This document shows positions 1-64,000 of a stretch of 64,000 nucleotides of DNA, one piece after another. Both the position numbers and the translations under genes were made by a program. Under the pieces are notes generated by a model. That model made no database searches and was not told where the DNA came from. It saw only the letters and a list, made by a program, of their open reading frames with translations. Source of the DNA: an uncultured Acidobacteriota bacterium (GTDB taxonomy: Bacteria > Acidobacteriota > Vicinamibacteria > Vicinamibacterales > UBA2999); the NCBI GenBank assembly GCA_963709325.1, contig CAVPVV010000003.1:2561147-2625146 (forward strand). The letters run 5' to 3'. The number at the start of each line of letters is the position of its first letter. Position 1 is the first letter of the stretch.

Positions 1-2072
1 GTCTCGGTGCCCGCGAACAGCACGCTCGGGTTCTTCGGGTGCTCCTTCACCACGTTGATCCAGCCAACCTTCGGCAGCGCATCGGAGAGGGTCTTCCAGG
101 TCTGGCCGAAGTCGCGGGAGACGAACAGGTAGGGTGCGAAGTCGTCGCTCTCGTGCCGTTCGACCGAGACATAGACGGTGCCCGCGTCGCGATGCGAGGG
201 CTCGACGCGGCTGACGCGTCCCCGCTTCGCCGCCAGGTTCGGAACGCGCGAACTGACGTCGGTCCAGGTCTTTCCGCCGTCGCGCGACAGCTGCACGAGC
301 CCGTCGTCGGTACCGGCCCACAACACGCCGGCCTGGACTGTTGATTCCGCGAGAGTGGTGATGGTCCCCCAGAACGACACGCCGTCGTTGTTGGCGAGCA
401 CGTCGCGCGACGGTTTCACGCCCATGATCGTCAGCTCGTCGCGGTTCTCACCGCGCGTGATGTCGGGCCCTGCCGTCCAGGTGTCTCCGCGATCAGACGA
501 ACGGAAAACGCGGCTGCCGCCGAGGTACAGCGTCTTGGAGTCATGCGGCGAAATCACGATCGGCGTCGTCCAGTTGAAGCGGTAGGCCGGTTCGCCGGCG
601 GGCGCCGCCGGCTTGATCGGTTTGCGATCGCCGGTCGGACGATGGAAACGCGAGATGGTGCCGTCCTGCGACTCCGTGTAGATGGTGTCAGGGTCGTTCG
701 GATCGACCTGCGCGTACATGCCGTCGCCGGTGTTGATCTGCACCCAGTCGTCGTTGAGGATGCCGAGAAAGTGGCGGGTCGCGGTCGGGCCGCCGAACGA
801 GTGGGTGTCCTGCAGCCCGCCATATACGTTGTAGGGCGTCGAGTTGTCCACGCTAATGCCGTAGAACTGGCCGATCGGGAAGTTGTTGACCTTGTCCCAC
901 GCGATGCCGCCATCGAACGTGAAGTACAGGCCGCCGTCGTTTCCGAGAATCAGGTGCTTCGGGTTGGCGGGATCGATCCACAGAGCGTGGTGATCTCCGT
1001 GGACGCCGACGTCGTACGTCGAGCTCATCGTGTCGTTGGCGCCGGCCCGGCCGGTAACCGGATCCGAGAACGTCCGGCCGCCGTCGGTGGACATGAAGAA
1101 CGACGCGCCGAGGATGTAGATCCGCTGGTCGGTCGTCGGGTCGATGTGAATCTTGCTGTAGTACATCGGCCGCGGGTTGACGTTGCTCATCTTGCGCCAC
1201 GTCTCACCGCCATCGTCGGAGCGGTAGGTCCCGCCCTCCTGGCGATGCTCCACGGTCGCGTAGAGCACCTTGGGGTCCCGCCGGTAGATGGCCAGCCCGA
1301 TCCGGCCGACCGTGCCCGAGGGCAGGCCGGTCGTCAGATGGGTCCAGGTGCGGCCGCCGTCGGTCGTTTTGTAGATGCCGCTGCCGGCGCCCCCGCCGTT
1401 GTAGCCCCACGCCGCGCGACGCCGCTGATAGGCCGCGGCATACAGCGTCTGCGGATTCGACGGATCCATCACCATGTCCACGAAGCCGGTGTCCTGGTCG
1501 ATGAACTTGAGGTTCGTCCAGGTGCGGCCGCCGTCAGTGGTCTTGAATACGCCGCGCTCGGCGTTCGGGCCCCACAGGTGGCCGAGCGCTGCGACATACA
1601 CCGTCTCTGGATTGGTCGGATCGATGAGCACACGCCCGATGTGCTGCGTGTCGCGCAGTCCCATGTGCATCCATGTGCGGCCGCCGTCGGTGGACTTGTA
1701 GACACCGTCGCCAAAGGTGGAGCTCTGGCGGTTGTTCGGCTCGCCGGTTCCGACCCAAACCAGGTCCGGCTGTGACGGTGTCAGCGCGACATCGCCGATC
1801 GAGGCAACGCCCTGCTTGTCGAAGAGCGGCGTCCAGGTAATCCCCTGGTTCGTCGTCTTCCAGACACCGCCGGACGCGGCCCCCACGTAGATCGTCGACG
1901 GATTGCGTTCGTCCACGGCGACGTCGTCGATACGTCCGCCCATCACGGCCGGTCCAATCGCGCGCCAGGCCAGTTGCCGGAGGCCGGCCTCGTCCAGGCG
2001 CTGCGCCGAAGGGGCGGCGGCAGCAAGCATGACCAGCAGCAGCGGCAGGGCGGAGCGTCGAATCTGGGACAT
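1..2072 (-). CDS. BNR/Asp-box repeat (sortilin/VPS10-type) secreted beta-propeller protein; partial, C-terminus lies beyond the window start
   Basis: Absent from the ORF track because it has no stop inside the window. My reverse-strand translation from the ATG (plus-strand 'cat' 2070-2072) gives the signal peptide [24 protein letters not shown]. It then shows repeated S/T-x-D-G-G-x-T-W motifs ([18 protein letters not shown] twice, [17 protein letters not shown]) and stays open down to position 3. Confidence 0.8.
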
Positions 2073-2109
2073 GGGCGCAGTGTATTCTGAGGGGCACGAG
2101 ATTGATCCC

Positions 2110-3588
2110 ATGGCTCACGAGACACACCTTCTGAACTACGTCGGCGGCACCTGGCAGCGGTCACACGCGCGCGACCACCTGCACGTCACCAATCCTGCTA
2201 CCGGCGTCGCGCTCGCCGAAGTTCCGCTGTCGCCGGCGGAGGAAGTGGACGCGGCGGTGTCCGCGGCCGCCGCGGCGTGGCCGGCATGGCGACGGGTGCC
2301 GGTCACGGAGCGGATCCAGTACCTGTTCAAGCTCAAGCAGAAGCTGGAAGAGGCATTGCCGGGGCTGGCGCGGACCATCACCGAGGAATGCGGCAAGACG
2401 CTGGCCGAAGCCGAGGGCGAGATGCGCCGCGGCATCGAGAACGTCGAAGTGGCCACCGCTGCGCCGACGACGATGATGGGGCTGATCAGCGAGGACATCG
2501 CCGCGGGCGTGGACGAGCTGATGATCCGGCAGCCGATTGGTGTGGTCGCGATCATCACGCCGTTCAACTTCCCCGGCATGATCCCGCTGTGGTTCCTGCC
2601 GTACGCGCTCGCGACGGGCAACACCGTGATCCTGAAGCCGTCGGAGAAGACGCCGCGGACGATGGCCGCAGTGATGCCGATTCTGGATGACGTGAAGCTG
2701 CCGAAGGGCGTCGTGAACATGATTCACGGCGGCCGCGAGACGGTGGAGGCGATTTGCGATCACCCGGGGATCAAAGCGGTGTCGCTCGTCGGCTCGACTG
2801 CGGCCGCGAAAGCCGTCTACGCGCGGGCCACCGCGAACGGCAAGCGCGCCCAGTGCCAGGGCGGCGCAAAGAACCCGATCATCATCCTGCCCGACGCCGA
2901 CATGGATATGACGACGCGGATTGCCGCCGACTCGGCCTTCGGCTGCGCCGGCCAGCGGTGCCTGGCGGCGTCGGTGGCGATCACCGTCGGCGAAGCGAAG
3001 GATCACTTCATTCCCCGGATCGCCGAGGCAGCGGTCGCTCGGAAGGTCGGCAACGGACTCGAGCCGGGCATCGAGATGGGCCCGGTGATCAGCCTTGAGA
3101 GCCGCACGCGCATCAGCGGTCTCATCGACGAGGGCCTCCGCGAAGGCGCGCGCGCGATCGTAGATGGACGGCAGACGAAGATCAGCGGCGGCGAGAACGG
3201 CTTCTTCGTCGCGCCGACGGTCCTCGAAGGCGTGCAACCCGGCTCGCACCTGGCCCGCACCGAGGTATTCGGACCGGTGCTGAGCGTAATGCCGATGGCG
3301 ACCGTGGACGAGGCGATTGCCTACGTGAACAGCCAGGCCTACGGCAACATGGCGTGCGTATTTACCCAGAGCGGCAACGCCGCGCGGCGGTTCCGCTACG
3401 AGGCTGAAGTCGGCAACGTCGGCATCAACGTCGGCGTGGCCGCGCCGATGGCCTTCTTCCCGTTCTCCGGCTGGAAGGAAAGCTTTTTCGGCGACCTGCA
3501 TGCGCAAGGGTCCGACGCGATCGACTTCTACACCCATAAGAAGGTGGTGGTCGAGCGCTGGCCCGCGGAGTGGACTCGCAAGTTTTGA
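2110..3588 (+). CDS. mmsA: Methylmalonate-semialdehyde dehydrogenase (CoA-acylating), ALDH superfamily
   Basis: Same frame as ORF 1903..3588. The internal ATG at 2110 gives [15 protein letters not shown], a typical N-terminus. Catalytic Cys context is [10 protein letters not shown], and the C-terminal [15 protein letters not shown] is typical of the MMSDH subgroup. Confidence 0.85.
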
Positions 3589-3595
3589 GGCGTGT

Positions 3596-3839
3596 CCATT
3601 GCCGATTGAGGATTGACGATTGACGATCTACTGACGATTAGGTGATCGGCGGATTGTGCGATTCGATTGACGATTGCGATATTGATCCAAATCGCCCATT
3701 GATCCAATGGACGATTCTGTCAATCGCCATTGAGGCAATGCGTCATTGAGCCAATGCGCCTATCACCAATTGAATGGCGCAATCCTCAAATCGTGAATCG
3801 TCAATGAATCGTCAATCGCCAATCCTCATTCGTCATTGG
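3596..3839. repeat. Imperfect ~240-bp palindrome built from heptamer-periodic CGATTGN (left arm) / NCAATCG (right arm) units; family copy 1
   Basis: Left-arm gaggattgacgattgacgat is nearly the reverse complement of right-arm atcgtcaatcgccaatcctc. The termini (CCAATGACGAATGAGGATTGGCGATTGACG...) are about 80% identical, by eye, to those of the element at 38827-39191. It lies between the convergent stops of mmsA and the DUF3037 gene, and supplies the last codons (..SNDE*) of the latter. Confidence 0.8.
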
Positions 3840-4236
3840 ACGCAGCGCGTCCGCGCCGCACCACACGTTCCATCAAGTGCTCCAGGCAGGCGGCAGGATC
3901 GGTTGTGCGCCCGGTGTGCACCTCGGAGGGCTGGATGATGGTGCTGCGCGGGGCGACGAGCCAGCGGAACCGGCCGCGCAAGGGAAGGGCGCCGATTGGG
4001 CCGGCCTCCGGCCCACCCTTGCAGACCACGGGAATCACGGCCAGGTTGCTGCGGACCGCATCCATGTCCACCGCGGGATCGATGGCGCGGATCAGCGCCT
4101 CGTCCACCTCGATGCGAGCGTCGAGGAAATCGCTGTCGGCGCAGGACAGGATGACGCCGACGTTGATCCGTTCGCCGCGATCGACTCGAGGCACGACCCG
4201 CACGATCGCGTAGTCGTAGGTGTATTCAGCGGACAC
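3826..4236 (-). CDS. DUF3037 domain protein
   Basis: 136-aa ORF. The N-terminus YDYAIVRVVPRVDRGERINVGVILSC matches my recollection of the DUF3037 signature. It overlaps the upstream HipA-like gene by 11 nt. Confidence 0.65.
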   Translation of the reverse strand: MSAEYTYDYAIVRVVPRVDRGERINVGVILSCADSDFLDARIEVDEALIRAIDPAVDMDAVRSNLAVIPVVCKGGPEAGPIGALPLRGRFRWLVAPRSTIIQPSEVHTGRTTDPAACLEHLMERVVRRGRAASNDE

Positions 4237-5002
4237 GCGCCGCCTCCTCCACGAACTCGCGCGGCGGTTCCAGCCGCTCGCGCAGATAGCGCCGGTAGCC
4301 GTCCCGGGCCTGGTCGGCGGTCAGCCCGGCGGCGGCATCCTCGAGCCACTCTCCCGGCACCGCCTCGAGAATCGCGTCGACCACGTCCGGCGTCAGCGTC
4401 GCGGTCATCTTTTCGTCCACGTCGCGCAGGTGACGAGCGCGGCGGAGCAGCACGTGATCCTTGATCGCCGCAAACCGGCTGCGGGCGCGAGCGTTGACCG
4501 GCCACTCGGGCGCGTGATGGACGTAGAGTGTGCTGCCGTGGTCGATCAGCCACGGCTTGCGATGCCACATCAGCATGTTCGTATTGCGCGCGGTTCGATC
4601 CACGTTGCTGACGAGCGCGTCGAACCAGACCACCTTCGAGGCGAAGTCTTCGGCGACGGCATGGACCACGGGATCGAACGTCACCGAGCCGGGCAGGTAA
4701 TCGAGCGCCATGTTGAGACCGGCGCTGTCGTGGATGAGTGCGTGGATCTCCGGGTCCGGTTCGGTTCGCGAGAGGTCGCGATCGAGCGTCGCCAGCACGA
4801 TCTCCGGCACCGGCAGGTCGAGCGCGCGTGCGATTTCGCCGGCAATCACCTCGGCAACCAGCGCCTTCGCACCGTGCCCGGCGGCCCTGAACTTCAGCAC
4901 GTACATGCCCTCGTCGTCGGCTTCGACGATGGCCGGGAGCGAACCGCCTTCGCGGAGCGGCGTGACGTAGCGAGTGACGGCAATCGTCCGCAGAACCGGC
5001 AC
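4226..5002 (-). CDS. HipA-like (HipA_2-type) Ser/Thr kinase family protein
   Basis: 258-aa ORF. It has a kinase catalytic-loop-like VSNVDRTARNTNMLMW and a downstream LIDHGS motif. This family is the usual partner of DUF3037 genes. Confidence 0.6.
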   Translation of the reverse strand: MPVLRTIAVTRYVTPLREGGSLPAIVEADDEGMYVLKFRAAGHGAKALVAEVIAGEIARALDLPVPEIVLATLDRDLSRTEPDPEIHALIHDSAGLNMALDYLPGSVTFDPVVHAVAEDFASKVVWFDALVSNVDRTARNTNMLMWHRKPWLIDHGSTLYVHHAPEWPVNARARSRFAAIKDHVLLRRARHLRDVDEKMTATLTPDVVDAILEAVPGEWLEDAAAGLTADQARDGYRRYLRERLEPPREFVEEAARVR

Positions 5003-5031
5003 TACGGTATTGTCACCGATTCACTTGCGCC

Positions 5032-6489
5032 TCAGTACAACTTGGTTGAGCGTGCGATACGGCCGTTGACTCGGATCCACCGGACGTTGCCGCCGATCGC
5101 GCGGATGAACTCGAACGGCATGCCGATGTACGACCCGACGACCGCGTAGGCAATGTCCCGACCGTAGAAGGTGATGCCGACCTCAGGCTGGTTTGCCGCG
5201 GTCGTCACGGCCAGGCCATCGCCGCGCCGGCGCACGTCAATGGTGCCAACCGGCGGGCGCTCGTACCGGCCCTCGTATTCGGCCAAGGGGGGCTGCGCGG
5301 GCAGCGGCGTCGCGTGGAAGGTCATCGCCTCGTTCACGCCGCGATGGCCGATTGCCTGGCGAGGAGCGAGCGACGCGCCGGCACAGCGTTGAAGCAGGGC
5401 GGCTTCCACCTCCTGCACCAGCCGCCAGCCGTCCTGATGATTCGTGAGCACGGCAAACGCGAGGTTCCGCGCCGGAACGAGCTCGAGCAGCAGGCAATGG
5501 CCGTTCAGCGTTCCGCCATGCGCGAACGTCATCACATCGCCGACGGGCCTGAGGTGCCACCCCACGCCCATCTCGTCGCCGGTGCCGTTCTTCCGCAATT
5601 GCGCCGTCTGCATGGTCTCGAGCCGGGCGCGCGAGACATACGCCGCACCACCCGGCGACCGGCCATCGCCGAGATGAAAGCGCGCGTAGCGCATCAAGTC
5701 AGACAGCGAGGTCATCACGCCGCCGGCGGTCGTACTCGACGTCGTCTGGAACGGGCGAATGACTTCCGTTCGGCCTTCGCGATCCCTGTGGCCGAGCGAC
5801 ATCCGCCACGTCATGGCGTCGGTCAACCGTGTGAACGTCCGCGACAGCCCGAGCGGCGTGAACACGAGATCCTTGAGCGCGTCATGGATCGACCGTCCGG
5901 TCACGACCTCGATGATTCGCCCCGTCAGTGCGAAGCCGGCGTTGTTGTAGCTCCACACTTCGCCGGGATCGGCGAGCTTCGGCAGCGTCGGCATGATGGT
6001 GGACACGAACTGCGACAGCGCGTCGACGCCGCGATCTTCGGTGCCAAGCTGACCCTCCCAGCCAGGCGTGTGGGTCAGGAGATGCCAGGGCGTCACGGTC
6101 TGGCTCACCACGTCGTCGCGGACGCGGAAGTCGGGCAGCCACGTCCGGACCGGTGATCGCAGGTCGAGCCGGCCTTCCTCGACCAGCTTCATCACCGCCG
6201 TCGCCGTCATCGTCTTGGAGATGGAGGCGATGGTGAACAGCGTGTCTTCCGTGACCGGTTGCGGATCGTCGAGTCGTGTGACGCCAAATCCGCGCAGGTG
6301 CAGCTGATCTCCCTCGAGCAGGCCGAGCGCGACGCCCGGCACGTGGTGGTCGGCCATGCGCTTCTGGACCAGCGCGGCGATCTCGTCGAAGCGTGAATCG
6401 GAGCCGGAAGTCTGGCCCCGCGCGCCGGCTCGCGTGGAGGCAAGCACGGCGGCCGTGGTCGACAGCTGAAGGAAGTCGCGGCGACGCAT
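5032..6489 (-). CDS. Serine hydrolase, beta-lactamase/transpeptidase-like (class C / EstB-like), exported
   Basis: 485-aa ORF with a Tat-like N-terminus MRRRDFLQLSTTAAVLAS. Motifs present: SxxK (SISKTM) and YxN (YNNAG). Confidence 0.8.
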   Translation of the reverse strand: MRRRDFLQLSTTAAVLASTRAGARGQTSGSDSRFDEIAALVQKRMADHHVPGVALGLLEGDQLHLRGFGVTRLDDPQPVTEDTLFTIASISKTMTATAVMKLVEEGRLDLRSPVRTWLPDFRVRDDVVSQTVTPWHLLTHTPGWEGQLGTEDRGVDALSQFVSTIMPTLPKLADPGEVWSYNNAGFALTGRIIEVVTGRSIHDALKDLVFTPLGLSRTFTRLTDAMTWRMSLGHRDREGRTEVIRPFQTTSSTTAGGVMTSLSDLMRYARFHLGDGRSPGGAAYVSRARLETMQTAQLRKNGTGDEMGVGWHLRPVGDVMTFAHGGTLNGHCLLLELVPARNLAFAVLTNHQDGWRLVQEVEAALLQRCAGASLAPRQAIGHRGVNEAMTFHATPLPAQPPLAEYEGRYERPPVGTIDVRRRGDGLAVTTAANQPEVGITFYGRDIAYAVVGSYIGMPFEFIRAIGGNVRWIRVNGRIARSTKLY

Positions 6490-7857
6490 GTGTCACAGTT
6501 TACGGTTCCAGGCGCCGACTCGCGATGTGCTACCTTCGTCGCGCCGTTGATGCTGAACCGCCTGCTGGCCAGGATCGGGCTCGTCACGCCCGAACAGCGA
6601 GCCTGGGCCTGGTACGACTGGGCCAATTCCACCTACTTCACCACCGTGATCACGGCGGTGTTCCCGAGCTTCTTCGCCACCTACGCCGCGGCGGGGCTCG
6701 CTCCGGCCGCCGCCACCGCCCGTTACGGCTTGATCACGACGATCTCGATCGCCTTTGTCGCGATCACCGCGCCGGTCCTGGGCGCGCTGGCCGACTACAG
6801 CGGCATCAAGAAGCGGCTGCTCGGCCTGTTCATGGTTGTCGGAGTCATCAGCTGCGCGGCGATGGTATTCATCGGCAAGGGCGACGTCGGACTGGCGTCC
6901 GCGCTCTTCTTCGTCGGCAACATCGGGGTGTCGGGGTCGTTGGTCTTCTACGACTCGCTGCTGCCGCACGTCGCCGCGCCCGAGGAGACCGACCGTGTCT
7001 CCGCGGCCGGCTACGCGATCGGGTACGTCGGCGGCGGCACACTGCTGCTCGTCAACCTCGCCTGGATCCTGCAACCGCAGTGGTTTGGTTTCGGATCGAC
7101 GACCGCGGCTGTCAAAGCGTCGTTCTTCTCGGTCGCCGTCTGGTGGGCCGTGTTCTCCATTCCGCTCTTCCGCGGCGTGCCCGAGCCGCCCAGCCCACAC
7201 GATCCGGACGATGTGCGGCAGGGATCGGCGATCACGGCGGCGTTCGTGCGCCTCGGGCACACGTTCCGGGAGATGCGGCGCTACCGGCAGGCGTTCATCT
7301 TCTTCCTGTCGATGCTCCTCTACCAGGACGGGATCCAGACGATCATCCGGATGGCCGCGGTCTACGGCGCGGAGATCGGCATCGACCAGACCGCGCAGAT
7401 TGCGGCGTTCGTCATGGTCCAGTTCGTCGGAATCCCGTTCTCGTTCCTGTTCGGGTCGCTCGGCACGAGGATCGGAACCAAGCGCGCCATCTTCATCGCG
7501 ATTTCCGTCTACGCGCTCGCGACCGTGCTCGGGTATTTCATGAGCACGGTGACGCACTTCTTCGTGCTGGCCGGGCTGGTCGCGACGGTTCAAGGCGGCG
7601 CGCAGGCCCTCAGCCGGGCGCTGTTCTCGCGGATGATTCCGGCCAACAAGACGTCGGAGTTCTTCGGGTTCTTCGCGGTCGCCGAGCGCTTTGCGACGGT
7701 GCTCGGCCCGCTGGTCTTCACTGTGAGCGTAGCGGTCACAGGGTCCAGCCGCTCTGCGGTTCTCGTGATCCTGCTGTTCTTCGTCGCCGGCGCCTGGCTT
7801 CTCAGCCTTGTCGATGAAGAAGAGGGCGTGCGCGCGGCCTTCAAAGCACTACCGTAA
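6490..7857 (+). CDS. MFS transporter, UMF1/Atg22-like family
   Basis: 455-aa polytopic ORF with WAWYDWANSTYFTTVITAVFPSFF near the N-terminus. The true start may be the ATG at 6549 (MLNRLLARIG). Confidence 0.75.
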   Translation: MSQFTVPGADSRCATFVAPLMLNRLLARIGLVTPEQRAWAWYDWANSTYFTTVITAVFPSFFATYAAAGLAPAAATARYGLITTISIAFVAITAPVLGALADYSGIKKRLLGLFMVVGVISCAAMVFIGKGDVGLASALFFVGNIGVSGSLVFYDSLLPHVAAPEETDRVSAAGYAIGYVGGGTLLLVNLAWILQPQWFGFGSTTAAVKASFFSVAVWWAVFSIPLFRGVPEPPSPHDPDDVRQGSAITAAFVRLGHTFREMRRYRQAFIFFLSMLLYQDGIQTIIRMAAVYGAEIGIDQTAQIAAFVMVQFVGIPFSFLFGSLGTRIGTKRAIFIAISVYALATVLGYFMSTVTHFFVLAGLVATVQGGAQALSRALFSRMIPANKTSEFFGFFAVAERFATVLGPLVFTVSVAVTGSSRSAVLVILLFFVAGAWLLSLVDEEEGVRAAFKALP

Positions 7858-10291
7858 ACAGCTGCAGCGCCGCCCAGTAATACGGCTTCGGGTAGCCGTT
7901 CGCAATGAGGGCGCGCTTGGCCTCGCGCAAGGCCACCGCCGGTGGCGCTCCCGCAGCCAGCCGCGCATACAGATCGTTCATCAGCGCGGCCGTGGATCGG
8001 TCGTCCACGTCCCACAGGCCGGCCACGACGCGACGAGAACCGGCCCGCAGGAACGCCCAGGCGAAGCCAATCAGCCCTTCGCCAGCGTAGGCACGCTCGC
8101 CGGCGCTGCGGCAGGCCGACACCGTGACGAGATCCGCCCTCAGCGGCAACGCCGCCACCTCGCGCGCGTAGAGTTTGAAGCCGTGATCCGGCCCAGACAG
8201 AATCACTGCAGAGTCCAGCGGGCTTTCGAGATTCGCGACCGCGTGCGAGGTGAAATGAATCATCGAGAATCCTTCCGGCTTCGCGGCCCTGAACCCCGCA
8301 GGCGACGCCTTCTCGCCGGCGATCACGGTTACCGAGGCCGGAGGAAAGTGCGAGCGCACGGCGTCCATTTCGGCAGGCGCATAGCTGAGCGCCGGGAACT
8401 CGGGCGGACGGGGCGCGGCGTTGCCGACAAGCAGAAGCGACGGCGGCGGGACCGGCCGGCTGCCGGCCTCGAGCATCGCCAGCGACGGTGCGATCTGAAC
8501 CGTCACGTCGTCGATCCAGTAATGACGCGGCGCGCCGGGCACCGGGATCGTTTCGAAGTTCAGGCGATGGAGCGCTCCGTCGGGAACGATGACCACCGAG
8601 GCGGTAGACGCGATGGCGGCGGAAATGGGCTCGACCAGCGTTGAATACAGCCGATCGCCGGGTCGATTCGCCGCCGATAGCGGGTCGACGAGCGCGTTCT
8701 GGATCGCCGCCTGGTGCTCGGTGACGAGCGGCGCGATGTCGTTCGATCCCGCGAGGGGCACCGCGCGGATCTCCCGCCCGGTGACCGTCCACACCCACGA
8801 CCGCTCGGCGCCGAGCGCGTAGAACACCATCGCCGTGTTCGTGCGTCCGGCAAGGCGCTTCAGGGCGGCGGCCGAGGCGTGTACTGCCGGTGCTGCCACT
8901 CCCTGGCGCTCGGCCAGAACTCGAGCCCGACTGGCGTCGGCGACCTCGAGCGCGCGTTCGACCTGGCCCTGCGAGAGCAGCAGCTCGGTATAGCCGCGAT
9001 AGAACGCGACGAGCCGCGACGTGAAAGAGATCCGGTCGTCGGCGCGAAGGAGCGACGATCGCGTCTGCTCGACGATGACCAGCGCTGCTTCGAATTGACG
9101 CGCGGCCTCGGCCGGCTGCCCGCTCGCGGTGGCCAGGCGGGCGAGCCCCTCGCAGGCCATCCATCGAACTCCGGGCGTGGCCTTCGGGTCCGAGACCGCC
9201 TGTCGGAACAGGCGGGCCGCGTCTTCGCCGTGACCACGTCCCGCCGCAATCCTGCCGTCGGTGACGAGCGCATACGGCGACGGGCCGCCGCTGGACGACT
9301 GTGCGAGCCGCGCCGCCTCCTGGTTGTAATGCGCCGCATCGTCCCACTGCTCCATCGCCACGTAGGCGGCCGCCAGGTTGCGCGCGAACAGCGCGGCGTC
9401 GCTCGCCAGGCCCGCGTCAGCGGCAATGCCGAAAGCGCGGCGTAGGTACTCCACGCTTTGCGCGTAGTCCTCGCGCAGCAGATACGTGCTTCCCAATTCC
9501 CCAAGGGCCTGCGCCAGGCTCTGTTTGCGTCCCGATTCCTGACTCGCGACCGCGCGTTGTTGCAAGGCAATCGCCTGGTCGAACTGACCGAGACGCGCGT
9601 GGCAGAGGCCGGCGTTGTTGAACGCCTGGGCCTGGACGGTAGTCCCCTCGAGCTCCGGGTTCTCGACGATACGCTCGAAGTGCGGGAGCGCTTCGTCATA
9701 GCGGCCGCGCGTGACGAGCCCCATGCCGCTCGCTATGGACACCTGGGCGAGGCGATACGGGTCGCCCTCTGCAGACACGCGCTTGAGCGTTGCGCCAAGA
9801 AGCGTGTCGGCTTGGACCGCGCGGCCGGTTCGATAAAGAACCTGGCTTTCGAGCAGCTCGAGGTCGGCGAGAAGCGCCGGATCAGCATCGGCAAGTGGTT
9901 TCGCAGCAGCAATCAGGGCTGGCGCCTCGTCGAGCTGCCCTTGCGCGACCTTTGAACGGGCCTGGAGTTGCAGCTGGCGCCCGCGAACGGGGTTGAGCCC
10001 GGACCGCTGGGGAACCGTGTCATCGAGCCAGCGCCTGGCCGCGGCGAGGTTGCCGCGACTGAGCTCGGCGTCGGCAACCAGCAGCCTGAATCGCCAAGTT
10101 CGGAGCTCATCGCCGGCCCGTTCGGCTCGCGCCGCGCCGTCCGCGGCAGCCTCGAGCGCACCGTCGATCCTGCCGCGCCGCATCTGCTCCTGTGCGGACG
10201 CGTAATCGCGATCGAGAGCAGACGGCGAGGACCCGCACGCGATCGACAGGATCGCCGCGACCGCCGCCAGCGCGACGCATCGACCGCCCAC
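7841..10291 (-). CDS. TPR-repeat + CHAT-domain (caspase-fold) protease, with N-terminal signal/lipoprotein-like peptide
   Basis: 816-aa ORF. N-terminus is MGGRCVALAAVAAILSIACGSS. It has a long alpha-helical TPR-like region and a C-terminal CHAT domain with His (IHFTSHAV) and Cys (LVTVSACRSA) dyad contexts. Confidence 0.85.
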   Translation of the reverse strand: MGGRCVALAAVAAILSIACGSSPSALDRDYASAQEQMRRGRIDGALEAAADGAARAERAGDELRTWRFRLLVADAELSRGNLAAARRWLDDTVPQRSGLNPVRGRQLQLQARSKVAQGQLDEAPALIAAAKPLADADPALLADLELLESQVLYRTGRAVQADTLLGATLKRVSAEGDPYRLAQVSIASGMGLVTRGRYDEALPHFERIVENPELEGTTVQAQAFNNAGLCHARLGQFDQAIALQQRAVASQESGRKQSLAQALGELGSTYLLREDYAQSVEYLRRAFGIAADAGLASDAALFARNLAAAYVAMEQWDDAAHYNQEAARLAQSSSGGPSPYALVTDGRIAAGRGHGEDAARLFRQAVSDPKATPGVRWMACEGLARLATASGQPAEAARQFEAALVIVEQTRSSLLRADDRISFTSRLVAFYRGYTELLLSQGQVERALEVADASRARVLAERQGVAAPAVHASAAALKRLAGRTNTAMVFYALGAERSWVWTVTGREIRAVPLAGSNDIAPLVTEHQAAIQNALVDPLSAANRPGDRLYSTLVEPISAAIASTASVVIVPDGALHRLNFETIPVPGAPRHYWIDDVTVQIAPSLAMLEAGSRPVPPPSLLLVGNAAPRPPEFPALSYAPAEMDAVRSHFPPASVTVIAGEKASPAGFRAAKPEGFSMIHFTSHAVANLESPLDSAVILSGPDHGFKLYAREVAALPLRADLVTVSACRSAGERAYAGEGLIGFAWAFLRAGSRRVVAGLWDVDDRSTAALMNDLYARLAAGAPPAVALREAKRALIANGYPKPYYWAALQLFTVVL

Positions 10292-10297
10292 GGCACG

Positions 10298-11122
10298 CTA
10301 CTCCGGCCAGGATCCGTTCGTATCGACGTCGCTGACCGAGCCCGATCCGCCAGTCGGGGATCCCAGCTCCATCCTGATCATCACCAGCCGGCGGGTGCTC
10401 GACTGCACGATCAGCTCGCCGAAATAGAACTCACCGAGATTCGGGATGCGGATGCCGTTGCTGCCGATCTTCTCGGAGCGCGGATACTCGCGCCCGTTCT
10501 GCCAGTCCAGCGACGTGACGATGGTGCTGAAGACCATGTCGCGATCGCCGTGCTTCTGCGGGATGTCGCGGTTCTCGATCAGCTTGGCTCGGGTATCGGC
10601 CTTCTGGAACCGCTCGATCTCGATGACGACGTCGAGCTTGAAGCGTCCGTGCACGGGTGAGTCGAACGTCACGGTCGAGACCTTGGCCGACTCGACGATC
10701 ACCGACGATTCGTGGCCTGGCTTGCTGCTCCGCGACACCAGCGCCGCCGACACGTCGGCCACGCGCATTGTCGGCTCCGGTTCGTCGTTGCGATTGAGCG
10801 GCGGCGCGCCGCCGATCTCGACGCCCTGGCAGCGGGCGCTGACGCGGGTGGTCGCGGTGAGCGATTCCGCCGGCATCTGGCGGCGAGTGACGCGGATCGC
10901 GTCCTTCATGTTGTCGACGAGGCCTTCAGCGAACGTTTCCGCCTGCCGGATCCGGAACGAGCGGCCGAGCTTGATGTCGCGCTCCCGCCAGACCGATCGG
11001 CCGCCGGTGATCGACAGCGCGCTCCCGCCGCTCGAAGCGAGCACCACGTTATCGGGGCGCACGAAGTGGCCGCCGAACGCAGCCGCGCTACCGTTGAACA
11101 GGAAACGGCGAGTCAATTCCAT
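10298..11122 (-). CDS. Hypothetical 274-aa protein, no domain recognised; lies 6 nt upstream of the TPR-CHAT gene
   Basis: Clean ORF in a sensible frame with no competing real gene. It has no signal peptide or TM segment, looks beta-strand-rich, and has a Gly/Ser-rich C-terminal tail (GSPTGGSGSVSDVDTNGSWPE). Confidence 0.6.
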   Translation of the reverse strand: MELTRRFLFNGSAAAFGGHFVRPDNVVLASSGGSALSITGGRSVWRERDIKLGRSFRIRQAETFAEGLVDNMKDAIRVTRRQMPAESLTATTRVSARCQGVEIGGAPPLNRNDEPEPTMRVADVSAALVSRSSKPGHESSVIVESAKVSTVTFDSPVHGRFKLDVVIEIERFQKADTRAKLIENRDIPQKHGDRDMVFSTIVTSLDWQNGREYPRSEKIGSNGIRIPNLGEFYFGELIVQSSTRRLVMIRMELGSPTGGSGSVSDVDTNGSWPE

Positions 11123-11140
11123 GGGTGGATCCTTGACCAG

Positions 11141-11235
11141 GTGAGAAGTGAGCGGTGGAAATGAGAAGCAAGCCCGAAGCTGGAATTACCGCCTGTTACT
11201 TAGCTTCTCACCTCTCACTTCTCGCTTCTTACTTC
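11141..11235. repeat. GTGAGAA-family purine/pyrimidine-asymmetric hairpin repeat (copy 1 of 3)
   Basis: Left arm gtgagaagtgagcggtggaaatgagaagcaagc pairs with right arm gcttctcacctctcacttctcgcttcttacttc. The right arm encodes the last codons of the anti-sigma gene (..SEVRSEK*). Confidence 0.75.
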
Positions 11236-11955
11236 GGAGACGGTGAACTTGTATTCCAGCGACGCTGACCCGGGCGCGCCGGAGGTTCCGACGGACAAGG
11301 TGTAGCGGCCGGCAGAGTCCAGCGCTGATGCGGGAATCAGCAGCAGCAGCGGCGTGCCGGGGGGAGGGGCCGCAGCGGTTCCGGACGCCACCGACACGCC
11401 GTCGGCGGCGCGGAGATCATACGTCAGGCTGGCGCCGGCGGCGACGGCACCGAGATCGACGGCCAGGGCGAGGACGCCGGCGGCTGGCCGCGTCAGCGTC
11501 GGCTCCGTCCCGCGCGAGGCCCCTCGCAGCGTGACCGGCGACAACACGGTCGGACCGATGATCTGCTCGCGAAGAGCGGGAACCACCCACAGCGCCTGGT
11601 AGCCGGCGACGAGGGTGAGCATCGCCGCGGCGGCCCATGGCAGCGCCGAACGCCACACCTGGGGCGTGGCACGTGGGACCTGGGGCTTGAGGCTTGGGGC
11701 CTGGGGCCTGGAGAGGTCCTGGGGTTTCGGGGTCTTGAGGTCTTGGGGGCGTGACGTCCTGGGGGCTTGGACTCCCGACTGCGGCAGAAGTCCCGCCTTG
11801 ACACCTTCCTGCATGAGGGCACCGGTCCTCACGTCCTCGGCGCAAATCGGGCAGGCGAAGAGATGTTCCTCGAACGCGAAGCGCTCGAGCTCCGGCATGT
11901 CGTCGAGCAGATAGCGCTCGGCGGCGTGCTTCTCGACGGCCTGCTCGTGTGTCAC
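11215..11955 (-). CDS. Anti-sigma factor, zf-HC2 type, single-pass membrane protein
   Basis: 246 aa. It has the HxxxCxxC motif (HLFACPICAEDV), a Pro-rich linker, one TM segment (WAAAAMLTLVAGYQALWVV) and a ~120-aa extracytoplasmic domain. Its start overlaps the sigma gene stop by 4 nt. Confidence 0.8.
   Translation of the reverse strand: MTHEQAVEKHAAERYLLDDMPELERFAFEEHLFACPICAEDVRTGALMQEGVKAGLLPQSGVQAPRTSRPQDLKTPKPQDLSRPQAPSLKPQVPRATPQVWRSALPWAAAAMLTLVAGYQALWVVPALREQIIGPTVLSPVTLRGASRGTEPTLTRPAAGVLALAVDLGAVAAGASLTYDLRAADGVSVASGTAAAPPPGTPLLLLIPASALDSAGRYTLSVGTSGAPGSASLEYKFTVSEVRSEK
11659..11714. repeat. Tandem heptamer array (CTGGGGC-like x8, phase-preserving) embedded in the anti-sigma CDS
   Basis: Plus strand reads CTGGGGC GTGGCAC GTGGGAC CTGGGGC TTGAGGC TTGGGGC CTGGGGC CTGGAGA. 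It is translated on the minus strand as RPQAPSLKPQVPRATPQ. Confidence 0.7.
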
Positions 11956-12632
11956 GCGTCCATCCCCTCAGCGGCGCCGCCCTGGAACCGCTCGCGAAAC
12001 TTTGCCTTGGCGCGGTGGACGAGGACGCGCAGGTAGTTGCGGTCCACGTTCAGTGCGCGGCAGATGTCGTCCTTGTCCCGTTCCTCGAAAAACAACCATC
12101 GCAGCAGCTCCTGCTCGCGGTCCGGTAGGGCCGCCAGCGCTTCTCGAACCTGTTCCCGCTCCTCCGCCCGCAACAGCCCCGATTCCACGCTCGGCCGCTG
12201 CTCGTCCACCTGTTCGTGCCCTTCGGCCAGCTGCTGCACCTTGGCACCGGCGCGATAGCACTCGAACAGCACGTTGTTGCAGACGCTGTTCACGAACGCG
12301 CCGAGGCTTTCGGCCGATGCCAGCCCGCCGCGCTCCTTCAGCGTGGTCAGCACGCGCCGGAACGTCTCCTGGCGCGCGTCCTCGACCAGCGCGGCCGATC
12401 GCAGCCGCGAACGGAGCTTCAAGGTCAGCAGGTCCCCGAAGTAGCGAACGAAATGGCGCTCGGTCTCGGGATCGCCGCCGACCAGCCGATCCAGGTATTC
12501 ACGATCGAATTCAAACCGTTGGAGCCGCAAGCTCCGAATCGTATCCGCCTTCACTCCCTTTGGAAACCCACGGGAGCTTCGGCGGCAAACCCGGCTTCGT
12601 CGCACCTGCCGCACTGGCGGCACCGGCCGCAC
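11952..12632 (-). CDS. ECF-type RNA polymerase sigma-70 family factor
   Basis: Has a sigma-2-like region (FVRYFGDLLTLKLRSRL...ARQETFRRVL) and a sigma-4 HTH (LPDREQELLRWLFFEERDKDDICRALNVDRNYLRVLVHRAKAKFRE). The listed start gives an Arg-rich extension; TTG at 12530 (193 codons) is a more typical start. Confidence 0.8.
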   Translation of the reverse strand: MRPVPPVRQVRRSRVCRRSSRGFPKGVKADTIRSLRLQRFEFDREYLDRLVGGDPETERHFVRYFGDLLTLKLRSRLRSAALVEDARQETFRRVLTTLKERGGLASAESLGAFVNSVCNNVLFECYRAGAKVQQLAEGHEQVDEQRPSVESGLLRAEEREQVREALAALPDREQELLRWLFFEERDKDDICRALNVDRNYLRVLVHRAKAKFRERFQGGAAEGMDA

Positions 12633-12729
12633 TTGAGTGTGTGGTGTCGGACGGGGGTCGAACGTTACACCTCTGTCGCTGAAACGCCGGACCGACCGGC
12701 GACACTAGGGGTATGCAGCCGGAGCAATC

Positions 12730-13893
12730 ATGACGAACGGAACAGGTCACGAGCCATTTTTCGTCGGGTCCAGCGCCCTGAGCCGGCAGCTGGTCAACGA
12801 AATCGAGGTGGCCGCGCGATCGGACGCGAAAGTGCTCGTCACCGGTGAGACCGGGGTGGGCAAGGACGTGGTCGCGCGGCTGCTCCATCAGCGAAGTGCG
12901 CGCCGAGGGGCGCCGCTGGCTACCATCAACTGCGCGGGGCTGCCGGATAGCCTGCTCGAGTCGGAGCTCTTCGGCCACGTGCGCGGCAGCTTCACCGGCG
13001 CCGTCCGCGACAAGGCCGGCCTGCTCGAGACCGCGGATCGCGGCACTGCATTCCTGGACGAGGCCGGCGAAATGAGCCTCCGCATGCAGGGAATGCTGCT
13101 CCGCTTTCTCGAGACCGGCGAGGTGCAGCGCGTCGGCTGCGAGCGGACCAACCGCCGCGTCAACGTGCGCATCATCGCTGCGACGAATCGCGACCTGGCG
13201 CAGCACATCGCGAACGGCCTGTTCCGCAGGGACCTCTATTACCGGTTGAACGTCATCCGCATCCACGTCGCCCCGCTCCGCGAGCGGACCGAAGACATCG
13301 CCGATCTGTTCGAGTTCTTTGCCGCGGGGTTCGCGCGTCACTACCACGTCGGCGTCCGCACGTTGACCGCCGAGGCGCGGCGCCTGCTGGCGACCTACAG
13401 CTGGCCGGGCAACGTGCGCGAGCTGAAGAACCTCGCCGAACGGCTCGCGGTCCGGGGAGCCGGCGAGCCGGTCCGCCCCGAGCACCTGCCGCTCGAGTAC
13501 CTGCACGGCGTCCCGATTCCCGCCGACGCGAGCGCGCTCGATCCGAACGGGTCAGCGATGGAGGCCGGCCCGGCACCCGAAAATCACACTCTGCTTCGGC
13601 GCCTGCTCTACGAGCGCGAATCGTTCTGGACGGTGGTGCACAGACCCTTCATGGATCGCGATCTCTCGCGAGAACAGCTGCGCGATCTGATTCGCGCCGG
13701 ACTCGAGCGGACGAGCGGCAATTACCGCCTGCTGGTAGAGCTGTTCAACATGGCGCCGTCCGATTACAAGCGGTTCCTCGGATTCCTGCGCAAGCACGAC
13801 TGCCAGGTGCCGTTCCACCCATTTCGATCCGTGCGATCGCTGCCGATCCCGCACGCCGGTGCGGGCGACCCGACGCAGGCGGCGGCGATGTGA
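12730..13893 (+). CDS. Sigma-54-dependent transcriptional activator (bEBP) lacking an N-terminal sensory domain
   Basis: The AAA+ domain starts about 15 aa from the N-terminus. Motifs: Walker A GETGVGKD, a GAFTGA variant GSFTGA, ESELFGH, Walker B FLDEAGE. The C-terminal HTH-like segment is SGNYRLLVELFNMAPSDYKRFLGFLRKH. Confidence 0.85.
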   Translation: MTNGTGHEPFFVGSSALSRQLVNEIEVAARSDAKVLVTGETGVGKDVVARLLHQRSARRGAPLATINCAGLPDSLLESELFGHVRGSFTGAVRDKAGLLETADRGTAFLDEAGEMSLRMQGMLLRFLETGEVQRVGCERTNRRVNVRIIAATNRDLAQHIANGLFRRDLYYRLNVIRIHVAPLRERTEDIADLFEFFAAGFARHYHVGVRTLTAEARRLLATYSWPGNVRELKNLAERLAVRGAGEPVRPEHLPLEYLHGVPIPADASALDPNGSAMEAGPAPENHTLLRRLLYERESFWTVVHRPFMDRDLSREQLRDLIRAGLERTSGNYRLLVELFNMAPSDYKRFLGFLRKHDCQVPFHPFRSVRSLPIPHAGAGDPTQAAAM

Positions 13894-13924
13894 TGATCAG
13901 GGCCGGGACGCCGCGAAGAACGTG

Positions 13925-14281
13925 TCAGTGCGGGCGCTCGCGGCCAGCCGCGGCTCGTTGCCGCACTGTCGCGAGATCCTCCCGGACCGCCTTCAGCCAC
14001 GTGGATTCCGGTCCGGGCTGCGCACCGAGAATCTGCTCCGCCTGCTGGAGCACCGGCTCGGCTTCAACGGCGCGTTGCTGCCGCAGGAGCGCCCGGCCGA
14101 GCTTCGCATCGGCGATACCGACGTTCACATGATCGGCAGGCAGAACCGCGGCGTAGATGTCGAGGGCGCGGCGGATCGGCGCTACCGGTGTCGAACGACA
14201 ACCCGCGTGCGGAGGGCATGTTCCGGCGCGCCCCGACGAGATGGACCAGGCGGCGTCGAACGAGATCAGGATCCACGTCAA
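13925..14281 (-). pseudogene. Probable C-terminal remnant of a TPR-containing protein
   Basis: Only the last ~80 aa look protein-like (ALDIYAAVLPADHVNVGIADAKLGRALLRQQRAVEAEPVLQQAEQIL). The upstream part is nonsense and collides with the FN3 remnant on the other strand. Confidence 0.3.
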
Positions 14282-14289
14282 CGTCCCGG

Positions 14290-14834
14290 TCGGTGGCGCC
14301 CTCGGCGCCGGCGAACCTGACCGGGCTGGTCAACGGCACCTCGATCGCGCTCGCGTGGCGCAACACGTTCGAGCGGCGGGCCGCCGGGCGGCGTGGTCCT
14401 CGACGTGTCGGGGTCGCTCACCGCCTCGCTGCCGCTGGGGCTGACCGACGGCTTCCAGTTCAACGGCGTGCCCGGCGGCACCTACACGCTGGCCCTGCGC
14501 GGCGTGAACGCGGGCGGGATCAGCCCGCCGTCGAACGCGATCACGCTTGAGCTTCCCGAGCCCGACGTGCACGGGCCCGCCGCTGCCGCCGTCGCGGTTC
14601 CTGGCGTATCGCCTGTTCCGAACGCTGTTCGTGGTCTGGGACCCGGCCGAGACCGGCCCGGCGCCGACCTCCTTCGTGCTGAACGCGAGCGGCGCGTTCA
14701 TCGGCAGCATCGCCACGACCGGGCGGGCGCTGAACGGCTCGGTCGGCCCCGGCACGTATCAGCTGAGCGTCGCCGCGGTGAACGCGTGCGGCACCAGCGC
14801 CGCGACGCCGGCGCAAACCGTCGTCGTGCCGTAG
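14290..14834 (+). pseudogene. Frameshifted fragment of an FN3-like repeat protein, homologous to the C-terminal repeats of the 60278..63598 gene
   Basis: Two FN3-like modules are spread over three frames. These are the frame of ORF 14188 (ANLTGLVNGTSIALAWRNTF), the frame of 14393 (VVLDVSGSLTASLPLGLTDGFQFNGVPGGTYTLALRGVNAGGISPPSNAITL) and the frame of 14547 (CTGPP...FVVWDPAETGPAPTSFVLNASG...YQLSVAAVNACGTSAATPAQTVVVP*). There is no N-terminal part. Confidence 0.55.
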
Positions 14835-14855
14835 GGCCGCTCCGGGTGGGACCAG

Positions 14856-14888
14856 CCGGCGGACGGACGACTCATCCGCGTCCGCCGG
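14856..14888 (+). terminator. GC-rich stem-loop downstream of the FN3 remnant (weak U-tract)
   Basis: CCGGCGGACG (14856-14865) and CGTCCGCCGG (14879-14888) form a perfect 10-bp stem with a 13-nt loop, followed only by 'tt'. Confidence 0.3.
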
Positions 14889-14944
14889 TTGGCTCCATCC
14901 CCCCCGCTCATGATAAAAACGCTCCTGACTACAAGGAGCGACCT

Positions 14945-16101
14945 ATGGCGTTCGAGACCACCCGTCGGGACATGTTGAAGACCAGCCTTGCCGGCGGCGC
15001 GGCCTGCTGGCCGTGCCGGAGTGGGCCCTGCCCACGCTGGCCCAGGGCGAAACGGTGGTGCCGTTTGCCGACTGGCCGGACAAGTTCGATCCGAACCCGG
15101 CGCCCGACCGCCGGCTGTTCGACAGCCGCACTATCAGCGGCCCGATGACGCCGAAAGACCAGTTCTTCACCACCCAGCACTACGGGCATCCAGTGGTCGA
15201 CCCGGCGACCTATCGGCTGAAGATCTCGGGGCTGGTCAACTCGTCGATGTCGCTCTCGCTCGACGAGGTCCGCAAGATGGGCAATGCCGAGATGATTCTC
15301 GGCTTCGAGTGCTCGGGCAACCGCCGCCCGCTGCAGGGCCTGATCGGCAACGGCAAGTGGACCGGCGTGCCGCTGAAGACCGTGCTCGACAAGGCCGGCC
15401 TCAAGCCGAACGCGCGCGAGATCGTCTTTTTCGGCGCCGACCGGGGCCAGGAGGAAGTCGAGTTCCGGGCCCAGAAGTTCAACGTCGAGCAGCAGTACGG
15501 CCGCAGCATGCCGCGCGACAAGGCGCTCACCACCGAGGCCTTCCTCGCCTACGCGCTCAACGGAGAGCCGCTCACCCGCCACCAGGGCTCGCCGCTCCGC
15601 CTCATCGTCCCCGGCTGGTACGGCGCGCCGAACGTCAAGTGGCTGTCGGAGATCCACGCCCAGGAGGATCAGTACCTCGGCAAGTTCCAGGCCCGCTGGT
15701 ACCGCACGCTGAAGGGCGAGATGATCGACGGCGAGATGAAGTGGGTGGAATCGGCCATCACCCACCTGCAGCTCAAGTCGTTCGTCGCCCGGGTGACGAA
15801 GGCCGGCAATCAGTACAAGGTGCTGGCGGTGGCGCTCAACGACGGCACACCGCTCAAGACCGTCGAGCTGAAGGTCGACGACGGCCCGTGGCAGGCGATG
15901 ACGGCGGACCCATCGACCAACGCGAAGTACGGCTGGAAGTTCTACAACTACACGTGGAACGGCACCGCCGGTGAGCACACGCTGGTCTCGCGGGCCACCG
16001 ACGCCAACGGCCAGGTCCAGCCAACTGAGAAGGATCTCGAGAACAAGAAGACGTTCCTCGAGGACAACTCGCAACAGCCACGCAAGCTGACGCTCGCCTG
16101 A
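14945..16101 (+). CDS. Sulfite-oxidase-family molybdopterin oxidoreductase (SorA/YedY-like) with Tat signal; apparent 1-nt frameshift near 14993-15003
   Basis: AAGGAG lies 8 nt before the ATG at 14945. The Tat signal MAFETTRRDMLKTSLAGGAA is in one frame. The catalytic part (ORF 15013..16101; Mo-ligand Cys context GFECSGNRR, plus dimerisation domain) is in another frame. The junction would read ...GGAA(G)LLAVPEWALP. Confidence 0.8.
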
Positions 16102-16209
16102 AGTGAGAGGTCAGAAGTGAGAGGTGAGAGGCACGGACAGTGCTCTCTGGCCTCTCACTTCTTTCTTCCTGCTTCGCTTCTAACTTCTCACCTCTCATTT
16201 TCACTTCGG
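16101..16209. repeat. GTGAGAA-family hairpin repeat (copy 2 of 3) filling the gap between convergent stops
   Basis: Left arm aagtgagaggtcagaagtgagaggtgagagg pairs with right arm cctctcacttc...cttctcacctctcattttcacttc. It could act as a bidirectional terminator. Confidence 0.75.
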
Positions 16210-18846
16210 TCACGTCCGCCGCAGGCTCTCGAGCGGATCGATCGTGGCCGCGCGACGCATCGGCAGCCAGGTTGCGACCAGTGACGCGACCAGCGTCAAC
16301 GCGATCGCCACGCCGTAGGTAACGACGTCGGCCGGCGTAACGCCAAACAGCAGCGACGCAATCGATCTGGCGAGCCCGTAGGCGCACACGGCGCCGATGG
16401 CGATGCCGACGATCGACAACTTCACGCTCTGGCCGATCACCTGCCGCGCGATCACCCGGGTGGGCGCACCGAGCGCCAGGCGTACGGCGATTTCGCCCGA
16501 GCGTTGGCTGACCGCGTACGACATCACCCCGTACAGCCCGGCCATCGCCAGCAGGATGGCGATCGTCGCAAACGCCGCGAACATCCCGCTCAGGAGAAAG
16601 TTCGACGAGTTCTCGTCCTCCATCGCCGCGGCGACGGTACGCAACTGGTAGGCCGGCAAGTCCGGATCGACGTCGCTGATCGCCTGGCGCAGCGGCCGTG
16701 CCAGCGATGCGGGCGCTGCCGCACGGAGGATGACATTCGTGGTCCGCGTCGGACGATGCTCGTCGAGCAGGTAGAGCGTCGGCATCGACGGTTCGGTGAT
16801 CATCGGATTCGCAACGTTGCGAGCCACGCCAATCACGGCGGCCTCGAGTGGCACTCCAGCCGGATCGGCGATGCGAACGGTCGAGCCGATCGCTTCGGAT
16901 GACGAAGGCCAGAAGCGGCGTGCGGCTTCCGCCGAGACCACGACGACCGCGCGAGGGCTGCTGGCATCCGCCGCTTCGAAGCCGCGCCCGGCGAGAAGTG
17001 GTACGCCGACCACCCTGAAATAGTCGGCGCTCACGACGGTGAGGCCGGCCGTGGGGCGGTCGCGCTCGTCCGCTGGTGGACGGCCGCCGATATCGAACGC
17101 CACGTTGTCGGCAAACTGCAGCGCCGGAAGCACGGTGGCCAGGGCCGCCGCTTCGACGCCGGGGATGTCCCGCACCCGCGCCAGGAGGCGTTGGCGCAGG
17201 CGGAGGGCCGCCTGATCGTCCTCGGTTTTCCATCTGGCGACGTCAATCTGCGCGCTCACGAGCGGGGACGGGTCGTAGCCAAGGTCGGCCACCACGATCG
17301 CCTGCATCGATTGGACGACGAGCGCGGCCACGATCAGCAGCGTCACGGCCAGCGAGACCTGCAGTACCACGAGTGCCGAGCGGCCGCGGGCCGCGGTCGC
17401 GCTGCCGACGGTGCGCGTCGATCCTTCCGAGAGCGTGGCCCTCACATCGTCGCGGAGGACGCGGAGCGTCGGGATGACGGAGAACGCGAGCGGCGTGACG
17501 AACGCGAGCGCCACCGCGAACAGCACCACACCGAAGTCGATCTGGAGCTGGCGGAAGAACGGCTCGGTGGACACGGCGTGAACGCCGGCGAGGCCTACCC
17601 ACGCGACCAGCAAGCCGAGCAACCCGCCGGCCACGCCCAGCATCAGGCTCTCGCCGATGATCTGCCTGACCACGCGCCCGCGCGTCGCGCCGAGAGCAGT
17701 CCGCACGGCCAGCTCCTGACGCCGGCCGATCAACCGCGCGATCAGCAGGTTCATGACGTTCGCGCAGGCGAGGAGCAGCAGCAGGCCGACCACGACCGAC
17801 AGCAGCGACAGGACCAGCCACGTGTTGGCGCCGCCGAGCGCCTGCCTGGTGGTACCGACACGAGCCGTCCAGTCGCGGTTCGTGTCAGGGTGCTCGCGGC
17901 GCAAGCGCTCGACGATTGCCGCTACCTGCACATGCGCGTCAGCGATCGTGGCGTGCTCTCGCAGGCGCCCGACTGGACGCCATCCTCGATAAGCACGTGA
18001 CGCCAGTGCCGGATCGCCGGTGTAGGGCAGCCAGACATCGATCTCCGAGATGTTGCCGAGCTCGATATCGGGCGCGACCACGCCGACGATCGTGTGAGGC
18101 ACGCCGTCGATCACGAAACTCCGGCCGATCACCCGCTCGTCGGCGCCAAATCTTGCAGTCCAGAACTGGTGGGCAAGGACGGCCACGCGCGGCGAGCCCG
18201 GCTGCTCGTCGGCCCCGCTCAGCAGCCGTCCACGCGCCGCCTTCAGTCCCCACAATCCCTGAAGATTCCCGATGACCATCTGCGCCAGCACGCGGTCCGA
18301 CTGATCGCGCTCACGCATCGTCACCGGCTGGCGGCGCCACGCGGCGAGCTGCGTGAAGGTCGAAACCTCGTCGCGGAACGCCGCGTACTCCGGCAGCGAC
18401 GTGCCAGCCCGATCCGGAGAGGCGCCGGGCATCGTCCCGAGAATCCAGCCGAGCCGATCGGGCCTGTCGAACGGCAGCGGCTTGAGCACGAGGATGTTGG
18501 CGATGTTGAAGATGAGCGTGTTGGCGCCGATCGCCAGCGCCAGGGTCACGACCGCGGCCCAGGAGAACGCGGGCTGGGTGACGAACAGGCGGACGCCGCG
18601 CACGAAATCTCGCAGCATGGTGAGCATGAGGCTGTCTCCGGAAGAATGCGGGGCTGGACGGGGACGGCGGCGGTGAAGATGCCAGCAGACGCCGGCCGCG
18701 CGACGCCAATAGCGGAATCGCGCACGACGAGGGGCACTGCGCAGCTCGTCGGCGAAGATTTCGGAGAGGTCGCCGAGTGCTGCCTCGGCGAATCGCGCGT
18801 CAATCAGATGCCGAACGAGCCGCTGCGGGAGGAGCGGCGGCGTCAT
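16210..18846 (-). CDS. ADOP-family duplicated MacB/FtsX-like permease
   Basis: 878 aa. The N-terminal 'permease prefix' region is LVRHLIDARFAEAALGDLSEIFADE. Two MacB_PCD/FtsX halves are present, and the start overlaps the upstream PadR gene by 4 nt. Confidence 0.85.
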   Translation of the reverse strand: MTPPLLPQRLVRHLIDARFAEAALGDLSEIFADELRSAPRRARFRYWRRAAGVCWHLHRRRPRPAPHSSGDSLMLTMLRDFVRGVRLFVTQPAFSWAAVVTLALAIGANTLIFNIANILVLKPLPFDRPDRLGWILGTMPGASPDRAGTSLPEYAAFRDEVSTFTQLAAWRRQPVTMRERDQSDRVLAQMVIGNLQGLWGLKAARGRLLSGADEQPGSPRVAVLAHQFWTARFGADERVIGRSFVIDGVPHTIVGVVAPDIELGNISEIDVWLPYTGDPALASRAYRGWRPVGRLREHATIADAHVQVAAIVERLRREHPDTNRDWTARVGTTRQALGGANTWLVLSLLSVVVGLLLLLACANVMNLLIARLIGRRQELAVRTALGATRGRVVRQIIGESLMLGVAGGLLGLLVAWVGLAGVHAVSTEPFFRQLQIDFGVVLFAVALAFVTPLAFSVIPTLRVLRDDVRATLSEGSTRTVGSATAARGRSALVVLQVSLAVTLLIVAALVVQSMQAIVVADLGYDPSPLVSAQIDVARWKTEDDQAALRLRQRLLARVRDIPGVEAAALATVLPALQFADNVAFDIGGRPPADERDRPTAGLTVVSADYFRVVGVPLLAGRGFEAADASSPRAVVVVSAEAARRFWPSSSEAIGSTVRIADPAGVPLEAAVIGVARNVANPMITEPSMPTLYLLDEHRPTRTTNVILRAAAPASLARPLRQAISDVDPDLPAYQLRTVAAAMEDENSSNFLLSGMFAAFATIAILLAMAGLYGVMSYAVSQRSGEIAVRLALGAPTRVIARQVIGQSVKLSIVGIAIGAVCAYGLARSIASLLFGVTPADVVTYGVAIALTLVASLVATWLPMRRAATIDPLESLRRT

Positions 18847-19178
18847 CGCGGCTCCAGCAACTCGCGCAGCCCCTCGGACATGCGCGCGATTGAGGCGAGC
18901 GAACGGCGCAATACGCGCAGTCCGCCCGCCGTCAGCCGGTATACCCGCTTGCTGCGACCGCCGCGCTCGGCGGTTGGCCCGCCGACGCTGCTGGCCACGT
19001 AACCCTTGGCTTCGAGGCGGTCCAGCGTCTTGTAGACCGCTCCGAGCGACGCCTCACGGCCGGCGCGCGCCTCGAGCTCCCGCCAGACAGGAACCCCATA
19101 CGCATCCGCACCGCACTGGAGCACGCCCAGCATGACGAGCTGCTCGAATTCACCGACGCCGGGACTCTCGCCCACCAT
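18843..19178 (-). CDS. PadR family transcriptional regulator
   Basis: 111 aa with a winged-helix core: GEFEQLVMLGVLQCGADAYGVPVWRELE...GAVYKTLDRLEAKGYV. Confidence 0.85.
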   Translation of the reverse strand: MVGESPGVGEFEQLVMLGVLQCGADAYGVPVWRELEARAGREASLGAVYKTLDRLEAKGYVASSVGGPTAERGGRSKRVYRLTAGGLRVLRRSLASIARMSEGLRELLEPR

Positions 19179-19200
19179 TTCCTAGACGATGTCTAGGAAA
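19178..19200. promoter_or_regulatory. Perfect 10-3-10 palindrome TTTCCTAGAC-gat-GTCTAGGAAA abutting the padR start codon; candidate PadR operator
   Basis: Read directly from the sequence. It sits in the 34-nt spacer between the ScyD-like stop and the padR start. Confidence 0.5.
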
Positions 19201-19212
19201 TCAAAGTTCCGG

Positions 19213-20310
19213 CTAGGGGAGCGGAATGCGGACGACGTCCCCGACCGCTGGCAGGCTGCTCTTCCGGGTGACGTAGGCCGCCCGGTCCGGACCGATCGCC
19301 ACGCCGCCCGGCCACGTCAGACCCGCGCTGGCGATGACCGTCCGCGAGCCGTCGGGCATGACCCGCGTCAAGCGACCGTCCTGGCTGGGACCGAGCAGGC
19401 CGTCGATGTCGTGCTCGAGCACGTAGGCGGCGCCGTCTGCGCCGATCGCGAGATCGATGATCATCGTGAAACCGGTCGCGACCTGGGCTGGCGTCCCGCC
19501 GTGGCCGGCACGCGCCACAGCGAGGCTGCGCCCGGCGTAAACGGGAACCCGGTCAACTGGCCGACGTAGATGCTGCCGTCCGGCGCCGGCGGCAAGGCTG
19601 GTCGCCACCGGATCGGTCGTGCCACCGGTCGGCGTGTTGACCCGCGGCAGCACGGTGAAGTTCGAAATCCCCAGATTCGCGCCGATTTGATTGATGGCGT
19701 TCCCACCCGCATCGGCGAACAGCGCGCGGTTGGACTGAATCAGCAGCTTGAACGGGTTGGAGTCCACCGGCCCGCCGTCGGGGTTGGCCGTTGCCTCGAA
19801 CCTGGACAGATCGAGTTGGTAGCTCCAGTCGCCGTTCATCGACGCGCGGGCCAGCCACCCCATTCGGATCCCCGACGCCTCGAGTGCGGCCCTCGATGCG
19901 GGATCGCCGCCCAGGCCGATCGTGATCCACATGCTGCCAAACCCGAAATCTACGTCATTGGGGCCCGCCGCCTGCGCACCAGTCGGGACTGCGACGGACG
20001 GCAGGTTCGTGACCACTCGTTGCTGCACCAGCAGTCCGGAGATGCGGGTGATCGCACCGGTCGGCCCCAGGCATCGCGTCGGCGGAAACGGTGGTGCGGT
20101 GTCCGGCAGGCACAGCGGACTGGTGCCGCCTCGTCCTGCCTCGGCGACGTAGAGCGCGCCGTCGGGACCGAACGTGATACCGCGGGGGTTGTCGAGGCCG
20201 GTCGCGACGACCAGCATGGTCGGCGTCTGCGCGACAAGGGGAGCGATTGCCAGGACGATGGCAAAGGACAATGCGGCGGCGAATGCCGCGCGCACGGGTG
20301 ATCTGAGCAT
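19213..20310 (-). CDS. ScyD/ScyE-family (NHL-like) beta-propeller secreted protein; contains a compensated double frameshift (~19500 and ~19585)
   Basis: Listed only as the tail of the 757-aa ORF. It has its own AGGAGG 7 nt before the ATG at 20310 and a signal peptide MLRSPVRAAFAAALSFAIVLAIAPLVAQ. GLDNPRGITFGPDGALYVAEAG is present. The family-typical PDGSIYVGQLTGFPFTPGAASLWRV is encoded in a different frame (ORF 19461..19712). Confidence 0.7.
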   Translation of the reverse strand: MLRSPVRAAFAAALSFAIVLAIAPLVAQTPTMLVVATGLDNPRGITFGPDGALYVAEAGRGGTSPLCLPDTAPPFPPTRCLGPTGAITRISGLLVQQRVVTNLPSVAVPTGAQAAGPNDVDFGFGSMWITIGLGGDPASRAALEASGIRMGWLARASMNGDWSYQLDLSRFEATANPDGGPVDSNPFKLLIQSNRALFADAGGNAINQIGANLGISNFTVLPRVNTPTGGTTDPVATSLAAGAGRQHLRRPVDRVPVYAGRSLAVARAGHGGTPAQVATGFTMIIDLAIGADGAAYVLEHDIDGLLGPSQDGRLTRVMPDGSRTVIASAGLTWPGGVAIGPDRAAYVTRKSSLPAVGDVVRIPLP

Positions 20311-20378
20311 GCAACTACCTCCTGAACGCCTGTAACTGCAGGCGCAGGCGGCAATCGTGCAACCCGCAGGTCCAGCGC

Positions 20379-21486
20379 TCAGCCCAACCGCTTCGAGGAT
20401 CGGAGCGCCGCCAGGGCCAGCGACCGTCGTGCCCCAGGCCAACAGCGCCAGTGCCTGCGGCCACAGCGTCTCGAGGCCGACACCCTTCAGAAAGATTCCG
20501 CGGACGATCACGAGGAAGTAACGCAGCGGAATCAGGTAGGTCGCCGGCTGGATCCAGGCGGGCATGTTCTCGATCGGAAACACGAAGCCCGACAGGTAGA
20601 CCATCGGCATCATGAAGAAGAACGTGGTCGTGAGCATCGCCTGCTGCTGCGTGTTCGAGATGCTCGAAATGAACAGGCCGAGGCCGAGTGTCGAGAGGAG
20701 GTAGATGAGGCTCATCCCGAAGAGCAGCACCACGCTCCCGCGCATCGGGACCTCGAACCAGTAAAGCGCCACGATGAGGACGAGCACGACGTCTACGACG
20801 CCGATCATTCCGTACGGCAGAAGCTTCCCGACGATCAACTCCCAGCGCGCCAGCGGCGTGACGTTGAGCTGCTCGAGCGTGCCCACCTCCTTCTCACGAA
20901 CGATCGCCATTGCCGACAGGTTGGTGGTCACCACGAGGAGCAGAAGCGCGACGATGCCCGGGATCATGAAGTCGCGGCTTTCGAGCTCCGGGTTGAACCA
21001 GACCCTGAGCTCCAGCGATACGGGCGGCGCCGCTCCGCCACCGGGCGTCAGGTCCTGGGCAAAGCCGGCAACCAGCGCCCGCGCGTAGCCCATCGCGACG
21101 GTCGTCGAATTCGAGTCGGTGCCGTCGGCCACCACCTGGAGCGTGACTGGCTGATGGCTCTTCACCCTCTCGGCGTAGTCCGGTGGCAGGCTCAGCGCCA
21201 TCCAGGCCGTGCCGCGATCCAGCCACGGATCGATCTCGCCGGTCGAGTCGAGGATACCGACCACCTTGAAGTTCGCTGATGCCTGAAAGCGTGCGACGAG
21301 CGCGCGGCTCTCCGCGGATCGATCCGGATCGACGATGACGATCGGCACGTCCTTCACGTCGGTCGTCGCCGCGTAGCCAAGGACGGTCAGCTGGACGATC
21401 GGTGCCAGGATGACGATCCCGAACAGCCGCGGATCCTGCCGGAGCTCCAGCAGTTCCTTCTTCACCAGGTGCAGCACGCGTCGCAT
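20379..21486 (-). CDS. ABC-2 type transporter permease (YbhR/YbhS-like); 1-nt frameshift near 20425 removes its stop
   Basis: This is the N-terminal 355 aa of the 757-aa ORF. Shifting frame after ..LLAWGTT gives SLALAALRSSKRLG* (stop 20379-20381), which parallels the C-terminus of the paralogue at 21494..22621. Confidence 0.8.
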
Positions 21487-21493
21487 GGTGGTT

Positions 21494-22621
21494 TCAGCTC
21501 CACTCCCGCTTCAGCCGCAGTGAGGCGAGCCCCAGTGCCACGATCGAGAACGCCGCCAGCCAGACGAGCTGTTCCCAGAACGCCGCCAGTCCCGCGCCTT
21601 TGAGGACGATCGCGCGCAGCACGACCAGGAAATATCGCGCCGGGACGACATGGCTCACCGCCTGCACGGCCGCCGGCATGCTCGAAATCGGGAAGATGAA
21701 CCCCGAGAGAATGAAGGTCGGGAGGAATGACGACAGGAGCGCGACCTGGAACGCGACCTGCTGCGACGTGGCAACTGTCGAGATGAGCAGCCCCTGGCCC
21801 TGCGCGCCGACGAGAAAAAGAAGGATCGAGCCGCAGAGGAGCGGCCACGAGCCCCGCATCGGCAGGTCGAACAGCAGCCGCGCGGTGAAGAGGATGAGGA
21901 GCGCCGAGGCGAACGACAGCGCGAGGTACGGGAGCGTCTTGCCGAGGATGAACGACACCGGTCCGATCGGCGACATCCGGATCTGCTCCATCGTGCCGCG
22001 CTCTTTCTCGCGGACGACGGAGAGCGCGGTGGAGACGACGGCCGTGATCATCGCGATGAAGGCGATCAGGCCGGGAACGAGGAAGAGCGTGCTCCGCAGC
22101 TGCGGGTTGTACCAGATGCGCGGCTCGAGGGTCAGCGGCGGCGCGCCGGCTGGCGAGCCTCCTGCCGCGATGGCCTCGAGCGCGACGGATGTCGAAAACT
22201 CGGCGACGAGCGCCTGCGCGTAGCCCATCACCGTGGAGGCGGTGTTGGCGTTGTCGCCGTCAATCACGGCCTGCACGATCGTCGGCTGATGGCGCCGCAC
22301 GTCGCGGTCGAAGTTCGGCGGGATCACGAGCAGGACGCGCGCCTGATTGGTGTCGAACAGCCGGTTGACGGCGGCCTCGCCGTCGACGTAGCCGACGAGC
22401 TCGAAATAGCCCGAGTCGACGAAGGCGGAAATGAGCGCGCGGCTGTTGGTGGTGCGGTCGCGATCCTGCACCGCGAGCCGTACGTTCCGGATGTCGAAGT
22501 TCAGCGCGTAGCCGTAGATCAGCAGGATGAACGCTGGGAACAGGAGGAGGATCGCCAGGGTCCGCAGATCGCGGCTGATCTGGTGCAGCTCCTTTGTGGC
22601 GATGGCAAGGACGCTGCGCAT
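21494..22621 (-). CDS. ABC-2 type transporter permease (YbhS/YbhR-like)
   Basis: 375-aa polytopic ORF, paralogous to the downstream permease. Confidence 0.85.
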   Translation of the reverse strand: MRSVLAIATKELHQISRDLRTLAILLLFPAFILLIYGYALNFDIRNVRLAVQDRDRTTNSRALISAFVDSGYFELVGYVDGEAAVNRLFDTNQARVLLVIPPNFDRDVRRHQPTIVQAVIDGDNANTASTVMGYAQALVAEFSTSVALEAIAAGGSPAGAPPLTLEPRIWYNPQLRSTLFLVPGLIAFIAMITAVVSTALSVVREKERGTMEQIRMSPIGPVSFILGKTLPYLALSFASALLILFTARLLFDLPMRGSWPLLCGSILLFLVGAQGQGLLISTVATSQQVAFQVALLSSFLPTFILSGFIFPISSMPAAVQAVSHVVPARYFLVVLRAIVLKGAGLAAFWEQLVWLAAFSIVALGLASLRLKREWS

Positions 22622-22622
22622 C

Positions 22623-23564
22623 TCACGCGGCTCCCGTATGCTCGACGACGTCGAGGAAGACGTCCTCGAGCGACGGCATGACCCGACTGACGGATCGCAC
22701 CTCGATGCCGGCGCTGGCCAGAGTGCGCGTCACCGCATCCTCGGGATCCGCGTCGCCGCGCAGCACGGCGTGGACTGCGGTACCAAACAGGCTGGTCTTC
22801 TCCACGACGGGTTGGCGATCGAGCGCTTCCATCGCGGCTACGGGCTGCGCCGCCTGCACCTCGACGATCGGCCGATCGCGGAACACCTGCTTCAATTCCG
22901 TCGTCGTGCCGAGCGCGGCCAGCTTGCCGGCGTGGATGATGGCAATGCGATGGCAGTGTTCGGCCTCGTCGAGATAGTGCGTGGTGACGAGGACGGTCGT
23001 GCCGCCTTCGGACATCTGGTCGATGAGATCCCAGAACTGCCGGCGCGACACCGGGTCTACGCCGCCGGTCGGCTCGTCGAGAAAAACGATCGACGGCTCG
23101 TGGAGAATGGCGCACCCGAGGGCGAGGCGCTGGCGCCACCCGCCGGGCAGGTCGCGGGTCAGCGCGTTCTCGCGGCGCTGCAGTCCAGCCATCTCGAGCA
23201 CGAACCGCCGCCGCTCGGCGAAGCGCTCCCCGTGCAGCCCGTAGATGCCGCCGAAGAATTCGATGTTCTGATCGACCGTGAGCAGCTCGTAGAGCGAGAA
23301 CCGCTGCGACATGTAGCCGATCCGCCGCTTGACGCCCTCCGGATCCTTCGCGACGTCGATACCACCGACCAGCGCGGTGCCGCTCGAGGGCTTGAGGAGC
23401 CCGCACAGCATCCGGATGGTGGTGGACTTGCCGGCGCCATTGGCCCCGAGAAAGCCGAAGATTTCACCGCCCTTGACCGAAAAGGACAGATCGTTCACCG
23501 CGACGAAGTCGCCGAATCGGCGGGTGAGGCCGCGCACGTCGATGGCGCTTGCTGGAGTGGTCAC
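22623..23564 (-). CDS. ABC transporter ATP-binding protein
   Basis: Walker A GANGAGKST, signature LPGGWRQRLAL, Walker B IVFLDEPT. Confidence 0.9.
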   Translation of the reverse strand: MTTPASAIDVRGLTRRFGDFVAVNDLSFSVKGGEIFGFLGANGAGKSTTIRMLCGLLKPSSGTALVGGIDVAKDPEGVKRRIGYMSQRFSLYELLTVDQNIEFFGGIYGLHGERFAERRRFVLEMAGLQRRENALTRDLPGGWRQRLALGCAILHEPSIVFLDEPTGGVDPVSRRQFWDLIDQMSEGGTTVLVTTHYLDEAEHCHRIAIIHAGKLAALGTTTELKQVFRDRPIVEVQAAQPVAAMEALDRQPVVEKTSLFGTAVHAVLRGDADPEDAVTRTLASAGIEVRSVSRVMPSLEDVFLDVVEHTGAA

Positions 23565-24934
23565 GGGCGTCCAAGAGCGCGCTCGAGGCGCGCTTCGGCC
23601 AGCCGGACACCAGCGAGCGCGCGGGCCCGCGCCAGTTCGGCGCCGAGGAGCTGTTCCTGCGCGACGAGGACGTCGGTCGTGGTCGCCACGCCGACGGCAA
23701 GACGCTCGGCCAGCACGCGACGCGCTTCGGCAGACGCGCGCACGCCGGCCTCGGAGGCGCGAACGGCGGCCTGGCTGGATCTGAGATCGAGAAGCCGCTG
23801 CCGGATCTCGGCCGAGACGACGGTGTCGAGCTCTTTCTGTCGCGCGTCGATGGCGCGGGCGGCGGCGGCCGCTTCAGCAACTTCCGCCTTGGTTCGGCCG
23901 CTGTCGAAGATGTTCCACGACATGCTCAGCGACACGTCCCACGACGTCTGCCAGATGTCTTCGCGGGGGAAGATCTTCGGGTTCGGCTTCGCGAAGTCGT
24001 AGCCGCCGCCGAGCGCGAAGTTCGGCCGCCGGCCTTTCGACGCCGCCTCTTCCCGAGCCTGTGCGCCTTCGAAGCGCAAGGCCAGGGCGCGCAGTTCCGG
24101 CCGCTGTTTCAAGGCTTCCGCGACGAGGGGCGCAGTATCTGCCTCGCTCTTTACATTTGTCATGGGGACTGTCCCCTGAGTCGCGGCGGCTCGGGGGACT
24201 GTCCCCCCTGGCGAGTCGAGGCTGTCGGCGAGCTCGATCACGGCGTCGGGCGGGGCGCCGATCAGGCGGCGGAGATCGATCAGGTTCGACTCGAGCAGGT
24301 TGTTCGCTTCGATCAGCTGCAGCTCCTCGCTCGATCGCTGGGCCTCGAAGGTCAGCACGTCGCTTGGCGGAACCAGCCCGACCTCGAGCCGCTGCCGCGC
24401 GTCACCCACCTGCGCGTCAGCGCGGGCGACGCCTTCCTCGAGGACGCGGACCGCTTCGCGTGAGGTGACCACCGCCCAGTAGGCGCGCGTCACCTCGAAA
24501 CGGAGATCGGCTCGCGCGGTATCGAGATCCGCTCCCGCGGCCTCGGCCTCGGCGGAAGCGGCGCGCTCGAGCGCGTCGAGGCGTCCGGCGGTGTAAATCG
24601 GCCACTGCGCGGCAACGCGGGACGTGAAGTTGTCCGGCACGTCCGGGTAGAGGATGTTGAGACGGCCATCCGGGGTTGGAAACCCGAACGGCTCCACGTG
24701 GTTGGTCCGCATGTAACCGGCCATCGCAGATGCGGTCGGGCGCGACGACGACTGCCGGACTTCGACGGTCGCGCGCGCGCCTTCCTGCCGCGCCTCGGCT
24801 TCAGCGAGGCGATGACTGGTCTCAAAGGCGCGGCTGACCGCCTCGCCAACCGTCAGGCGCAGCGGCGGCTCCTGCGCCAGCACCGCCGCAGAACCGGCGA
24901 ACACGAGTGTCACGAACAGGTCGGCGCGGGTCAT
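23561..24934 (-). CDS. TolC-family outer membrane efflux protein
   Basis: 457 aa with a signal peptide and two-repeat OEP architecture. It has 4-nt overlaps with both flanking ATPase genes. Confidence 0.8.
   Translation of the reverse strand: MTRADLFVTLVFAGSAAVLAQEPPLRLTVGEAVSRAFETSHRLAEAEARQEGARATVEVRQSSSRPTASAMAGYMRTNHVEPFGFPTPDGRLNILYPDVPDNFTSRVAAQWPIYTAGRLDALERAASAEAEAAGADLDTARADLRFEVTRAYWAVVTSREAVRVLEEGVARADAQVGDARQRLEVGLVPPSDVLTFEAQRSSEELQLIEANNLLESNLIDLRRLIGAPPDAVIELADSLDSPGGTVPRAAATQGTVPMTNVKSEADTAPLVAEALKQRPELRALALRFEGAQAREEAASKGRRPNFALGGGYDFAKPNPKIFPREDIWQTSWDVSLSMSWNIFDSGRTKAEVAEAAAAARAIDARQKELDTVVSAEIRQRLLDLRSSQAAVRASEAGVRASAEARRVLAERLAVGVATTTDVLVAQEQLLGAELARARALAGVRLAEARLERALGRP
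24164..24208. repeat. Two copies of the palindrome GGGGACTGTCCCC inside the TolC-family CDS (in-frame)
   Basis: Copies at 24164-24176 and 24193-24207. They are translated as PGGTVPRAAATQGTVP. An adjacent unusually AT-rich stretch (acaaatgtaaagag) is also present. Confidence 0.8.
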
Positions 24935-25866
24935 GACGTGGCGCTCCCGGTGATCCTGGCGATGAACACATCCTCGAGCGACGGCGCGATTGGCCGCACC
25001 GCGCTCGGCGAAAGACCGCCGTCGGCCAGGTTGCGATCGAGTGCCGCGCGGGCCGCCTCCGCATCGTCACGCGTGTCCCAGACGTGCAGCCGGTCGCCGA
25101 ACACATACGTCTTCGGGCCGCCGGCGAGTGCGTCCAGCCGCGCGGCGACGTGCCGCGGCTGATCGATCACCACCTCGAACCACGAGCCGGGTAGCGACGC
25201 GCGAAGCCGGCCGGGCGCGTCGAGCGCGAGCACCTCGCCTTCGTGCAGCATCGCGATCCGATGGCACCGCTCAGCTTCGTCGAGATACGGCGTGGACATC
25301 AGGATCGTGATGCCCTGCTCGACGAACTGCGACAGCAGCTTCCAGAACTCGCGGCGTGAGACCGGGTCCACGCCCGTGGTTGGTTCGTCGAGCAGGATGA
25401 TGTCGGGCTCGTGGACGAGCGTGCAGGCGAGCGCCAGCTTCTGCTTCATCCCGCCGGACAGCTTGTCGGCCAGGCGCTGGCGGAACGGCGTGAGCTGCGT
25501 CATGTCGAGCAGCCGATCGCGCCGGGCCGCGTAATCGGTGACACCGTGGATCTCCGCGAAGAACGCGATATTCTCATCGATGCTGAGATCGCCGTAGAGG
25601 CTGAACCGCTGGGAAAGATATCCAACTGATGCGGTCATCGCCCGGTGATCGGCGACCGGGTCGCGACCGAGCATGCGTATCTCTCCCTCGTCGGCGTGCA
25701 GCAGGCCGCAGAGCAGGCGGATGGTGGTGGTCTTGCCGGCGCCGTCGGGGCCGATGAGCCCGAACATCTCGCCGCGGCCGATATCGAACGAGACGCCTTT
25801 CAGCGCCTCGACCGACCCGTAGCGCTTCTTCAGGTTCGAGGCGTGGACGGGAGGAGCGGCGGCCAA
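24931..25866 (-). CDS. ABC transporter ATP-binding protein (second ATPase of the operon)
   Basis: Walker A GPDGAGKTT, signature LSGGMKQKLAL, Walker B IILLDEPT. The listed ORF start (26148) overlaps the HlyD gene. TTG at 25866, with GGAG 7 nt upstream and 4 nt after the HlyD stop, is the likely start. Confidence 0.8.
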   Translation of the reverse strand: MAAAPPVHASNLKKRYGSVEALKGVSFDIGRGEMFGLIGPDGAGKTTTIRLLCGLLHADEGEIRMLGRDPVADHRAMTASVGYLSQRFSLYGDLSIDENIAFFAEIHGVTDYAARRDRLLDMTQLTPFRQRLADKLSGGMKQKLALACTLVHEPDIILLDEPTTGVDPVSRREFWKLLSQFVEQGITILMSTPYLDEAERCHRIAMLHEGEVLALDAPGRLRASLPGSWFEVVIDQPRHVAARLDALAGGPKTYVFGDRLHVWDTRDDAEAARAALDRNLADGGLSPSAVRPIAPSLEDVFIARITGSATS

Positions 25867-25870
25867 TTCA

Positions 25871-26881
25871 TCACTCCTGCGGCTGGAGCGCGAGCTCGGC
25901 CTCGACGGGCATGCCCTGCTTGAGCACGCCGGATTTGTTACCGGCCGAGATGCGAACCCGGTACACCAGCTTCGATCGCTCGTCGGCGGTCTGGACGTTG
26001 CGCGGCGTGAACTCCGCCTTGGGTGAGATGTAAGTGATGGTTCCCGCAACAGGCGCGCCGCCCGCGTCGGTGAAGAGCTGCGCCTGTTGCCCGATTCGAA
26101 GCCGCGGCACCGCCGGTTCCGGCACGAACACATCGGCCCACGCGTCATCGAGGTTCGCGACGACGGCCACTGGCGTCCGCGGCGCGATCACCTCACCGGA
26201 CTCGACGAGCTTGTCGGTGACGATGCCGCTGACCGGCGAGCGGAAGACGGTGTCGGCGAGGTTCTTCTGAAGCGAGGCGATCTGCGCGTCGGCAGATTCC
26301 ACACGGGTGCGCGCGACGTCGATCTCCTCGCGTCGGGCGCCGGCCTTGAGGCGCGCGAGCGCTTCCTGGACGGCGCGGACCCGGCTCTCCGCGCCCGACA
26401 GGCGATCCTTCGCGACGTCCCGTCTCGTTGCCGCATCGTCTCGCTGCTTGCGCGAGCCGGAGTTGCTGGCGAGCAACGCCTCGAACCGGCCGAGATCCTG
26501 CTCGGCGGCGGCCAGCTCGGCTCGCGCCGCGGACACCTCGGACTGCGCGGCGGTGACCTGTGATTCGGCCTGGCGGATGTCCTCGGCACGGGCACCGGCC
26601 ATCACCAGGCGGAGGTTGGCTTCGGCCTGGGCGCGATCGGCGCGGGCGCGATCGATGGCAAGCTCGACGTCTCGCGCATCGAGCTTGAGGATCTCCGTGC
26701 CGGCCTCGATGTGGTCGCCTTCCTCGAGCGTGAAGTCGAGAATCCGTCCGCCCGCATCCGGCGCGAGCCGCGTCTCGGTGGCTTCGACATGGCCCGACAC
26801 CCGCAGCGTGTTCGACGGCGGCGGCTCGGTGCAGGCGGCGGCCAGCGCCGCAGCGGCAGTGACGGACAGGAATCGGGTCAT
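25871..26881 (-). CDS. HlyD-family membrane fusion (periplasmic adaptor) protein
   Basis: 336 aa with a coiled-coil middle (AQAEANLRLV...AELAAAEQDL) and barrel-sandwich ends. Confidence 0.85.
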   Translation of the reverse strand: MTRFLSVTAAAALAAACTEPPPSNTLRVSGHVEATETRLAPDAGGRILDFTLEEGDHIEAGTEILKLDARDVELAIDRARADRAQAEANLRLVMAGARAEDIRQAESQVTAAQSEVSAARAELAAAEQDLGRFEALLASNSGSRKQRDDAATRRDVAKDRLSGAESRVRAVQEALARLKAGARREEIDVARTRVESADAQIASLQKNLADTVFRSPVSGIVTDKLVESGEVIAPRTPVAVVANLDDAWADVFVPEPAVPRLRIGQQAQLFTDAGGAPVAGTITYISPKAEFTPRNVQTADERSKLVYRVRISAGNKSGVLKQGMPVEAELALQPQE

Positions 26882-27525
26882 GAGCGGATCGGCTCCGGGG
26901 CGAGCAGCCGCAGCGCGGCCTGTTGCAGGTGGGCGATGAGTTCCGGGTGCGGCACATCCACGAACATGGGGAAGTCGACGCGGCCGGGGCGCGCGGCGGC
27001 GCGCTCCCTGGCTGCATTGACGAGCAGCGGACCGACGATCGACATGTAGGCGAGGACCGGGTTGATGGGGCGGAACACGCCGGCCTGCTGACCTTCGGCG
27101 AGGATGCGGTGGAAGGCGACGAAGACTGTCTTCATCAGCGCGATCGTGTCGGGGTCGAGGCGAGGCGCGCCTTCGGCGATCTCACGGAGCATGAGCGGCG
27201 GAAACCACGGGCGCTGGTCGGCGAGCGTGACCATGCCAGCGACGAAGGCAGACAGCCGCTGGTCGGCGGGGTCGGGCCGGTTGGCGATCTCGCCGACCAG
27301 GGTGCCGACGGCGCGGAGCATGTCGCGGACGACCTCGCGGTAGAGGGCGAGCTTGTCCTCGAAGTGGTAGTAAATCATCGCCTTGTTGATGCGGGCGGCG
27401 TGGGCGATGTCGTCGACGCCGACGCCGTCGATGCCGCGGGCGGAGAAGAGCTCCGCGGCGGCGAGGAAGACGTCCTCCCGGGTGTCACGCGGGGCGGAGC
27501 GGCGGGCGGAGCGGCGAGTGGTCAT
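26878..27525 (-). CDS. TetR/AcrR family transcriptional regulator, first gene of the efflux operon
   Basis: HTH is GVDDIAHAARINKAMIYYHFEDKLALY. Its stop overlaps the HlyD start by 4 nt. Confidence 0.85.
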   Translation of the reverse strand: MTTRRSARRSAPRDTREDVFLAAAELFSARGIDGVGVDDIAHAARINKAMIYYHFEDKLALYREVVRDMLRAVGTLVGEIANRPDPADQRLSAFVAGMVTLADQRPWFPPLMLREIAEGAPRLDPDTIALMKTVFVAFHRILAEGQQAGVFRPINPVLAYMSIVGPLLVNAARERAAARPGRVDFPMFVDVPHPELIAHLQQAALRLLAPEPIRS

Positions 27526-27538
27526 GGCAAGCTGTCTA

Positions 27539-27567
27539 CTAACCGGTTAGTTAATCTAACAGGTTAG
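27539..27567. promoter_or_regulatory. Tandem operator-like sites CTAACCGGTTAG and CTAACAGGTTAG (17-nt direct repeat CTAACNGGTTAGTTAAT x2)
   Basis: A perfect and a near-perfect 12-nt palindrome lie 13 nt upstream of the tetR start. They sit in the divergent intergenic region shared with the 27608 gene. Confidence 0.55.
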
Positions 27568-27607
27568 TTAATGTCCGCCGGCAGCCGGCTGTCAAGCCCC
27601 GCTTAGA

Positions 27608-29371
27608 ATGCCCCGACCCATGCCCTCGCCCCGGCCACACCCGGCGCCAGCCCTGCTGCTGGACCTCCTGATCGCCGCGACCGGCGCCGTCCTCCTCCTC
27701 ACCTGGATCACCGGCGGCCTGCTGATGCCGATCGGAGCCGCGACGATCAGCGTCCGCCAGCCGCTGCGTCCCGCGGTGATCCTCCTCGGTCTGATCGCGG
27801 CGCGCTACGTGCTTGGCGCTCGGCACCGGATTGCCCGTCGCGAAACCTGGCCCGATCTGCCGCTTCTCGCGCTGAGCGCCGCCGCCGTCGGCTACTCGAT
27901 CGTCTACCTCACGACGAATTGCGGCGGCGCTGACAGTTACGGGTACGTAAGCGCGGCGCTGCTGATTCGTCACGGCACGCTGAGCGTCCCGCAGCCGGAT
28001 CTCTCGTGGCTGCCAGCGTCGAACGCGCTGTCAGTCCTGACCCCGCTCGGCTATGCCCCGCGCCCACTCGACGGGACCATCGTTCCCCACTACCCGCTCG
28101 GCTTCCCGGCCCTCATCGCCATCGCCTCGCTCGTTTTGCCGACGAGCATCGCGCCGTACCTCGTCACGCCGATCTGCGACGTGGCCGCGCTTCTGCTGAC
28201 TTACCTGATCACGAGCCGCGTCACCGCCCAGCGCGCTACGGCATGGCTCGCCGTGGCGCTGGTTGCCTGGGATCCGCTGGTGATGACCTACGCCAAGCAA
28301 CCGATGAGCGACCTTCCCGCGGCGGTGTTCTTCCTGCTGGCACTCTGGTGTCTGCTTCGCGAGCGCCCGGCGCCGTTCGCGGCTGGTCTCGCCGCGGGCG
28401 CGGCCTTCGTCATACGGCCAGGAGGCCTCGGCGCGATCGCCGCACTCGGACTGCTGGCAATCTTGCCGAATCCCCGAGCCGCCACAGCCGAACCGCCGCG
28501 GCGTTTCGGCGAACAGATGCGCGCCGGCGTCCTCTTTGCGCTTGGCGTCATGCCAGCGATCGCGTTCCAGGCGCTCCTGCAATGGCACTTGTTCGGCAGT
28601 CCGCTCCGGACCGGATATGGCCCGCTCGAGGAGTTGTACGCCGGCCAGTCGCTGGCCGACAACGCGCGCATCTACGGCCAGGCGTTGCTGCTGACGCACG
28701 TCCCGGTCTGGCTGCTCCTGGTGCTGTCCGCGTTCATCGAGAAACAGATCCGGCGATTTGCGCTGTGGAGCCTGGTCCTCATCGCGGCGAGCATCACTCC
28801 GTACCTGCTGTACTTTCGCTTCGATCACTGGGAGACACTCCGGTTCATCCTTCCAGCGGTCATCGTCCTCGACATCGCGGCGGCAGCCGGCGCCGCTGCG
28901 CTGCTGGAACGCGTCACGCCCGTCGTCCGGGTGGCTGGCACGATCGCGCTGGCGGCGTTCGTCGCGATTCACGCCGGCACCTTTCTGCAGCGCCAGGGCG
29001 TCCCACTCCTCATGGATCAGGAGCGGCGCTACACCCTGACCGCGGACTGGATCGACCAATACACGCCGGCGACGGCGCTGGTCATCGCGGGACAGCACAG
29101 CGGGTCGGTCCGGCATTACGCGGGCCGGACTACGCTCCGATGGGATCTGCTCGATCCGAAGGACCTGGAACCAGTCGTCCGTGGCGCGCGGGAGCGGGGC
29201 CGGGCGGTATTTGCGGTGCTGGAGGGGAACGAGCAGGCCGCGTTTCGAGATCGATTTGCGCCAGTCCTGGCGGGCGGGGCCGATGGCATGGGTGTCCGGC
29301 TTTTGCCCGGCGCACAGGTTCGCAACGTGCAGATCTGGGAGGTGATTCCGCCAGCCGGGGAAACGCGATGA
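27608..29371 (+). CDS. Polytopic membrane protein, putative GT-C-fold (ArnT/PMT-like) glycosyltransferase
   Basis: 587 aa with more than 10 predicted TM helices, an early loop GGADSYGYVSAA and a large C-terminal soluble part. The assignment is by architecture only. Confidence 0.45.
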   Translation: MPRPMPSPRPHPAPALLLDLLIAATGAVLLLTWITGGLLMPIGAATISVRQPLRPAVILLGLIAARYVLGARHRIARRETWPDLPLLALSAAAVGYSIVYLTTNCGGADSYGYVSAALLIRHGTLSVPQPDLSWLPASNALSVLTPLGYAPRPLDGTIVPHYPLGFPALIAIASLVLPTSIAPYLVTPICDVAALLLTYLITSRVTAQRATAWLAVALVAWDPLVMTYAKQPMSDLPAAVFFLLALWCLLRERPAPFAAGLAAGAAFVIRPGGLGAIAALGLLAILPNPRAATAEPPRRFGEQMRAGVLFALGVMPAIAFQALLQWHLFGSPLRTGYGPLEELYAGQSLADNARIYGQALLLTHVPVWLLLVLSAFIEKQIRRFALWSLVLIAASITPYLLYFRFDHWETLRFILPAVIVLDIAAAAGAAALLERVTPVVRVAGTIALAAFVAIHAGTFLQRQGVPLLMDQERRYTLTADWIDQYTPATALVIAGQHSGSVRHYAGRTTLRWDLLDPKDLEPVVRGARERGRAVFAVLEGNEQAAFRDRFAPVLAGGADGMGVRLLPGAQVRNVQIWEVIPPAGETR

Positions 29372-30288
29372 CCATCGTCCTCGCCGGCGGCTCTGGCTTC
29401 CTCGGCCGCGCTCTGCATCGTCACTTCAGCCGGGCCGGACACGCTATTCGCATACTGTCGCGGCGCGCTGCAGCGACGCCAGGCTACGTGCAGTGGGTGC
29501 CCGACGGCACCTCCGGTCCCTGGGCGGCAGCCCTCGTCGACGCCAACGTCATCATCAACCTCTCCGGCGAGAGCCTCGCCGGCAAGCGATGGACGGCCGC
29601 GCGCAAAGAGATGATTCGCAGCAGCCGGATTCTGCCCGCCCGCAGCATCGCTCGCGCGCTCGCCGAGGTTCCCGCTCGACCGCGCATCGTGATCACCAGC
29701 TCCGCGATTGGCTATTACGGCGCGCACGGTGATGAACCGATCACCGAAGACGCGCCGCCCGGCGCCGATTTCCTCGCGCGGCTCTGCGTGGACTGGGAAC
29801 GCGAAGCCGCCGCTGCGGCGTCGAGCAGCACCCGCGTCGCGCTCGTTCGCAGCGGCCTCGTCCTCCATCCGGACGGCGGGGCCCTCGAGCCGATGCTCCT
29901 GCCATTTCGACTCGGGATCGGAGGCCGCCTTGGAAGCGGCCGTCAGTACTGGTCGTGGATCCACCTCGACGACTGGGGCCGCCTGGTATCGTGGCTGGCC
30001 GGGTTGGCCCCGGCTGTCGCTGACGGGGTCTCCGCATGGAACGCCACGTCACCCGCGCCGGTGACCAACGCCGAGTTCTCATCGGTTCTTGCGCGAGTCC
30101 TTCACCGTCCCGCGCTCATACCGGTCCCGGAGTTCGCTCTGCGCATGGTGCTTGGCGAGTTCGCCGCGTTCCTGACGACCGGTGCGCGCGTGCTGCCGGC
30201 ACGCGCCGAGCGTTCCGGATTCCAGTTCAGTCACCCCACGCTCGAGCCGGCACTCCACGATCTGCTGAATCCCGCAACACGCGCGTAG
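29368..30288 (+). CDS. YfcH-like SDR epimerase family protein (TIGR01777, DUF1731 C-terminus)
   Basis: This is the 3' part of ORF 28006..30288. ATG 29368 overlaps the upstream stop (ATGA). The Rossmann motif is MTIVLAGGSGFLGRAL. Confidence 0.8.
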   Translation: MTIVLAGGSGFLGRALHRHFSRAGHAIRILSRRAAATPGYVQWVPDGTSGPWAAALVDANVIINLSGESLAGKRWTAARKEMIRSSRILPARSIARALAEVPARPRIVITSSAIGYYGAHGDEPITEDAPPGADFLARLCVDWEREAAAAASSSTRVALVRSGLVLHPDGGALEPMLLPFRLGIGGRLGSGRQYWSWIHLDDWGRLVSWLAGLAPAVADGVSAWNATSPAPVTNAEFSSVLARVLHRPALIPVPEFALRMVLGEFAAFLTTGARVLPARAERSGFQFSHPTLEPALHDLLNPATRA

Positions 30289-30325
30289 CACACGCAAGGG
30301 CCGCCTCGGTAGAATTCGAGGCCGG

Positions 30326-32549
30326 ATGCCGCTGGTTTTCTTCCTGTTCTTCTTCTCCGGCGCGGCCGGGCTTGCCTACCAGGTTCTCTGGATCCGCCAG
30401 CTGTCCTTCGTCTTCGGTGTCACTGCGTATGCGGCGGGAACGGTGCTCGCCGCGTTCATGGCCGGACTCGCGCTCGGCAGCTGGCTGGCTGGGCCAGTGC
30501 TGGCGCGAATCAAGCGGCCCCTTTCCGCATTCGGTGCGGTGGAACTGCTCATCGGCGCATCCGCACTGGCCACGCCAGCCGCGCTGGATCTCGCCTCGAT
30601 GCTGTATCGCGCGCTGTATGACGCCGCACCGGAATCGTTCCTCGTGCAGACGCTCGCGCGATTCGCCTGCGCGTTCATCGTGCTGCTCGTGCCGACCGGG
30701 CTCATGGGCATGACGCTGCCGCTGCTCAGCGCCTCACCTGCCGTGCGCACCGGTCGTTTCGCGTCGCACGTCAGCACGCTCTACGCCGTGAACACATCCG
30801 GCGCGGTCGCCGGTGCGCTCGCCACCGGCTTCGTGCTGATCGGATCGATTGGCGTCAGCCGGACGTTCCTCGTCGCGGCCGCGTGCAACGCCCTGGCCGG
30901 CCTCGGCGCGTTGCTTCTGGATCGCGTCGGCCAGCCCACGGCTGAACCGGCAGCGCCGCAATCCACTGGCGCGTCGTCTCCGCGCGGGCCCATCGCCGTC
31001 TGGTGGGTGATGGCCGCGTCCGGTTTCGCTTCGCTCGCGCTCGAGATCGTCTGGTTCCGCTTGATGATTCAGGCGCTCGACGGGACAACATACGCCGTCA
31101 CCGTGACGCTCGCGTCGGTATTGATCGGCATCGCAGTCGGCGGCGCGATCAGCGCACGGCTGCTGGCGCGCGACGCGGACTGGCTCGGCTGGTTGACCAT
31201 GCTCCAGGCGACCACGGCGTGTGCGGTCCTGCTCGGCGTCGGCATCCTCACCTGGGAAAACCCGCTCGGGCTTCCGCCATTGCGAGGGGCGCTCCGCGTC
31301 GTCGCACTCGTCCTCCTGCCGTCACTGCTGATGGGAATCTCGTTTCCGATGCTCCTCCGGCTTGGCGTGCCGGTCGCCGGCGACGCCGAAGCCCGAGGGC
31401 GCCTCGTGGGCCGCTTCTACAGCGTCAACGTCCTCGGCGCGATTGCCGGGTCGATTGCCGGCGGCTTCCTGATCGTTCCGGTACTCGGTACCTGGATGGC
31501 AGCCGTGCTTCTGGCGACGGTCTACCTCGCCGCCGCGCTGCTGCTCGCGCTCGGCCACCGGCAACGCGGGCGGGCCCTTGGTGGGGTGGCGGCGGGCGCG
31601 ATCGCGTTCGTGTGCCTGGCCTCGATACTGCCGGATCCGTTTGTCACCGCCACGAGGCGCCGCGCCCCGCCGGGCTCGGTCGAGATCTTTCGGGATGACG
31701 GCGTGCAGACGCCGGTGTCGGTGTACGAGAGCGCGTCCCAGCGCACCTTGAACGTCGGCGGGCTCCATCAGGCCAACGACTCACAATCGATGGTGCTCCT
31801 GCACCGCCGGATCGGAGCGCTGCCGATGGCGCTCCACCCGTCTCCGGAATCGGCGCTCGTCATCGGGCTTGGCGGCGGCGCGCCGGCCGCTTCCCGGGAT
31901 CGCGGTCCAGATCGTCGAACTCTCCGAGAGCGTGCGCCTGGCCGCACCGTACTTCGCGCACGTCACCTACGACGTGCTCCAGCAGCCGAACGTCCGCGTA
32001 CGCGTGGACGATGGGCGCAACTTCCTGGCGCTGTCCGGGGAGCGATTCGATGTGATCACCGCCGACATCATCCAGCCGGTTCACGCAGGCGCGGGCCACC
32101 TCTACTCCCGCGAGTACTTCGAGCTGGTGCGCGGCGCGCTCAAGCCCGGCGGCCTGGCGCTGCAATGGATCGGCCGACGCGAGAAGGTCCACTACGAGCT
32201 GATCATGCGGACCTTTCTAGACGTGTTCCCCAACGCCACGCTCTGGCTCGACGGCGAGTTGATGGTCGGCAGCGTCGAGCCGCTGCAAGTGCGCCGCGAG
32301 ACTGTCGAGCGTGCGCTGGCGGCGCCGGCGAGCGGCGAGCTGCTGCGAACGATCGGTCTCGACTCGTTCGACGCGCTCGATCAGTGGTACACGGCCGGAC
32401 CGCGCGAGATGCGTGCGTTCGTGGGGCAGGGCCCGCTCCTGACCGACGATCGCCCGCTCCTCGAGTATTACCGTTCGCTACCGTCAGACCATGCGCAGAT
32501 CGACCTCTCCACCCTGCGCGGGCGGTTCAGCGACGTTCTTACCGACTAA
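30326..32549 (+). CDS. Membrane-anchored spermidine-synthase-like (fused polytopic N-domain + SpeE-fold) protein; frameshift near 31870-31890
   Basis: The N-terminal TM domain (LAYQVLWIRQLSFVFG) is in the frame of ORF 30326. The SpeE-fold (VQIVELSESV...DVITADIIQP...LKPGGLALQW) is in ORF 31869..32549. The junction is at ..LVIGLGGGA|. Confidence 0.75.
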
Positions 32550-33232
32550 CGGCTGTAGCGATCGAGCATGCCCTTCCACTCGTCCACGGGCTTCGGGGTG
32601 CCACCGAGCCCGTCGAATACGATCTGCCCGGTGCGATAGCCCATGCCGTAGAAGCGGTCGTTGGCGTCGCGGTCCTGTCGGATCGTCGATCCGTTGAGTG
32701 TCACCCCGGCGAACAGCCCGCGCGTCCGCGAGTAGCTCAGGATCTGGGCGCGCATCTGGATGTCAGTCGATGCGCTGGCGTCACGGCCGACCGGACCGGC
32801 CGCCACCGACGCGTCCGCGCCGATCTTGAACTGGTTGCTGACGAGCTGTTCGAGCCCGCGCCGGTTCTGCACGATCAGCAGGAGGTCCACCGCCTGGCCG
32901 CCGATCTGCGCGCCGATGCTGCCCCCGGTGATGGTCAGGAACGCGGGTGACGACCAGGCGCCGGTCTTCGAATCCTTCGCGCTGATCACGCCCCGGCCAT
33001 GCTGCCCGCCGACGATGAAGCCCCCCTTGAGCAGGGAGGGGAAAATGGCAATCCCTTCCGCCTTCTGCATGATGCTCCGCGGCACCGACTGGTCACCGGC
33101 GTCCATGATTTCCTGGAGAACGCGAACCGACTCGGTCAGGCGTTGGGCTTCCTGACTGCTGCCTTGCGCAGCAAACGGAACGGTGATCAGGAAAAGGGCG
33201 AGTGCAGAAAGCGCGGCCGTTGCAATTCGCAT
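32546..33232 (-). CDS. SYLF (DUF500, Ysc84-like) lipid-binding domain protein, secreted
   Basis: 228 aa with a signal peptide. It contains AEGIAIFPSLLKGGFIVGGQHGRGV and FKIGADASVAAGPVGR. Confidence 0.8.
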   Translation of the reverse strand: MRIATAALSALALFLITVPFAAQGSSQEAQRLTESVRVLQEIMDAGDQSVPRSIMQKAEGIAIFPSLLKGGFIVGGQHGRGVISAKDSKTGAWSSPAFLTITGGSIGAQIGGQAVDLLLIVQNRRGLEQLVSNQFKIGADASVAAGPVGRDASASTDIQMRAQILSYSRTRGLFAGVTLNGSTIRQDRDANDRFYGMGYRTGQIVFDGLGGTPKPVDEWKGMLDRYSR

Positions 33233-33283
33233 GAGCTACGGTAGCAGGTCCGCGAAGCGGAGTGCCAGCCCGCGCAATAGTGG

Positions 33284-34546
33284 TTAGAGAACCGCAGGCG
33301 CACCGGGCCGGTAATCCGCGCCGAGGATCTCGACGGAGTTGGCGCCGAGCCAGTTGTCGACGACCGTGGCGTACACCGAGCGGAAGTCGGTCTCGTAACG
33401 GACGTCGCCGCCGCTGTTCTCGAGCGTCGGATTCTGCGGATCCAGCAGCAGGTTGGGGGCGGTGCCGTACACGCCGCCTCGCACCAGGCCGCCCATCAGC
33501 ATCATGACGCCGCCGGCGCCGTGATCGGTTCCCTGACTGCCGTTCTCCGAAATGCGCCGGCCGAACTCCGTGTAGACCATGACCAGCGTCGAGTTGAGCA
33601 GCCCCTGCGACAGCAGATCGTCGTAGAACGCCTTGAGGCCGTCGTTGAGGGTGGCCATCAGCGTGAAATACGCGCCCTGGTTGACACCCTGGCCGGCGTG
33701 GGTGTCGTAGCCGCCGGTCTGCACCCAGAACACCTTGGTGCCAATTCCCTTGTTCATCGCGCCGGCCACCGCCTGCAGGGCCTGGGCGAAGCCGTTGTTC
33801 GGATAGGTCACGGCCGGCCGATAGGTGGCGACCGTTGCCACGCGATCGAGCGTGCCGAGCGCGGCTTGGGTCGTCGAGTTGACGAACGCAAGATGCGGCC
33901 GATCTACGGGCAGGTGCGATGAGATGCGCGCCTGCGCAGTACGCTCGTAAATGGCCTCGGTTCCTCCGTTCGGGCTGGCGAACGCGTAGGCGGCGGGGCT
34001 GGTAATCGACGGAACGCCGACCAGCCTGCCCATCAGCGGCCGCGGCGTCTCGCGCTGCGTGTTCCACGCGATGAGCGGATCCACGGGCTGCTGGAGCGAG
34101 TCGAGATAACGCCCGAGCCAGCCGGTGCCCTGCGAATTCGCGGGGTTCGCGGTGCCCCAGATGTCGAAGCCGGTGAAATGCGAACGGCTGGAGTTCTCGT
34201 ACCCGGTCCGCTGCACGATCGCCAGGCGTCCGCCGTCGAAGATGCTCTTGAGGCCGATCAAACGGGGGTGGAGACCGACTTCAATGCCGCTGCGGTCGCG
34301 CCCGATCTGGAGCACGCTCCCGGCCGGCACGGCGATCGTCGGCCGGCGCGAGTAGTAGTTCTGATCTCGATACGGCACCACCGTGCTGAGCGCGTCGTTC
34401 CCGCCGGCAAGGTAGACGACCGCCAGGTTGCGGGACGGCACGCCCTGCGCGAGCGCGATGTCGCACAGCACCTTCGGGGCCGCGAAACCAAAGGTGAACG
34501 CGGTGACGCCGCCCCGGACGAAGGTTCGCCTCCCGACTGTGGTCAT
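33284..34546 (-). CDS. DUF1501 (sulfatase-like) protein with Tat signal
   Basis: This is the C-terminal 420 aa of the 905-aa ORF, with its own ATG at 34546 (MTTVGRRTFVRGG). It contains GGYDTHAGQ and TEFGRRISENGSQGTDHGAGG. Confidence 0.85.
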   Translation of the reverse strand: MTTVGRRTFVRGGVTAFTFGFAAPKVLCDIALAQGVPSRNLAVVYLAGGNDALSTVVPYRDQNYYSRRPTIAVPAGSVLQIGRDRSGIEVGLHPRLIGLKSIFDGGRLAIVQRTGYENSSRSHFTGFDIWGTANPANSQGTGWLGRYLDSLQQPVDPLIAWNTQRETPRPLMGRLVGVPSITSPAAYAFASPNGGTEAIYERTAQARISSHLPVDRPHLAFVNSTTQAALGTLDRVATVATYRPAVTYPNNGFAQALQAVAGAMNKGIGTKVFWVQTGGYDTHAGQGVNQGAYFTLMATLNDGLKAFYDDLLSQGLLNSTLVMVYTEFGRRISENGSQGTDHGAGGVMMLMGGLVRGGVYGTAPNLLLDPQNPTLENSGGDVRYETDFRSVYATVVDNWLGANSVEILGADYRPGAPAVL

Positions 34547-34548
34547 GA

Positions 34549-36001
34549 TCAGTTGAACTGATACTCGCCGGCGCCGACGATGAGATGTGCCGCGCCCGCG
34601 ATCTTGGCATTCAGTTGCGCCGCGCTGCCGTTCCAGGAAATTCCCGCCTGCAGGTACTCGATGAGCGCCGCCCGGCCGTCGCCGCTGAAGCCGGCGTTCG
34701 AGAACCGCGTCAGCAGGTAGTCGAGTGCGCGGTCCGGCGTCTGGCTGTACGGCGCGGCGTCGCGCGCGAGGTTGAACTTCTGGTTGGCCGCGAGCGTCGA
34801 CGCGTAGTTCATGCGCGCCAGCATCGACGCCGTGGAGATCCACTCCGCGCCGAGCGCCCAGCCGTTGACATCGGGCGGCTCGTAGAGCTGCTGCCCCATG
34901 TTGAGGAGCGGCGTAATCGCCGAATCCACCGACAGCCCGGGCCAGCCGGTCTCTTTGATTGCGCGAACCGCAAACTCGGCCGGCCATGAGTAGTGCCGGA
35001 ACGCGTTCGCGCCGTTCAGGAACTGCTCGGACAGGCAGCATTCGCTGCAGCATCGCCTTGATGCTGTAGTTCCCTACCAAGTAGGCCTGGGCCGCCTCGC
35101 GAATCAGCGCCTGATCGGGAGCGTCCACGTCGTTGACAAAGTACTGATAGAGACGGGTCGCCAGCCGCGTCGCAGTCGAAGGATGCCGCGCCAGCGCCTC
35201 GATCAGATCGAGGCCGTCTTGCATGCCCTGGCCCGCTGCCCGGGCCGGAATCACCCGCCCACCGCCCGGGTAGATCTCGAACGTGAATTCCTTGGCAGTC
35301 GGGTCGTGCTGCGCGGCGTTGTAGACGAAGCGGTAATAGCTGGTGACCTCGTTGGTACGGTCGCCGGCGAGTTCGAGGTTCCACCCGGTAAAGACCCGCG
35401 CCGCGGCGTAGACGTCAGCTTCGACGTAATTGCCGATGCCCATGGTGAAGAGCTCCATGAGCTCGCGACCGAAGTTCTCCTGCGGCCGGGTGCGGACGTT
35501 GGTGCGGCCATCGAGCCACACCAGCATCGCCGGGTCCTTCGCCACCTCGACGAGCAGATCGCGGAAGCTGCCGAGCGCCATGTCCCGGAACAGTTGGACC
35601 TGGCCGCGAAACGCACCGCCGAAGTTGGCGCCCTTCGCGTCCATCATCTTGGTCGCGTGAACGGACCCGAACGTCCCGTTGATCTTGCTGTAGGCGGTGG
35701 CGAAGTGGTTGTGCCAGAAAAGCGCCATCTTCTCCTGCAGCGGCCGGCGGGAATGGACCATCCGGAAAATCCACCGCTGGCGGGCGTCGTTGATGGCGGT
35801 GTCGGGCGCGAACATCCCGCGCGTGGTGACGCCAGCGTACTCCGGCCGGCCGATACTCGCGTCGACATCGTCGTCGACGCGGTCGTAGGTGAGCAGCGTC
35901 TGCGCCAGCGCCAGCGGCGAAAGATCGCCGTAATAGGCGAGATCGTCGGGGCTGGCGCCGAAGCCCATGCGCCGAAGGACGTGCTCCTGGATCGAAGCCA
36001 T
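34549..36001 (-). CDS. DUF1800 protein; frameshift near 35037
   Basis: The N-part is in the 905-aa ORF frame (LFWHNHFAT, PQENFGRELMELFTMGIGNY). The C-part is in ORF 34549..34929. After ..AMLQRML the correct frame reads LSEQFLNGANAFRHYSWP. Confidence 0.8.
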
Positions 36002-36117
36002 CGACGGGAGGTGCCAATCCTACGTCAGGCGCGAGGCGCGGCAAACGGCCACCCTCGCACCCGGTTTTGGATTTAGACCTGCGCCGCGCCCAGTGGTTAC
36101 GTGGCAGGCGGCAGCGG

Positions 36118-38862
36118 CTATTTCGGCGACCCGGGCGCGGAGGCGGGGGCCTGTCCGAGGCTCAGGAGATTCGCCATCAACCGGAACGCGCCATCGGTGC
36201 CGGCCGGCAGCTGACGCCACAGGCCCAGGCCGATGTAGATCCAGCGTCCCTTGCCGACTTCCGCTTCGACCAGCGCGCCGCGCTTGGTTCCTTGGTTGTA
36301 CGCGAACGGCTCCTCGAACTCGAGCAGGTCCTTGATGTGCGGATCGCGATCCTGGGCGTCGAAGAAGTAGAGCCCGCGTTCCTGGACCCAGCCGGTCCAG
36401 TCCGCTCGCCCGATCTGGTTTGGTGTGTTGAACACCGGATTCTTCGGTTCGAGCAGACGCACTTCGGCGTTCTCGTCGGTCACACGCTCGCGGCCGACCT
36501 TACCCGGGTAAGGGGCGTACTGGGCATCGTTGAACTCGAACTTGTTGTAGTTGACGATCACGGTGCCGCCGGCGGCCGCGTAGTCGAGCAGCCGCTGGTT
36601 GTAGGCACGCAGATCGAGGCGCCGCTCGTAGGCACGGACGCCGGTCATCACCACGTCGTATTTCGTCAGGTCGCCCCAGGCCAGCTCCTCGGGCCCAATC
36701 ATCGACACCGACACGCCGAGCTGTTCGAGCGCTTCGGGAATCTGATCGCCGACGCCCATCACGTAGCCGATCTTCAGGTTCGGCTTGACCGCGACGTCCA
36801 CGGCCTTCGCCGTCACCTCGGGTGCAACCAGCACGTGCCGCCGCGTGGTGTGCGGGTATTCGACGAGTTGATAGCCCTGCGCGTAGGTGGCACCGCCGTC
36901 GCGAACGACCGCCTTGATCGAGAACTGGCTGCCGCCTGGCTTCGCCGCCGCGGACGCCAGCATCGGCGACGGCGGGGCGTCGACGAAGAAGCGCACGGTC
37001 ATCGCCTCGTCCTCACGCGAGAACGACACCGGCTGGCTCGCCGGCGTCGCGCGCCAGCCCTGCGGCAGCTCGAGAGCGACCTCACCCCTGGCGGCGCCCC
37101 TCGCGTGGTTCAGCACGGTGACGCGCACGTCCTTGCGCGTGCCGCGGGCGTTGGCCGGCGTCGCGCGGCTTGGCACGATCAACGTGTCGGGGCTGGCCGT
37201 CACCGCGAAGGCGGGCACGACGTGCAGCTCGGCCCGCTTCTCGCCGCTGAACAGGTTGCCTTCGGAACGCGCCTGCACCGGGATCGTCACCGGGAATTCC
37301 ACGCCGGCGACCGCGAAGGTGAACGTCGCGGTGAAGGGCGTCGGGCGGAATGGCAACCCGAACGGCACGTCCGGATCGAGGATGAAGCGCGCCGCGTCTT
37401 TCGCGTACTTGAAATGTGCGGCTGTCGGACGCGCGGCGGCAGGGATGACGCCGCCCTTCTCCGTTGGCTGATCGAAGCCGTTCAACGTCCGCGACTTCAC
37501 TTCCACGGGCGTGGTCCCGCGAGCCGCGGCGATCAATTGCACGCCCACCTGCTGGCCCGGCGTCACCACGCCGTCGTCGGCGACTGCGTCGATGCGCATG
37601 TCGGTGGCGGCGACAATCGCGTTGATGAACTGCGATTCCTTCTGCGCCAGGCGGAAGTCGATCTCGAACGTGCCGCTGTCGGACAGCCCCATGCCGGCCA
37701 GGCTCTGACGGAGCGTGCGCACCGCGGTCAGCCCGGCGGCCAGCGGAGCAACGGTGGCGGCGCTGGTTTCGGCGCCGAGTGCGCGCCGTGCGGCTTCGAC
37801 GTGACCGGCAATCGTCGCGAGCGATTGGGTCAGCGCGGCGGGCGGATTGGTGCCAGCGTAGGCAGCCAGCGATCCGAGGCTGACGTCGATACCGTCGAAC
37901 GGCTCTTTCTCGGCGCGATCAACGCCGTCAGGCAGGACGGTGTCGCGCAGCCGGTAGGAGCGCGGACCGGACATGAACCCGCCCTCTCCCGGCAAGGGCA
38001 GGAGCTGCGACATGCCCTGGCACTTGTGCATGCTGCGGGCTTCACCCTGCAGCTCGTTGTAGGTGCGGCCGAGGACGTGGTCGTAATCCGCGCCGCCAGT
38101 GAACATCAGCGGCTTCGACGCACCGGGGCCGCTGAACTGCTGAGGGCCACCGCGTCCGCCGCCCGGACCGAAGCCCGCGGTGTAGTAGAACTTGGTCGCC
38201 TGCCAGGGGCGGAGCCCGTCCTTGATCTGCTCGGGGAACTGATTCGGATCCGCGGCCGCGCGAAACGCTTCGGCGGTGAGCCGCGAGGAGGTCTGGTGAT
38301 GCTGTCCGCCGCCCTCACCGTCGAACACGAAGCCGACGATGACCTGGGGGCGGATCGTGCGGATCATGCGCACGTAGTCGCCGAGGATCTCCTGGTGGCC
38401 CCACTTTTCCAGCGTCTCCTCGACGCTGAACGAAAAGCCGAAATCGACCGCGCGCGTGAAGTACTGCTCGGCGCCATCATAGCGGTGGGCCGCCAGCAGC
38501 TCCTCGGTCCGCAGCACCGCAAGCGCCTCGAAGAGCTCCGGGCCGATCTCGTTCTGTCCGCCCTCTCCGCGGGTCGCCGTCACCAGGGTAGTCCGCATCC
38601 CCTTGCCGTGGCCGTAATAGGCCAGCATGGCGTTGTTCTCATCGTCGGGATGCGCCGTCGTCATCATGAGAGTCCCGACCGTGTCCAGCTTCCGCAGCGC
38701 CAGTTCGACAGCCGGTACTCCGCGCAGCGCCGCCACCGGCTGCAACTGGTGCTGCGCGGTGGGCGCCTCAATCAGCGCCGCGACCCCCAGAGTGGCTATA
38801 GCCAGGCGCTGCGCGAGGCGCCGCGTCCAATGACGATTGGTGATTGCCGATTGACGATTCAT
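36118..38862 (-). CDS. Large PIG-L (LmbE-like) family deacetylase with C-terminal ThuA/GATase1-like domain
   Basis: Contains the AHPDDENNAML motif and a signal-like RRLAQRLAIATLGVAALIEAPTAQ. The listed start at 39018 runs through the repeat element; ATG 38862 (MNRQSAITNRHW) is the more likely start. Confidence 0.75.
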   Translation of the reverse strand: MNRQSAITNRHWTRRLAQRLAIATLGVAALIEAPTAQHQLQPVAALRGVPAVELALRKLDTVGTLMMTTAHPDDENNAMLAYYGHGKGMRTTLVTATRGEGGQNEIGPELFEALAVLRTEELLAAHRYDGAEQYFTRAVDFGFSFSVEETLEKWGHQEILGDYVRMIRTIRPQVIVGFVFDGEGGGQHHQTSSRLTAEAFRAAADPNQFPEQIKDGLRPWQATKFYYTAGFGPGGGRGGPQQFSGPGASKPLMFTGGADYDHVLGRTYNELQGEARSMHKCQGMSQLLPLPGEGGFMSGPRSYRLRDTVLPDGVDRAEKEPFDGIDVSLGSLAAYAGTNPPAALTQSLATIAGHVEAARRALGAETSAATVAPLAAGLTAVRTLRQSLAGMGLSDSGTFEIDFRLAQKESQFINAIVAATDMRIDAVADDGVVTPGQQVGVQLIAAARGTTPVEVKSRTLNGFDQPTEKGGVIPAAARPTAAHFKYAKDAARFILDPDVPFGLPFRPTPFTATFTFAVAGVEFPVTIPVQARSEGNLFSGEKRAELHVVPAFAVTASPDTLIVPSRATPANARGTRKDVRVTVLNHARGAARGEVALELPQGWRATPASQPVSFSREDEAMTVRFFVDAPPSPMLASAAAKPGGSQFSIKAVVRDGGATYAQGYQLVEYPHTTRRHVLVAPEVTAKAVDVAVKPNLKIGYVMGVGDQIPEALEQLGVSVSMIGPEELAWGDLTKYDVVMTGVRAYERRLDLRAYNQRLLDYAAAGGTVIVNYNKFEFNDAQYAPYPGKVGRERVTDENAEVRLLEPKNPVFNTPNQIGRADWTGWVQERGLYFFDAQDRDPHIKDLLEFEEPFAYNQGTKRGALVEAEVGKGRWIYIGLGLWRQLPAGTDGAFRLMANLLSLGQAPASAPGSPK

Positions 38863-39191
38863 TGATGATTCGCGATTGGGAAATTGCGGCATTCGATTGG
38901 TGATTGAGGGAGTGGCGATTGGATCATTGACGAATGCTGATTGGTGATTGGGATTGGACGACAAGCCGCGGCCGAGACCGAGATCGCGCTTGGCCCGGCG
39001 AGAGAACGGTGCGAACACGGGGCATCAACTGAGGCGCTGGTTCGGCCAAATTGCCAATCAAATCGCCAATCGCCAATCGTCATTCGCCAAATCGCCAGTG
39101 CCCCAGTGCAGCAATCGACAATCGAATGCCGCAATCCCAAATTGCCAAGCATCAATCGATCGTCAATCGTCAATCGGCCATTCGTCAATGG
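38827..39191. repeat. CGATTGN/NCAATCG heptamer-periodic inverted-repeat element, family copy 2 (arms ~130-145 bp, ~88-bp unique core)
   Basis: Left arm 38827-38957 and right arm 39046-39191 are mutually complementary (for example gattgggaaattgcggcattcgattg versus caatcgaatgccgcaatcccaaattgcc). The termini are homologous to those of copy 1. Confidence 0.8.
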
Positions 39192-39207
39192 ACGCGGCAA
39201 CGGCGGC

Positions 39208-42097
39208 TCAGAACGTGAACTTGAACCCAATCTGCAGCTGCCTCTGCTCGTACCCGCTGTTCGGCGTCAGCTGGTTAGCCGACGTCGGCAGCGGCGCCAC
39301 CGGGCTGCCGTTGGCATCGGTGGTGATGGTCGAGTTCACGCCAGCCCACTGTTCGGTGTTGAAGAGGTTCTTGACCTCGGCGATCACCTCGGCAGCGGTG
39401 TTGTGGGCAAACCGGATCCGCCGTGAATAGCGGAAGTCGACGTTGTAGCGGGCCGGCAGGTTGATCGAGTTGCGTGTCACGCCGGCCGGGCGGTCCGCAC
39501 CGATCGCGTCGTTGTTCAGTTCGCGGTTGCTGCGCAGCGTGACCGGGATGCCGCTCGCGAACTGCAGCGCGATGCCGAACAGGTTGTTGTTCAGGATCGC
39601 GCCGGCGACACCCGCCTGTCGAAGCGCGGCTGCGCCACGATGCTGCCGACGAAGGTATGGCGCTGGTCGAGGATGTTCGGGCCCATGTCGGGTCGAGGTT
39701 GGCGGGATCGCTGCGCGCCGGTGTCGCCCTGCACGGACAGCGTGCTCGTGATCGGCGCGTTGTCTTCGCTCTTCGCCAGGGTGTAGGCCAGGTCGCACCC
39801 GATGTCGTGGTAATGCGGCGGGTGAACTGCAGCGTCAGGTTCTTGTAAGACGACTCGCCAATCGACTGCGACGAGAAGACCACGTTGAAGCGCGGATCGA
39901 CGCGGGTCGCGGCGTTGATGGCGGTGTTGAAGATCGGGAGGCCGTCGGCGAGCTCGCCGATCGGGCCGAGCAGGTTGATGTTCGGTCACGACCGGCAGGT
40001 TGTAGCCGCTTCAGGTAACGCAGCGCCGACACCGACCGAGTAGCGGTCGTTCAGGGCGTCGTTCGAGCTGGACGTTGTTCTGCCACATCCTGGCAATCTG
40101 GAAGTCCGGATCGACAATCCACGGATTGTTCGGCCGCGGCGTTCCCGCTGCCGGAGCGAGGACGTTGGGAAAGCCGGCGCACCGACCTGCGTCGCCTGCA
40201 GCGAAAGCCACGCGCGCGCGTGGTGCCGTCGTTGCGATCGCCTGCTCGTAGATCGCGTTGATCGGCTGGTCGTACATCAGGCCGCTGTTGCCGCGCAGAC
40301 CGGTGCGCTGGTCCCCACCGAGCGCCCACACGAAGCCGACCCGCGGCGCGACGTTGTTCTTGTCGGTGGGAAACTCGTGCGAGGCGTCGAGCACGGCGGT
40401 TCGGGACGCCCTCCGGCGGCGTGTAGGTGTCGTAGCGCACGACCGTAGAGGAGCTTAAGCGTCGGGGTGAGACGCCAGTCGTCCTGCACGAAGAAGCCGT
40501 ACATCCGCGTGTTGTACTCGTAGGTCGGATTGCCGACGAATTGCTGGAACGAGGTGTAGCCGAACGGATTGGCCCCGCTGCGCGCCGCCAGAAACGCGTC
40601 GACGTTCGCGAACGTGTAGAGCTGGATCAGCGTCTGCGTGCGCGAGTCGCTGACCGCCTGCGGTTGAAGCCGAACTTGTAGGCGTGATTGCCGCGGATGT
40701 AGGTCAGAGTTGTCGAGGACTTGAAAAATCGCCCTCGGTGAACCCGAAGCCCGGAATCGGCGTTGCCGCGAACCGGACCGCCGAAGTTGGCCACGCCGTT
40801 GATGCGGACGCCGGTCCGGTCCCCGCCTGCGAGCCCGGCAGCCCTCGACTGCGTGCGCGTCGCATACTGCACACGGAACTCGTTCAGGAGCCCGTGCCGA
40901 TCGTCGAGACCAGCTGCCCGCCGGTGGAGTGCTGACGGTCGGTGAAGTCGGTCCCCTGCTGCACCGAGTTCGGAACGCCGGACGTCGTGCTGCCGATGTT
41001 GTTGGGAATGAAATTGTCGAAGAAGATGTAGCGGACCGATGAGCCGGTTGTTGGTCGAGACGTTGTGATCGATCTTGCCGATCGCGAACTCGTCTTCGCC
41101 TCGGCGGGAATGTAGGCTGCGGCTCGGAGAGCCCCAGGCCGCGCGGCATTGGCCGGCGTGATCGTCACGACGCGCGCGCCCGACAGGTCGCGCTCGGTGT
41201 GCTCGAGTCCGCCGAAGTAGAATGGGTCTTGTTCTTGATGATCGGCCCGCCGTTGTCGGCGGTGAAGATGTTCACCTTGGTCGGCGGCTTGACGCGGTCG
41301 GTCGCGAAGAACGGCAGCTCCACCATCGGCTTCCGCTGGAAGCGATAGCTCGCCTGCCCGTGGCAGGTCGATTGGTGCCCGACGGGGTGATCGCGTTGTA
41401 GACCAGCCCCATCGTCTGACCGAACTCGGGCGCGTAGCCGGTGGTGACGACCTTGACCTCGCGGATCATCACCTCGGACATCGGCATCTGCCGCAGGCCG
41501 GCGCGATCCTTCTGCGGTGTTGTCGTTGCCGTCGATCTGATAGTTCACGCGCAGCAGCGCGCCGTTGGCGGTGAGGCGCGGGACGCCGAACTCTTGCGTC
41601 TCGAAGCCGACGACGCCGGGCTGGAGCAGCGCGAAGTTGTACGGGTTCCTCGAGGTGAGCGGCAGCGTCTTGATCTCGGCGCTCGTCAACGTCCGCCCCT
41701 GCTCGATCTTGCCGAGGTCGACGAGCGGGGAATCGGCGGTGACCGAGACCGTCTCGGTGACCGCGCCGACCGACAGCTTGACGTCGACCACGGCGATCTG
41801 CCCGGCGCGAAGCGAGATGCCGCTCTGCTCGTACTTCTTGAAGCCTTGCAGCTCGGCGGCGACGCGATAGTCGCCGAGCGGCAGCAGCAGCGCGCGATAC
41901 ACGCCGCTCTCGTTGGTAATCACCGACCTCGTATCACCGGTTTCGACATTGCGCACGGTGACGACGACCCCGGGCAGGACCGCCCCCTGGTCGTCGGTGA
42001 CCGTGCCTTCGATGGTGCCGTTGATGGCCGTGGTCTGAGCGGCGCTGGGGAGCGCCGACGCGAACGCAAGCAAGAGTGCGAGGACTAGGCGGAGCAT
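39208..42097 (-). pseudogene. TonB-dependent receptor with CarboxypepD_reg N-domain, broken by many frameshifts
   Basis: GGAGG plus the ATG at 42097 give the signal peptide MLRLVLALLLAFASALPSAAQ, followed by GTVTDDQGAVLPGVVVTVRNVETG. Receptor-typical segments are scattered over all three minus frames (ORFs 41165, 41272, 40884, 40277, 40627, 40051, 40011, 39591, 39275, 39208). The gene ends with the canonical ...YEQRQLQIGFKFTF*. Confidence 0.8.
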
Positions 42098-42205
42098 GAG
42101 GGACGCCTCCAGAAAAGGTGCAAACCCGCAGTATATCGCTAGTGTTTCCGATGCCCGAGGGCGGCCGCCGGGTCGCCCTTTTCGCACCTAGCGCACCCGT
42201 CGCAC

Positions 42206-43705
42206 CTACTTGCAGAGATGCCAGCCCTCGAATGCTTCGAGCTCCTGGCGCCCTTCACATGGTTGCGTCTCGATGATCACGGTTGCCGGCCCCGCCGCGT
42301 CGGCGTGCTCCCTGTACTCGCGAATCCGCTCCATGTCGGTAGAGGCGACCTTCACCCGCTCGCGGGTGACGAACGACAGCTCGTAGGCGCGCCAGTACCC
42401 GGCCCGAGCGGCGGTCACTCCGATTGCCTCGAGGTGGGCGGCCAGCGGGACGAGATGCGGCGGCGGCGGTTCACGGCGGGCGTATTGCAGCACGCTGATG
42501 TGGTCGAGGCAGGCGGCCGACGCCAGGAGCGCCAGTCCCATCGCGCCCATGGCGCGCAGCGCCGCCGGCCGCCGGTCCTGCAGCGCCAGCGCGCCGATCG
42601 AGATGGGAAGGAACAACGCCAGTAACCCATACCGGAACGTAAACATCGTCAGGTTCCGCGACAGCGGGTAAACGATTACGGCCTCCAAACCGATGAGGCA
42701 CAGGTAGATCGGAAACGCCGTTGCCTCCAGCGATCGGCACCGAACGAGATCCACCGCCAGCCATAAGAGCACAGCACCGCCAATCAGGGTGACAAGCGGC
42801 AGCAGATCGGGCCAGCCAACGTGAATGGACGACCCGATGTTGATCAGCGAAGGCCGGAAGCCAAAGAGACCCAGGAGTTGGGGCAGGTGCTCGGTGACCA
42901 TCGCGCGGAACCGGTGCGGCAGTTCCACTGGCTCGAAGCGTACGCGTCCGAGCACTTGCGACACGTTGTTCGCCACAGCCGTGGGGGGACGAATGCCCGC
43001 CGTTCCCGGGCCGAGCAGGTCGGCATGCGGCTTCAGCACGCTCACCACCACGAGCACGATTGCGAAGAAAGCGGCGGTAGTCAGCCAGGGCCTGACCAGG
43101 GACAGGACTCGTCCGCGCGCCTGCACCATCTGCACGGCCAGCAACGCCGGCACGGCATAGATGGTGAACTCGCGGTTCAGGAACGCGATCCCGAGAACGA
43201 TCCCGAGCCAGGGCGGCCGGTCACGGAGCACCCAGATCAGGAGCACCCAGAGGAACGGCTCGACGTTGCCGCCCTGTGCTTCGACGAGGTGCGCGGCCGT
43301 GATAAACGGCGCCATCGCGAATGGCGCGGCCGCCAGGGCGGCCAACCACGGCGCCAGCTTCGCCTCGCGGATCAACAGCCACCAGAGGAGCAGCGCGGCC
43401 GCGATGTTCAGGAGGATCATCGTCAGGCGCAGCGCGAACACCGTCGGCCCAAGCAGCGCGAAGACGGGCGCCATCACCCACGCCTCGACCGCGAGCATGT
43501 ATTCCTGCCCGTAGAAGAACAGCGGCCTGGCTCGTCCCTCGACGAGGTGCTTGGCCATCAAACCGACAATCGCCTGGTCCGAGTCGAAGTAGCTCTCGCT
43601 GTAGTGGATGAAGAAAAAGGAACGTAATCCGACTGCTGCAACCAAAGCGGTCGCAGCGAGTGCAAGGTGCCCGGTGCGTTGTGCGGAGGTGTTGCTGGAT
43701 GTCAC
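42206..43705 (-). CDS. Polytopic membrane protein, putative GT-C-fold glycosyltransferase (second copy of this architecture)
   Basis: Contains FDSDQAIVGLMAKHLVEGRARPLFFYGQEYM near the N-terminus and many TM helices. The listed start 43936 overlaps the upstream gene by ~200 nt; GTG 43705 is the likely start. Confidence 0.5.
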   Translation of the reverse strand: MTSSNTSAQRTGHLALAATALVAAVGLRSFFFIHYSESYFDSDQAIVGLMAKHLVEGRARPLFFYGQEYMLAVEAWVMAPVFALLGPTVFALRLTMILLNIAAALLLWWLLIREAKLAPWLAALAAAPFAMAPFITAAHLVEAQGGNVEPFLWVLLIWVLRDRPPWLGIVLGIAFLNREFTIYAVPALLAVQMVQARGRVLSLVRPWLTTAAFFAIVLVVVSVLKPHADLLGPGTAGIRPPTAVANNVSQVLGRVRFEPVELPHRFRAMVTEHLPQLLGLFGFRPSLINIGSSIHVGWPDLLPLVTLIGGAVLLWLAVDLVRCRSLEATAFPIYLCLIGLEAVIVYPLSRNLTMFTFRYGLLALFLPISIGALALQDRRPAALRAMGAMGLALLASAACLDHISVLQYARREPPPPHLVPLAAHLEAIGVTAARAGYWRAYELSFVTRERVKVASTDMERIREYREHADAAGPATVIIETQPCEGRQELEAFEGWHLCK

Positions 43706-43733
43706 GTGCTCGGCGCGTCGGCGCTCGACTGCT

Positions 43734-44957
43734 TCAAAGAATTCTCGCGAAGCCGAAAAGCTCGTCCTCCGTCGTCGTCGAGCCCTGAAGATGCCGCAAC
43801 AGGATCCGGCTGGCAACAAACGCGCGTGCCGGATCGTGGGCGGTGCCGAACGCAAACAGCTGGTGCGGGAAGTTGCGGTGCGGACCGGCGTCCAACCCAC
43901 CGTCCACGCTGTGGGCCAGGTCCAGCGACCACCCATAGGCGGGCATCACGCCTGAAATATCCGGATAGAGGCGCGTGAGCTCGTACATGAGCTCGCCGGT
44001 CCGCTGCACGTCCAGGCGACGGGCCTGCGCCGGCTTCGGGCGCGCCGCATCGCGGCCGGTGACGGCAACTCGGTGATCGGCCGTCCAGCGGATCGCGTGA
44101 GGCGGCACGTCCGTGTCATAGGCGACGTGGGCATGCGGACCGATCGCACTGCGGACGTTCTGAGGCAAGGGCTCGGTGACGACCATCCCGCGGGACTCCC
44201 AGCGGAAGTGGCGCTTCAGTCCGCGCACCAGAGCGGTCGGCTCGCCGGTGCAGTGCACCACGCGTGGCGAGACGATGCGGCCATGCGCCGTGACGACGGT
44301 GGCTTTCACGCGATCGAAGGTGATCTTCGTGACCGGGGTTCGCTCGAAAATACGGGCCCCGCGCGCCGCCGCGGCCCGGGTGAACCCGAGGAGCAGGCGG
44401 TAGGGATCGCAGGTGGCCCAGGGCGACAGCCGGGCGCCTTCGGTCGCTTCCGCGCCCGACGCCTTACGCAGCGCGAGTGACTTGAGCCAGGACGTCTCGA
44501 TGGAAGCGTCGCGGCGCGCGGTCAACTCCTTCTTGAGCGCGGCCGTGTTGCTACCGCTGGCGACGAACCGGATCGCGTCGAGCGCCTCGAATCCGCACTT
44601 GATGTCCAGCCGCCGAACGGTCGCACCCAGGTCGCGCACGCCTCTCCGCAACTGCTCGAACTGCGCCCGAGCAACGCGCCGGCCCGACGCATCCTGGAGC
44701 GCGAGGAACGAGGATGACGCTTCGCCGGCACAAATCCCCGCGCTCCGCCCGCTGCCGCCGTGGCCGAGGCGATCGGCCTCGAGCAGCAGCACCTTCATGC
44801 CCGCCGCAGCCGCGCCATACGCCGTCATCACACCGCTCAGCCCACCGCCGATGATGACCAGCGGCGCCTCGAGCTCGCCGCGGAACATCGGGTAGGACGG
44901 GCGCTTTTTCTGGGGAATTGCGTCAATCCACGGGGACGCCCCGTAACGGGTTGGCAC
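43734..44957 (-). CDS. FAD-dependent oxidoreductase (DAO / glycine-D-amino-acid oxidase-like family)
   Basis: Dinucleotide-binding motif VIIGGGLSGVMTAYGAAAAGMKVLLLE. GTG start at 44957. Confidence 0.8.
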   Translation of the reverse strand: MPTRYGASPWIDAIPQKKRPSYPMFRGELEAPLVIIGGGLSGVMTAYGAAAAGMKVLLLEADRLGHGGSGRSAGICAGEASSSFLALQDASGRRVARAQFEQLRRGVRDLGATVRRLDIKCGFEALDAIRFVASGSNTAALKKELTARRDASIETSWLKSLALRKASGAEATEGARLSPWATCDPYRLLLGFTRAAAARGARIFERTPVTKITFDRVKATVVTAHGRIVSPRVVHCTGEPTALVRGLKRHFRWESRGMVVTEPLPQNVRSAIGPHAHVAYDTDVPPHAIRWTADHRVAVTGRDAARPKPAQARRLDVQRTGELMYELTRLYPDISGVMPAYGWSLDLAHSVDGGLDAGPHRNFPHQLFAFGTAHDPARAFVASRILLRHLQGSTTTEDELFGFARIL

Positions 44958-45219
44958 GAAGGAATCTTACTTGCAAAGCACTGGGAGAGAGCCGCCTGGT
45001 GCTGCCGCAGCCGCGGCCGGAACGGGAGCAGACCGCGCCGTGAACCACGAGGCGCGGCTGATCGGGAGGGTCTCGCCGGAGGGATGGTCCGCACCGTGGC
45101 CATGCGACTGGGAGCGACCCGGTCCGGACTATCCCGTTCGCCCTTCGTCGCTCCCGATCAGCGAAGTCCCCTCCCGCCCAAGGGAAGCCGTTCCCGGCAC
45201 GGATCAGCAAGCCTCCCGC
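44958..45219. other. Structured non-coding region (candidate leader or small RNA), class not identified
   Basis: A hairpin pairs 45033-45039 with 45051-45057. A 12-bp perfect pairing joins 45057-45068 and 45151-45162. An 11-bp nested pairing joins 45081-45091 and 45125-45135 (one G-T position). A competing 9-bp pairing joins 45110-45118 and 45147-45155. Confidence 0.35.
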
Positions 45220-46302
45220 TCAGCGAGCGCGCTCGTGTTCTTGCGCGAGCAACCGCTTTTTCCGCTCCACGCCCCACCGGTACCCGCCGAGCCCGCCCCC
45301 GGTCTGCACCACGCGATGGCAGGGGACGACGATGGCGACCGGGTTCGCGGCACAGGCGCCGGCCACGGCGCGGACGGCGCGAGGCTGGCCGATGCTGCGC
45401 GCCACTTCGGCGTAGGGACGCGTCTGCCCATACGGGATCGCCTGCAGCGCACGCCACACCTTCCACTGGAACGCCGTGGCCTGCACGTCGACCGGCAGGT
45501 CCAGTGCGGGTGCTTCGCCCTTCAGGTGATCGACGATGGCCCGGACCCACTCGGCCCTGGCCGGCTCGCCCTCACGGATCTCCGCGGCGCGATATTCGTC
45601 GCGAAGGCCCTTGGCAAGCGCCTCGTCCGAGTCCCCGAGTTTCACCGCGCAGACGCCGTTCGCGGTCGTGCCGACGAGGAGCCGTCCGAACGGGCTGGGA
45701 ACTATGGAATAGGCGATCTGCATACCGGCTCCGTGCTTGCGGTACGCGGAGGGGCTCATCCCGCGCGAGGCGCCGCTCTCGTAGAGCCGGCTGGGCGACC
45801 CGTACCCTGCCTCGTAGATGGCCGTGGTCACGTCGTTGCCGCGTCGCAGGCTCGCACGCAGGCGGTCTTCCCTGCACGCCGCCTGGTATTCGCGCGGGGA
45901 CACGCCAACCAGCGCCTTGAATCGCCGCTGCAGGTGGTGCGGGCTCATCGAGGCGATCCGGCCCAGCCGGGCAAGTGTCACCGGCTGGTCGGCGTTTGCC
46001 GCCAGGTACGCCGATACCCGACGGACCGCTTCCATGCCGGGGACCCCGACATCGATTTGATCGGGCTTGCAGCGTTTGCAGGGCCGGAAGCCGGCCTGAC
46101 GCGCGGAGGTGCCGGTATCGAAGAACTTCACCCGATCGGCACGCGGCCGCCGGCTCGGGCAGCTCGGCCGGCAGTAGACGCCGGTCGAGGTGACACCGTA
46201 GACGAACGTGCCGTCGGCGGCGGGATCGCGGGCGGCCAGCGCCTTCCAACGCAGGTCGAGGCCGGTGGGAGCGCTCATGGCAATCGATTCATGCTGCATC
46301 AT
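45220..46302 (-). CDS. ada: Ada-type bifunctional regulator / methylated-DNA-protein-cysteine methyltransferase
   Basis: Zn-binding N-domain (YCRPSCPSRRP...FRPCKRCKP), AraC-type HTH, and an MGMT domain with PCHRVV. The first 230 aa of the listed 594-aa ORF are antisense to the hydrolase gene and are rejected. Confidence 0.85.
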   Translation of the reverse strand: MMQHESIAMSAPTGLDLRWKALAARDPAADGTFVYGVTSTGVYCRPSCPSRRPRADRVKFFDTGTSARQAGFRPCKRCKPDQIDVGVPGMEAVRRVSAYLAANADQPVTLARLGRIASMSPHHLQRRFKALVGVSPREYQAACREDRLRASLRRGNDVTTAIYEAGYGSPSRLYESGASRGMSPSAYRKHGAGMQIAYSIVPSPFGRLLVGTTANGVCAVKLGDSDEALAKGLRDEYRAAEIREGEPARAEWVRAIVDHLKGEAPALDLPVDVQATAFQWKVWRALQAIPYGQTRPYAEVARSIGQPRAVRAVAGACAANPVAIVVPCHRVVQTGGGLGGYRWGVERKKRLLAQEHERAR

Positions 46303-46419
46303 GTCCGCCACGATAGGCCAGCGCTCACGGGTGGTGCGATCCGCAGCTTGCGCGGACATCGAAGGGCCGGCTGTCACAACCTTCGTCCCGGCCGTGGCGG
46401 CGTGGCTAGACTGCCGGTC

Positions 46420-47475
46420 ATGCGGGCACTCCTCGCCCTCACCTTCGGCGTACTGACGCTGGCCGGCATCCAGCAACCAGGCTCGCCCGTCGGCTGGCGA
46501 TTCGACCTGGCGTCCGATTCGTCGCGCCGGTACGAGCCCGACTCCGGCGATCCGACAGGACTCGGCCCGCGGCCGGTCGGGATCACGGTCTTCTACCCGG
46601 CCGCAGCCAGCAGCGATCCGCCCGCCTCTCTCGAGACGCTCGCGCGCCTGGACGCCTACAATCGGTTCCGCCGCCCGCCCGAGACAGCCTTCGATGCAGC
46701 GGCGGCGGCGGCCTTCGAAGGCGCCACACCCGGCGCATCGGCGCGGGTGCTGCGCAGCGTGCGCGATGCCCAACCATCGGCAGGGCGGCATCCGCTCGTG
46801 CTCTTCGCGCACAGCACGCCGCTCGGCATGTCGGCGATGGCCGAAGACCTGGCGGGACATGGCTTCGTCGTCGCGGGCGTCATCTCGCGCGGCGCCGAGC
46901 GCGGACCGTACCGGTTGAGCGTCGCCGACGTCCAGGCCATGACCGCTGACTTGCGGTTTGCGCTCGAGCGCGTCGGTGGCCTGCCGTTCGTGGACGCATC
47001 GCATGTCGGCGCAATCGGCATGAGCAACGGTGCGTTCGCGGCGGTCGGGCTCGCCAACCTAATCCCGATCGACGCCATCGTCAGCCTGGACGGCACGGTC
47101 GGGGAGCGCGCCGCGGCGCGGGTGCTGCCGGAGCTGGCGCCGGCGACCGCGCCGGCGACTGTGCCGCCGCTTCTGCACCTCTACGCGCCGGACAATTCCT
47201 TTCTCGACTTCGCCGAGTTGCGGAGGTGGCCCGGACGCTGCCTGACGATCCAGGTGCCGGACGTGGGACATTCCGATTTCCTGACATTCGCGCTTCTTCG
47301 ACCGGTCGATCCGAACGCAAGTCCGCGTCGCGCTCGTGTGATCGAGAAATTCACGGCGATCCGGCGGCTCACGCGCGCGTTCCTGGCCTCGCGGCTCTCG
47401 GCCGGTCCGGATCTACGACTCGAGCCCGAAGACGAGTCGCTCGGTCTCAGCGCCGCTCCGTGTGACGCACGCTGA
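46420..47475 (+). CDS. Alpha/beta hydrolase (dienelactone-hydrolase/PAF-acetylhydrolase-like), secreted
   Basis: This is the 3' part of ORF 44971..47475. ATG 46420 gives the signal peptide MRALLALTFGVLTLAG. The nucleophile elbow is GMSNG. Confidence 0.7.
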   Translation: MRALLALTFGVLTLAGIQQPGSPVGWRFDLASDSSRRYEPDSGDPTGLGPRPVGITVFYPAAASSDPPASLETLARLDAYNRFRRPPETAFDAAAAAAFEGATPGASARVLRSVRDAQPSAGRHPLVLFAHSTPLGMSAMAEDLAGHGFVVAGVISRGAERGPYRLSVADVQAMTADLRFALERVGGLPFVDASHVGAIGMSNGAFAAVGLANLIPIDAIVSLDGTVGERAAARVLPELAPATAPATVPPLLHLYAPDNSFLDFAELRRWPGRCLTIQVPDVGHSDFLTFALLRPVDPNASPRRARVIEKFTAIRRLTRAFLASRLSAGPDLRLEPEDESLGLSAAPCDAR

Positions 47476-47492
47476 CGCGCGATAATGAGCGC

Positions 47493-49922
47493 ATGCGGAC
47501 GCTCGGCCGAATTCTGTTGGCCCTTCTCGTCCTCATGGCTGGTGTGATCGTCGCCGGCGGCTGTTACACGCGCGCCCAACTGCGCGGCAGCCTGCCGGTG
47601 CTGGACGGCAACATCACGATGAACGGCTTGTCGGCGAAGGTCACGGTGACCCGCGATGCGCTCGGGGTCCCGTCGATCGCCGGCGCGACGCACGCTGACG
47701 TCGCACGGGCGCTGGGCTTCCTTCACGCCCAGGATCGCTTCTTCCAGATGGACCTGCAGCGCCGTCAACCGGCCGGCGAGCTGGCCGCGCTCGTCGGAGC
47801 GCGCGCGGTCCCGGTCGACGCGGAGGTGCGCGTCCACCGCTTTCGACACGTCGCCCAGGAGGCCCTGGCCAAGGCCAGTCCCGAATGGAAGGCGTTGCTC
47901 GAGGCGTACGCTGCCGGCGTGAACGCAGGCCTGCACTCCTTGTCCGCGCCGCCGTTCGAATACCTCCTGCTCCAGGCGACGCCCGAGCCGTGGAAGCCCG
48001 AGGATTCGATCCTCACCGTGCTGGCAATGTTCTGGACGCTGCAGGGACGCCAGGCGGCGTTCGAGGAAACCAACCAGCAACTGCGCGACGCGCTTCCCGA
48101 GCCGCTCTTCCGGTTCCTGGCCGTCGTCGGGTCGGACTGGGACGCGCCTTCAGTCGGTCACCTCGCATCGCGGCCGGCCGTCCCCGGACCGGAGATTGCG
48201 GATCTGCGCGGCAACTCACCGGCAATCAGAGCGGTCGCACACAAGGATGCAAGTGTCGCTGCGGCCGGGACGTTCGACGAGCAGGCCGCGCTGATCGGCT
48301 CGAACAACTGGGCCGTTGACGGAGCGCACAGCGCCACCGGCCGCGCGATTGTCGCCAACGACATGCACCTGTCGATCGGCGTGCCGAACATCTGGTATCG
48401 CGCGTCAATGGCCTGGCCGGATCCGGCGGAGCCACTCGCCACGCTGCGCCTCGGCGGGGTCACGCTTCCAGGGCTCCCGGTCACCGTGGTCGGCAGCAAT
48501 GGACATGTCGCCTGGGGCTTCACCAACACCGGCGGCGACTGGAGCGATCTGGTACGCATCGAGCCGGACCCACGCGATCCGTCGCGCTATCTCACGCCCA
48601 CCGGACCGATGTTGTTCGACCTTGGCGACGAGCAGATTGCGGTCAAGGGCGGGGCTCCGACCACGATCGCGGTGCGCGGCACCATCTGGGGGCCGATCGT
48701 CTGGAAGGACGCCGAGGGGCGAGAGTACGCGCAGCGATGGATCGCGCACGATCTGGCGCTCCTCGCCACCGATCTCGATCGGCCGGAGCGGACGCGAACC
48801 GTGGACGAGATGGTGGTTGCCTTGGTGGGCCTGGGACTGCCGAATCAAAACGTGACCGCGGGGGACTTGAGCGGACGAATTGCCTGGACGGTTGGAGGCG
48901 CGATTCCGAAGCGTCGCGGCTTCGACGGATTCACGCCCGAGTCGTGGGCCGACGGATCGCGCGGGTGGGACGGCTTCCTCGAAGCCGGCGACTACCCACG
49001 GCTCAGCGATCCGAAGGCGGGCCGGCTCTGGACGGCAAATGCGCCGGTGGTGGACGGTCCAGGACTCGCGGCGATTGGAGATGGCGGCTATGCGGACGGC
49101 ATCCGCGCGCGCATCATCCGCGATCGGCTGTTGGAGATTCCGAAAGCGACGCCCGAGCAGATGCTAGGCGTACAGCTCGACAACACCGCGCTCTTTCTCG
49201 AACGGTGGCGCCGTGTCGCGCTCGACGTGCTGGCCGTGGGTGCGGCTGCCTCGCCAGCGGATCGCGCGGCGGCGCGGCGTGAGTTCAAGCGGCTCGTCGA
49301 GACCACGTGGACCGGTCACGCGTCACCTGAATCCGAAGCCTATCGCCTCGTGCGTACTTTCCGCCTGCAGGTCGTGAAACGCGTCCTCACGTTCGTGACC
49401 GCAGCGGCCGCGGCAAAGGACTCGTCGTTCGACTACACGCGCGCGATGCGCACCGAGGGCCCGGTCTGGACGCTCGTGTCCGAGCGCCCGATGCACCTGC
49501 TGGATCCGCAGTTCAGGAACTGGGACGAGCTGCTGCTGGCGGCGGTAGACGCGGCGATCGACGAGCTCACCGAAGGAGGAAAGCCCCTCGCGGGCCGTAC
49601 CTGGGGCGAGTTCAACCGCGCGCTGATCCAGCATCCGCTGTCCAGCGCCGTTCCACAGCTCGGGCGCTGGCTGAACATGCCGCAGGACCCGTTGCCCGGC
49701 GACGCCTACACGCCGCGCGCGCACGCGCCGCGCACCGGTCCGTCCGAGCGCATGGCCGTCTCACCTGGCGACGAAGCGCACGGCATCCTGCACATGCCGA
49801 CCGGCCAGAGCGGCCACCCGCTATCGCCGTACTTCGGCGCCATGCACAAGGCCTGGGTCGACGGGTCGCCAGTGCCGTTCCTCCCCGGCCCTGCTGTTCA
49901 TACGCTGACCTTCGTTCCGTAG
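47493..49922 (+). CDS. Penicillin acylase family Ntn-hydrolase (possible acyl-homoserine-lactone acylase)
   Basis: 809 aa with a signal anchor. The N-terminal nucleophile context is ALIGSNNWAVDGAHSATGRAIVANDMHL. Confidence 0.85.
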   Translation: MRTLGRILLALLVLMAGVIVAGGCYTRAQLRGSLPVLDGNITMNGLSAKVTVTRDALGVPSIAGATHADVARALGFLHAQDRFFQMDLQRRQPAGELAALVGARAVPVDAEVRVHRFRHVAQEALAKASPEWKALLEAYAAGVNAGLHSLSAPPFEYLLLQATPEPWKPEDSILTVLAMFWTLQGRQAAFEETNQQLRDALPEPLFRFLAVVGSDWDAPSVGHLASRPAVPGPEIADLRGNSPAIRAVAHKDASVAAAGTFDEQAALIGSNNWAVDGAHSATGRAIVANDMHLSIGVPNIWYRASMAWPDPAEPLATLRLGGVTLPGLPVTVVGSNGHVAWGFTNTGGDWSDLVRIEPDPRDPSRYLTPTGPMLFDLGDEQIAVKGGAPTTIAVRGTIWGPIVWKDAEGREYAQRWIAHDLALLATDLDRPERTRTVDEMVVALVGLGLPNQNVTAGDLSGRIAWTVGGAIPKRRGFDGFTPESWADGSRGWDGFLEAGDYPRLSDPKAGRLWTANAPVVDGPGLAAIGDGGYADGIRARIIRDRLLEIPKATPEQMLGVQLDNTALFLERWRRVALDVLAVGAAASPADRAAARREFKRLVETTWTGHASPESEAYRLVRTFRLQVVKRVLTFVTAAAAAKDSSFDYTRAMRTEGPVWTLVSERPMHLLDPQFRNWDELLLAAVDAAIDELTEGGKPLAGRTWGEFNRALIQHPLSSAVPQLGRWLNMPQDPLPGDAYTPRAHAPRTGPSERMAVSPGDEAHGILHMPTGQSGHPLSPYFGAMHKAWVDGSPVPFLPGPAVHTLTFVP

Positions 49923-50019
49923 GGGGGACAGTCCCCCTATTCGATCCGACTCAATGGCCTTATACGACACGACTCAGGGGACTGTCCCCCTATGCGACCC
50001 AACTAGGGGGACTGTCCCC
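49923..50019. repeat. Three copies of the palindrome GGGGACWGTCCCC in a 97-nt intergenic array
   Basis: Copies at 49923-49937, 49977-49990 and 50006-50019, with related spacers (CTATTCGATCCGACTCA / CTATGCGACCCAACTA). The array starts immediately after the acylase stop. Confidence 0.85.
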
Positions 50020-50034
50020 AGTTGCGGGTCGCCG

Positions 50035-50538
50035 TCACCAGCGGATGCGGAGCAAGGGGCGGACAGGAGAGGGTGGTGGACTCGTGCCGCCGGGTGGCGC
50101 CGGGCGGACGCGATAGAGAGGCTGACGCGATGTGTTTGCGCGATCGAGCAAGTAACCGACCGTGCCGTACGAGATGACGGCGCTCGCTACGAGGGTTCCC
50201 TGCGACTCGGGCAGCTCCGAGGCAACGAGCAGGCCCATGATCAGGCCGATGGCCGCCCCCTTCAGCGTCCCGTCCAGCGTCGAGTCTCGCACGCGATCGA
50301 CTGTAAACACGGCGTCGCGCTGCATGACGATGGACTGCGCGCCGGTGCTGAACGTCACTTCAAGGTCGTCGGCGTCCACCAGGTTCAGGCGGCGCTCTTG
50401 TCCATTCGCATCGGTGACGTAGACCTCCTGCCCCAGCGCTTTCTGCAGACGGGCAAAATCCGCCAGCCGTGCCGGCGTGAGCGTTGGATCGGGAACCGAC
50501 ATGATCCCGAATATGAGCGGCATGATCAGGTATCCCAT
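50035..50538 (-). CDS. Hypothetical small membrane protein
   Basis: From ORF 50035..50598. ATG 50538 gives MGYLIMPLIFGIMSV (a TM segment), and a second hydrophobic segment GAAIGLIMGLLVA is present. No domain recognised. Confidence 0.45.
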   Translation of the reverse strand: MGYLIMPLIFGIMSVPDPTLTPARLADFARLQKALGQEVYVTDANGQERRLNLVDADDLEVTFSTGAQSIVMQRDAVFTVDRVRDSTLDGTLKGAAIGLIMGLLVASELPESQGTLVASAVISYGTVGYLLDRANTSRQPLYRVRPAPPGGTSPPPSPVRPLLRIRW

Positions 50539-50634
50539 GGCGTCCTCCAGGCTCGAATTCGCGAGCCAGGGCCACGGTAGCCCCCGCGGTAGACGCAAGT
50601 CCTGAGAGCGGCCTGAGAAAGGATGAAGAATCGT

Positions 50635-52086
50635 TCACGCCGCTCGCGACGCGATCGCGACCAGAAGCGGGCGCAGCCGTTCGTGGCCGTGAAGCGGCAG
50701 GAACATCGGATCCGCGGCCAGGCTCCACGCGGTCGGCCCAGCGGGAGCGTCCCTCATCAGCGTATCCAGCGCGTCGCACGCTTCCGCCGGCCGGTCGGTC
50801 CACGCCAGCAGCGCCGCGCGGATGAGCGTGGCGTCCGACGTCTTCGGGCCGGACGACATCTCACCCAGGGCGCGTTCGACGGCCGCTGCGCGAGAACCAG
50901 GGGACAGTCCCCTTACCCTTTTCGCAAGGGGACTGTCCCCACTTGCCAGATGCAGGCCGAGGGCGCCGCGGGCCGCGCCGGGATTCAGCGACTCTGCCAG
51001 CTCGAACGCGGTCGCAGCTTCCTGACGCTGGCCGAGCCGGACATGATGGAAGCCGGCCGAGGTCGCCGCCAGCCACTGGAACTCGCGCGCGAACAGCCCT
51101 GACGGGCTCTGCTCCGTCTCGGCTGCAAACGCGGCGACCGCCTCGTCCATTCGATCGGTGGCGGTCGCCACTAAACCTCGCATCCAGTGCAGGCCCGCCA
51201 CCGGCAGCACTGCTGTCCCGGGCTGCGCGTCCTGGATGCGCGCGCCGGCGTCGGCTTCGGCGCCAGCCCGATCCCACGCGCCGCGGGCGACGAACACCAT
51301 CGCCGACAGCAGGTGGGCCGCGGCGCACGACGGCGACAAGGCCAGCGCACGATCGGCCGCCCGCAGACGGTCCTCGCCCCAGCACGCCAGCGCCAGTCGA
51401 AATTGGTGGCGCCAGCTGTCCGGCTCCAGCGCCACCGCCCGCCGCGCCGCTGCCTGCGCATCGTCACGCCGGCCAGCCAGCGCCTGCGCGTGTGCCATCA
51501 CCGCCCAAGCCTCGCCGAGGCGCGGGTCGATCTCGGCAGCTCGCCGCGCCGCGGCGAGCGCCGCCTGCACGAGCGCCATGTCCGGACGGTTCGTCAATCG
51601 CGTGGCTTCGAACCCGACAACGCACGCGTTGGCGACGCCGGCGTGAGCCGGCGCGTAGTCGGGCATTGCCGTCGCGGCCGCCTCCATCGCCGCGCGGGCC
51701 TCAACGAGGCGGGTTGGATCGAGCGACTCGAGGGCAAGGCGGCCCTCCACCCAGAGCCGGAACGGATCACCGCTCGCGGCCTCAGTGGCCGACACCCCGA
51801 TGAACCGGTAGCCGCGCCTCGCCAGCGTCTGGATCACCCGCGGCTGGTCGGCGGGATCGCCGAGCGCCTTCCGGATGTCGGCGATCGCCCGCGCCAGCGT
51901 GTTCTCGGTGACGTGCACGTCGGGCCAGAAGCGATCGAGCAGCTCCTCTTTCGTAGCGATCGCGCCGTTGCGCTCGACCAGGTAAACGAGGATCTCGACC
52001 AGCCGCGGCGACAGTTCGATCGGGTCGCCGTCGCGGGACAGCGTCCACGTCCGGATGTCAACGGCAAACGGCCCGAAGCGAACCAT
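50635..52086 (-). CDS. OmpR/PhoB-type winged-helix DNA-binding protein fused to a TPR/BTAD-like domain
   Basis: N-terminus is FGPFAVDIRTWTLSRDGDPIELSPRLVEILVYLVERNGAIATKEELLDRFWPD...TLARRGYRF. The rest is alpha-helical repeats. Confidence 0.8.
   Translation of the reverse strand: MVRFGPFAVDIRTWTLSRDGDPIELSPRLVEILVYLVERNGAIATKEELLDRFWPDVHVTENTLARAIADIRKALGDPADQPRVIQTLARRGYRFIGVSATEAASGDPFRLWVEGRLALESLDPTRLVEARAAMEAAATAMPDYAPAHAGVANACVVGFEATRLTNRPDMALVQAALAAARRAAEIDPRLGEAWAVMAHAQALAGRRDDAQAAARRAVALEPDSWRHQFRLALACWGEDRLRAADRALALSPSCAAAHLLSAMVFVARGAWDRAGAEADAGARIQDAQPGTAVLPVAGLHWMRGLVATATDRMDEAVAAFAAETEQSPSGLFAREFQWLAATSAGFHHVRLGQRQEAATAFELAESLNPGAARGALGLHLASGDSPLAKRVRGLSPGSRAAAVERALGEMSSGPKTSDATLIRAALLAWTDRPAEACDALDTLMRDAPAGPTAWSLAADPMFLPLHGHERLRPLLVAIASRAA
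50900..50940. repeat. Two copies of GGGGACWGTCCCC inside the wHTH-TPR regulator CDS (in-frame)
   Basis: Copies at 50900-50912 and 50928-50940. They are translated as SGDSPLAKRVRGLSPG, a different reading frame through the palindrome than in the TolC gene. Confidence 0.8.
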
Positions 52087-52094
52087 GGCCTAAC

Positions 52095-52189
52095 GGAAGT
52101 GAGAAGTGAGAAGTGAGAAGTGAGAAGCAAGAGGCGCGAGGAAATCGGTGGGTCTGCTTCTCACCTTTCACCTCTCCTTTCTCATCTCG
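52095..52189. repeat. GTGAGAA-family hairpin repeat (copy 3 of 3) with a perfect (GTGAGAA)x4 tract
   Basis: Left arm ggaagtgagaagtgagaagtgagaagtgagaagcaagagg pairs with right arm ctgcttctcacctttcacctctcctttctcatctc. Confidence 0.8.
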
Positions 52190-52218
52190 GGCCGCAGACT
52201 GCCTCTTCCTGCAGTCCG

Positions 52219-53362
52219 CTAGAGCACAGCGCGCGCCTCGAGCGCACGTTCGGCGGCTTCCCCGGCGGTTCCGGCCACGACGGTGATGTGGCCCATCTTC
52301 CGGCCGACACGCGGCTCGCCCTTGCCGTAGAGGTGAAGTGCGACGCCGGGGATCGACAGCGCCGCGTCCCAGTCGGGCTCGCCGTCGATCCACAGGTCGC
52401 CGAGCAGGTTGACCATCGCCGCCGGCCTCGATCTGCGCGGTCGTCCGAGCGACAGCCCGCACACCGCGCGCACCTGCTGCTCGAACTGCGACGTGACGCA
52501 CGCATCGATCGTGAAGTGCCCCGAGTTGTGCGGCCGCGGCGCGATCTCGTTGACCAGCACCCGTGCCGTCGCGTCGTGACGAAGAACTCCACGCACAGCA
52601 CGCCGACGTAGCCGAGGTCGTCGAGCACGCGATGCGCCAGGTGCACGGCCTCGCTGGCCATCGCCGGTCGGGCACGCGCGCCGGCGCGACCGACAGATCG
52701 AGGATGTGATTGTGGTGGATGTTCTCGATCGCGCCGTAGTGCGACGAATCGCGCCGTCGAGGCCGCGCGCCGCGACGACCGAGATCTCGTGCGCGAAGTC
52801 GACGACGCTGCTCGATGATCGCTTCCTGGTGGCCGACCAGCCCCCACGATGCGCTCGCCGTCTTCGATGCGATCGATGCGATGCTGCCCCTTGCCGTCGT
52901 AGCCGAACGCCGCGGTCTTGACGATCGCCGGCAGCCCGATCGACGCCGAGCGCCGACGGCCAGCTCGTCGACCGACTGCGCCTTCGCGAACGGCGTGCAC
53001 CGGGATAGCCGCGATCGGCGAGGAACGCCTTCTCGCGCGCGCGCTGCTGCGTGATGTGCAGCGCCGATCCGCTCGGCCGGACCGGAACGATCTCCGCCGC
53101 CGCATCGGCCGCGTCCGTCGAGACGTTCTCGAACTCGAACGTCATCACGTCGACGCCGCGCGCGAAGGTGCGGATCGCGTCGATGTCGTCGTACTCGGCG
53201 CTGACCTCGAGATCGGCGACCTGGCCGGTCGGCGTATCGACGCCGGGCGACAGGGTGTGGACGCGGTAGCCCATGCGGCGCGCTTCGAGCGCCAGCATGC
53301 GGCCCAAGCTGTCCGCTGCCCAGCACGCCGATGGTGGCGCCCGGCAGCACGATGCGATTCAC
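52219..53362 (-). pseudogene. purK: N5-carboxyaminoimidazole ribonucleotide synthase (PurK), multiply frameshifted
   Basis: PurK segments are spread over three frames. These include [12 protein letters not shown]|[14 protein letters not shown]..., LPAIVKTAAFGYDGKGQ, HYGAIENIHHNHILDLSVAPARVP, VLDDLGYVGVLCVEFFV and NEIAPRPHNSGHFTIDAC...GRKMGHITV. Confidence 0.8.
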
Positions 53363-53883
53363 GGGAGCGTGTCCTGCGCGCACCTTCGCCGTCTGCTCGG
53401 CGCGGAAGGCGCGGAGCTGCTCGCGGAGTTCCGGGCGCGTCGTCGCGAGGATGCGACACCGCCAGCAGCCCGGCGTTGGTCGCGCCGGCCTTGCCGATGG
53501 CCAGCGTGCCGACCGGCACGCCGCCCGGCATCTGCACGATCGACAGCAGCGAGTCGAGGCCCTGCAGCGCCGCGCTCTGCACCGGCACGCCGAGCACCGG
53601 CAGCACGGTGTGCGACGGCGACCATGCCGGGCAGGTGCGCGGCGCCGCCGGCGCCGGCGATGATCACCTGGATGCCGCGCGCCTCCGCGCTCTGCGCGAA
53701 TTCCGCCATCCACACCGGCGTGCGATGCGCGGAGACGACTGCCTTTTCGAACGGGCACGTTGAATCGCTCGAGCACCTCCACGGCGTGTGACACATCGTG
53801 TCCCAGTCGGACGTGGAGCCCATGATGACGGCCACGAGCGGGCTAGGAGACGGCATCGTTCGCAGAGTATATTGCACCGGCAC
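53363..53883 (-). pseudogene. purE: N5-CAIR mutase (PurE), multiply frameshifted; 3' boundary approximate
   Basis: The segments [72 protein letters not shown] and [47 protein letters not shown] alternate between frames. Confidence 0.8.
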
Positions 53884-53963
53884 CGTGTCAGTGCGCTCGT
53901 GTACCGGTGCCGCACCCTGCGCCTCTGCACCCGTGCGCCTGCACTCGGCACACTGGACTCGAT

Positions 53964-54922
53964 ATGGAATGGCTCAACTACCACCACCTGCTCTACTTCT
54001 GGACGGTCGCGCGCGAGGGCACGCATCGCGCGCGCCAGCGAGGAGCTGCGGCTCGCGCAGCCGACGATCAGCGGCCAGATCCGCGTGCTCGAGGATCAGC
54101 TCGGCGAGAAGCTGTTCCAGCGATCGGGACGCAACCTCGTCCTGACCGACATGGGCCGCGTCGTCTATCGCTACGCCGACGACATCTTCAGCGCTCGGCC
54201 GCGAGCTGATGGACACGCTGAAGGATCGGCCGACCGGCCGGCCGATGCGCTTCCAGGTCGGCGTCGCCGACGAGGTCACCAAGATGCATCGCGTATCGCC
54301 TGCTCGAGCCGGCGATGCGCCTGCCGACAGCCGGTGCAGATCGTCTGCCGCGACGGCGCCGCTCGAGCGACTGCTCACCGATCTCGCGACGCACGCGCTC
54401 GACCTGGTGATCGCCGACACGCCGATCTCGCCGACGATCAAGGTCAAGGCCTTCAGCCACGCGCTCGGCGACACGCCGGTCACGGTCTTCGGCGCCGCCG
54501 AAGCTGGCTGCGCCACGTCGCAAGAGCGCTTCCCGCAGTCGCTCGACGGCGCGCCGTTTCTGCTGCCGACCGAGCAGAAGACGCTGCGGCGCACGCTCGA
54601 TCAGTGGTTCGAGCAGCAGGGCGTCCGCCCGCGCATCGTCGCCGAGCTCGACGACAGCGCGCTGCTGACGACGTTCGGGCAGGCCGGCGCCGGACTGTTC
54701 GCGGTCCCGACCGCGGTCGAGCCGGAAGCGGTGCGGCTGTACGGCGTCGGCCTGATCGGCCGCATCAACGAAGTCCGCGAGCGCTACTACGCGATCTCGG
54801 TGGAGCGCCGGCTGAAACATCCAGCCGTGCTCGCGATTTCGAACGCCGCGACCGAATTGCTGCTGCCGCCCAAGCCGCGCACCGCGCGCAAGAAGGCGGC
54901 CGCGGCGTCGGTTGACAATTGA
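53964..54922 (+). pseudogene. NhaR-like LysR-family transcriptional activator, multiply frameshifted
   Basis: MEWLNYHHLLYFWTVAREG is in one frame. IARASEELRLAQPTISGQIRVLEDQLGEKLFQRSGRNLVLTDMGRVVYRYADDIFS is in a second. IAYRLLEPAMRLP, QPVQIVCRDG and APLERLLTDLATHALDLVIADTP... are in three frames within ~100 nt. The C-terminal 200 aa are intact in ORF 54209..54922. Confidence 0.75.
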
Positions 54923-55021
54923 CGATTGCAGGCGGGCCCGGGGCCGCGAGGGCGGCTCGCCTTCGTCCTCCACATTCGAGAGGCGCGTCCGGCAGGCCGA
55001 CCCCGTGGTCCCGGTCTTGGG

Positions 55022-55891
55022 TCAGGCCGCGAGGTGACGTGGTGCCCGGGTGAGCGCCCGGAGCCGTGCCACGCGTGCCTCGATCGGCGGGTGCGTTGAG
55101 AACAGCTGCGTGAACCCGCTTGCACCCGAGAAGGGGTTCACGATGAAGAGGCTGGCCGTCGCTGGTTGCGCCGCCTCCGTTGGTATGACCGCTGCGCCCT
55201 GATGCAGTCGCTCCAGGGCACGCGCCAGCGATTCGGGATCTCCTGCGAGACGAGCGCCGAGCTCATCCGCCATGTACTCGCGCGAGCGCGAGATACCCAA
55301 CTGCACGAGGGTCGCCGCGATCGGGGCGACGATGGCCATCGCCAGCGCGCCGAGCGGGGAGCCCTCGTCTTCATCCGAGCGGCCGGCGCCGAACAGCACG
55401 CCGAACTGCAGCGCCTGACCGATGAACGACACCGCGCCAGCCAGCATCGCGGCGATGGAGGCGACCAGGATGTCGCGGTTCTTGATGTGCGCAATCTCGT
55501 GGGCGATGACGCCGCGGACCTCGGCGGCCGGCAACAGCCTGAGGAGCCCCGTGGTCACGGCTACCACGCCGTGCTCGGGATTGCGGCCGGTGGCAAAAGC
55601 GTTAGGCTGCGGATCGTCGATGAGATAGAGGCGCGGCGTCGGGATGCCGGCGCGCGCCGCGAGCTCGGCCACCGTGTCGCGGAGCGCCGCGGCCGCTCCC
55701 TCGTCGAGCGGCCGCGCCTGGTTGATCCGCAGGACCAGCCGATCGGAGTAGAACCACGCCGCCAGATTCATGGCCGCCGCCAGGCCGAGCAAGAGCGGCA
55801 ACGCCCCCGGGGCGACGGCACCGCCGGCGCCAATCAGAATCGCCGACAGCACTCCCAGGAGCAGGAACGTCTTGAAGGTGTTCGCTCGCAT
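55022..55891 (-). CDS. htpX: HtpX-type M48 zinc metalloprotease, membrane-bound
   Basis: Has the HEIAHIKNRD (HExxH) motif, four TM segments and the typical N-terminus MRANTFKTFLLL. Confidence 0.9.
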   Translation of the reverse strand: MRANTFKTFLLLGVLSAILIGAGGAVAPGALPLLLGLAAAMNLAAWFYSDRLVLRINQARPLDEGAAAALRDTVAELAARAGIPTPRLYLIDDPQPNAFATGRNPEHGVVAVTTGLLRLLPAAEVRGVIAHEIAHIKNRDILVASIAAMLAGAVSFIGQALQFGVLFGAGRSDEDEGSPLGALAMAIVAPIAATLVQLGISRSREYMADELGARLAGDPESLARALERLHQGAAVIPTEAAQPATASLFIVNPFSGASGFTQLFSTHPPIEARVARLRALTRAPRHLAA

Positions 55892-56013
55892 GGCGGAATC
55901 GCGTGGTTGAGTGGAGCCAGTATGGGACCGGCTGACGATTCCAACAATTAGAATGTTTGATGCGAACGGTGTCTATTTTTCGAAGTCGCGCCAAACCGGG
56001 CGAGAATGCGGGG

Positions 56014-57390
56014 ATGACTGTGCGGCTCCTCCTCTCGCTGGCGGTCCTCGCCGCGGCACTCCATCCCGCGCTCGTCGGGGCCCAGTCGCCCGCGACCAGC
56101 GACGCCGCCGCCTCGGCTCCGCTGAACGTCCCCTACACCGAGTTCACGCTCGCCAACGGGCTCCACGTGATCCTCCATCAGGACAAGACGATCCCCGTCG
56201 CGTCGATCAACGTCTGGTATCACGTCGGGTCGGGGCGGGAGAAGCCGGGACGAACCGGCTTCGCGCATCTCTTCGAGCACGTCATGTTCGAGGGCTCGGA
56301 GCACGTGCCCGAGGGTGCTTTCGACAACCTGCTCGAATCGGCGGGCGGCGACAACAACGGTTCCACCACCGAGGATCGGACCAACTACGTGATCGACGTG
56401 CCGTCCAACGCGCTGGAGCTGGCGCTCTACCTCGAGTCGGACCGGATGGGCTTTCTCGTGCCGACGCTGACGCAGGGCAAGCTCGACGGGCAGCGTGACG
56501 TCGTCAAGAACGAGAAGCGTCAGAGCGTCGACAACCAGCCGTACGGCCAGGCGTTCATCGAGCTGAACGCGATGCTTTATCCAAAGGGGCATCCCTACAG
56601 CTGGCCGGTGATCGGCTCGATGGAGGACCTCACCGCCGCCAGCCTCTCCGACGTCGTCGAGTTCTTCAAGACCTACTACACGCCCAACAACGCGAGCCTG
56701 GTCATCGCCGGCGACATCGAGATCGAGCCGACGAAGCAGCTGGTCGAGAAATGGTTCGGTGCAATTCCGCGCGGCGCCGAGGTGCCGCCGCTGGTGATTC
56801 CGCCCGCGACCTTATCCGAGGTCAAGCGCAAGACGATCACCGACCGCGTGCAACTGCCGCGACTCTACATGGCGTGGCCCACGCCGGCGTTCTACGCGCC
56901 GGGCGACGCGGCCATGGACCTGATCTCCAGCCTGCTGACCGGAGGGAAGAACTCGCGACTCTACCGCCGGCTGGTCTACGAGATGCAGATCGCGCAGGAC
57001 ATCACGGCCGCCCAGCAGTCGCAGGCCCTCGGCAGCAACTTCGTCGTCATTGCCACTGCTCGGCCCGGCCAGTCGCTCGAGAAGATCCAAGCGGTGATCG
57101 ACGAGGAGATCGAGAAGCTGAAACTGGGCCAGCCCGAGGAACGCGAGATGACTCGCGCCCTGAATCAGATCGAGGCGTCGTTCTACCGGCGCATGGAGCG
57201 CACCGGCAGCTTCGGCGGAAAGGCCGATCAGCTGAACGCCTACTACGTCGCGACCGGAATGCCGGACTACTTTGAAGAGGATCTGGCAAGATATCGGGCC
57301 ATCTCGCCGAACGACATCCAGTCGGCGGCACGCTTCTACCTGCCGAAGGATCGACGCGTCGAGTTGATCGTGACGGGAGAGGCGAAATGA
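56014..57390 (+). CDS. M16 (pitrilysin) family zinc peptidase, catalytic subunit, secreted
   Basis: ATG 56014 gives the signal peptide MTVRLLLSLAVLAAAL. The inverted zinc motif is HLFEHVMFEGSEH (HxxEH). Confidence 0.85.
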   Translation: MTVRLLLSLAVLAAALHPALVGAQSPATSDAAASAPLNVPYTEFTLANGLHVILHQDKTIPVASINVWYHVGSGREKPGRTGFAHLFEHVMFEGSEHVPEGAFDNLLESAGGDNNGSTTEDRTNYVIDVPSNALELALYLESDRMGFLVPTLTQGKLDGQRDVVKNEKRQSVDNQPYGQAFIELNAMLYPKGHPYSWPVIGSMEDLTAASLSDVVEFFKTYYTPNNASLVIAGDIEIEPTKQLVEKWFGAIPRGAEVPPLVIPPATLSEVKRKTITDRVQLPRLYMAWPTPAFYAPGDAAMDLISSLLTGGKNSRLYRRLVYEMQIAQDITAAQQSQALGSNFVVIATARPGQSLEKIQAVIDEEIEKLKLGQPEEREMTRALNQIEASFYRRMERTGSFGGKADQLNAYYVATGMPDYFEEDLARYRAISPNDIQSAARFYLPKDRRVELIVTGEAK

Positions 57391-58858
57391 TCGGGAGTCG
57401 GGAGTCGGGAACCGGGAGTCGGAAGAGCGCTTGTCTGGTGCTCGTCCTGGGCATCACGCTGATCGCGGGTCCGGCGCCCGCGCAGCAGCCCGATCGATCG
57501 AAGCCGCCTGCGATCGGCCCGGCGCCGGCGCTGAGGCTGCCGTCAGTCGAGAAAGGGACGCTCTCGAACGGCGTTCCTGTGTGGGTCATCGAGCAGCATC
57601 GAGTGCCGCTGGCACAGGTCAACGTGATCATGCGCGGTGGCAGCAGCCTCGACCGAAGCGGGCGTTACGGCATGGCCAGTCTCGTCGCGGCGATGCTCGA
57701 TGAAGGCGCCGGAGCGCGCTCCGCTCTCGATCTTGCTGACGCGGTGGATTTGCTGGGCGCGGATCTCTCGACCAGCAGCACCTTCGACTACTAGCGCCGT
57801 GCGGCTCTCGGTGCCGGTCAAGAACCTGGCGCCCGCGCTGGGGCTCCTCGCCGACGTCGTACTTCGCCCCACCTTCCCCGCAAACGAGCTTGAGCGCTTG
57901 AAGAAAGAGCGGCTCTCTGCGCTCGTCCAGGCGCGGGACAACCCGGCCCAGATCATCGGATACGCGTTTCCGCGTGTGGTGTTCGGGCCGACCTATCGCT
58001 ATGGCACGCCGGCCTCCGGGCTGGGTCCGGTGATCGAGGCGATCACCGCCGACGAGGTCCGCGCGTTCTACAAGGAGCACTACACCTCCGGCAACGCGAC
58101 GATCGTCGTCACCGGTGACGTGACACTGGCGAGCGTGAAGGCGGAACTCGACAAGGCGTTCACCGGCTGGCCGTCGAGCGGCGCGCGCGGGACGACCGCA
58201 GCGCTGCCGGTTGCGCCCCAGTTGACCAAGCGCGAGATCGTGCTGGTGGACAAGCCCGGGAGCGGCACAGTCGCAGATCCGCATCGGGTGGGTCGGCGTG
58301 CCCCGCTCGACGGCCGATTACGCCACGCTGCAGGTGTTGAACTCGCTGCTTGGCGGGTCGTTCGGATCACGGCTCAACCAGAACCTGCGCGAGGAACACG
58401 GCTACACCTACGGTGCGGCGTCGATGTTCGACATGCGGTCGTCCGCCGGCCCGTTCCTTGCCACTGCCGGCGTGCAGACCGACAAGACGGCCCCGGCGCT
58501 GCACGAGTTCTTCGTCGAGCTCGAGGGCATCCAGAAGCCGATTCCGGCAGCTGAGGTCGAGAAGGCGAAGAACTACGTCGCACTCGGTTTCCCGGCGGAG
58601 TTCGAGACCACGCGCGCGCTCGCACAGAAGCTCGAGGAGCTGATCGTCTACAACCTGCCCGACGACACTTACCAGTCCTTCTTCGGCGCGGTCCAAAAGG
58701 TCACCCTCGCCGAGGTCCAGAAGGCCGCCGCCCGCTACATCCAGGCCGACAAGCTGGCCATCGTCGTCGTCGGTGATTTGAAGGCGATTGAGCCGGGCAT
58801 CAAGGCACTCAACCTCGGTCCGATTCGCGTGGTACCGATCGAGGAGTTCTTCAAATAG
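57387..58858 (+). CDS. M16 family peptidase, non-catalytic partner subunit; two frameshifts (~57792 and ~58265)
   Basis: Three collinear ORF pieces (57387..57794, 57637..58554 middle part, 58298..58858) join as ...STSSTFDY|SAVRLSVPVKNL... and ...VLVDKPG..|QSQIRIGWVGVPRSTADYATLQVLNS.... There is no HxxEH motif. The start overlaps the upstream stop (ATGA). Confidence 0.75.
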
Positions 58859-58896
58859 CACCAATCGTCGTAATCGGTGCCGGTGCAGCCGGCCTG

Positions 58897-60111
58897 ATGG
58901 CGGCAATCGCCGCGGCCGGCGGGCCGGCCCCGGTGTTCCTGCTCGAGCGGACCGCTGATGGCGGCCGCAAGATCCTGATCAGTGGCGGCGGCCGGTGCAA
59001 CGTGCTGCCGTCCACGCTCGCTCCCGAGCGCTTCGTCACCGATTCGCCGCCTCGCCTGCTGCGCGGGATGCTTCGCGCCTGGCCGCTTGCGCAGATGGTG
59101 CGCTTTTTCGAGGAAGATGCCGGTATTCCACTGGCACTCGAGGCCGAGAGCGGCAAACTGTTCCCTCGCTCGAACCGGGCCCGCGACGTACGCGATGGAC
59201 TCGTCTCGCTGGCCAGCCGACGCGGCGTCCGGCTGCAGTTCAACACGCGGGTTGACGGCGTGACGCCAACCGCGGACGGGTGGACCGTTGATACGTCGAA
59301 TGGTCGGATTGCCGCGGGACGCGTGATCGTTGCCAGCGGCGGCTTGTCGGTGCCCACGACCGGAAGCGACGGCACCGGCTTCACGATCGCCCGTGCGTTC
59401 GGCCACCGTCTGCACGACACCTATCCGGCATTGACGCCGTTGACCTTCGCGCCGACGACCGGACCACGAGCGTCGCCCGCCGCACCTCGCACCCTGCACC
59501 CCGCACTTCTTGCCGGCGTGTCGCAGCGCGCGAGAATACGGGCAAGGGGCGGCGAGCGGACCACAGAGGCGACCGGCGGGTTTCTGTTCACGCACCGCGG
59601 CTACAGCGGTCCGGCAATACTCGACGTTTCACACGTGTGCGTCAGGAGTCTCGTCGCCGAGCGGGCGCGTGTTCGCGTTGCCTGGAGCCTCATCCCTCCG
59701 GCCGAATGGGAGGCACGTCTGCAGACTGGAGATCGGCAAGTCGTCACGCTGCTCTCGCAGGAGATGCCGGAACGGCTGGCCCAGGCGCTGCTTGCCATCA
59801 GCGACGTGCCTCCCGATCGGCGCACGTCCGCGCTGACCCGTGCCGAGCGTGTCGCGGTCGTCGCCAATGTCACGGCGTGCGAACTCGAGTGGACGGGCCA
59901 CGAGGGGTATCGCAAGGCCGAAGTCACCGGCGGCGGCGTGGCGCTCGACGAAGTGGACCCGCGCACGCTGGAGAGCCGACACGTGCCTGGCCTGTATTTC
60001 TGTGGTGAGGTGCTCGACGCGTTCGGCCCGATCGGCGGTCACAACTTTGTCTGGGCGTGGGCGACCGGGCGTTCAGCGGGTCTGGCCGCGGCTCTCGCCT
60101 GTAATCCTTGA
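58897..60111 (+). CDS. HI0933/BaiN-like (aminoacetone-oxidase family) FAD-binding flavoprotein; 5' end probably upstream of the first ATG
   Basis: Contains ILISGGGRCNV. The in-frame codons 58861-58896 encode PIVVIGAGAAGL, which is the expected GxGxxG FAD motif, but there is no ATG/GTG/TTG between the upstream stop (58858) and 58897. Confidence 0.75.
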   Translation: MAAIAAAGGPAPVFLLERTADGGRKILISGGGRCNVLPSTLAPERFVTDSPPRLLRGMLRAWPLAQMVRFFEEDAGIPLALEAESGKLFPRSNRARDVRDGLVSLASRRGVRLQFNTRVDGVTPTADGWTVDTSNGRIAAGRVIVASGGLSVPTTGSDGTGFTIARAFGHRLHDTYPALTPLTFAPTTGPRASPAAPRTLHPALLAGVSQRARIRARGGERTTEATGGFLFTHRGYSGPAILDVSHVCVRSLVAERARVRVAWSLIPPAEWEARLQTGDRQVVTLLSQEMPERLAQALLAISDVPPDRRTSALTRAERVAVVANVTACELEWTGHEGYRKAEVTGGGVALDEVDPRTLESRHVPGLYFCGEVLDAFGPIGGHNFVWAWATGRSAGLAAALACNP

Positions 60112-60127
60112 CTCTGGCGGCTTTCTA

Positions 60128-60190
60128 CCTTCTGCCTTCTGCCTTCTGCCTTCTGCCTTTTGCCTTTGCCTGCCTTTGGCCTTGACTTTG
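60128..60190. repeat. (CCTTCTG)x4 tandem heptamer followed by degenerate CCTTTTG/CCTTTGG units
   Basis: Read directly from the sequence. It is pyrimidine-rich on the plus strand, has no complementary arm nearby, and lies between the flavoprotein stop and the metalloprotease gene. Confidence 0.8.
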
Positions 60191-60277
60191 CTCGACCCCC
60201 GGGGCCACCCGTCTTGACCGACGTGCGAACGACAATTTCGTCGCGCGGGCTGCATAACTGATCATCGCGAGTGACCT

Positions 60278-63200
60278 GTGCCCCGGATGACACCCCGCTT
60301 CCTGTTCGTCGCGCTGTTTGCCGTAATCACCGCCGGAGCGTCCTTGACCGGCGGCGCCGTGCAGCCCGGCGCACTCAGCCTGGTTCTCGAAGCGGCTGAC
60401 GCCGCGCCAGCCGGACGCGCGCTCGCGGCTATCGCCGCCGCGCCGGAAACGGTGCAATCGCGCGCAGTCGTGGTCAACCTTGCCGCGCTGAACGCCGACG
60501 CCGTTGACATTGCCGTATCGCCGGGCCGCACCGTGCGGGCGGTCTTGGCGCAAAGGACCGCACTGCCGGGCGGAGGCGAAGCCTGGTCGGGTCAGGTCGC
60601 CGACGCGCCGCTCAGCGCCGCGACGTTCGTTCGGGCAGGCGCGATCCTTCAAGGCTCGATACGCACGCTCGACGCCGCCTACTCAATCGAGCCAATCGGC
60701 GGCACCGGGCTGCACGCGATTCGCGAGCTCGATCTCGCTCAACTTGGGCCCGAGCTGCCTTCGAGAGTGCCGCCCGCGCTGCCGGCGGCATTGGACGAGC
60801 CGCAGCGCGAAGCCGACGACGGCGCCATTTTCGACCTGCTCGTCTTGTATACGCCGGCCGCGCGCACAGCCGCTGGTGGTACGGATGGCGCCATTCAGTC
60901 GCGGATCAACCTGGGCGTCACCGAGACGAACACGGCCTACGCGAACAGCGGCATCGTTCCGCGCCTGCGTCTCGTCGGCGCCGAGCTGGTGAGCTACACG
61001 GAGCGCGGCGATCTCAGCCTCGATCTGGACGCCCTGACCAACCCCAGCGACGGTTTCATGGATGCCGTGCACGCCCGCCGCGACGCACTCGGCGCCGACC
61101 TCGTCAAGCTGGTGGTCGGTGACACCGCGGGCGGCGCCTGCGGCGTGGCGTGGCTGATGAACACGCTCACCACGAGCTTCGCCACCTACGCCTTCAGCGT
61201 CAGCGCCTACCCGTGCATCAGCCCGAACTACACGTTCGGCCACGAGCTGGGTCACAACATGGGGTCGAACCACGCGCCCGACGATGGGGTGAACAACACG
61301 CCGTTGTATCCCTACTCATTCGGGTACAAGCACCCCTCGAACCTGTTCAGGACGGTGATGGCCTACAACTGCGGCGGCAGCGGCTGCCCTCGCATCCTGT
61401 ACTTCTCGAACCCCTCGGTGCTCTACAACGGCTCGCCGACCGGGACGGTCCCGCAACACAACAACGCGCTGTCGATCAACAACGCGCGGACGACGGTCGC
61501 CAACTTCCGGCAGGCAGTTGCCGTCAACACGGCGCCGACGATTACCGCGATCGCCAACCGGACGATACCCGAGGACACGTCGACGGGGACGATACCCTTC
61601 ACCATCGGCGACGCACAGACCGCGTCCGGGAGCCTGGTGGTGACCGCAATGTCGTCCAACCCCGCGGTGGTAGCCAACACGGCCGCGGGCCTCGCCCTTG
61701 GCGGTACGACCAGCGCGCGGACGCTCGTCGTGACGCCCCAGCCCGACGCCAACGGCTACTCGACGATCGGCGTGACCGTCAGCGACGGCTCGCTCAGCGC
61801 GACCTCGACGTTCGTGCTCACGGTGACGAGTGAGAACGATCCGCCGGTGATGTCGGCCATCGGTGCGCAGACGATGAACGAGGACGAGTCGCTCTCGATT
61901 CCATTCACGGTGACCGACGTGGACAACCCGGCCAGCGCCCTTGTCGTCCAGGCGTCGTCGGCGAATACAGCGCTGATCGACGCGAGCGGCATCGCGCTCG
62001 GCGGCAGCGGCCAGTCGCGCGTCCTCACGCTGACACCGGTCGCCAACGAATCGGGCCTGGCGACGCTGACGGTGACGGTGAGCGACGGTACGGCGAGCGC
62101 GCAGCGCACGTTCACGGTGACGGTGACGCCGGTGAACGATGCCCCCGCGTTTGTCTCGTTGCCGCCGCTTGTCTCGACCACCGCCGGACAGCCCGCGACC
62201 TTGACCGTCACGCTGACCGATCCCGACACCAGCGGATCGGCGATCGCGCTCGGCGTCGCGAGCAACAACCCGGTTGTATTGCCGCAGTCCGGAGTTCTCG
62301 TCGTGCCAGTGTCGTCGACTGCGTCTTCGCGGACGTTCCAGGTGACGCTGACGCCGGCGCTGGGGCAGACCGGCACGAGCCTGCTGACCTTCACGGCCAG
62401 TGACGGCCTGGCGAACAGGACGGCGCCGGTCAGCTTCAGCGTAACTACCGTCGCCTCGGCCCCGGATCCGCCAACGGCGCTGTCGGCGACGGCGAACGGA
62501 ACGGATGTCACCTTCTCGTGGGCACCTGCCCTCACCGGCACGGTTCCCACCAGTTTCACGCTCGAGATCGGCACGGCCGCCGGGACGACGACGCTGCCGA
62601 CGCAGTCGGTCCCCTGGCCCACGACCCGGCTGACGCTGCCGCTGCCAGGCGGCACGTATCACGCGCGCGTCCGCGCCGTGAACGGGATCGGGTCGAGCAC
62701 ACCCTCGCCCGAGGCGACGATCGTCGTGGATGTGCCGACTCCGATTCCGGGACCTCCGGGCAACTTCTCGGCTACGGTGTCGGGCCGGAACGTGTCGTTT
62801 TTGTGGACGGCGTCCACGGCCGGCATGGCCGCAACGAGCTACACGATCGAGGCGGGCAGCGCGCCCGGCTTGTCCGATCTCGCGCGCCTGGCCACCGGCA
62901 CGCCGGCCACCACCTTCAGCGTCCCGAACGTGCCGCCGGGAACGTATTGGGTGCGGGTACGTGGATCGAACGACGCCGGGACAGGCGCGCCCTCGCAGGA
63001 CGTCGCGATCGTGATGAGCACGACGAGCGGCTGCGCCGGTCTGCCCGGATCGCCGGTGCTCCTCACGCCTGTCATCGACGGATTCAACGTCTCGCTGAAC
63101 TGGAACACGCCGTCATTCGGCGGGCGCGTGATGCAGTACGTGCTGTTGGCCGGCTCGGCGCCAGGACTGTCGAACCTCGCGGTGGTCAATACCGGCAACG

Positions 63201-63598
63201 CTGCAACTTCATTCGCCGCGTCGGCACCGGCCGGCGCGTACTATGTGCGAGTGGCCGCGTCGAACGCGTGTGGAACCGGCCCGGTGTCCAACGAAGTGAC
63301 CTTCTCGATCGGCTCGGCGATTCCTGAAGCGCCGATCGACCTCGCGGCTACCGTCGGCTCGAACGGCTTCGTCTCACTCACCTGGTCGCCGCCAGCATCG
63401 GGTGTGTCGCCAAGTGGTTATCTGCTCGAAGCCGGAAGCGCACTCGGCATGTCCGACCTCGCCACGCTCGCGACCGGATCGACGGCGACCACTTTTTCCG
63501 CAACGGCACAGCCAGGACGCTACTACGTCCGCGTCCGCGCGCTGACCGCCGGAGGGCCTGGGCCCGCCTCGAACGAAGTCGTCGTCGACGTCCCCTGA
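60278..63598 (+). CDS. Secreted reprolysin-like (M12B-type) zinc metalloprotease fused to three cadherin-like ~95-aa repeats and four FN3-like repeats
   Basis: Signal peptide MPRMTPRFLFVALFAVITAGA. HELGHNMGSNH (nt 61241-) plus the Met-turn RTVMAY. Repeats are delimited by N-D/T-A/P-P motifs (VNTAPT, ENDPPV, VNDAPA). The C-terminal modules end in ..VRVRAVNGIGSS.., ..VRVRGSNDAGTG.., ..VRVAASNACGTG.., ..VRVRALTAGGPG... Confidence 0.8.
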   Translation: MPRMTPRFLFVALFAVITAGASLTGGAVQPGALSLVLEAADAAPAGRALAAIAAAPETVQSRAVVVNLAALNADAVDIAVSPGRTVRAVLAQRTALPGGGEAWSGQVADAPLSAATFVRAGAILQGSIRTLDAAYSIEPIGGTGLHAIRELDLAQLGPELPSRVPPALPAALDEPQREADDGAIFDLLVLYTPAARTAAGGTDGAIQSRINLGVTETNTAYANSGIVPRLRLVGAELVSYTERGDLSLDLDALTNPSDGFMDAVHARRDALGADLVKLVVGDTAGGACGVAWLMNTLTTSFATYAFSVSAYPCISPNYTFGHELGHNMGSNHAPDDGVNNTPLYPYSFGYKHPSNLFRTVMAYNCGGSGCPRILYFSNPSVLYNGSPTGTVPQHNNALSINNARTTVANFRQAVAVNTAPTITAIANRTIPEDTSTGTIPFTIGDAQTASGSLVVTAMSSNPAVVANTAAGLALGGTTSARTLVVTPQPDANGYSTIGVTVSDGSLSATSTFVLTVTSENDPPVMSAIGAQTMNEDESLSIPFTVTDVDNPASALVVQASSANTALIDASGIALGGSGQSRVLTLTPVANESGLATLTVTVSDGTASAQRTFTVTVTPVNDAPAFVSLPPLVSTTAGQPATLTVTLTDPDTSGSAIALGVASNNPVVLPQSGVLVVPVSSTASSRTFQVTLTPALGQTGTSLLTFTASDGLANRTAPVSFSVTTVASAPDPPTALSATANGTDVTFSWAPALTGTVPTSFTLEIGTAAGTTTLPTQSVPWPTTRLTLPLPGGTYHARVRAVNGIGSSTPSPEATIVVDVPTPIPGPPGNFSATVSGRNVSFLWTASTAGMAATSYTIEAGSAPGLSDLARLATGTPATTFSVPNVPPGTYWVRVRGSNDAGTGAPSQDVAIVMSTTSGCAGLPGSPVLLTPVIDGFNVSLNWNTPSFGGRVMQYVLLAGSAPGLSNLAVVNTGNAATSFAASAPAGAYYVRVAASNACGTGPVSNEVTFSIGSAIPEAPIDLAATVGSNGFVSLTWSPPASGVSPSGYLLEAGSALGMSDLATLATGSTATTFSATAQPGRYYVRVRALTAGGPGPASNEVVVDVP

Positions 63599-63837
63599 AT
63601 CCCGCCGGCCAGGTGGGTGTCTGGGGTATGCTGGTGGTCTGGCCTCAGGCCGGGGCACGGACTAATCCCTCAGTCCTCCAGTGTTGAGCAGCAGTCGGCT
63701 CGACCTCCCGCATTGCGCCCGCGATTCTCCTTGGATCAAGAAGGGTGATGGATGTCGATCCGCCGGAATGGGCGCGAGTGAGCGGGAGTCTGGGCGGCTG
63801 GACGCCAGACCGAAGTGAGCTGAGGGGTTAGAGGTTC

Positions 63838-64000
63838 GTGAATCGACGCCTGATACTCGCGTGTGTGGTGCTTCTCGCAGCCGCGGGCGGCCTGGTCGGC
63901 CGGGCGCAGCCCGTTCGCCGCGGGAAGGAGCTCTTCTCGCCGGCAGGCCCCGGACCTTCGCAACAGGCAGTGCCATCGACCGGAACCGTTGCGCGGTTCC
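63838..64000 (+). CDS. 5' fragment of an exported protein (runs off the window end)
   Basis: Not in the ORF track. A GTG preceded by gaggggttagagg opens VNRRLILACVVLLAAAGGLVGRAQP..., a signal-peptide-like sequence, with no stop before position 64000. Confidence 0.35.
   Translation, partial: MNRRLILACVVLLAAAGGLVGRAQPVRRGKELFSPAGPGPSQQAVPSTGTVARF

Follow-up and report, generated by a model that had tools for sequence, protein, structure and literature searches.

The palindromic island that separates two convergent genes near the left end of the window, as the whole 64-kb stretch of DNA analysed here is called, is probably a MITE-like element without a gene that is derived from, or a partner of, a hairpin element resembling the intervening sequences (IVSs) of ribosomal RNA, and a member of a palindromic family specific to Vicinamibacterales; we put the probability of this reading at about 0.6. 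The island, referred to as copy 1, shares its termini with a second copy in the window and with elements at many unrelated loci, some of which are about 0.8 kb long and enclose an S23p gene. Through their arms, the short elements and these S23p-bearing elements evidently are one family.

The element at the end of the DUF3037 gene

Copy 1 occupies positions 3592..3843 (252 nt, no strand assigned) and constitutes a single imperfect hairpin, inverted repeat I1, which contains no ORF. The initial annotation had placed an A/T-enriched island at 3596-3839, and this was found with slightly wider limits, the GC content of copy 1 being 0.47 compared to 0.68 for the whole window. The expectation that the region folds into one long imperfect hairpin proved correct, the predicted structure comprising 99 pairs in an unbranched stem that runs from 3592:3843 inward to the apex at 3716:3722. 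The minimum free energy of the RNA fold was -121.9 kcal/mol, as against -76.8 +/- 5.1 kcal/mol for 200 dinucleotide shuffles, none of which folded as well (z = -8.85), and the DNA fold gave -67 kcal/mol (z = -6.9).

The description of the two halves as complementary heptamer arrays stood only in part. Units of the type NGATTGN do occur on the left and NCAATCN on the right, and tandem repeats of period 7 were detected by TRF at 3598-3627 and 3780-3835, but the inner arms are composed of 8-nt units containing CATTG or CAATG and are not clean heptamers. The motif ATTG is present nine times in the left half and four times in the right one, while CAAT is present once and eight times, respectively. 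The terminal inverted repeats were delimited with the aid of a profile of the family terminus and of an alignment of 48 arms. The left terminus, GTGTCCATTGCCGATTGAGGATTGACGATTGACGATCTACTGACGATT, lies on the plus strand at 3592..3639 (nhmmer E = 1.3e-13), and the right terminus at 3796..3843, which in its minus-strand reading is GCGTCCAATGACGAATGAGGATTGGCGATTGACGATTCATTGACGATT (E = 9.8e-15), matches the left end of copy 2 at 85% identity.

The convergent gene on the left, located at 1903..3588 on the plus strand, encodes an aldehyde dehydrogenase, as assigned from the ORF and from the synteny and PF00171 domain of orthologous loci; its stop codon (3586-3588) ends 3 nt ahead of copy 1. The gene on the right is a DUF3037 gene at 3826..4236 on the minus strand, recognized as an ORF with PF11236 homologues. 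The earlier statement that the element provides the stop-proximal codons of this gene was substantiated, since part of the terminus, read as GCG TCC AAT GAC GAA TGA from 3843 to 3826 on the minus strand, encodes its final five residues (A S N D E) and its stop. DUF3037 homologues from more distant relatives, in which the element is lacking, have 128 aa and end in ...VVRR*, and those of closer relatives with the element have 130-137 aa and carry tails such as SNDE*, SIGD* and TIED*, which are readings of the terminus. By this comparison copy 1 fills the convergent spacer, and evidently it has replaced the native DUF3037 stop codon and added a short C-terminal tail.

Signals of other kinds were sought in and around copy 1. 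A six-frame hmmsearch of copy 1 gave no match to an S23p ORF, no tRNA, tmRNA or rRNA was found in the window, and no Rfam family matched the window at the gathering threshold. In a permissive Rfam search of 3450-3990 the only match with E <= 1 was the snoRNA sR53 at 3910-3967 (E = 0.41), which lies outside copy 1 and was dismissed as due to chance. Terminator-like sites were absent from 3300-4200, and the promoter consensus scan was likewise empty. The possibility that copy 1 is an intrinsic (Rho-independent) terminator was rejected, as no T-run follows either end of the stem.

The terminus family and its turnover

Copy 2 spans 38823..39195 (373 nt, no strand assigned). It has the termini of copy 1, at 38823..38870 on the plus strand (nhmmer E = 3e-16) and at 39149..39195 on the minus strand (E = 1.6e-10), a GC-rich non-repeat centre of ~85 nt at ~38958-39040, and an RNA fold of -206 kcal/mol (z = -11.8). 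The terminal homology claimed between copy 1 and the element at 38827-39191 was confirmed by BLASTN over 82 nt with 85.4% identity (E = 3.6e-22, 95 bits), and it is well above background, given that the best of 200 shuffles of copy 1 scored 32.8 bits. The two strings quoted for that comparison were both located, one as the reverse complement of ~3795-3838 and the other at 38827-38870. The terminus profile detected exactly four arms in the 64-kb window, those of copies 1 and 2.

Copy 2 lies between two minus-strand genes, namely the stop codon (39208) of a TonB-dependent-receptor-like gene and the next gene on that strand. Its left terminus holds a minus-strand ATG at 38857-38855; no other in-frame start precedes the signal peptide of the downstream gene, and in the orthologous element L027 the only in-frame upstream start is likewise an ATG inside the terminus. 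Copy 2 thus probably supplies the start codon of the downstream gene. Copy 2 and L027, which share a 7.8-kb block of 89% identity, are 89.4% identical, and the third codon positions of the neighbour gene are 90.1% identical. The element has therefore changed about as fast as the synonymous positions of the adjacent gene, which indicates that short-term constraint on it is weak.

The proposal that these copies represent a dispersed family and not merely low complexity found ample support outside the window. One genome from each of 185,579 species was screened for an exact 18-mer common to the two copies, which matched 37 genome loci, of which 22 carry the element, so that it is by no means limited to two loci; the remaining matches were low-GC chance matches devoid of any repeat. 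The 22 element-bearing loci belong to Vicinamibacterales/Acidobacteriota MAGs, with the exception of three which by title are from Actinomycetota (L005) and Bifidobacteriaceae (L020 and L029). These three come from two records, and orthology of the flanks to Vicinamibacterales loci was established for L005 and L029, not for L020. Nine of the matching contigs derive from a single MAG. A 17-mer search of metagenomes returned 113 loci, 36 of them with a terminus-profile match at E < 1e-6, and among 2.9 million viral contigs there was no match to the terminus. On this distribution the family appears confined to Vicinamibacterales.

A search for paired arms in MAGs and metagenomes yielded 51 distinct element sequences, or 40 after merging of near-duplicates and reverse-complement duplicates. 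Common to all 51 is a consensus terminus of ~48 nt, GCGTCCATTGAYGATTGATGATTGGCGATTGACGATTCATTGA, whose sequence was found conserved at both ends of 24 elements (48 arms), with nhmmer E-values of 1e-10 to 1e-17. The gene-less elements are mostly 150-380 nt long, and inward of the termini they consist of looser ATTG/CAAT repeats, in which units of 7-8 nt containing CATTG or CAATG occur in variable number. In the arms of 24 members the self-match at lag 7 was 0.50, as compared with 0.26 in flanking DNA, with echoes at lags 14 and 21, and an identical ordered series of heptamer variants was found again at unrelated loci. The occurrence of two copies in the 64-kb window and of three more in 176 kb of fetched flanks suggests, by extrapolation rather than by census, a copy number of the order of one hundred on the 4.6-Mb source contig.

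Heptamer periodicity extends beyond this family. In 240 kb of Vicinamibacterales DNA, 21 regions of period 7 were counted versus 1-6 for periods 5, 6 and 8-11, and the other period-7 units (TTCTGCC, GGTCTTG, GGAGTCA, CGGGAGT and GAAGTGA) are mutually unrelated. The window itself contains three smaller GAAGTGA/TCTCACT hairpins with z = -4.4 to -5.5.

The position of the elements relative to genes was determined by manual reading of the junctions at ~17 independent sites. Open-frame context calling based on GC3 was abandoned because it miscalled the known DUF3037 side. Judged by eye, roughly half of these sites lie between convergent and half between tandem genes, and divergent starts flank none of them. 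One end of the element nearly always has a stop codon within 0-30 nt, in some cases one that the element itself provides.

Gain or loss at an orthologous position was observed at the locus of copy 1 itself. The window, L038 and L041 have an element in the spacer between the DUF3037 and aldehyde dehydrogenase genes, and in JBFWQE01 (L039) and L040 this spacer is empty and 26 nt long; JBFWQE01 holds the family at other sites (L008 and L034). An htpX-like gene at ~55.4-55.9 kb, considered as an empty-site control for L029/L034, was discarded as a paralogue, not an ortholog. Comparison of the empty site (L039, a diverged genome) with occupied sites revealed no direct repeat that would represent a target-site duplication, and the GC/GCG flanking the element is self-complementary and as such indistinguishable from an extension of the terminal repeat. 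A six-frame scan of the fetched loci with regular-expression motifs, which is a weak test, disclosed no transposase, RAYT or HUH/Y1-like ORF near the elements. In view of this lack of a transposase, RAYT-like ORF or unambiguous target-site duplication, mobility is argued from the distribution alone.

Several observations connect the copies of one genome. The arms of different elements show a mean distance of 0.173 within a genome versus 0.225 between genomes (0 of 2000 permutations, p < 0.0005). The MAG ABC2.44 has a private arm variant, GTCAATTGTCAATTG, in all of its copies, the gene-less L019 and L036 as well as the S23p-bearing L156, and the left-arm interiors of L017 and L018, from one MAG, are nearly identical. 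In the pair L010 and L022 the flanks are ~99% identical and the element fits better when flipped (91.6% versus 83.7%), L010 having in addition 23 extra nt that include a terminus fragment; the same flanks around a reversed element imply a flip in situ or a replacement. The occupation of several sites in two species speaks against rapid turnover everywhere. As a whole, the data show that the family undergoes copying or homogenization within genomes.

Maintenance of the hairpin was examined by means of the pairing of the arms. In 38 non-redundant elements the two arms covary at their variable heptamer positions; 93.2% of the cells pair, and the number of double-change cells was 47, compared to 23.7 +/- 4.1 in shuffled data (none of 500 shuffles reached 47) and to at most 9 when the partners were slid. 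In four orthologous elements that bear S23p genes, compensatory change was recorded in 13 of 57 pairs, the expectation being 4.0 +/- 1.7 (0 of 500). Within each of these four the arms are 77-87% alike, and orthologous arms are 68-80% alike between species. Close orthologous pairs showed 0-1 compensatory events, their substitutions mostly breaking pairs, and the compensatory signal was seen only at deeper divergence. The palindrome is kept either by selection or by arm-to-arm conversion. Fold energies and G:U counts on both strands gave no consistent pattern of strand asymmetry, the transcribed strand folding slightly worse at copy 2 and L027.

Long members carrying an S23p gene

The long element L132 and its ortholog L116, both metagenome loci, measure 0.83-0.88 kb. 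They possess the family termini and arms of 130-200 nt, and their core contains an intact ORF, which has 135 aa in L132 and 124 aa in L116. The product of the L132 ORF matches PF05635, "23S rRNA-intervening sequence protein" (1.3e-13), and TIGR02436, "four helix bundle protein" (3.7e-18), and the nearest solved relative of the L116 product is 2RLD. The S23p family has been known since 1993, from the intervening sequences of rRNA, and S23p is not known to be a recombinase. Avd, which serves diversity-generating retroelements as an accessory protein, is a relative of the PF05635 proteins (PMC10053308).

Every S23p homologue fetched together with its DNA, at 50-87% protein identity, was flanked by inverted ATTG/CAAT arms, and these homologues represent three independent sites. 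The first adjoins a gamma-glutamyltranspeptidase gene (L116, L132, L156 and L157), the second a Na/sulfate symporter gene (L161 and L164 as well as L158, which keeps just the left arm), and the third a gene with an NAGPA domain (L162 and L163, with short arms). The dN/dS ratios of the S23p ORFs are 0.1-0.5, at dS of about 1 or more, and on this basis the ORFs are under purifying selection.

The direction of descent between the long and the short elements can be read in two ways. The interiors of gene-less elements contained no S23p remnants detectable by BLASTN, TBLASTX or six-frame hmmsearch, for which reason entry of the gene into the hairpin stays an alternative: the S23p gene may have entered a pre-existing hairpin, instead of the gene-less copies descending from the long form. 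The 64-kb window contains no S23p gene. None of the 120 S23p homologues listed as matches is on the 4.6-Mb source contig, and the source genome may therefore be without a close S23p gene.

Interpretation and comparison with known systems

The elements of the family settle in intergenic DNA directly at the 3' ends of genes. At copy 1 either convergent transcript would form an imperfect RNA duplex of ~100 bp, which, by analogy with IVS stems, could serve as a 3'-end barrier and as a substrate of RNase III, and the short copies would accompany the S23p-bearing ones as non-autonomous partners. It is tempting to speculate further that the arms of ATTG heptamers are the nucleic-acid target of the pentameric S23p/Avd protein that the long copies encode, so that gene and hairpin would make up a hitherto unrecognized type of self-propagating unit with the gene-less copies as its non-autonomous passengers, although we regard this extension as doubtful.

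Other explanations of the same data differ in what would have produced or preserved the palindromes. The elements could be ordinary MITEs or REPINs, mobilized in trans by an IS or a RAYT/TIRYT Y1 transposase encoded elsewhere, with S23p as a mere passenger. Such an origin would account for the terminal inverted repeats, the small size, the absence of an ORF, the many dispersed copies and the insertion polymorphism, and the extragenic siting at gene 3' ends, the lack of a clear duplication and the persistence at orthologous sites are all typical of REPINs. The termini moreover begin with G-CGTC-C, recalling CGTC-tagged REPs, and Y1 transposases with long flanking inverted repeats occur in Acidobacteria (PMC3733652). 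We nevertheless consider it unlikely. The motif scan, though a weak test, revealed no HUH/Y1-like ORF near the fetched elements, which at 150-380 nt exceed both REPs (20-40 nt) and REPINs (~100 nt); no gene other than S23p was found inside members, where it occurs at three independent sites with protein identities as low as 50%, and an S23p-bearing copy has the private arm variant of its genome.

Two further explanations fare worse. If each element were a functional RNA or bidirectional terminator retained by the host at its particular site, the likeness among sites being due to a shared regulatory protein or RNase, then the very stable stem, the exact placement at gene ends, the positions kept across species and the covariation of the arms would be expected. 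Yet Rfam gave no match within copy 1, a U-tract or terminator-like site was not found, divergence is near-neutral with pair-breaking changes between close orthologs, one site is empty in a relative, the L010/L022 element is reversed between unchanged flanks, and the neighbour genes are unrelated in function, all of which makes this explanation improbable. The least credible is growth of microsatellites in situ, in which slippage at each locus would generate the arrays and local inversion or duplication the palindrome. Heptamer arrays of several unrelated units do dominate the tandem repeats of these genomes, the interiors vary in length and unit, and slippage has been credited with the heptamer excess in other phyla (PMC4692102). 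The terminus, however, is an ordered series of variants of ~48 nt, ending in GCGTCCATTG, at dozens of unrelated loci in several species, and local slippage would not rebuild a fixed order of differing heptamers at dozens of loci. One genome with family members at other loci lacks the element at an orthologous site, and the arm similarity within genomes spans loci. Growth in situ is thus largely refuted for the termini; slippage plausibly accounts for the variable interiors, though not for the shared termini.

Few soil bacteria are as abundant as the Vicinamibacterales, whose repeat content to our knowledge has not been described. The family rewrites gene ends, as seen in the stop codon and tail of the DUF3037 gene and, probably, in the start codon at copy 2, and it will interrupt assemblies made from short reads and mislead gene callers. 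For S23p/Avd-like four-helix-bundle proteins we are aware of no function outside retroelements. The tie of S23p genes to a specific abundant repeat, with which they co-evolve within each genome, presents that repeat as a candidate binding substrate, and the S23p-bearing hairpins offer a possible origin for ribosomal intervening sequences. Should the arms prove to be the target of the protein, this would be the first function for the S23p family and would also explain why IVSs look mobile.

Among known repeats, the cyanobacterial STRR sequences had been named as a parallel, together with the remark that no equivalent was known for the present lineage. Full-text literature searches indeed retrieved no such description for Acidobacteria, while the STRR parallel is fair as a resemblance in period 7 and not as membership, given the NGATTGN unit, the Vicinamibacterales host and the fixed termini. 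In Xanthomonas and Nostoc, heptameric intergenic repeats, some of them inverted between convergent genes, have been attributed to polymerase slippage (PMC4692102). Like STRR, these GGGAATC/GGGGAYT repeats share with the present family a heptamer unit, an intergenic location and a variable copy number, and some of their array pairs are inverted between convergent genes and capable of forming stem-loops (PMC4692102). Unlike both, the present family has other unit sequences without G-runs, belongs to another phylum, and is a discrete element, more than a mere array, in which a long non-repetitive order of variants is conserved and the termini are fixed.

The REP/REPIN-RAYT families and the Acidobacterial TIRYT families (PMC3733652) resemble it in being extragenic palindromes next to gene 3' ends that lack an obvious target duplication, persist at orthologous sites and have genome-specific variants, and CGTC stands at the very end of many termini here (GCGTCC). 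Assignment to the REP/REPIN class was rejected, as that class comprises palindromes of 20-40 nt or inverted doublets of ~100 nt tagged GTAG/CGTC, from which the present structure differs (PMC3733652). The present elements have three to ten times the length of REPs or REPINs and form single long stems built from heptamers; the motif scan of the fetched loci found no Y1 transposase near any copy, and the associated gene is S23p-like.

With MITEs in general the family has in common the terminal inverted repeats and the small, non-coding, dispersed and numerous copies. The motif scan of the fetched loci found no parent IS combining these termini with a transposase, and the only long members found carry a PF05635 gene in place of a transposase gene. 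The Correia/NEMIS elements of Neisseria and the ERIC elements of enterobacteria are MITEs that measure 100-400 nt, end in inverted repeats and form hairpins as RNA; they are intergenic and co-transcribed with their neighbours, can donate start or stop codons, and RNase processing has been reported for them. These elements have defined target duplications (TA for Correia) and are not heptamer-periodic, whereas the present family is heptamer-periodic and has no visible target duplication.

IVSs with an S23p ORF are found in Leptospira, Coxiella, Brucella and relatives of Xanthomonas. The Coxiella 23S IVS has a stem that RNase III cleaves and, next to its S23p ORF, a varying number of tandem heptamers; it has been suspected of being mobile DNA, with the ORF helping its mobility (PMC4990558). 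In the present family, too, terminal inverted repeats form a long stem enclosing the element, and the loop of the long members holds a gene for a PF05635 four-helix-bundle protein, as found in L116, L132, L156, L157, L158, L161, L162 and L164 and not in copy 1. The long members, a stem of terminal repeats around an S23p gene, thus have exactly the architecture of a 23S rRNA IVS. Unlike IVSs, all copies are located between protein genes and not in helices 9, 25 or 45 of 23S rRNA, the stem of copy 1 has ~100 pairs versus 28 bp in Coxiella, and most copies, copy 1 included, are without any ORF. By the defining features of those families, the present one is not an STRR, a REP, a classical MITE or an rRNA IVS. 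It behaves as an intergenic passenger of the MITE/REPIN type that reshapes gene ends, and its closest structural relatives are the S23p-bearing hairpins of the IVS type.

Copy 2 and the start of its downstream gene

The gene downstream of copy 2 of the palindromic repeat (window 38823-39195) is of the 900-aa class and carries an AHPDDE (PIG-L-like) motif C-terminal to a signal peptide. No in-frame start was found between copy 2 and this signal peptide, and the sole candidate is the ATG of the conserved CAATGAATCG (window 38855-38857, minus strand), which sits within the left terminus of the element. Copy 2 may therefore provide the downstream gene with its start codon and with some 12 codons of its N-terminus, since the terminus ATG is the only in-frame candidate both here and in L027, the locus with the ortholog of copy 2.

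Variant copies and their loci

The comparison of two fetched loci, L010 (777-940) and L022 (7250-7415), showed flanks about 99% identical and an element that was flipped, with an identity of 91.6% in the reverse orientation versus 83.7% in the forward one. The left junction in L010 contains an additional 23 nt with a terminus fragment (GGTTCATTGAC). Either the element was inverted in situ at one of the two loci or it was inserted anew. The arms of the element in L017 (4560-4740) enclose a GC-rich, coding-like stretch of about 190 nt, with 75% GC3 in one frame; neither a Pfam match nor similarity to S23p, the four-helix-bundle gene of long family members, was found for this stretch, which is possibly a captured gene fragment. 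The L001 locus (4726-4830) has a left arm standing alone, after which come three copies of GGGGGATT and then immediately a gene end; it may represent half an element or a decayed copy.

Three loci carry unexpected record labels, L005 as an Actinomycetota MAG and L020 and L029 as a Bifidobacteriaceae MAG. The GC content of these MAGs is 66-70%, and L005 is orthologous to the Vicinamibacterales locus L028, as is L029 to L034; the labels look wrong.

At copy 1, the DUF3037 gene and a 258-aa gene overlap by a few bases (window 3826-5002). The pair is kept in synteny in all fetched relatives (L038-L042), and the 258-aa gene in these orthologous loci is PF20613 (HipA_2).

Other heptamer and palindromic repeats

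A second heptamer-hairpin family, unrelated to the ATTG/CAAT family, is present at gene ends in the window (11137-11235, 16100-16200 and 52096-52190, each about 100 nt). It is built of GAAGTGA/GAGGTGA units and their complement, and RNA folding of the three hairpins gave z-scores between -4.4 and -5.5. No exact match to a 15-mer from this family was found in 42 fetched loci. Non-palindromic heptamer arrays with other units (TTCTGCC, TCGGGAG, CCTGGGG, GGTCTTG and CCCGACT) occur in the window (60123-60171, 57391-57422 and 11658-11769), L005 (5438-5493), L013 (4631-4686) and L034 (7306-7381). Among the tandem repeats of these genomes period 7 prevails, with 21 regions in 240 kb versus 1-6 for the other periods.

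Window 27530-27575, in an intergenic region of this GC-rich genome, is an AT-rich stretch in which a 17-mer containing internal palindromes is repeated in tandem (CTAACCGGTTAGTTAAT CTAACAGGTTAGTTAAT); it looks like a duplicated operator site. At window 49920-50021, a palindrome of 16-19 nt, with TAGGGGGACAGTCCCCCTA and GGGGGACTGTCCCC variants, occurs in three copies within 100 nt, and is another REP-like repeat.

Follow-up and report, generated by a model that had tools for sequence, protein, structure and literature searches.

An all-beta DUF8256 protein as an obligate component of a conserved sigma/anti-sigma/TPR-CHAT cassette in Acidobacteriota

Introduction

A conserved cassette of Acidobacteriota always includes the gene of an all-beta protein of the DUF8256 family, which stands between the gene of a zinc-finger anti-sigma factor and that of a TPR-CHAT protease. 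The order ECF sigma factor, zinc-finger anti-sigma factor, DUF8256, TPR-CHAT was found in 43 of the 44 genome loci whose flanking DNA was long enough, and it is kept around DUF8256 relatives of 23–30% identity. As the position of the DUF8256 gene between the genes of the anti-sigma factor and of the exported caspase-like protease is constant, this uncharacterised family is, in soil Acidobacteria, a fixed part of an envelope-signalling switch. By analogy with known protease/inhibitor pairs, it is tentatively proposed that DUF8256 may be dedicated to the TPR-CHAT protein, which it would inhibit or chaperone in the cytoplasm before export.

The cassette was analysed in a stretch of 64 kb from an uncultured acidobacterium, hereafter called the window. 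Its genes and the adjoining activator gene are the following:

7841..10291, minus strand: TPR-CHAT lipoprotein gene (816 aa; Pfam CHAT E=5.7e-54, with TPR repeats)
10298..11122, minus strand: DUF8256 gene, an ATG-to-TAG ORF for a predicted 274-aa soluble all-beta protein without signal peptide
11215..11955, minus strand: anti-sigma factor gene (246 aa; N-terminal zinc-finger domain, one TM helix, periplasmic domain of ~120 aa)
11952..12632, minus strand: ECF sigma factor ORF (TIGR02937 sigma70-ECF E=1.1e-14, above the cut-off; Sigma70_r4_2 E=7.4e-7)
12730..13893, plus strand: sigma-54 enhancer-binding protein gene (387 aa; Sigma54_activat E=6.5e-64, residues 12-179)

Gene Order, Coupling and Co-evolution

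The original prediction, made from the window alone, described a clean ORF of 274 aa, tightly linked to the protease gene and 6 nt upstream of it. All of this was confirmed. Between the stop codon of the DUF8256 gene (10298-10300) and the GTG at which the TPR-CHAT ORF starts lies a 6-nt gap (10292-10297), so that both genes are read in one frame, and the GGAG Shine-Dalgarno motif of the CHAT gene lies within the last two DUF8256 codons (CCG GAG TAG CGTGCC GTG). From its sequence, the DUF8256 gene is judged to be translationally coupled to the CHAT gene. Across loci, the gap between these two genes ranges from -4 to about +25 nt, and that between the anti-sigma and DUF8256 genes is 8–92 nt in most cases, with a maximum of 292 nt. 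The latter gap contains, in the window, the following element:

11141..11232, minus strand: long predicted RNA hairpin between the anti-sigma and DUF8256 genes, present only in the window's near relatives

The minimum free energy of this hairpin is -50.5 kcal/mol (z = -3.84), none of 200 shuffles being equally stable. It is not followed by a U-tract, and a terminator scan at the hairpin found nothing.

The linkage also holds in the reverse direction, with DUF8256 found upstream of a TPR-CHAT homologue at 40% identity, and no DUF8256 was found outside the cassette among the homologues examined. What was observed is thus the opposite of a family never linked to CHAT or ECF genes. Co-evolution was estimated as mirror-tree partial correlations over 36 loci, with the sigma–anti-sigma pair as positive control (0.67). 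DUF8256 co-varies with CHAT (0.52, p=0.001) and neither with sigma (-0.05) nor with anti-sigma (0.05), residuals of this kind within one operon being weak evidence. When the sigma-54 activator was included (21 loci), the values were 0.32 (p=0.008) for DUF8256–activator and 0.30 for DUF8256–CHAT.

At one locus, L016, DUF8256 is intact despite the deletion of most of CHAT. This would fit a stress-response effector of sigma, that is, the operon's sole non-regulatory gene product, with a protective function in the cytoplasm that has nothing to do with the protease. The predicted co-transcription of DUF8256 from the ECF promoter described below, its solubility and its lack of a signal peptide are also consistent with such a role. 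Nevertheless, the conserved residues are not enzyme-like, the protein is never found outside the cassette, and specific co-variation with CHAT and translational coupling to it are not expected of an effector. We therefore hold this role to be rather unlikely.

The DUF8256 Family and Its Fold

The protein had been taken for an orphan. This view has to be abandoned, since the searches returned 79 close cluster representatives and, at E<=1e-3 among 1.84 billion representatives, 403 clusters (50% identity), almost all from Acidobacteriota. Conservation at the protein level extends down to ~23% identity, and the sequence data argue that the ORF is real, far beyond chance. The homologues that span 97-100% of the query, with identities between 96% and 23%, all bear PF26784 (DUF8256) as their precomputed Pfam label. 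Through the labels of its homologues, the window protein can be placed in PF26784, an assignment that is indirect but consistent. The statement that it has no recognisable domain thus stands for the local Pfam, NCBIfam and PADLOC libraries, which gave no match (the local Pfam copy predates PF26784), and falls for the homologues, labelled as they are. Forty diverse members compared with Pfam likewise remained without a match, even a recurrent weak one, and a PDB profile search with the DUF8256 sequence found nothing. Fusion proteins are absent from the 403 clusters, the sequence bears no internal duplication (hhalign probability 0.2%), and a literature search returned no paper mentioning DUF8256 or PF26784.

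The AlphaFold2 model of DUF8256 is all-beta, with ~19 strands (pLDDT 90.3, pTM 0.88), in agreement with the strand-rich character noted from the sequence. The structural check put forward with the original prediction gave a confident model, but no fold match to it was obtained with Foldseek in the PDB or among the viral structures of BFVD (against the PDB, best E 0.085, TM <=0.25). Almost all near-invariant residues reside in the N- and C-terminal segments. The N-terminal segment is the best-conserved part of the family; it is modelled as a strand (pLDDT 94) and co-varies with core residues. The C-terminal segment, RRLTMxRxxLGSPxGG......V[DE]TNGxW, is also among the best conserved and is modelled as a beta-strand (block pLDDT 86-93), disorder being confined to the last few residues. 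The flexible Gly/Ser tail that had been described is accordingly not seen. Near-invariance is limited to Gly, Pro, Arg and one Glu, which make up no catalytic-type set; DUF8256 is probably non-enzymatic.

Bacterial gasdermins are encoded beside caspase-like or CHAT proteases. DUF8256 resembles them in being a protein of the ~250-300-aa size beside a caspase-fold protease and in having a conserved C-terminal segment. By gasdermin-like logic, it would be a CHAT substrate or pro-effector, of which cleavage, for instance in the C-terminal LGSPxGG region, would free an active beta-rich fragment; a substrate or effector role was also that of the original prediction. The obligate and tight linkage to a CHAT protein that appears catalytically intact, the co-variation of the two proteins and the conservation of the C-terminal segment are consistent with this idea, and a precedent exists in the cleavage of Csx30 by Csx29, in type III-E loci also encoding an ECF-like sigma (PMC10028731). 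However, DUF8256 matches no gasdermin fold or profile. More generally, no gasdermin, MACPF or other pore-former fold was present among the 50 Foldseek PDB matches listed, and PADLOC gave no match. The strands are charged rather than membrane-like, and the C-terminus is modelled as an integral strand, not as a detachable tail. Finally, the protease is predicted to be an exported lipoprotein and DUF8256 has no export signal, so that the two would not share a compartment. The data thus lend no support to the substrate or effector role, which we consider improbable.

One variant turns the difference in compartment into its principle. DUF8256 would be a new-fold cytoplasmic pro-effector, kept from the periplasmic TPR-CHAT protein by the inner membrane. 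The two would meet only once phage holins or membrane-damaging toxins, for instance, had breached the membrane; cleavage would then report the lost compartment integrity and trigger a response parallel to the sigma branch. This scenario appears to us highly improbable.

Predicted Locations of the Protease and of DUF8256

The TPR-CHAT protein has a signal peptide and a lipobox cysteine, Cys19, invariant in 53/53 sequences. As a lipoprotein with an invariant lipobox Cys, it is predicted to be extracytoplasmic. Both His683 and Cys727 are retained in all 107 sequences compared, which suggests a catalytically intact, protease-competent enzyme. With its AlphaFold2 model (pLDDT 89.5), Foldseek retrieved DdvA (8rw5/8rot) as the best match (E ~1e-15), followed by Csx29 and then by separase, the sequence identity to DdvA being 16%; phmmer against the PDB found no CHAT match. 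Sequence and model thus point to a separase/craspase architecture placed outside the cytoplasm.

In contrast, DUF8256 has neither a TM helix nor a hydrophobic N-terminus on the Kyte-Doolittle scale (highest 19-residue mean 0.92; the 25 N-terminal residues average below 0), as had been read from the sequence at the outset. The pI of family members spreads from 5.1 to 10.7, and therefore gives no sign of nucleic-acid or membrane binding. A protease that is a lipoprotein and a DUF8256 protein devoid of a signal peptide appear, by prediction, to occupy different compartments.

The N-terminus of DUF8256 calls for some caution in this respect. Its motif T-R-R-F-I-F-R/N-G-x-A-A-A resembles the twin-arginine consensus S/T-R-R-x-F-L-K, the RR pair is found in 113/151 family representatives, and 15 uncharged residues follow it in the window protein. 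Export through such a Tat-like N-terminus would remove the compartment mismatch. DUF8256 could then be a periplasmic modulator of the RseB/MucB type, or a pseudosubstrate lid, gating the cleavage of the anti-sigma factor by TPR-CHAT. RseB and MucB are periplasmic partners of the anti-sigma factors RseA and MucA, with signal peptides and a LolA-like fold. The position of the DUF8256 gene fits that of their genes in the rpoE/algU operons, immediately downstream of the anti-sigma gene within an ECF operon encoding or using a periplasmic protease, and all these proteins are beta-rich. However, the first Arg is absent in ~17% of the representatives, an uncharged run of at least 13 residues after RR is found in only 28/151, and the mean hydropathy of the N-terminus is negative. 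No other part of the family is as well conserved as this segment, which sets it apart from a signal peptide. The model makes it an integral strand (pLDDT 94), whereas the genuine signal peptide of the CHAT protein came out of the same pipeline as a helix at 57-59; the co-variation of the segment with core residues argues in the same direction. DUF8256 also differs from RseB and MucB in lacking a signal peptide and a LolA/RseB-like fold (LolA/LolB 8orn_B: E 0.72, TM 0.14), and it has no MucB_RseB Pfam match, so that it is not placed in their family. A Tat signal was consequently rejected for the DUF8256 family as a whole, on the RR and h-region counts and the conserved integral strand. Sequence and model thus argue against DUF8256 being a Tat-exported protein, less firmly for the window's own clade, and we judge its export very unlikely.

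Sigma Factor, Promoters and the Sigma-54 Activator

The anti-sigma factor is recognised by NCBIfam (E=7.9e-7) and by zf-HC2 (E=2.5e-4; 21.5 bits, just under the 22.2 cut-off). Its TM segment and the juxtamembrane motif PVTLRxAxRG are conserved over 36 loci. Two ECF-type promoters lie back to back ahead of the sigma ORF:

12642..12669, minus strand: ECF-type promoter TGTAACG-N16-CACCA, upstream of the sigma operon
12680..12707, plus strand: second ECF-type promoter with the same motif, facing the divergent sigma-54 activator gene

These are the 2 matches to the motif in the 64-kb window, for 0.02 expected. The motif occurs at fixed spacing in ~20 aligned upstream regions, with 81 matches across 49 loci, and the back-to-back pair recurs in most loci. 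The pair marks the cassette as driven by a predicted autoregulated ECF promoter and the neighbouring sigma-54 activator gene as driven by the same promoter. Because the -10 element ends at 12642, the true start of sigma is probably internal to the ORF, at TTG 12530 or GTG 12554. No enrichment of sigma-54 promoters over background was seen upstream of the sigma operon.

The activator, which has the GSFTGA loop and lacks an N-terminal sensor domain, adjoins sigma in 29/39 loci (20 divergent, 9 co-directional) and is the cassette's probable output. Its AAA+ domain begins at residue 12, and it therefore has no regulatory domain of its own. This raises the question of whether DUF8256 could be a cytoplasmic signalling accessory, and not a protease partner. 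It would regulate the sensorless activator in trans, as PspA regulates PspF and HrpV regulates HrpS, or would act as an SspB-like adaptor, holding or disposing of the sigma/anti-sigma complex after intramembrane cleavage. The lack of a signal peptide in DUF8256, the presence of the operon's ECF promoter at the activator gene, the adjacency of this gene in 29/39 loci and the DUF8256–activator correlation are in favour of this proposal. It should, however, be considered that DUF8256 is in every cassette, whereas the activator is absent beside about one quarter of them, including the most divergent members. Moreover, DUF8256 shows no co-variation with sigma or anti-sigma, and it is tightly coupled to CHAT, not to the regulators. 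A signalling accessory is in our opinion unlikely.

Comparison With DdvA and Craspase

In the DdvS/DdvA system of Myxococcus xanthus, the ECF sigma factor DdvS is paired with DdvA, a transmembrane anti-sigma factor having a periplasmic TPR-CHAT domain (PMC11506125, PMC6061681). A site-1 cleavage of the anti-sigma stalk by the CHAT domain was proposed for DdvA (PMC11506125). The window cassette shares with it the ECF sigma factor, the zinc-finger anti-sigma domain, the single TM helix and a TPR-CHAT that lies outside the cytoplasm and contains a His/Cys dyad, and DdvA is the best solved structural match of the window TPR-CHAT. Reports of the fused DdvA type are confined to Myxococcota and one Comamonas (PMC11506125, PMC6061681). 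In contrast, the window TPR-CHAT is a separate lipoprotein, and since the genes are separate, with DUF8256 between them, in 43/44 loci, the cassette represents a split form, distinct from the fused DdvA type. The two systems also differ in their output, which appears to be the sigma-54 activator in the window and is a CBASS/CRISPR island for DdvA, and in the extra obligate DUF8256, no counterpart of which is mentioned in the DdvA papers (PMC11506125, PMC6061681). In its main text, the ECF classification paper makes no mention of CHAT.

A second related system is the Craspase module of type III-E CRISPR, composed of Csx29 (TPR-CHAT), Csx30, Csx31 and the ECF-like CASP-sigma (PMC10028731). Each system has four genes, encoding a TPR-CHAT protease, an inhibitor of sigma that serves, or may serve, as its substrate, an ECF-type sigma and a conserved accessory protein of unassigned role (Csx31 there, DUF8256 here), and among the structural matches of the window TPR-CHAT, Csx29 ranks second. 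However, Craspase is wholly cytoplasmic and RNA-guided, whereas the window protease is a lipoprotein and its anti-sigma factor spans the membrane. As DUF8256 has no NCBIfam or PDB match, by sequence or fold, a similarity to Csx30 or Csx31 is unsupported.

A Possible Cytoplasmic Partner of the Protease

In the securin/separase and staphostatin/staphopain pairs, a non-catalytic partner made with the protease holds it inactive or aids its maturation. Staphostatins are cytoplasmic beta proteins, barrels of ~110 aa, that guard against the secreted protease of the same operon. The reading of DUF8256 as a cytoplasmic inhibitor or chaperone of TPR-CHAT is modelled on this logic. DUF8256 would be translated just ahead of the protease from the coupled reading frame, bind newly synthesised TPR-CHAT, possibly through a surface formed by its conserved N- and C-terminal segments, and hold the protease inactive and/or export-competent, until the Sec/lipoprotein pathway takes it away. 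In the periplasm, free TPR-CHAT would act as a signal-dependent site-1 protease, cutting in trans the periplasmic stalk of the anti-sigma factor. Cleavage of the stalk would free sigma, with induction of the operon and of the sigma-54 activator. A motif common to this stalk and to the exposed DUF8256 loop 131-141, [ST]R[GS]..EP.., was considered as a cleavage-like motif and dropped, since it is rare both in the DUF8256 family (15/197 members) and in the anti-sigma factors (12/36).

Several observations favour the partner proposal, namely the obligate synteny, the tight coupling to CHAT, the DUF8256–CHAT co-variation and the different predicted compartments. The protease-competent His/Cys dyad also agrees with it, as does the fact that the nearest solved structure is the periplasmic TPR-CHAT of DdvA; separase itself, a TPR-like CHAT-fold protease, is a structural match of the window protein. 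On the other hand, Sec-exported lipoproteins pass through the membrane in an unfolded state, so that it is not evident why a cytoplasmic inhibitor would be needed. Securin is disordered, and DUF8256, a 274-aa all-beta protein of new fold, resembles neither securin nor the staphostatins, which Foldseek did not find. In addition, DUF8256 co-varies, in 21 loci, about as well with the activator as with CHAT, and its conservation in L016 also speaks against a dedicated partner of the protease. Overall, we consider the partner proposal possible and retain it tentatively.

Concluding Remarks

To our knowledge, DdvA of Myxococcus is the only CHAT protease domain studied in ECF sigma signalling. Because this domain is fused to the anti-sigma factor, the proposed site-1 cleavage is hard to separate from its substrate. 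The window cassette is a natural split version, in which the protease, the candidate substrate, the sigma factor, a defined promoter motif and the probable output gene are all separate, so that the cleavage hypothesis becomes testable in trans. Within it, DUF8256 is the sole obligate part without a counterpart in known sigma/anti-sigma or caspase-fold systems, and it has no solved structural relative. Its role, once known, would give a function to several hundred sequence clusters in abundant, poorly studied soil Acidobacteria, and it could reveal a new mode of control of an exported caspase-like protease.

DUF8256 family and its gene cassette

The product of the ORF at 10298..11122, which the original prediction regarded as an orphan, genuinely belongs to a family that is catalogued but uncharacterised. 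Among 5.8 billion proteins, a word-indexed search returned 79 cluster representatives (96-31% identity), nearly all of 268-291 aa and with a query coverage of 97-100%; among 1.84 billion representatives scanned exhaustively with HMMER, 403 clusters reached E<=1e-3, 119 of them E<=1e-10. The homologues carry the precomputed annotation PF26784, under the name DUF8256. The protein itself had no match in the Pfam, NCBIfam and PADLOC libraries, PF26784 postdating the Pfam copy searched, and a literature search found no mention of DUF8256 or PF26784. No fusion to another domain was found anywhere in the family. Scanning a single genome for each GTDB species yielded 49 loci, almost all labelled Acidobacteriota or Vicinamibacterales; a Vicinamibacterales MAG shares 98% identity with the window.

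Genes of the cassette and divergent activator in the window
7841..10291, minus strand: TPR-CHAT protease; GTG start, 816 aa, CHAT domain (E=5.7e-54), many TPR repeats
10298..11122, minus strand: DUF8256 protein; ATG to TAG, 274 aa
11215-11955, minus strand, upstream of DUF8256: anti-sigma factor; 246 aa, zinc-finger domain, one TM helix, C-terminal domain of ~120 aa
upstream of DUF8256, beside the anti-sigma gene, minus strand: ECF sigma factor
12730..13893, plus strand, divergent: sigma-54 enhancer-binding protein (activator), with a GSFTGA loop

In the window, the DUF8256/TPR-CHAT junction reads CCG GAG TAG CGTGCC GTG, confirming the predicted 6 nt between the DUF8256 stop codon and the GTG start of the protease gene. 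Because the GGAG ribosome-binding site of the latter lies inside the last two DUF8256 codons, the arrangement is one of classic translational coupling. Across loci, this gap ranges from -4 to about +25 nt, and that between the anti-sigma and DUF8256 genes from 8 to 92 nt in most cases (maximum 292 nt). The window's 92-nt anti-sigma/DUF8256 gap is filled by a long and highly stable RNA hairpin (11141-11232, minus strand; -50.5 kcal/mol, z = -3.84) with no U-tract after it. A gap of 88-92 nt is found only in the closest relatives of the window, most loci having about 10-45 nt; the hairpin may act in mRNA processing or stability, setting the ratio of the two gene pairs.

The neighbours of the homologues, whose inspection had been suggested at the outset, were surveyed by using the four proteins of the window's cassette as queries against every ORF in the retrieved loci. 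Among the 44 of 49 genome loci with enough DNA on both sides, 43 carry the sigma, anti-sigma, DUF8256 and TPR-CHAT genes in this order on one strand, making the cassette obligate. The order is preserved for DUF8256 members at 23-32% identity and, in the reverse test, around a TPR-CHAT homologue at 40% identity. The sole exception, locus L016, is a cassette with large deletions. There (4400-7600), deletions have removed most of sigma/anti-sigma and nearly the whole of TPR-CHAT, the final few CHAT residues (VAGLWDVDDRSTAG) being the only remnant of the protease, and the DUF8256 ORF and divergent activator are intact. This decayed cassette could have arisen by recent deletion or be an assembly error; should it prove real and be under selection, it would argue for a CHAT-independent role of DUF8256.

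The genes flanking the cassette in the window appear ordinary and without relation to it.

Flanking genes in the window
5032-6489, minus strand: beta-lactamase-family protein
6490-7857, plus strand: Atg22-like MFS transporter
15013-16101, plus strand: molybdopterin oxidoreductase
16210-18846, minus strand: MacB/FtsX-type permease
19213-21486, minus strand: ABC-2 permease

Promoters and the divergent activator

Alignment of the regions upstream of the sigma genes shows an ECF-type motif of fixed spacing, TG[TA]AACG-N16-CAC[CTA]A. It occurs exactly twice in the 64-kb window, versus 0.02 matches expected, as two back-to-back copies.

ECF-type promoter copies in the window
12642-12669, minus strand: before the sigma operon
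12680-12707, plus strand: before the divergent activator gene

The pair is seen again in most loci (81 motif matches in total across the 49), and an activator-type gene lies beside sigma in 29 of 39, divergent in 20 and co-directional in 9. Upstream of the sigma genes, no enrichment of sigma-54 promoters was found. Most simply, the sigma factor would switch on both its own operon and the activator gene, the activator probably being the transcriptional output of the cassette. Since its AAA+ domain begins at residue 12, the activator has no sensor domain.

Several variations were observed. In L034, L043, L051 and L052 (~6130-6650, minus strand), the gene behind the ECF promoter codes for only ~140-155 aa, retaining the C-terminal AAA+ motif (GRFLEGLFYRLNVVTLE) and missing the remainder, and looks like a truncated or degenerate activator. 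Loci L031, L033, L039, L040, L042, L054 and L025 have a second ECF motif between the sigma and anti-sigma genes (e.g. L031 7257-7284); in this subclade the activator gene immediately precedes sigma in the same orientation. An extra motif just downstream of TPR-CHAT in L028 (11459-11486) and L030 (5866-5893, plus strand) precedes a gene for a ~270-aa secreted protein without recognised domain, which may be a further regulon member. In the window, the longest sigma ORF starts at 12632, just 10 nt past the promoter -10 element, so that the true start is probably GTG 12554 or TTG 12530. A TACGAT box (12543-12538, minus strand) lies 7 nt before TTG 12530, and its DNA sequence is conserved even in distant loci; it may serve as a second promoter, of housekeeping type, from which a leaderless transcript would arise.

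The TPR-CHAT protease and related systems

The protease is a lipoprotein: in nearly every locus, a few basic residues at its N-terminus are followed by a hydrophobic segment and a Cys that is invariant in a 53-sequence alignment. Its catalytic dyad is intact, His683 and Cys727 being invariant in 107/107 homologues. The closest solved match to its AlphaFold model (pLDDT 89.5, pTM 0.80) is DdvA, an anti-sigma factor of M. xanthus (8rw5/8rot, E ~1e-15), followed by Csx29 (Craspase) and, in third place, separase. In DdvA the TPR-CHAT is periplasmic; signal-induced cleavage of the stalk by it, in place of the usual site-1 protease, was proposed, and this fused architecture was reported in Myxococcota and one Comamonas only (PMC11506125). 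The cassette works like DdvS/DdvA; however, its TPR-CHAT and anti-sigma factor are separate proteins. Given this match and the separate genes, the cassette is a split form, found in a different phylum and carrying an additional gene. Its way of working also resembles that of the Csx29/Csx30/CASP-sigma arm in type III-E CRISPR, where the loci likewise encode Csx31, a conserved accessory protein whose role is unknown (PMC10028731), but nothing in the cassette is RNA-guided. DUF8256 matches no described component in sequence or fold. The cassette is thus a variant and a member of neither.

Just past its TM helix, the periplasmic stalk of the anti-sigma factor contains a motif conserved in 36 loci, L-x-P-[VI]-T-L-R-x-A-[ST]-R-G (~residues 125-150 in the window). 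It is a candidate site for TPR-CHAT cleavage or recognition.

Fold and localization of DUF8256

Conservation is strongest at both termini (M-x-L-x-R-R-F-[IVL]-F-x-G-x-A-x-A-x-x-G-x-x-x-R-P ... L-x-V-x-G-G-x-S and F-G-E-[IL]-x-[IV] ... R-R-L-T-M-x-R-x-x-L-G-S-P-x-G-G ... V-[DE]-T-N-G-x-W), the middle region being variable, with insertions and deletions. Gly, Pro, Arg and a single Glu make up the near-invariant residues, among which there is no Ser/His/Cys/Asp set that would suggest an enzyme. An AlphaFold2 model from 31 sequences (pLDDT 90.3, pTM 0.88) is an all-beta meander of long strands (11-15 residues), as the predicted strand-rich character had anticipated. The supposed flexible Gly/Ser tail is not: residues 258-269 are modelled as strand (blocks at pLDDT 86-93) and disorder is limited to the last few residues. 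Foldseek found nothing significant in the PDB (best E 0.085, TM <=0.25) or BFVD; the weak top matches are outer-membrane barrels, aligned only as beta-meander strings. No internal duplication was found. The family pI spans 5.1 to 10.7.

The N-terminus resembles the twin-arginine consensus (T-R-R-F-I-F-R/N-G-x-A-A-A) and Tat export was therefore tested. Of 151 representatives with the motif, 113 have RR and 12 KR, and only 28 have an uncharged run of at least 13 residues after it; the first 25 residues have a negative mean hydropathy. Nowhere is the family better conserved than in this segment, the opposite of a signal peptide, and the model places it as a strand inside the fold (pLDDT 94). By comparison, the same pipeline gives a helix with pLDDT 57-59 for the genuine signal peptide of the protease. 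V21, R22 and V27 are among the top pairs co-varying with core L68 and G258, which is only suggestive, mutual information being confounded by phylogeny. Low hydropathy, conservation and the strand uphold the initial view that there is no signal peptide; nor is any segment hydrophobic enough for a TM helix, also as predicted. Export through an atypical Tat-like N-terminus, with DUF8256 as an RseB-like modulator or pseudosubstrate lid, is thus most improbable. DUF8256 is most likely cytoplasmic and the protease extracytoplasmic, as predicted from their sequences and models. This predicted mismatch, together with the lack of a pore-former fold, makes it very unlikely that DUF8256 is a protease substrate or pro-effector, as first proposed from the proximity of the genes.

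A proposed dedicated partner of the protease

Co-evolution was examined by a mirror-tree analysis of 36 cassettes (Kimura distances, each protein regressed on the mean of the remaining proteins, Mantel permutation).

Mirror-tree partial correlations
sigma - anti-sigma (positive control): r 0.67, p 0.001
DUF8256 - CHAT: r 0.52, p 0.001
DUF8256 - sigma: r -0.05, not significant
DUF8256 - anti-sigma: r 0.05, not significant

With the activator added (21 loci), DUF8256-CHAT gives 0.30 and DUF8256-activator 0.32. This evidence is weak, since the genes lie in a single operon and the pairwise distances depend on one another; it agrees with translational coupling in pointing to the protease as partner. 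That DUF8256 is a sigma-dependent effector unrelated to the protease, as its place behind the ECF promoter might suggest, appears quite unlikely beside the DUF8256-CHAT value. It is unlikely that DUF8256 acts in the cytoplasm to regulate either the sensor-less activator or the sigma/anti-sigma complex; the activator value would fit the former, and those for sigma and anti-sigma offer nothing to the latter.

It can tentatively be proposed that DUF8256 is the dedicated cytoplasmic partner of the protease, an inhibitor and/or chaperone. It would bind the protease during its synthesis and let go on export; the exported TPR-CHAT would then cleave the anti-sigma factor in trans, at site-1. Proteases with dedicated partners have precedents in separase with securin and the secreted staphopains with staphostatins, but DUF8256 shares its fold with neither partner. 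The predicted separation of DUF8256 and the protease into two compartments is the central puzzle of the system.

Follow-up and report, generated by a model that had tools for sequence, protein, structure and literature searches.

We find that three gene boundaries of the window, by which we mean the whole 64-kb stretch of DNA analysed here, carry long hairpin elements, each of which is very probably an inverted pair of tandem heptanucleotide SSR arrays built from the unit GTGAGAR. Read on the plus strand, all three loci have the form 5'-(GTGAGAR)n / loop / (YTCTCAC)n-3'. Taking the evidence together, we think it fairly probable that such elements are hypermutable heptamer SSR inverted pairs, tolerated where they are harmless, that act as REP-like RNA hairpins; the REP-like hairpin role of these three loci, considered by itself, we propose tentatively. 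The parts of the three elements are as follows.

11141-11172, plus strand: 5' purine arm of locus 1, GTGAGAA GTGAGCG GTGGAAA TGAGAAG CAAG
11173-11198: loop of locus 1, a unique sequence with no relation to the other two loops
11199-11235, plus strand: 3' pyrimidine arm of locus 1, whose minus strand reads GTAAGAA GCGAGAA GTGAGAG GTGAGAA
16101-16132, plus strand: 5' purine arm of locus 2
16133-16149: centre of locus 2, a small GCAC...GTGC mini-hairpin with its loop
16150-16206, plus strand: 3' pyrimidine arm of locus 2, in two segments (16150-16167 and 16176-16206)
52096-52134, plus strand: 5' purine arm of locus 3, four perfect GTGAGAA units followed by GCAAGAGG
52135-52154: loop of locus 3
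52155-52188, plus strand: 3' pyrimidine arm of locus 3

Tandem Repeats Finder reported period-7 arrays at 11204-11235 (4.6 copies), 16103-16131 (4.1 copies) and 52096-52127 (4.6 copies, 100% matches), and at each locus the 7-nt unit is repeated head to tail in about three or more copies. A sequence-only reading of this DNA had joined the three loci into one hairpin family of purine arm, loop and pyrimidine arm with 19-30 nt between the arms; the sequences and folds support this grouping, and the measured inter-arm spacing of 14-26 nt is close to the proposed range. Exact matches to GTGAGAR are concentrated at these sites, with 12 of the 16 in the 64-kb window falling inside the approximately 300 nt of the three loci. 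When we searched with a two-unit pattern and allowed up to three mismatches, 20 of 24 matches in the window again lay within the loci, and none of 100 shuffles reached 24. This clustering, together with the shuffles, rules out chance or low complexity as the source of the loci. A search of the whole 64-kb window against Rfam at the gathering threshold returned no match.

The sequence-only reading had also suggested calculating folding energies, and the predicted plus-strand folds of loci 1, 2 and 3 reach -46.7, -52.5 and -53.3 kcal/mol (z -4.4 to -4.9), values equalled by none of 200 shuffles. The predicted stems are long, imperfect and of the 30-bp class, and the minus strand folds about equally well. 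The elements had been labelled strand-asymmetric; this is a misnomer, because the reverse complement of a purine-first hairpin is purine-first again and both strands therefore look alike. Their true asymmetry is one of polarity, in that the G-rich arm always lies 5'. Three G in a row do not occur in the GTGAGAR unit, and loci 1-3 lack the G-tracts that define a G-quadruplex.

All three elements sit exactly at gene boundaries, as had been claimed from the sequence. Locus 1 is flanked by a zf-HC2 anti-sigma gene (11215-11955, minus) and a gene of 274 aa (10298-11122, minus) that has no Pfam match, and its purine arm begins 18 nt upstream of the start codon of the latter (11122, minus). The pyrimidine arm supplies the TGA stop of the anti-sigma gene (11215-11217) as well as the codons V-R-S-E-K (11218-11232), and the protein ends in ...SEVRSEK*, i.e. 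...YKFTVSEVRSEK*. Locus 2 exactly occupies the gap between two convergent stops (16099-16101 and 16210-16212): its purine arm begins on the final base of the TGA that closes a molybdopterin oxidoreductase gene (15013-16101, plus), and its pyrimidine arm stops 3 nt short of the stop of a MacB/FtsX permease gene (16210-18846, minus). The permease gene is duplicated. Locus 3 separates the purK stop (52219) from the start of a Trans_reg_C/TPR regulator (52086), both on the minus strand, with its purine arm 9 nt from the regulator start codon and its pyrimidine arm 30 nt downstream of the purK stop. By eye, and judged from the sequence only, a short inverted repeat (GACTGC / GCAGTC) is present between the purK stop and locus 3.

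Comparison with relatives revealed that two of these junctions are tight where the array is missing. The best homologs of purK reach only about 60% identity and carry the labels Acidobacteriota or Vicinamibacterales; in one of these, the Vicinamibacterales contig L121, the M16 peptidase, purE, purK and Trans_reg_C genes follow in the same order as in the window, and the distance from the purK stop to the regulator ATG is 15 nt, versus 132 nt in the window including the locus 3 hairpin. The more distant relative L130 is 69-75% identical in nucleotide sequence around locus 1, where its spacer measures 39 nt and contains a small GC hairpin. Its anti-sigma protein ends in ...YRFTVTER*, and homology to the window protein ceases at ...FTVSE, 5 residues before the stop; we therefore conclude that the VRSEK* tail derives from the array, and the earlier proposal that the arm was co-opted as the anti-sigma C-terminus was correct. 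The 274-aa gene 3' of locus 1 had been called an orphan, a label that does not hold, since it has a 63%-identical ortholog in L130 and is thus a conserved gene. At the locus 2 site of L130, the molybdopterin oxidoreductase gene is 82% identical in nucleotide sequence, the GTGAGAR pair is absent and a GC-rich hairpin is found instead.

A closer relative, the soil-metagenome contig L126, is 95% identical to the window over 3.5 kb and keeps the locus 2 hairpin in place, with a predicted fold of -53.3 kcal/mol and an inner stem identical to that of the window. Contigs of 91-95% nucleotide identity come from the soil metagenome samples Ga0310890 and Ga0310900. The outer units differ by about 15% while the flanks differ by about 5%, through substitutions and small indels with an equal number of units; one compensatory pair can be counted in the locus 2 stem, from the one alignable sequence pair. 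The reverse situation is seen in an Acidobacteriota MAG (L043), where a GTGAGAR array follows the ortholog of the window gene 33284-36001 and the window has no array. Among the near-identical contigs L121-L124, which encode an identical purK protein, the unit count is about 12 versus 3 in one heptamer array and differs by exactly one in a second; this variation in unit number concerns units other than GTGAGAR.

The window itself contains at least four further heptamer arrays or hairpins with units other than GTGAGAR, as detected with Tandem Repeats Finder.

3589-3845: hairpin of (GATTGAC)n / (GTCAATC)n, about 250 nt, filling the spacer of convergent stops 3588 and 3826; -121.9 kcal/mol, z -8.9
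38815-39210: GATTGAC-type hairpin, about 390 nt, starting at the TGA of a gene that ends at 39208 (minus) and extending to the start region of the next gene; -197.6 kcal/mol, z -10
57391-57422, plus strand: single array (TCGGGAG) x4.6, directly 3' of the stop of the M16 peptidase gene (55957-57390), with the G-rich strand as the sense strand
60121-60171, plus strand: single array (TTCTGCC) x7 in a co-directional spacer, with the G-rich strand on the minus strand

Further copies, for which the sequence-only reading had suggested a motif scan, were found well outside this genome. We scanned one genome per GTDB species with the 19-nt pattern AGAAGTGAGARGTGAGARG, which matches all three loci, and obtained at least 120 stretches versus about 17 expected by chance by our own estimate. 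Counted by record title among the matches listed, these comprise 32 loci from Bacteroidota, 29 from Gemmatimonadota, 12 from Verrucomicrobiota, 11 from Acidobacteriota, 9 from Proteobacteria and Desulfobacterota, 9 from Bacillota, 7 from Planctomycetota, 11 from other phyla and 0 from Actinomycetota. GTGAGAR matches thus counted span at least eight phyla, with different flanks. Among the matches listed, the arrays range from 3 to at least 18 units, often start at a stop codon and are often followed by a complementary arm after 10-220 nt. Some hairpin loops in other genomes, again among the matches listed, hold a second palindromic repeat. The 120 loci listed plus the window contain 195 period-7 arrays, 85 of which are not GTGAGAR, compared with at most 20 arrays for every other period from 4 to 12. 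Genomes bearing GTGAGAR arrays are thus generally prone to heptamer repeats, and since an unbiased 572-kb sample of relatives holds just 7 strict heptamer arrays, richness in such arrays is confined to certain genomes.

We then used our own scripts to derive positional rules from loci among the matches listed, with genes called by a crude, self-trained codon model that sometimes errs on single genes, as at L041, which was called divergent but looks convergent. In the 139 purine arrays with both flanks among these matches, a complementary arm (alignment score of at least 12) lies downstream in 63 cases and upstream in none. The same matches resolve into about 44 distinct hairpins versus 81 single arrays without a partner arm. 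Hairpins built from other units follow suit, the 5' arm having more G than C in 30 and fewer in 2 of those among the matches listed. Among these matches, inverted pairs of GTGAGAR accordingly occur with the G-rich arm first only, as in three of three loci of the window.

The arrays are placed just as regularly with respect to genes. On the 86 gene-3'-end-facing sides among the matches listed, a TGA lies inside the array in 43 (at offsets +1, +8 or +15) and a stop codon lies no more than 15 nt upstream of the array in 39, such that 82 of the 86 stops fall between -15 and +21 nt of the array start; the enrichment at gene 3' ends that had been expected from the sequence is therefore present among these matches. 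For single arrays among the matches listed, the 5' end of the G-rich strand adjoins a gene end in 39 cases and a divergent gene start in 16, and the 3' side is mostly non-coding. Spacers that bear an element are tandem in 62 cases, convergent in 32 and divergent in 10 among the matches listed, compared with 175, 52 and 75, respectively, for control spacers of at least 50 nt from the same loci (convergent:divergent odds ratio 4.6, p = 8e-5), which amounts to enrichment of convergent and depletion of divergent spacers. The arrays are thus intergenic, carry the G-rich strand as sense near stops and are depleted between divergent genes. Of the hairpins that could be classified among the matches listed, 22 of 33 lie in co-directional gene pairs, and most of the co-directional ones have a called downstream gene start within about 60 nt of the hairpin end or overlapping it.

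One property of the unit bears directly on these placements. Because 7 leaves a remainder of 1 when divided by 3, three GTGAGAA units put a TGA in every frame, and any ORF entering the array consequently ends there; the anti-sigma gene at locus 1 is a case of an ORF ended by this built-in stop. We reject the three-frame stop as the sole cause of polarity, as its association with polarity in other units (23:5 among the matches listed) is confounded with G/purine richness (30:2) and the stop-free Xanthomonas unit shows this polarity too. Unit variants follow a mirrored order in the two arms no more often than expected (observed 0.47 versus null 0.46, p = 0.22), which leaves a simple recent fold-back duplication unsupported. 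The remaining candidates for the cause of polarity are avoidance of C-rich Rho-loading RNA, a terminator-type polarity and a strand-specific mutational mechanism.

The explanation we favour, tolerated hypermutable heptamer arrays, would work as follows. Replication slippage would create and remodel the arrays, as in other heptamer repeats of bacteria, and they would persist solely where their insertion is harmless. Such sites would be those directly 3' of a stop or overlapping one, with the G-rich strand as sense, and those just upstream of a start, with the G-rich strand as antisense, while divergent spacers bearing promoters would seldom keep an array. Once transcribed, an inverted pair would fold into an imperfect hairpin of the 30-bp class that occupies the spacer, whether intercistronic or convergent. 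This hairpin would most likely act as a barrier to 3' exonucleases, and any attenuation by it would be partial at best.

Efficient intrinsic termination is not a likely effect of these hairpins. In an intrinsic terminator, a short stem rich in GC closes a loop of 3-8 nt and is followed immediately by a U run. The hairpins at loci 1-3 are instead followed by CTTCGG or CGGGCC rather than T-runs (at locus 3 as judged from sequence alone), and their stems are imperfect and about 30 bp long. The sequence-only reading had called the family terminator-like, and it could be argued that the hairpins are factor-independent bidirectional terminators in which the purine 5' arm and the U/C-rich 3' arm serve as A-tract and U-tract. 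Their location immediately 3' of stop codons, the enrichment of convergent and depletion of divergent spacers and the G/purine-first order, which is the polarity of a bidirectional terminator, are all consistent with this reading. Canonical terminator-like sites are moreover no commoner than in shuffles over the 17 kb of positions 3000-20000 (6 found versus 7.9 expected), a scan in which no consensus site appeared at locus 1 or locus 2, and Xanthomonas transcripts start or stop at comparable repeats more often than at control repeats (PMC4692102). Nevertheless, we consider this reading unlikely. Beyond the missing U-tract, the 3'-end enrichment and divergent depletion are equally explained by simple tolerance of insertions where no promoter is disrupted. 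Efficient termination at loci 1 and 3 is unlikely because these loci occupy co-directional junctions that are tight in relatives (39 and 15 nt, respectively). The 18 and 9 nt that remain before the downstream start leave no room for a promoter, which means that the downstream genes are read through the hairpin and that efficient termination would silence them. The prevalence of co-directional hairpins (22 of 33 classified, among the matches listed), most of them with a near or overlapping downstream start, points the same way. The convergent locus 2 may serve as a terminator.

The sequence-only reading had further described the loci as a REP-like family, and a mobile element of the REP/BIME or MITE type, spread for instance by a REP-associated Y1 transposase, would account for dispersed intergenic hairpins and for their presence or absence at orthologous sites. 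The second palindromic repeat in some hairpin loops of other genomes, among the matches listed, and the GATTGAC family of the window, whose copies do share terminal sequences, could also be cited in its favour. The three GTGAGAR copies, however, have only the 7-nt unit in common: their loops are unrelated, and their arm lengths and unit variants differ. No terminal inverted repeats beyond the array, no target-site duplications and no flanking direct repeats are visible at loci 1-3, where occupied and empty sites are not alignable for insertion boundaries. GTGAGAR also recurs in at least eight phyla with different flanks, and among the matches listed single arrays outnumber hairpins (81 versus 44). 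A mobile element is therefore most improbable, and a dispersed element of the REP kind is not supported. We judge it very improbable that the arrays serve as platforms for a protein recognising 7-nt repeats, such as one with a cold-shock domain or an S1-like protein, that regulates the translation or stability of the flanking cistrons. The strict 7-nt periodicity, the recurrence of GTGAGAR in distant phyla, the position of arrays a few nucleotides from start and stop codons and, by eye, the resemblance of GAGGTGA in GTGAGAG units to a Shine-Dalgarno sequence would fit such a role, which was put forward earlier for TAACTGA repeats (PMC4679880). Against it, no candidate protein came to light, many different units coexist in one genome, the hairpin would sequester most arrays and the units drift fast between close relatives.

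The recurrence of one unit in at least eight phyla is not predicted by random slippage and hints at selection or a shared mechanism. It is nonetheless improbable, in our estimation, that a dedicated mechanism or a selected function, and not random slippage, underlies the cross-phylum unit and the absolute polarity, in which the G-rich strand points 5' to 3' from the neighbouring gene into the middle of the spacer (63:0 for GTGAGAR and 30:2 for other units, among the matches listed). A dedicated mechanism could take the form of strand-specific fold-back, or of 3'-end templated heptamer addition at stalled forks or breaks. A selected function could be that of a widespread 'insulator' combining a three-frame stop with a hairpin, which would hide C-rich Rho-loading RNA. 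On this improbable reading a G-quadruplex explanation of the repeat class would be wrong as well, since GTGAGAR follows the published positional rules and lacks G-tracts. Two observations most deserve to be followed: that a single unit recurs across phyla and that the polarity rule is so strict.

Tolerated heptamer arrays of this kind have practical consequences for annotation, since every reading frame is open on the pyrimidine strand and closed on the purine strand. Gene callers will extend or truncate ORFs at such arrays, and genuine proteins may take their last codons and stop from the repeat. Loci 1 and 3, inserted in junctions that are tight in relatives, additionally offer natural tests of intercistronic hairpins in operons of Acidobacteriota, a phylum for which, to our knowledge, almost no transcript 3'-end data exist.

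Set against known systems, the elements resemble several without matching most of them. The REPs of Enterobacteria and Pseudomonas are conserved imperfect palindromes of 20-40 nt linked to a REP-associated Y1 transposase. Loci 1-3 resemble REP/BIME elements as intergenic hairpins downstream of genes or between cistrons, with a plausible stabilisation of upstream mRNA; unlike them, they share no common 20-40-nt palindrome, conserve nothing beyond the 7-nt unit and have arms that are tandem arrays. The terminal inverted repeats, conserved interior and target-site duplications of a MITE are likewise missing. With intrinsic terminators they share a hairpin directly after the stop, a purine-rich 5' side and a pyrimidine-rich 3' side, but they differ in the missing U-tract, in the very long imperfect stem and in the placement of two of the three loci in tight co-directional junctions.

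Loci 1-3 belong instead to the wider class of heptamer SSRs, outside its G-quadruplex subtype. Among the long SSRs of prokaryotes, whose units measure 5-11 nt, heptamers are over-represented, an excess ascribed to polymerase slippage (Mrazek et al. 2007, as cited in PMC4679880 and PMC4692102), and the GTGAGAR arrays are like these and the cyanobacterial STRR heptamers in the dominance of period 7, their intergenic position and the slippage origin proposed for them. MacGregor 2015 described TAACTGA heptamer direct repeats in marine Beggiatoaceae and in some Cyanobacteria and Bacteroidetes, with 169 direct sets and one indirect set in the genome of the Orange Guaymas 'Maribeggiatoa' (BOGUAY); most of the repeats lie in forward orientation shortly before a start codon (PMC4679880). 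GTGAGAR arrays are similarly intergenic and patchy over phyla, and as in the forward TAACTGA arrays they contain stops in three frames and sometimes overlap the stop of the upstream gene; unlike TAACTGA, they mostly form inverted pairs or adjoin a stop codon.

The G-rich heptamers of Xanthomonas (GGGAATC) and Nostoc (GGGGAYT) provide a further comparison (Rehm et al. 2015; PMC4692102). In these repeats the G-rich strand serves as sense up to 50 bp from a stop, at times overlapping it, and as antisense upstream of ORFs; spacers between divergent ORFs are depleted of them, 70-75 inverted pairs lie in convergent orientation, close species differ in their repeats, and in Xanthomonas transcripts start or stop at them more often than at control repeats (PMC4692102). 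GTGAGAR repeats share with them the 7-nt unit, the typical number of about four copies, the intergenic position, the sense orientation near stops and antisense orientation just upstream of ORFs, the scarcity between divergent ORFs and the many inverted pairs with the G-rich arm first ('convergent'). Length and sequence vary between close relatives in the Xanthomonas and Nostoc repeats; in the present comparison, whole-unit changes were seen for other units in relatives, and at locus 2 the sequence varied and the unit number stayed constant. The hosts differ as well, GTGAGAR being found in Acidobacteriota, Gemmatimonadota, Bacteroidota, Verrucomicrobiota and Planctomycetota, and GTGAGAR places a TGA in all three frames whereas GGGAATC is stop-free on both strands. 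Among the papers searched for the exact strings, none contained GTGAGAA repeats in a bacterial context or the GTGAGAR hairpin arrangement, and the unit and its arrangement are an addition to the described class of bacterial gene-end heptamer repeats. Unlike the Xanthomonas and Nostoc units, GTGAGAR has no G-runs and could not form the G-quadruplex proposed for that family, which makes the positional rules independent of G-quadruplex formation. That GTGAGAR follows the rules without G-tracts suggests a more general cause for the behaviour of bacterial heptamers, with slippage bias, insertion tolerance, Rho avoidance and an RNA 3' hairpin function as the candidates.

When contigs from Vicinamibacterales relatives that encode an identical purK protein were compared for unit number, two heptamer arrays differed in length. 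The (AGCCTAR)n array, which lies between convergent genes, differed by approximately nine units between L121 (12523-12607) and the three related contigs L122, L123 and L124, and the (CGGCAAC)n array differed by exactly one unit between L121 (17334-17428) and L122. These length differences are direct evidence that heptamer arrays slip in Vicinamibacterales.

We also observed heptamer periodicity within coding sequence, as in-frame repeats with periods of 7/21 (CCTGGGG...) and 8/16 occupy 11657-11769 of the window, inside the anti-sigma gene, and match the position of a 20-residue P/Q-rich insertion, RPQDLKTPKPQDLSRPQAPS, in the encoded protein. This insertion is missing in the anti-sigma ortholog of L130, a more distant relative, and looks like the product of heptamer slippage by multiples of three units within a coding linker. 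The surrounding cluster (window 7841-12632) is kept in L130 (5186-9883) at 69-76% nucleotide identity and comprises, in both, a CHAT/TPR protein, a 274-aa protein without a Pfam match, the zf-HC2 anti-sigma factor and an ECF-type sigma factor. The 274-aa gene, which the sequence-only reading had termed an orphan, belongs with the sigma/anti-sigma pair as its conserved partner.

Single heptamer arrays are likewise found in the window. One, (TCGGGAG)x4.6 at 57391-57422, begins directly 3' of the ATGA overlap joining two M16 peptidase genes and would supply the first ~12 residues of the second peptidase, ahead of a signal-peptide-like segment; the true start codon of that gene may lie downstream of the array. 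Another, (TTCTGCC)x7 at 60121-60171, lacks a complementary arm and sits in a spacer between co-directional genes, ~10 nt past the stop codon of a gene that ends at 60111.

GTGAGAR hairpins of Bacteroidota and Gemmatimonadales genomes carry a further long palindromic repeat in their loops, e.g. GTCATCCTGAGCGAAGCGAAGGATCC..., so that a second repeat element lies between the heptamer arms at the following loci:

L029, 5926-6183: hairpin with loop palindrome
L055, 629-877: hairpin with loop palindrome
L042, 3784-4024: hairpin with loop palindrome
L053, 737-932: hairpin with loop palindrome

Inverted TTAGGGG arrays, a telomere-like heptamer, were present in a Ruminococcus MAG (L084, 7692-7881), with the G-rich arm first.

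Other spacers in the window hold repeats of different design. Three copies of the palindromic motif (A/T)GGGGGACAGTCCCC(C)TA at 49923-50031, 3' of the gene ending at 49922, form a REP-like palindrome family distinct from the GTGAGAR hairpins. The 17-nt CTAACAGGTTAGTTAAT, itself containing the inverted pair CTAAC/GTTAG, occurs twice in tandem at 27539-27572 within an 82-nt, AT-richer divergent spacer, and these copies could be an operator.

The window additionally contains two giant hairpins:

3589-3845: GATTGAC-type heptamer hairpin, ~250 nt
38815-39210: GATTGAC-type heptamer hairpin, ~390 nt

Both have common terminal sequences (left, GCGTCCAATGACGA / GCGTGTCCATTGCCGA; right, CATTCGTCAWTGGACGC), whereas the GTGAGAR loci, which are inverted pairs of heptamer arrays, have no shared termini. 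The GATTGAC hairpins are a second family, which could be MITE-like.

Follow-up and report, generated by a model that had tools for sequence, protein, structure and literature searches.

In-frame copies of a 13-nt palindromic repeat in a TolC-family gene and a regulator gene of a Vicinamibacterales acidobacterium

The window, i.e. the whole 64-kb stretch of DNA analysed here, carries on its minus strand an intact ORF of 457 aa (positions 23561..24934) for a TolC-family outer-membrane efflux protein, identified by PF02321 (OEP) matches in two stretches (E 2.7e-58) and by its orthologues. A profile search with the protein found TolC and ST50, and phmmer against the PDB found nothing. The gene belongs to an operon with the order TetR-HlyD-ABC-TolC-ABC-ABC2-ABC2, which is supported by syntenic loci. 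In the linker that joins the two TolC repeats, alignment with orthologues delimits an in-frame insert, SPGGTVPRAAATQGTVPMTNVKSE (24143..24214, minus strand; residues 241-264). As claimed in a first-pass annotation of this DNA, two copies of a palindrome, GGGGACWGTCCCC, lie here in frame within the intact ORF, each being read G-T-V-P. On the sense strand, the first copy (24194..24206) is followed by a 17-nt spacer, TGAGTCGCGGCGGCTCG (24177..24193), and by the second copy (24164..24176); palindrome and spacer make a 30-nt unit, equal to 10 codons, and the first copy lies within a 30-nt unit that is missing from 85%-identical orthologues. Both copies named in that annotation are real, yet the interval it gave for one of them, 24193-24207, corresponds to a 15-nt extended palindrome, GGGGGACTGTCCCCC, the copy itself occupying 24194-24206.

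The palindromes adjoin an AT-rich module, ATGACAAATGTAAAGAGCGAGGCAGATACT (24134..24163, minus strand; MTNVKSEADT), inside which lies the sigma-70-like match ATGACA-18-GATACT. The atypical composition noticed earlier at this place is genuine: GC content is 27% at 24149-24163 and 42% at 24133-24163, versus 68% in the window. When sought elsewhere, the module was found only at the TolC linker, and it is therefore not a general part of the repeat. In the AF2 model of the protein (mean pLDDT 83), pLDDT drops below 50 at residues 241-262 only, the signal-peptide region aside, between a strand at 233-235 and a helix starting at 263; the insert is accordingly predicted to be a disordered loop. The sense strand is predicted to fold into a hairpin at the insert (-43.3 kcal/mol, z -3.4).

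The palindrome GGGGACWGTCCCC is a perfect 13-nt palindrome with a single-base centre and occurs in seven exact copies in the window, against 0.08 expected from shuffled sequences, none of which (0/100) reached seven. Copies with one or two mismatches are absent from the window, and matches with three mismatches are at chance level. The seven copies are shared among the TolC-family gene (two), an intergenic array (three) and a gene for a wHTH-TPR regulator (two), so that each of the three loci holds two or three of them, 28-53 nt apart; two of the loci are intragenic and the third lies between convergent genes. Copies at 49924, 50007, 50900 and 50928, the last two inside the regulator ORF, add to those listed in the first-pass annotation. 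Being free of stop codons in three frames on both strands, the palindrome can be read in all six frames, and it encodes, depending on the frame, GDSP/GDCP, GTVP or GQSP/GLSP, namely small peptides rich in Gly, Pro, Ser and Thr. The repeat unit consists of the 13-nt palindrome and a 14-17-nt spacer (27-30 nt), and is seen as singlets, doublets and triplets, the spacers between palindromes varying from 4 to 40 nt; relative to orthologues, the insert sites are longer by 27, 30 or 42 nt. Predicted folds at the three window loci range from -37 to -66 kcal/mol (z -3.4 to -6.2).

The window contains two instances of the word CTGAGTCG and no more, one in each orientation, and both abut a palindrome (24176 and 49970). 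The earlier remark that it stands beside the TolC copy and, as reverse complement, beside an intergenic copy is thereby corroborated, as is the claim that the same palindromic element occupies both coding and intergenic DNA, here two host genes and an intergenic array. Coding and intergenic copies share the 30-nt unit together with the CTGAGTCG flank, and a CTAT flank is also common to the window loci. No Rfam family matched anywhere in the window at gathering thresholds, and a full-text literature search for the 11- and 13-mers brought up nothing bacterial, all matches being eukaryotic primers or of the NF-kB type. A terminator-like T-tail follows none of the copies in the window, for which reason a reading of these copies as terminators was dropped.

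The intergenic array (49923..50034) separates two convergent genes, a penicillin amidase gene on the plus strand ending at 49922 and a conserved 167-aa gene on the minus strand ending at 50035. Its first palindrome (49924..49936) starts two bases past the amidase stop codon, in the arrangement GTAG-G-palindrome; the second (49977..49989) is immediately preceded by CGACTCA, and the third (50007..50019) lies 30 nt beyond the second. The tags before intergenic copies are GTAG-G (at 49919), CTAG and, twice on the other strand, ATAG; the GTAG tag is thus found at a single copy in the window, and the coding copies have no tag at all. An array occupies the same intergenic place in locus L208; a 17-bp stem with a 7-nt loop is seen in L208. 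In a close relative (L082) the flanks are identical and the interior of the array has been replaced or has decayed.

The second host gene (50635..52086, minus strand) encodes a 483-aa regulator with wHTH (Trans_reg_C) and TPR domains, as indicated by its ORF and domain matches. Alignment of orthologues and comparison of filled and empty DNA sites reveal a 42-nt (14-codon) in-frame insertion, GDSPLAKRVRGLSP (50899..50940, minus strand), made of the palindromes at 50928-50940 (read GDSP) and 50900-50912 (read GLSP) with a 15-nt spacer, and located between helices of the TPR regulator. It is predicted to fold into a 17-bp hairpin (-37.3 kcal/mol, z -6.2). The insert is present in the window, in P0121 (with three copies), in P0122 and in P0123, and is lacking in P0124 (74% identity) as well as in 17 orthologues of greater distance; the DNA of the empty site, seen in L209, is GCG GGT GGC/CTG GAT. 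With the site empty in these orthologues, the regulator copy is shown to be a genuine insertion. Comparison of the filled and empty sites disclosed no target-site duplication at its borders. Both host genes, TolC and regulator, are intact ORFs with full-length conserved orthologues.

Checked against orthologues, the TolC insertion is not specific to this genome; it is common to a Vicinamibacterales clade and reaches orthologues down to ~65% identity. Orthologues with 85% identity are exactly 10 aa (30 nt) shorter at the insert, and the copy number in the linker shifts by exactly 30 nt (10 codons); states with two copies are also found at 74-75% identity (L206, L212). The second palindrome is exact in L211, L001, L207 and L206 (as read from DNA, 74-87% identity) and in the partial gene of L013, a contig that ends within the repeat. 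Decayed copies occupy the linker in L081, L002, L004, L005 and L204, and more distant orthologues lack the element. In a neighbour-joining tree, from which nine loci in the wrong frame were disregarded with no effect on the clades relied upon, the element-carrying clades form one group. In a sister clade (L006, L009, L037) the element matches only when reverse-complemented, at 24-29 of 28-35 positions. It had been anticipated that the same peptide in orthologues without the palindrome would speak against insertion; L081, L002 and L004 do keep a related peptide, yet the insertional origin stands, as these decayed-palindrome orthologues fit vertical descent from one old insertion. The comparison of orthologues thus shows the TolC copy to be an old insertion that has been vertically inherited, whole 30-nt units having been gained or lost and the orientation being reversed in the sister clade.

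Within the family, both the length and the sequence of the TolC linker are hypervariable. A second, unrelated palindromic family of ~75 nt, CCGCCTTCGC, lies in frame in the same linker in L015 and L021, partially in L011, L023 and L049, and is also intergenic in L023 and L049; it alone survived inspection in a 12-mer scan of orthologue flanks for other linker repeats, which gave mostly chance matches. One permissive linker has therefore been used by two unrelated repeat families.

Exact GGGGACWGTCCCC is rare in most relatives, with eight copies in 1.4 Mb of TolC loci (L001-L080). In L006, L009 and L010 palindrome copies are placed at the 3' ends of genes, and in L006 and L010 the palindrome follows GTAGTCG. 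In L048, two copies form 30-nt terminal inverted repeats around ~120 nt. Metagenome contigs contain many matches to the core with unrelated flanks, as well as tandem arrays with periods of 17-38 nt; some of these matches may be independent families which share only the core. A strict coding test, applied to the window and to metagenome contigs with a GC content of at least 0.6, was passed by 6 of 90 clusters. In-frame inserts with the same core were found in genes for an aminotransferase, PheT (B3_4 domain), a GlcD-like oxidase and a GTPase. A Y1 transposase gene is itself among the in-frame hosts of same-core repeats. An artificial tandem query built from a metagenome insert peptide returned only small hypothetical ORFs.

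In other bacteria, same-core repeats flank genes for IS200-like Y1 (RAYT-like) transposases. Palindrome units border Y1_Tnp (PF01797) genes on their flanks in L201 and L115, tblastn detects Y1 genes next to units in L163, L119 and L203 as well, and across five metagenome contigs the distance between units and Y1 genes is 6-320 nt. The window and 92 other loci (~1.5 Mb, almost all of it surrounding TolC or regulator orthologues) yielded no gene for a Y1 transposase. Y1 genes are present in 5 of 120 contigs selected for the palindrome versus 0 of these 92 other loci (Fisher p = 0.07), so that the transposase argument rests on the adjacency to repeats and not on the count.

Palindromic repeats within genes have already been described outside Rickettsia in the form of intragenic REPs tagged with GTAG or CGTC (PMC3733652). 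REP palindromes carry on one side a conserved tetranucleotide, GTAG or CGTC, intragenic REP dimers so tagged encode 20-30 aa (Di Nocera et al. 2013, PMC3733652), and intragenic REPs are known in Opitutus terrae, Thauera and Rickettsia conorii (PMC3733652). The GGGGACWGTCCCC family resembles REPs and REPINs in being short, palindromic and, within the window, dispersed over three loci, in forming frequent doublets that fold into a long hairpin, as REPIN pairs commonly do, and in having copies just after stop codons and between convergent genes. Its dimers within genes add ~14-25 aa in frame, as intragenic REPs do, and the Y1_Tnp genes flanked by same-core repeats in five contigs of other organisms recall the layout of REPtrons. 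Unlike classical REPs, which measure 20-40 nt and are mainly extragenic, the core is only 13 nt long, perfect and built on a single-base centre, its spacers range widely, its GTAG tag is inconsistent, and two of the three window loci are intragenic; moreover, copies hold their position over deep divergence and remain perfect, and no RAYT turned up either in the window or among the ~1.5 Mb of loci with TolC and regulator orthologues.

Rickettsia palindromic elements (RPEs) are reviewed in PMC10969869, which cites Ogata et al. 2000 and 2002. They are ~100-150 bp long and Rickettsia-specific, with a conserved peptide of ~30-50 aa per family. The present repeat shares with them the presence of palindromic DNA in frame in functional genes, with the peptide at a fold-compatible site, and the occurrence in coding and non-coding DNA; on the other hand, its unit is 27-30 nt, it is read in all three frames and its host, a member of the Vicinamibacterales according to the names of the closest proteins and loci, is a free-living soil acidobacterium, so that size and taxon set it apart from the described RPE families. 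Like MITEs (Correia/NEMIS, ERIC, Nezha), it is small, non-autonomous and sometimes intragenic, with in-frame fusions being possible, and the inverted repeats of L048 are MITE-like as well. Its units, however, are far smaller than the 70-300 bp of MITEs, and show neither a target-site duplication, as judged at the regulator insert, nor a link to a DDE transposase; the combination of terminal inverted repeats, target-site duplication and IS derivation that marks a MITE was not seen, and no IS-like partner was found. Like the highly iterated cyanobacterial octamer HIP1, it is a perfect palindrome of very small size that occurs inside and outside coding DNA, but it comes together with a spacer, in a block that orthologues lack. 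HIP1 is not known to arrive as an inserted block; copies of the present repeat add 27, 30 or 42 nt, whereas a HIP1-like palindrome would add none.

The elements of the window are dispersed and exact, and they are probably REP/REPIN-type short palindromic repeats that colonise permissive loops. Units of GGGGACWGTCCCC, paired or tripled, would fold into long hairpins, and copies would settle mainly just downstream of genes, as those of other REPs do. A copy landing within a gene would survive if it lengthens the gene by a multiple of three nucleotides, introduces no stop codon and falls in a permissive loop; a stop-free palindrome encoding small, Gly/Pro/Ser/Thr-rich peptides would hence be tolerated in the disordered TolC linker and between the helices of the TPR regulator. 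The family may have been spread in this lineage by a Y1 transposase acting on single-stranded hairpins, with the number of units changing via replication slippage, and the copies may since have been largely frozen and kept perfect by a constraint at the DNA or RNA level or by homogenisation. The presence of copies at orthologous positions over deep divergence argues against recent mobility. Likewise, the conservation of synonymous positions and the perfection of all window copies are not what a purely selfish, decaying insert would predict. Points that count against the REP/REPIN reading are the lack of a Y1 gene in the window and in the ~1.5 Mb of orthologue loci, the rarity of the palindrome in relatives, the lack of a target-site duplication, the 13-nt core, the single GTAG tag and the mostly intragenic window loci. 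The broader proposal of the first-pass annotation, in-frame palindromic insertion analogous to that of RPEs, gains support from the empty regulator site, from four unrelated housekeeping hosts and from the second family in the TolC linker.

The nucleotide-level conservation of the palindrome and its AT-rich neighbour is left unexplained by the REP reading. An alternative holds that palindrome and AT module together are a selected cis-acting DNA or RNA element within the coding sequence, the origin of which, insertional or otherwise, would be secondary. Such an element might serve as an operator, as a binding site of a nucleoid protein, as an internal promoter of the ABC genes downstream, or as an mRNA hairpin tuning decay or translation of the operon. 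In the element, codon identity at conserved residues is 12/12, 8/8, 6/8, 7/9 and 10/10, against 52-62% for the rest of the gene, and GC3 is ~50% in the element against 83-90% for the gene. Third positions of the second palindrome are identical at 5/5 in five lineages, and those of the AT module at 6-9 of 10 in six of seven lineages, with a background of 0.51-0.62. All seven window copies are exact, ATGACA-18-GATACT is the only sigma-70-like match between 23500 and 25000, and both motifs have dyad symmetry, such that the composite would work either way round, like a binding site on double-stranded DNA. Yet the promoter-like hexamers are lost in L211, at 88% identity (ATGCCA...GCAACT), insertions of 9 nt disrupt their spacing in L207 and L081, and in the inverted clade a promoter would face antisense, on which grounds an internal promoter at 24163..24134 is retained only as one part of this unlikely alternative. 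L212 has lost the AT module itself, which has also decayed in L081, L002 and L004, the same palindrome resides in unrelated genes and in intergenic arrays with fast-changing interiors, and neither an Rfam match nor a terminator-like tail was found. On balance, a selected cis-element appears unlikely as the main explanation.

Selection on the protein would make GTVP...MTNVKSE a functional linker motif of a TolC subfamily, with its palindromic spelling incidental. Many orthologues do have GTVP or GT[VI]P at the same linker position, and L018 and L019 (58-59% identity) have GTVSD and GTVPD in different codons (GGA ACG GTG ...); nevertheless, the identical 13-mer is read in two other frames of another gene and is present in intergenic DNA, and these copies outside tolC already disfavour such a by-product. 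Together with the predicted disorder of the linker, its hypervariable length and sequence, and a conservation of synonymous positions that selection on the protein leaves unaccounted for, they make this reading scarcely credible. The repeats could also be non-mobile, i.e. hairpin-prone DNA amplified locally by slippage or template switching at quasi-palindromes, with similar cores arising independently. Whole-unit copy changes at one site (one, two or three copies) and the tandem arrays of metagenome contigs (periods 17-38 nt) agree with this, and in quasi-palindrome mutagenesis an imperfect palindrome can be made perfect by template switching. Against it, three loci within 64 kb are very unlikely to have acquired an identical 13-mer with shared CTGAGTCG and CTAT flanks separately, comparison with the empty site shows the regulator insert as one block, and five contigs carry the core in physical linkage with genes for Y1 transposases; purely local amplification is thus very improbable.

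A bolder version of the REP/REPIN reading may be put forward only tentatively, and I regard it as rather unlikely: GGGGACWGTCCCC would be the recognition hairpin of a widespread RAYT-like Y1 clade, the repeats of which, being open in all six frames, could colonise protein loops in frame in many soil and sediment bacteria, while the TolC insert and its AT-rich neighbour would have been exapted. If this holds for the RAYT-like clade, gene colonisation of the Rickettsia type would be general and not exceptional; if exaptation holds for TolC, it would explain a perfect palindrome and A/T-ending codons where synonymous sites are otherwise near saturation.

To sum up, the colonisation of genes in frame by palindromic repeats is documented here in the Vicinamibacterales, within the Acidobacteriota, an abundant but barely studied group of soil bacteria. 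Such repeats can break metagenome assemblies, as in L013, and give rise to spurious small ORFs in annotation. The inserts also give outer-membrane and regulatory proteins loops peculiar to a lineage and make them vary in length, and the intragenic TolC repeat, long-lived and conserved at the nucleotide level, bears on whether such repeats are merely tolerated or sometimes used.

The 13-nt perfect palindrome GGGGACWGTCCCC occurs in seven exact copies in the 64-kb window, against 0.08 expected from dinucleotide-preserving shuffles; versions with one or two mismatches are absent from the window, and matches with three mismatches are at chance level. Two copies lie inside an intact TolC-family ORF of 457 aa with two PF02321 stretches (23561..24934, minus strand), at 24164-24176 and 24194-24206, the latter extending to a 15-nt palindrome (24193-24207), as the first-pass annotation had described. 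Three (starting at 49924, 49977 and 50007) make up an intergenic array, 49924-50019, between two convergent genes, a penicillin amidase ending at 49922 and a conserved minus-strand gene (167 aa, of unknown family), and two (starting at 50900 and 50928) lie in a winged-helix (Trans_reg_C) and TPR regulator ORF (50635..52086, minus strand), where they read ..SGDSPLAKRVRGLSPGS..; this regulator locus does not figure in the first-pass annotation. The element is therefore found, as had been claimed, in both coding and non-coding contexts. The AT-rich neighbour noted in the TolC gene is equally real, 24149-24163 having 27% GC against 68% for the window, and the flanking word CTGAGTCG, said to recur in reverse complement at an intergenic copy, has only two occurrences in the 64 kb, one on each strand, both directly next to a palindrome. 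A repeat finder recovered a unit of 30 nt, made up of the 13-nt palindrome and a 17-nt spacer, that is common to the TolC and intergenic loci. The palindrome is stop-free in every frame of both strands, and all three reading phases are in use within the window: GTVP, twice, in TolC, and GDSP and GLSP in the regulator.

The regulator affords the cleanest test of insertion. When 22 orthologues are aligned, only the window and the proteins P0121, P0122 and P0123 (92%, 78% and 75% identical) have the segment; P0124 (74% identical) lacks it, as do all 17 sequences at greater distance. At the DNA level the palindromes of filled sites are perfect, and the empty site reads GCG GGT GGC joined to CTG GAT. 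The insert measures 42 nt (14 codons), with 27 nt more for a third unit in the P0121 locus, which carries three palindromes; the segment is an in-frame block insertion.

The closest relatives of the TolC-family ORF are TolC-family proteins from Vicinamibacterales (Acidobacteriota) MAGs, and syntenic loci share the operon order TetR, HlyD-like adaptor, ABC ATPase, TolC, ABC ATPase and two ABC-2 permeases. The 17-nt sequence CTAACAGGTTAGTTAAT, present twice as a direct repeat at 27539-27572 and by synteny presumably upstream of the TetR gene heading this operon, is a candidate operator. At about 85% identity, orthologues are missing exactly 10 residues, PGGTVPRAAA as aligned, or one unit of 30 nt. 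Genes with two copies and a homologous spacer are found at 93-95% identity (protein P0001 and locus L013, the latter over residues 1-267), 88% (L211), 74% (L206) and 75% (L212), with partial decay of the upstream copy in L206 and of both copies in L212. The two-copy state is thus an old one, and loss of a unit probably accounts for the one-copy genes.

A decayed element is recognisable in five further loci (L204, L081, L002, L004 and L005); the linkers of more distant orthologues are short and unrelated. In a neighbour-joining tree with the linker masked, all element-bearing genes form one group of two sister clades. In the second clade (L006, L009, L037 and L205), the composite of palindrome and AT-rich module matches the window only when reverse-complemented, at 24-29 of 28-35 positions for L006, L009 and L037 and at 20/26 for L205; it reads FTNVTGTVPN there versus GTVPMTNVK. 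This inverted form may have arisen by inversion in place, by a second insertion, or from an ancestral symmetric doublet whose two halves were lost differentially. Since the element is present across the clade, and decayed or inverted in relatives, the insertion is not, contrary to what the first-pass annotation had expected, specific to this genome, and is an ancient, clade-wide event; an insertional origin remains the simplest account. Two loci of 58-59% identity, L018 and L019, have GTVSD and GTVPD at the same linker position, spelled GGA ACG GTG and not as the palindrome; this could be chance or what is left of the element. The MAG SMAG_U15452 contains both a two-copy TolC fragment (L013 10729-10803, the contig ending inside the repeat) and a complete one-copy TolC elsewhere (L001 2104), which suggests a strain mixture or paralogues, plus an assembly break at the repeat.

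The inserts are conserved above background at the nucleotide level. When the window is compared with five orthologues, 52-62% of conserved residues across the TolC gene have identical codons; for the second palindrome and AT module taken together the figures are 12/12, 8/8, 6/8, 7/9 and 10/10; GC3 is about 50% in the element versus 83-90% in the gene. Third-position identity shows the same conservation in 6/7 lineages, and the regulator insert is likewise conserved above background in L210 and L208. The interior of the intergenic array is wholly different between the window and its close relative L082 (their regulators being 92% identical), the flanks being identical. From this conservation in tolC and the regulator, together with the intergenic turnover, it follows that a copy is either replaced or stays perfect. 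This could be the work of selection on a DNA or RNA hairpin, of short-patch homogenisation or of self-correction of the palindrome, any one of which might suffice. That the AT module might serve as an internal promoter is suggested by its holding the sole promoter-like match in the TolC gene, yet such a role has a low probability because that match is not conserved.

The palindrome supplies the last codons, GDSPR and stop, of an orthologous gene in L006 (5390) and L009 (2584), and lies just past the stop codon of the corresponding gene in L010 (5421); by synteny this is probably a PIG-L-domain gene. Three copies of AGTAGTCGGG stand beside the 3'-end palindrome of L006. In L048 (15416-15580), two copies form 30-nt terminal inverted repeats (AAGGGGACTGTCCCCATTTTATTGTTAACCAG) around some 120 nt, a MITE-like layout. 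The window has many intergenic tandem arrays of 7-nt period (3598-3835, 11204-11235, 11658-11711, 16100-16131, 38894-39097, 52096-52127, 57391-57422 and 60123-60171), the heptamer differing per array (ATTGACG, GAAGTGA/CTTCTCA, CCTGGGG, TCGGGAG, TTCTGCC); the arrays at 3750-3851 and 38815-38916 form an inverted-repeat pair (102 nt, 81%). A GAAGTGA run stands directly upstream of the regulator start, and in the P0124 locus (L209) it is translated as a spurious N-terminal extension, FTFHFSL.

An AlphaFold2 model of the TolC-family protein, built from the orthologue alignment, has a confident fold (mean pLDDT 83), with pLDDT below 50 at residues 241-262, SPGGTVPRAAATQGTVPMTNVK, a segment that follows a short strand and precedes the second repeat's first helix. 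In a profile search the protein aligns with solved TolC and ST50 structures, to whose equatorial region the inter-repeat segment presumably corresponds. A palindrome free of stops in all frames, placed in a low-confidence loop, is offered as the reason why the insert is tolerated. In other Vicinamibacterales lineages the same linker holds a distinct palindromic element, some 75 nt long, CCCGCCTTCGCGGCCGnAGGCCGCTACGGCG...CGCCGTAGCTCG...GCGAGCGAAGGCGG. This second family (CCCGCCTTCGCGGCC...GCTACGGCG...CGCCGTAGC...GCGAGCGAAGGCGG; L015 895-1000, L021 10664-10770, L023 7951-8045, L049 7934-8028) is in frame in the linker, at full length in L015 and L021 and partial in L011, L023 and L049, and is also intergenic in L023 and L049. 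Still other lineages have short in-frame tandem repeats there, e.g. GAQGAQ, GSPGSPG and NPSNPSNP. The linker has been a landing place more than once.

A metagenome scan for two palindromes 10-40 nt apart yielded at least 120 contigs. Among the contigs listed, GC content spans 27-75%, flanks and spacers are diverse, and A/T-rich sequence flanks about one third of the palindromes on both sides; many repeat families thus have the 13-mer as their core, some of them perhaps by chance. Two findings lend this core biological meaning: a link to Y1 transposases and in-frame inserts in other genes. At least five contigs have an IS200-like Y1 transposase gene 6-320 nt away from the repeats (PF01797 in L201 and L115; via tblastn in L163, L119 and L203). 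The L201 gene is flanked by repeats on both sides, the REPtron layout of REP-associated tyrosine transposases (RAYTs), and L163 shares the 3' flank CCTATTC with the window. Neither the window nor 92 other loci, some 1.5 Mb of sequence that nearly all surrounds TolC or regulator orthologues, yielded a Y1 gene. In L115 (412-1038, minus strand) and L119 (at about 1982), a palindrome lies inside the RAYT-like Y1 ORF itself, with arrays just upstream; that of L115 reads ..WYPDGDSPQPRP...

In-frame inserts with the same core are found in unrelated housekeeping genes: in a CobD/CobQ-type protein, within its Aminotran_1_2 domain (L159 5272-5334), in PheT, within the B3_4 domain (L184 2339-2401), in a GlcD-like FAD oxidase, where the insert separates the two domains (L193 2971-3033), and in a GTPase, where it separates the GTPase domain from the TGS domain (L153 5458-5527). 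A 3569-codon ORF has one as well (L194 11203-11238). Three of these inserts give the same peptide, RGQSPF...NGDCPL, the middle of that in PheT being the reverse-complement reading. A/T-flanked doublets in L130 and L086, contigs syntenic with or similar to Vicinamibacterales loci, tie the broader palindrome family to the same order. In L086 (7237-8045) two doublets bracket a 209-codon ORF that looks DJ-1/PfpI-like by eye, and in L130 (1484-1547) a doublet enlarges the intergenic region relative to L050.

GTAG- and CGTC-tagged REPs are known inside genes of several species, more than half of them being dimers or groups that code for 20-30 aa (Di Nocera et al., PMC3733652), and Rickettsia palindromic elements (RPEs) are the classical case of intragenic palindromic repeats (reviewed in PMC10969869). 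The window element works like both and is probably a new member of the REP/REPIN kind, from which it differs in that no RAYT was seen in its lineage (the window and about 1.5 Mb of orthologue loci), the GTAG tag is inconsistent, and the core is unusually short and perfectly symmetric. The likeness to RPEs first proposed stands as regards in-frame insertion, but the element is not an RPE by size or taxon; unlike MITEs, it has no target-site duplication at the borders of the regulator insert. With intragenic REPs already known, its novelty is modest. A wider reading, rather unlikely, is that a widely shared, transposase-linked palindrome has been colonising proteins in frame across soil bacteria, its tolC copy having been exapted.
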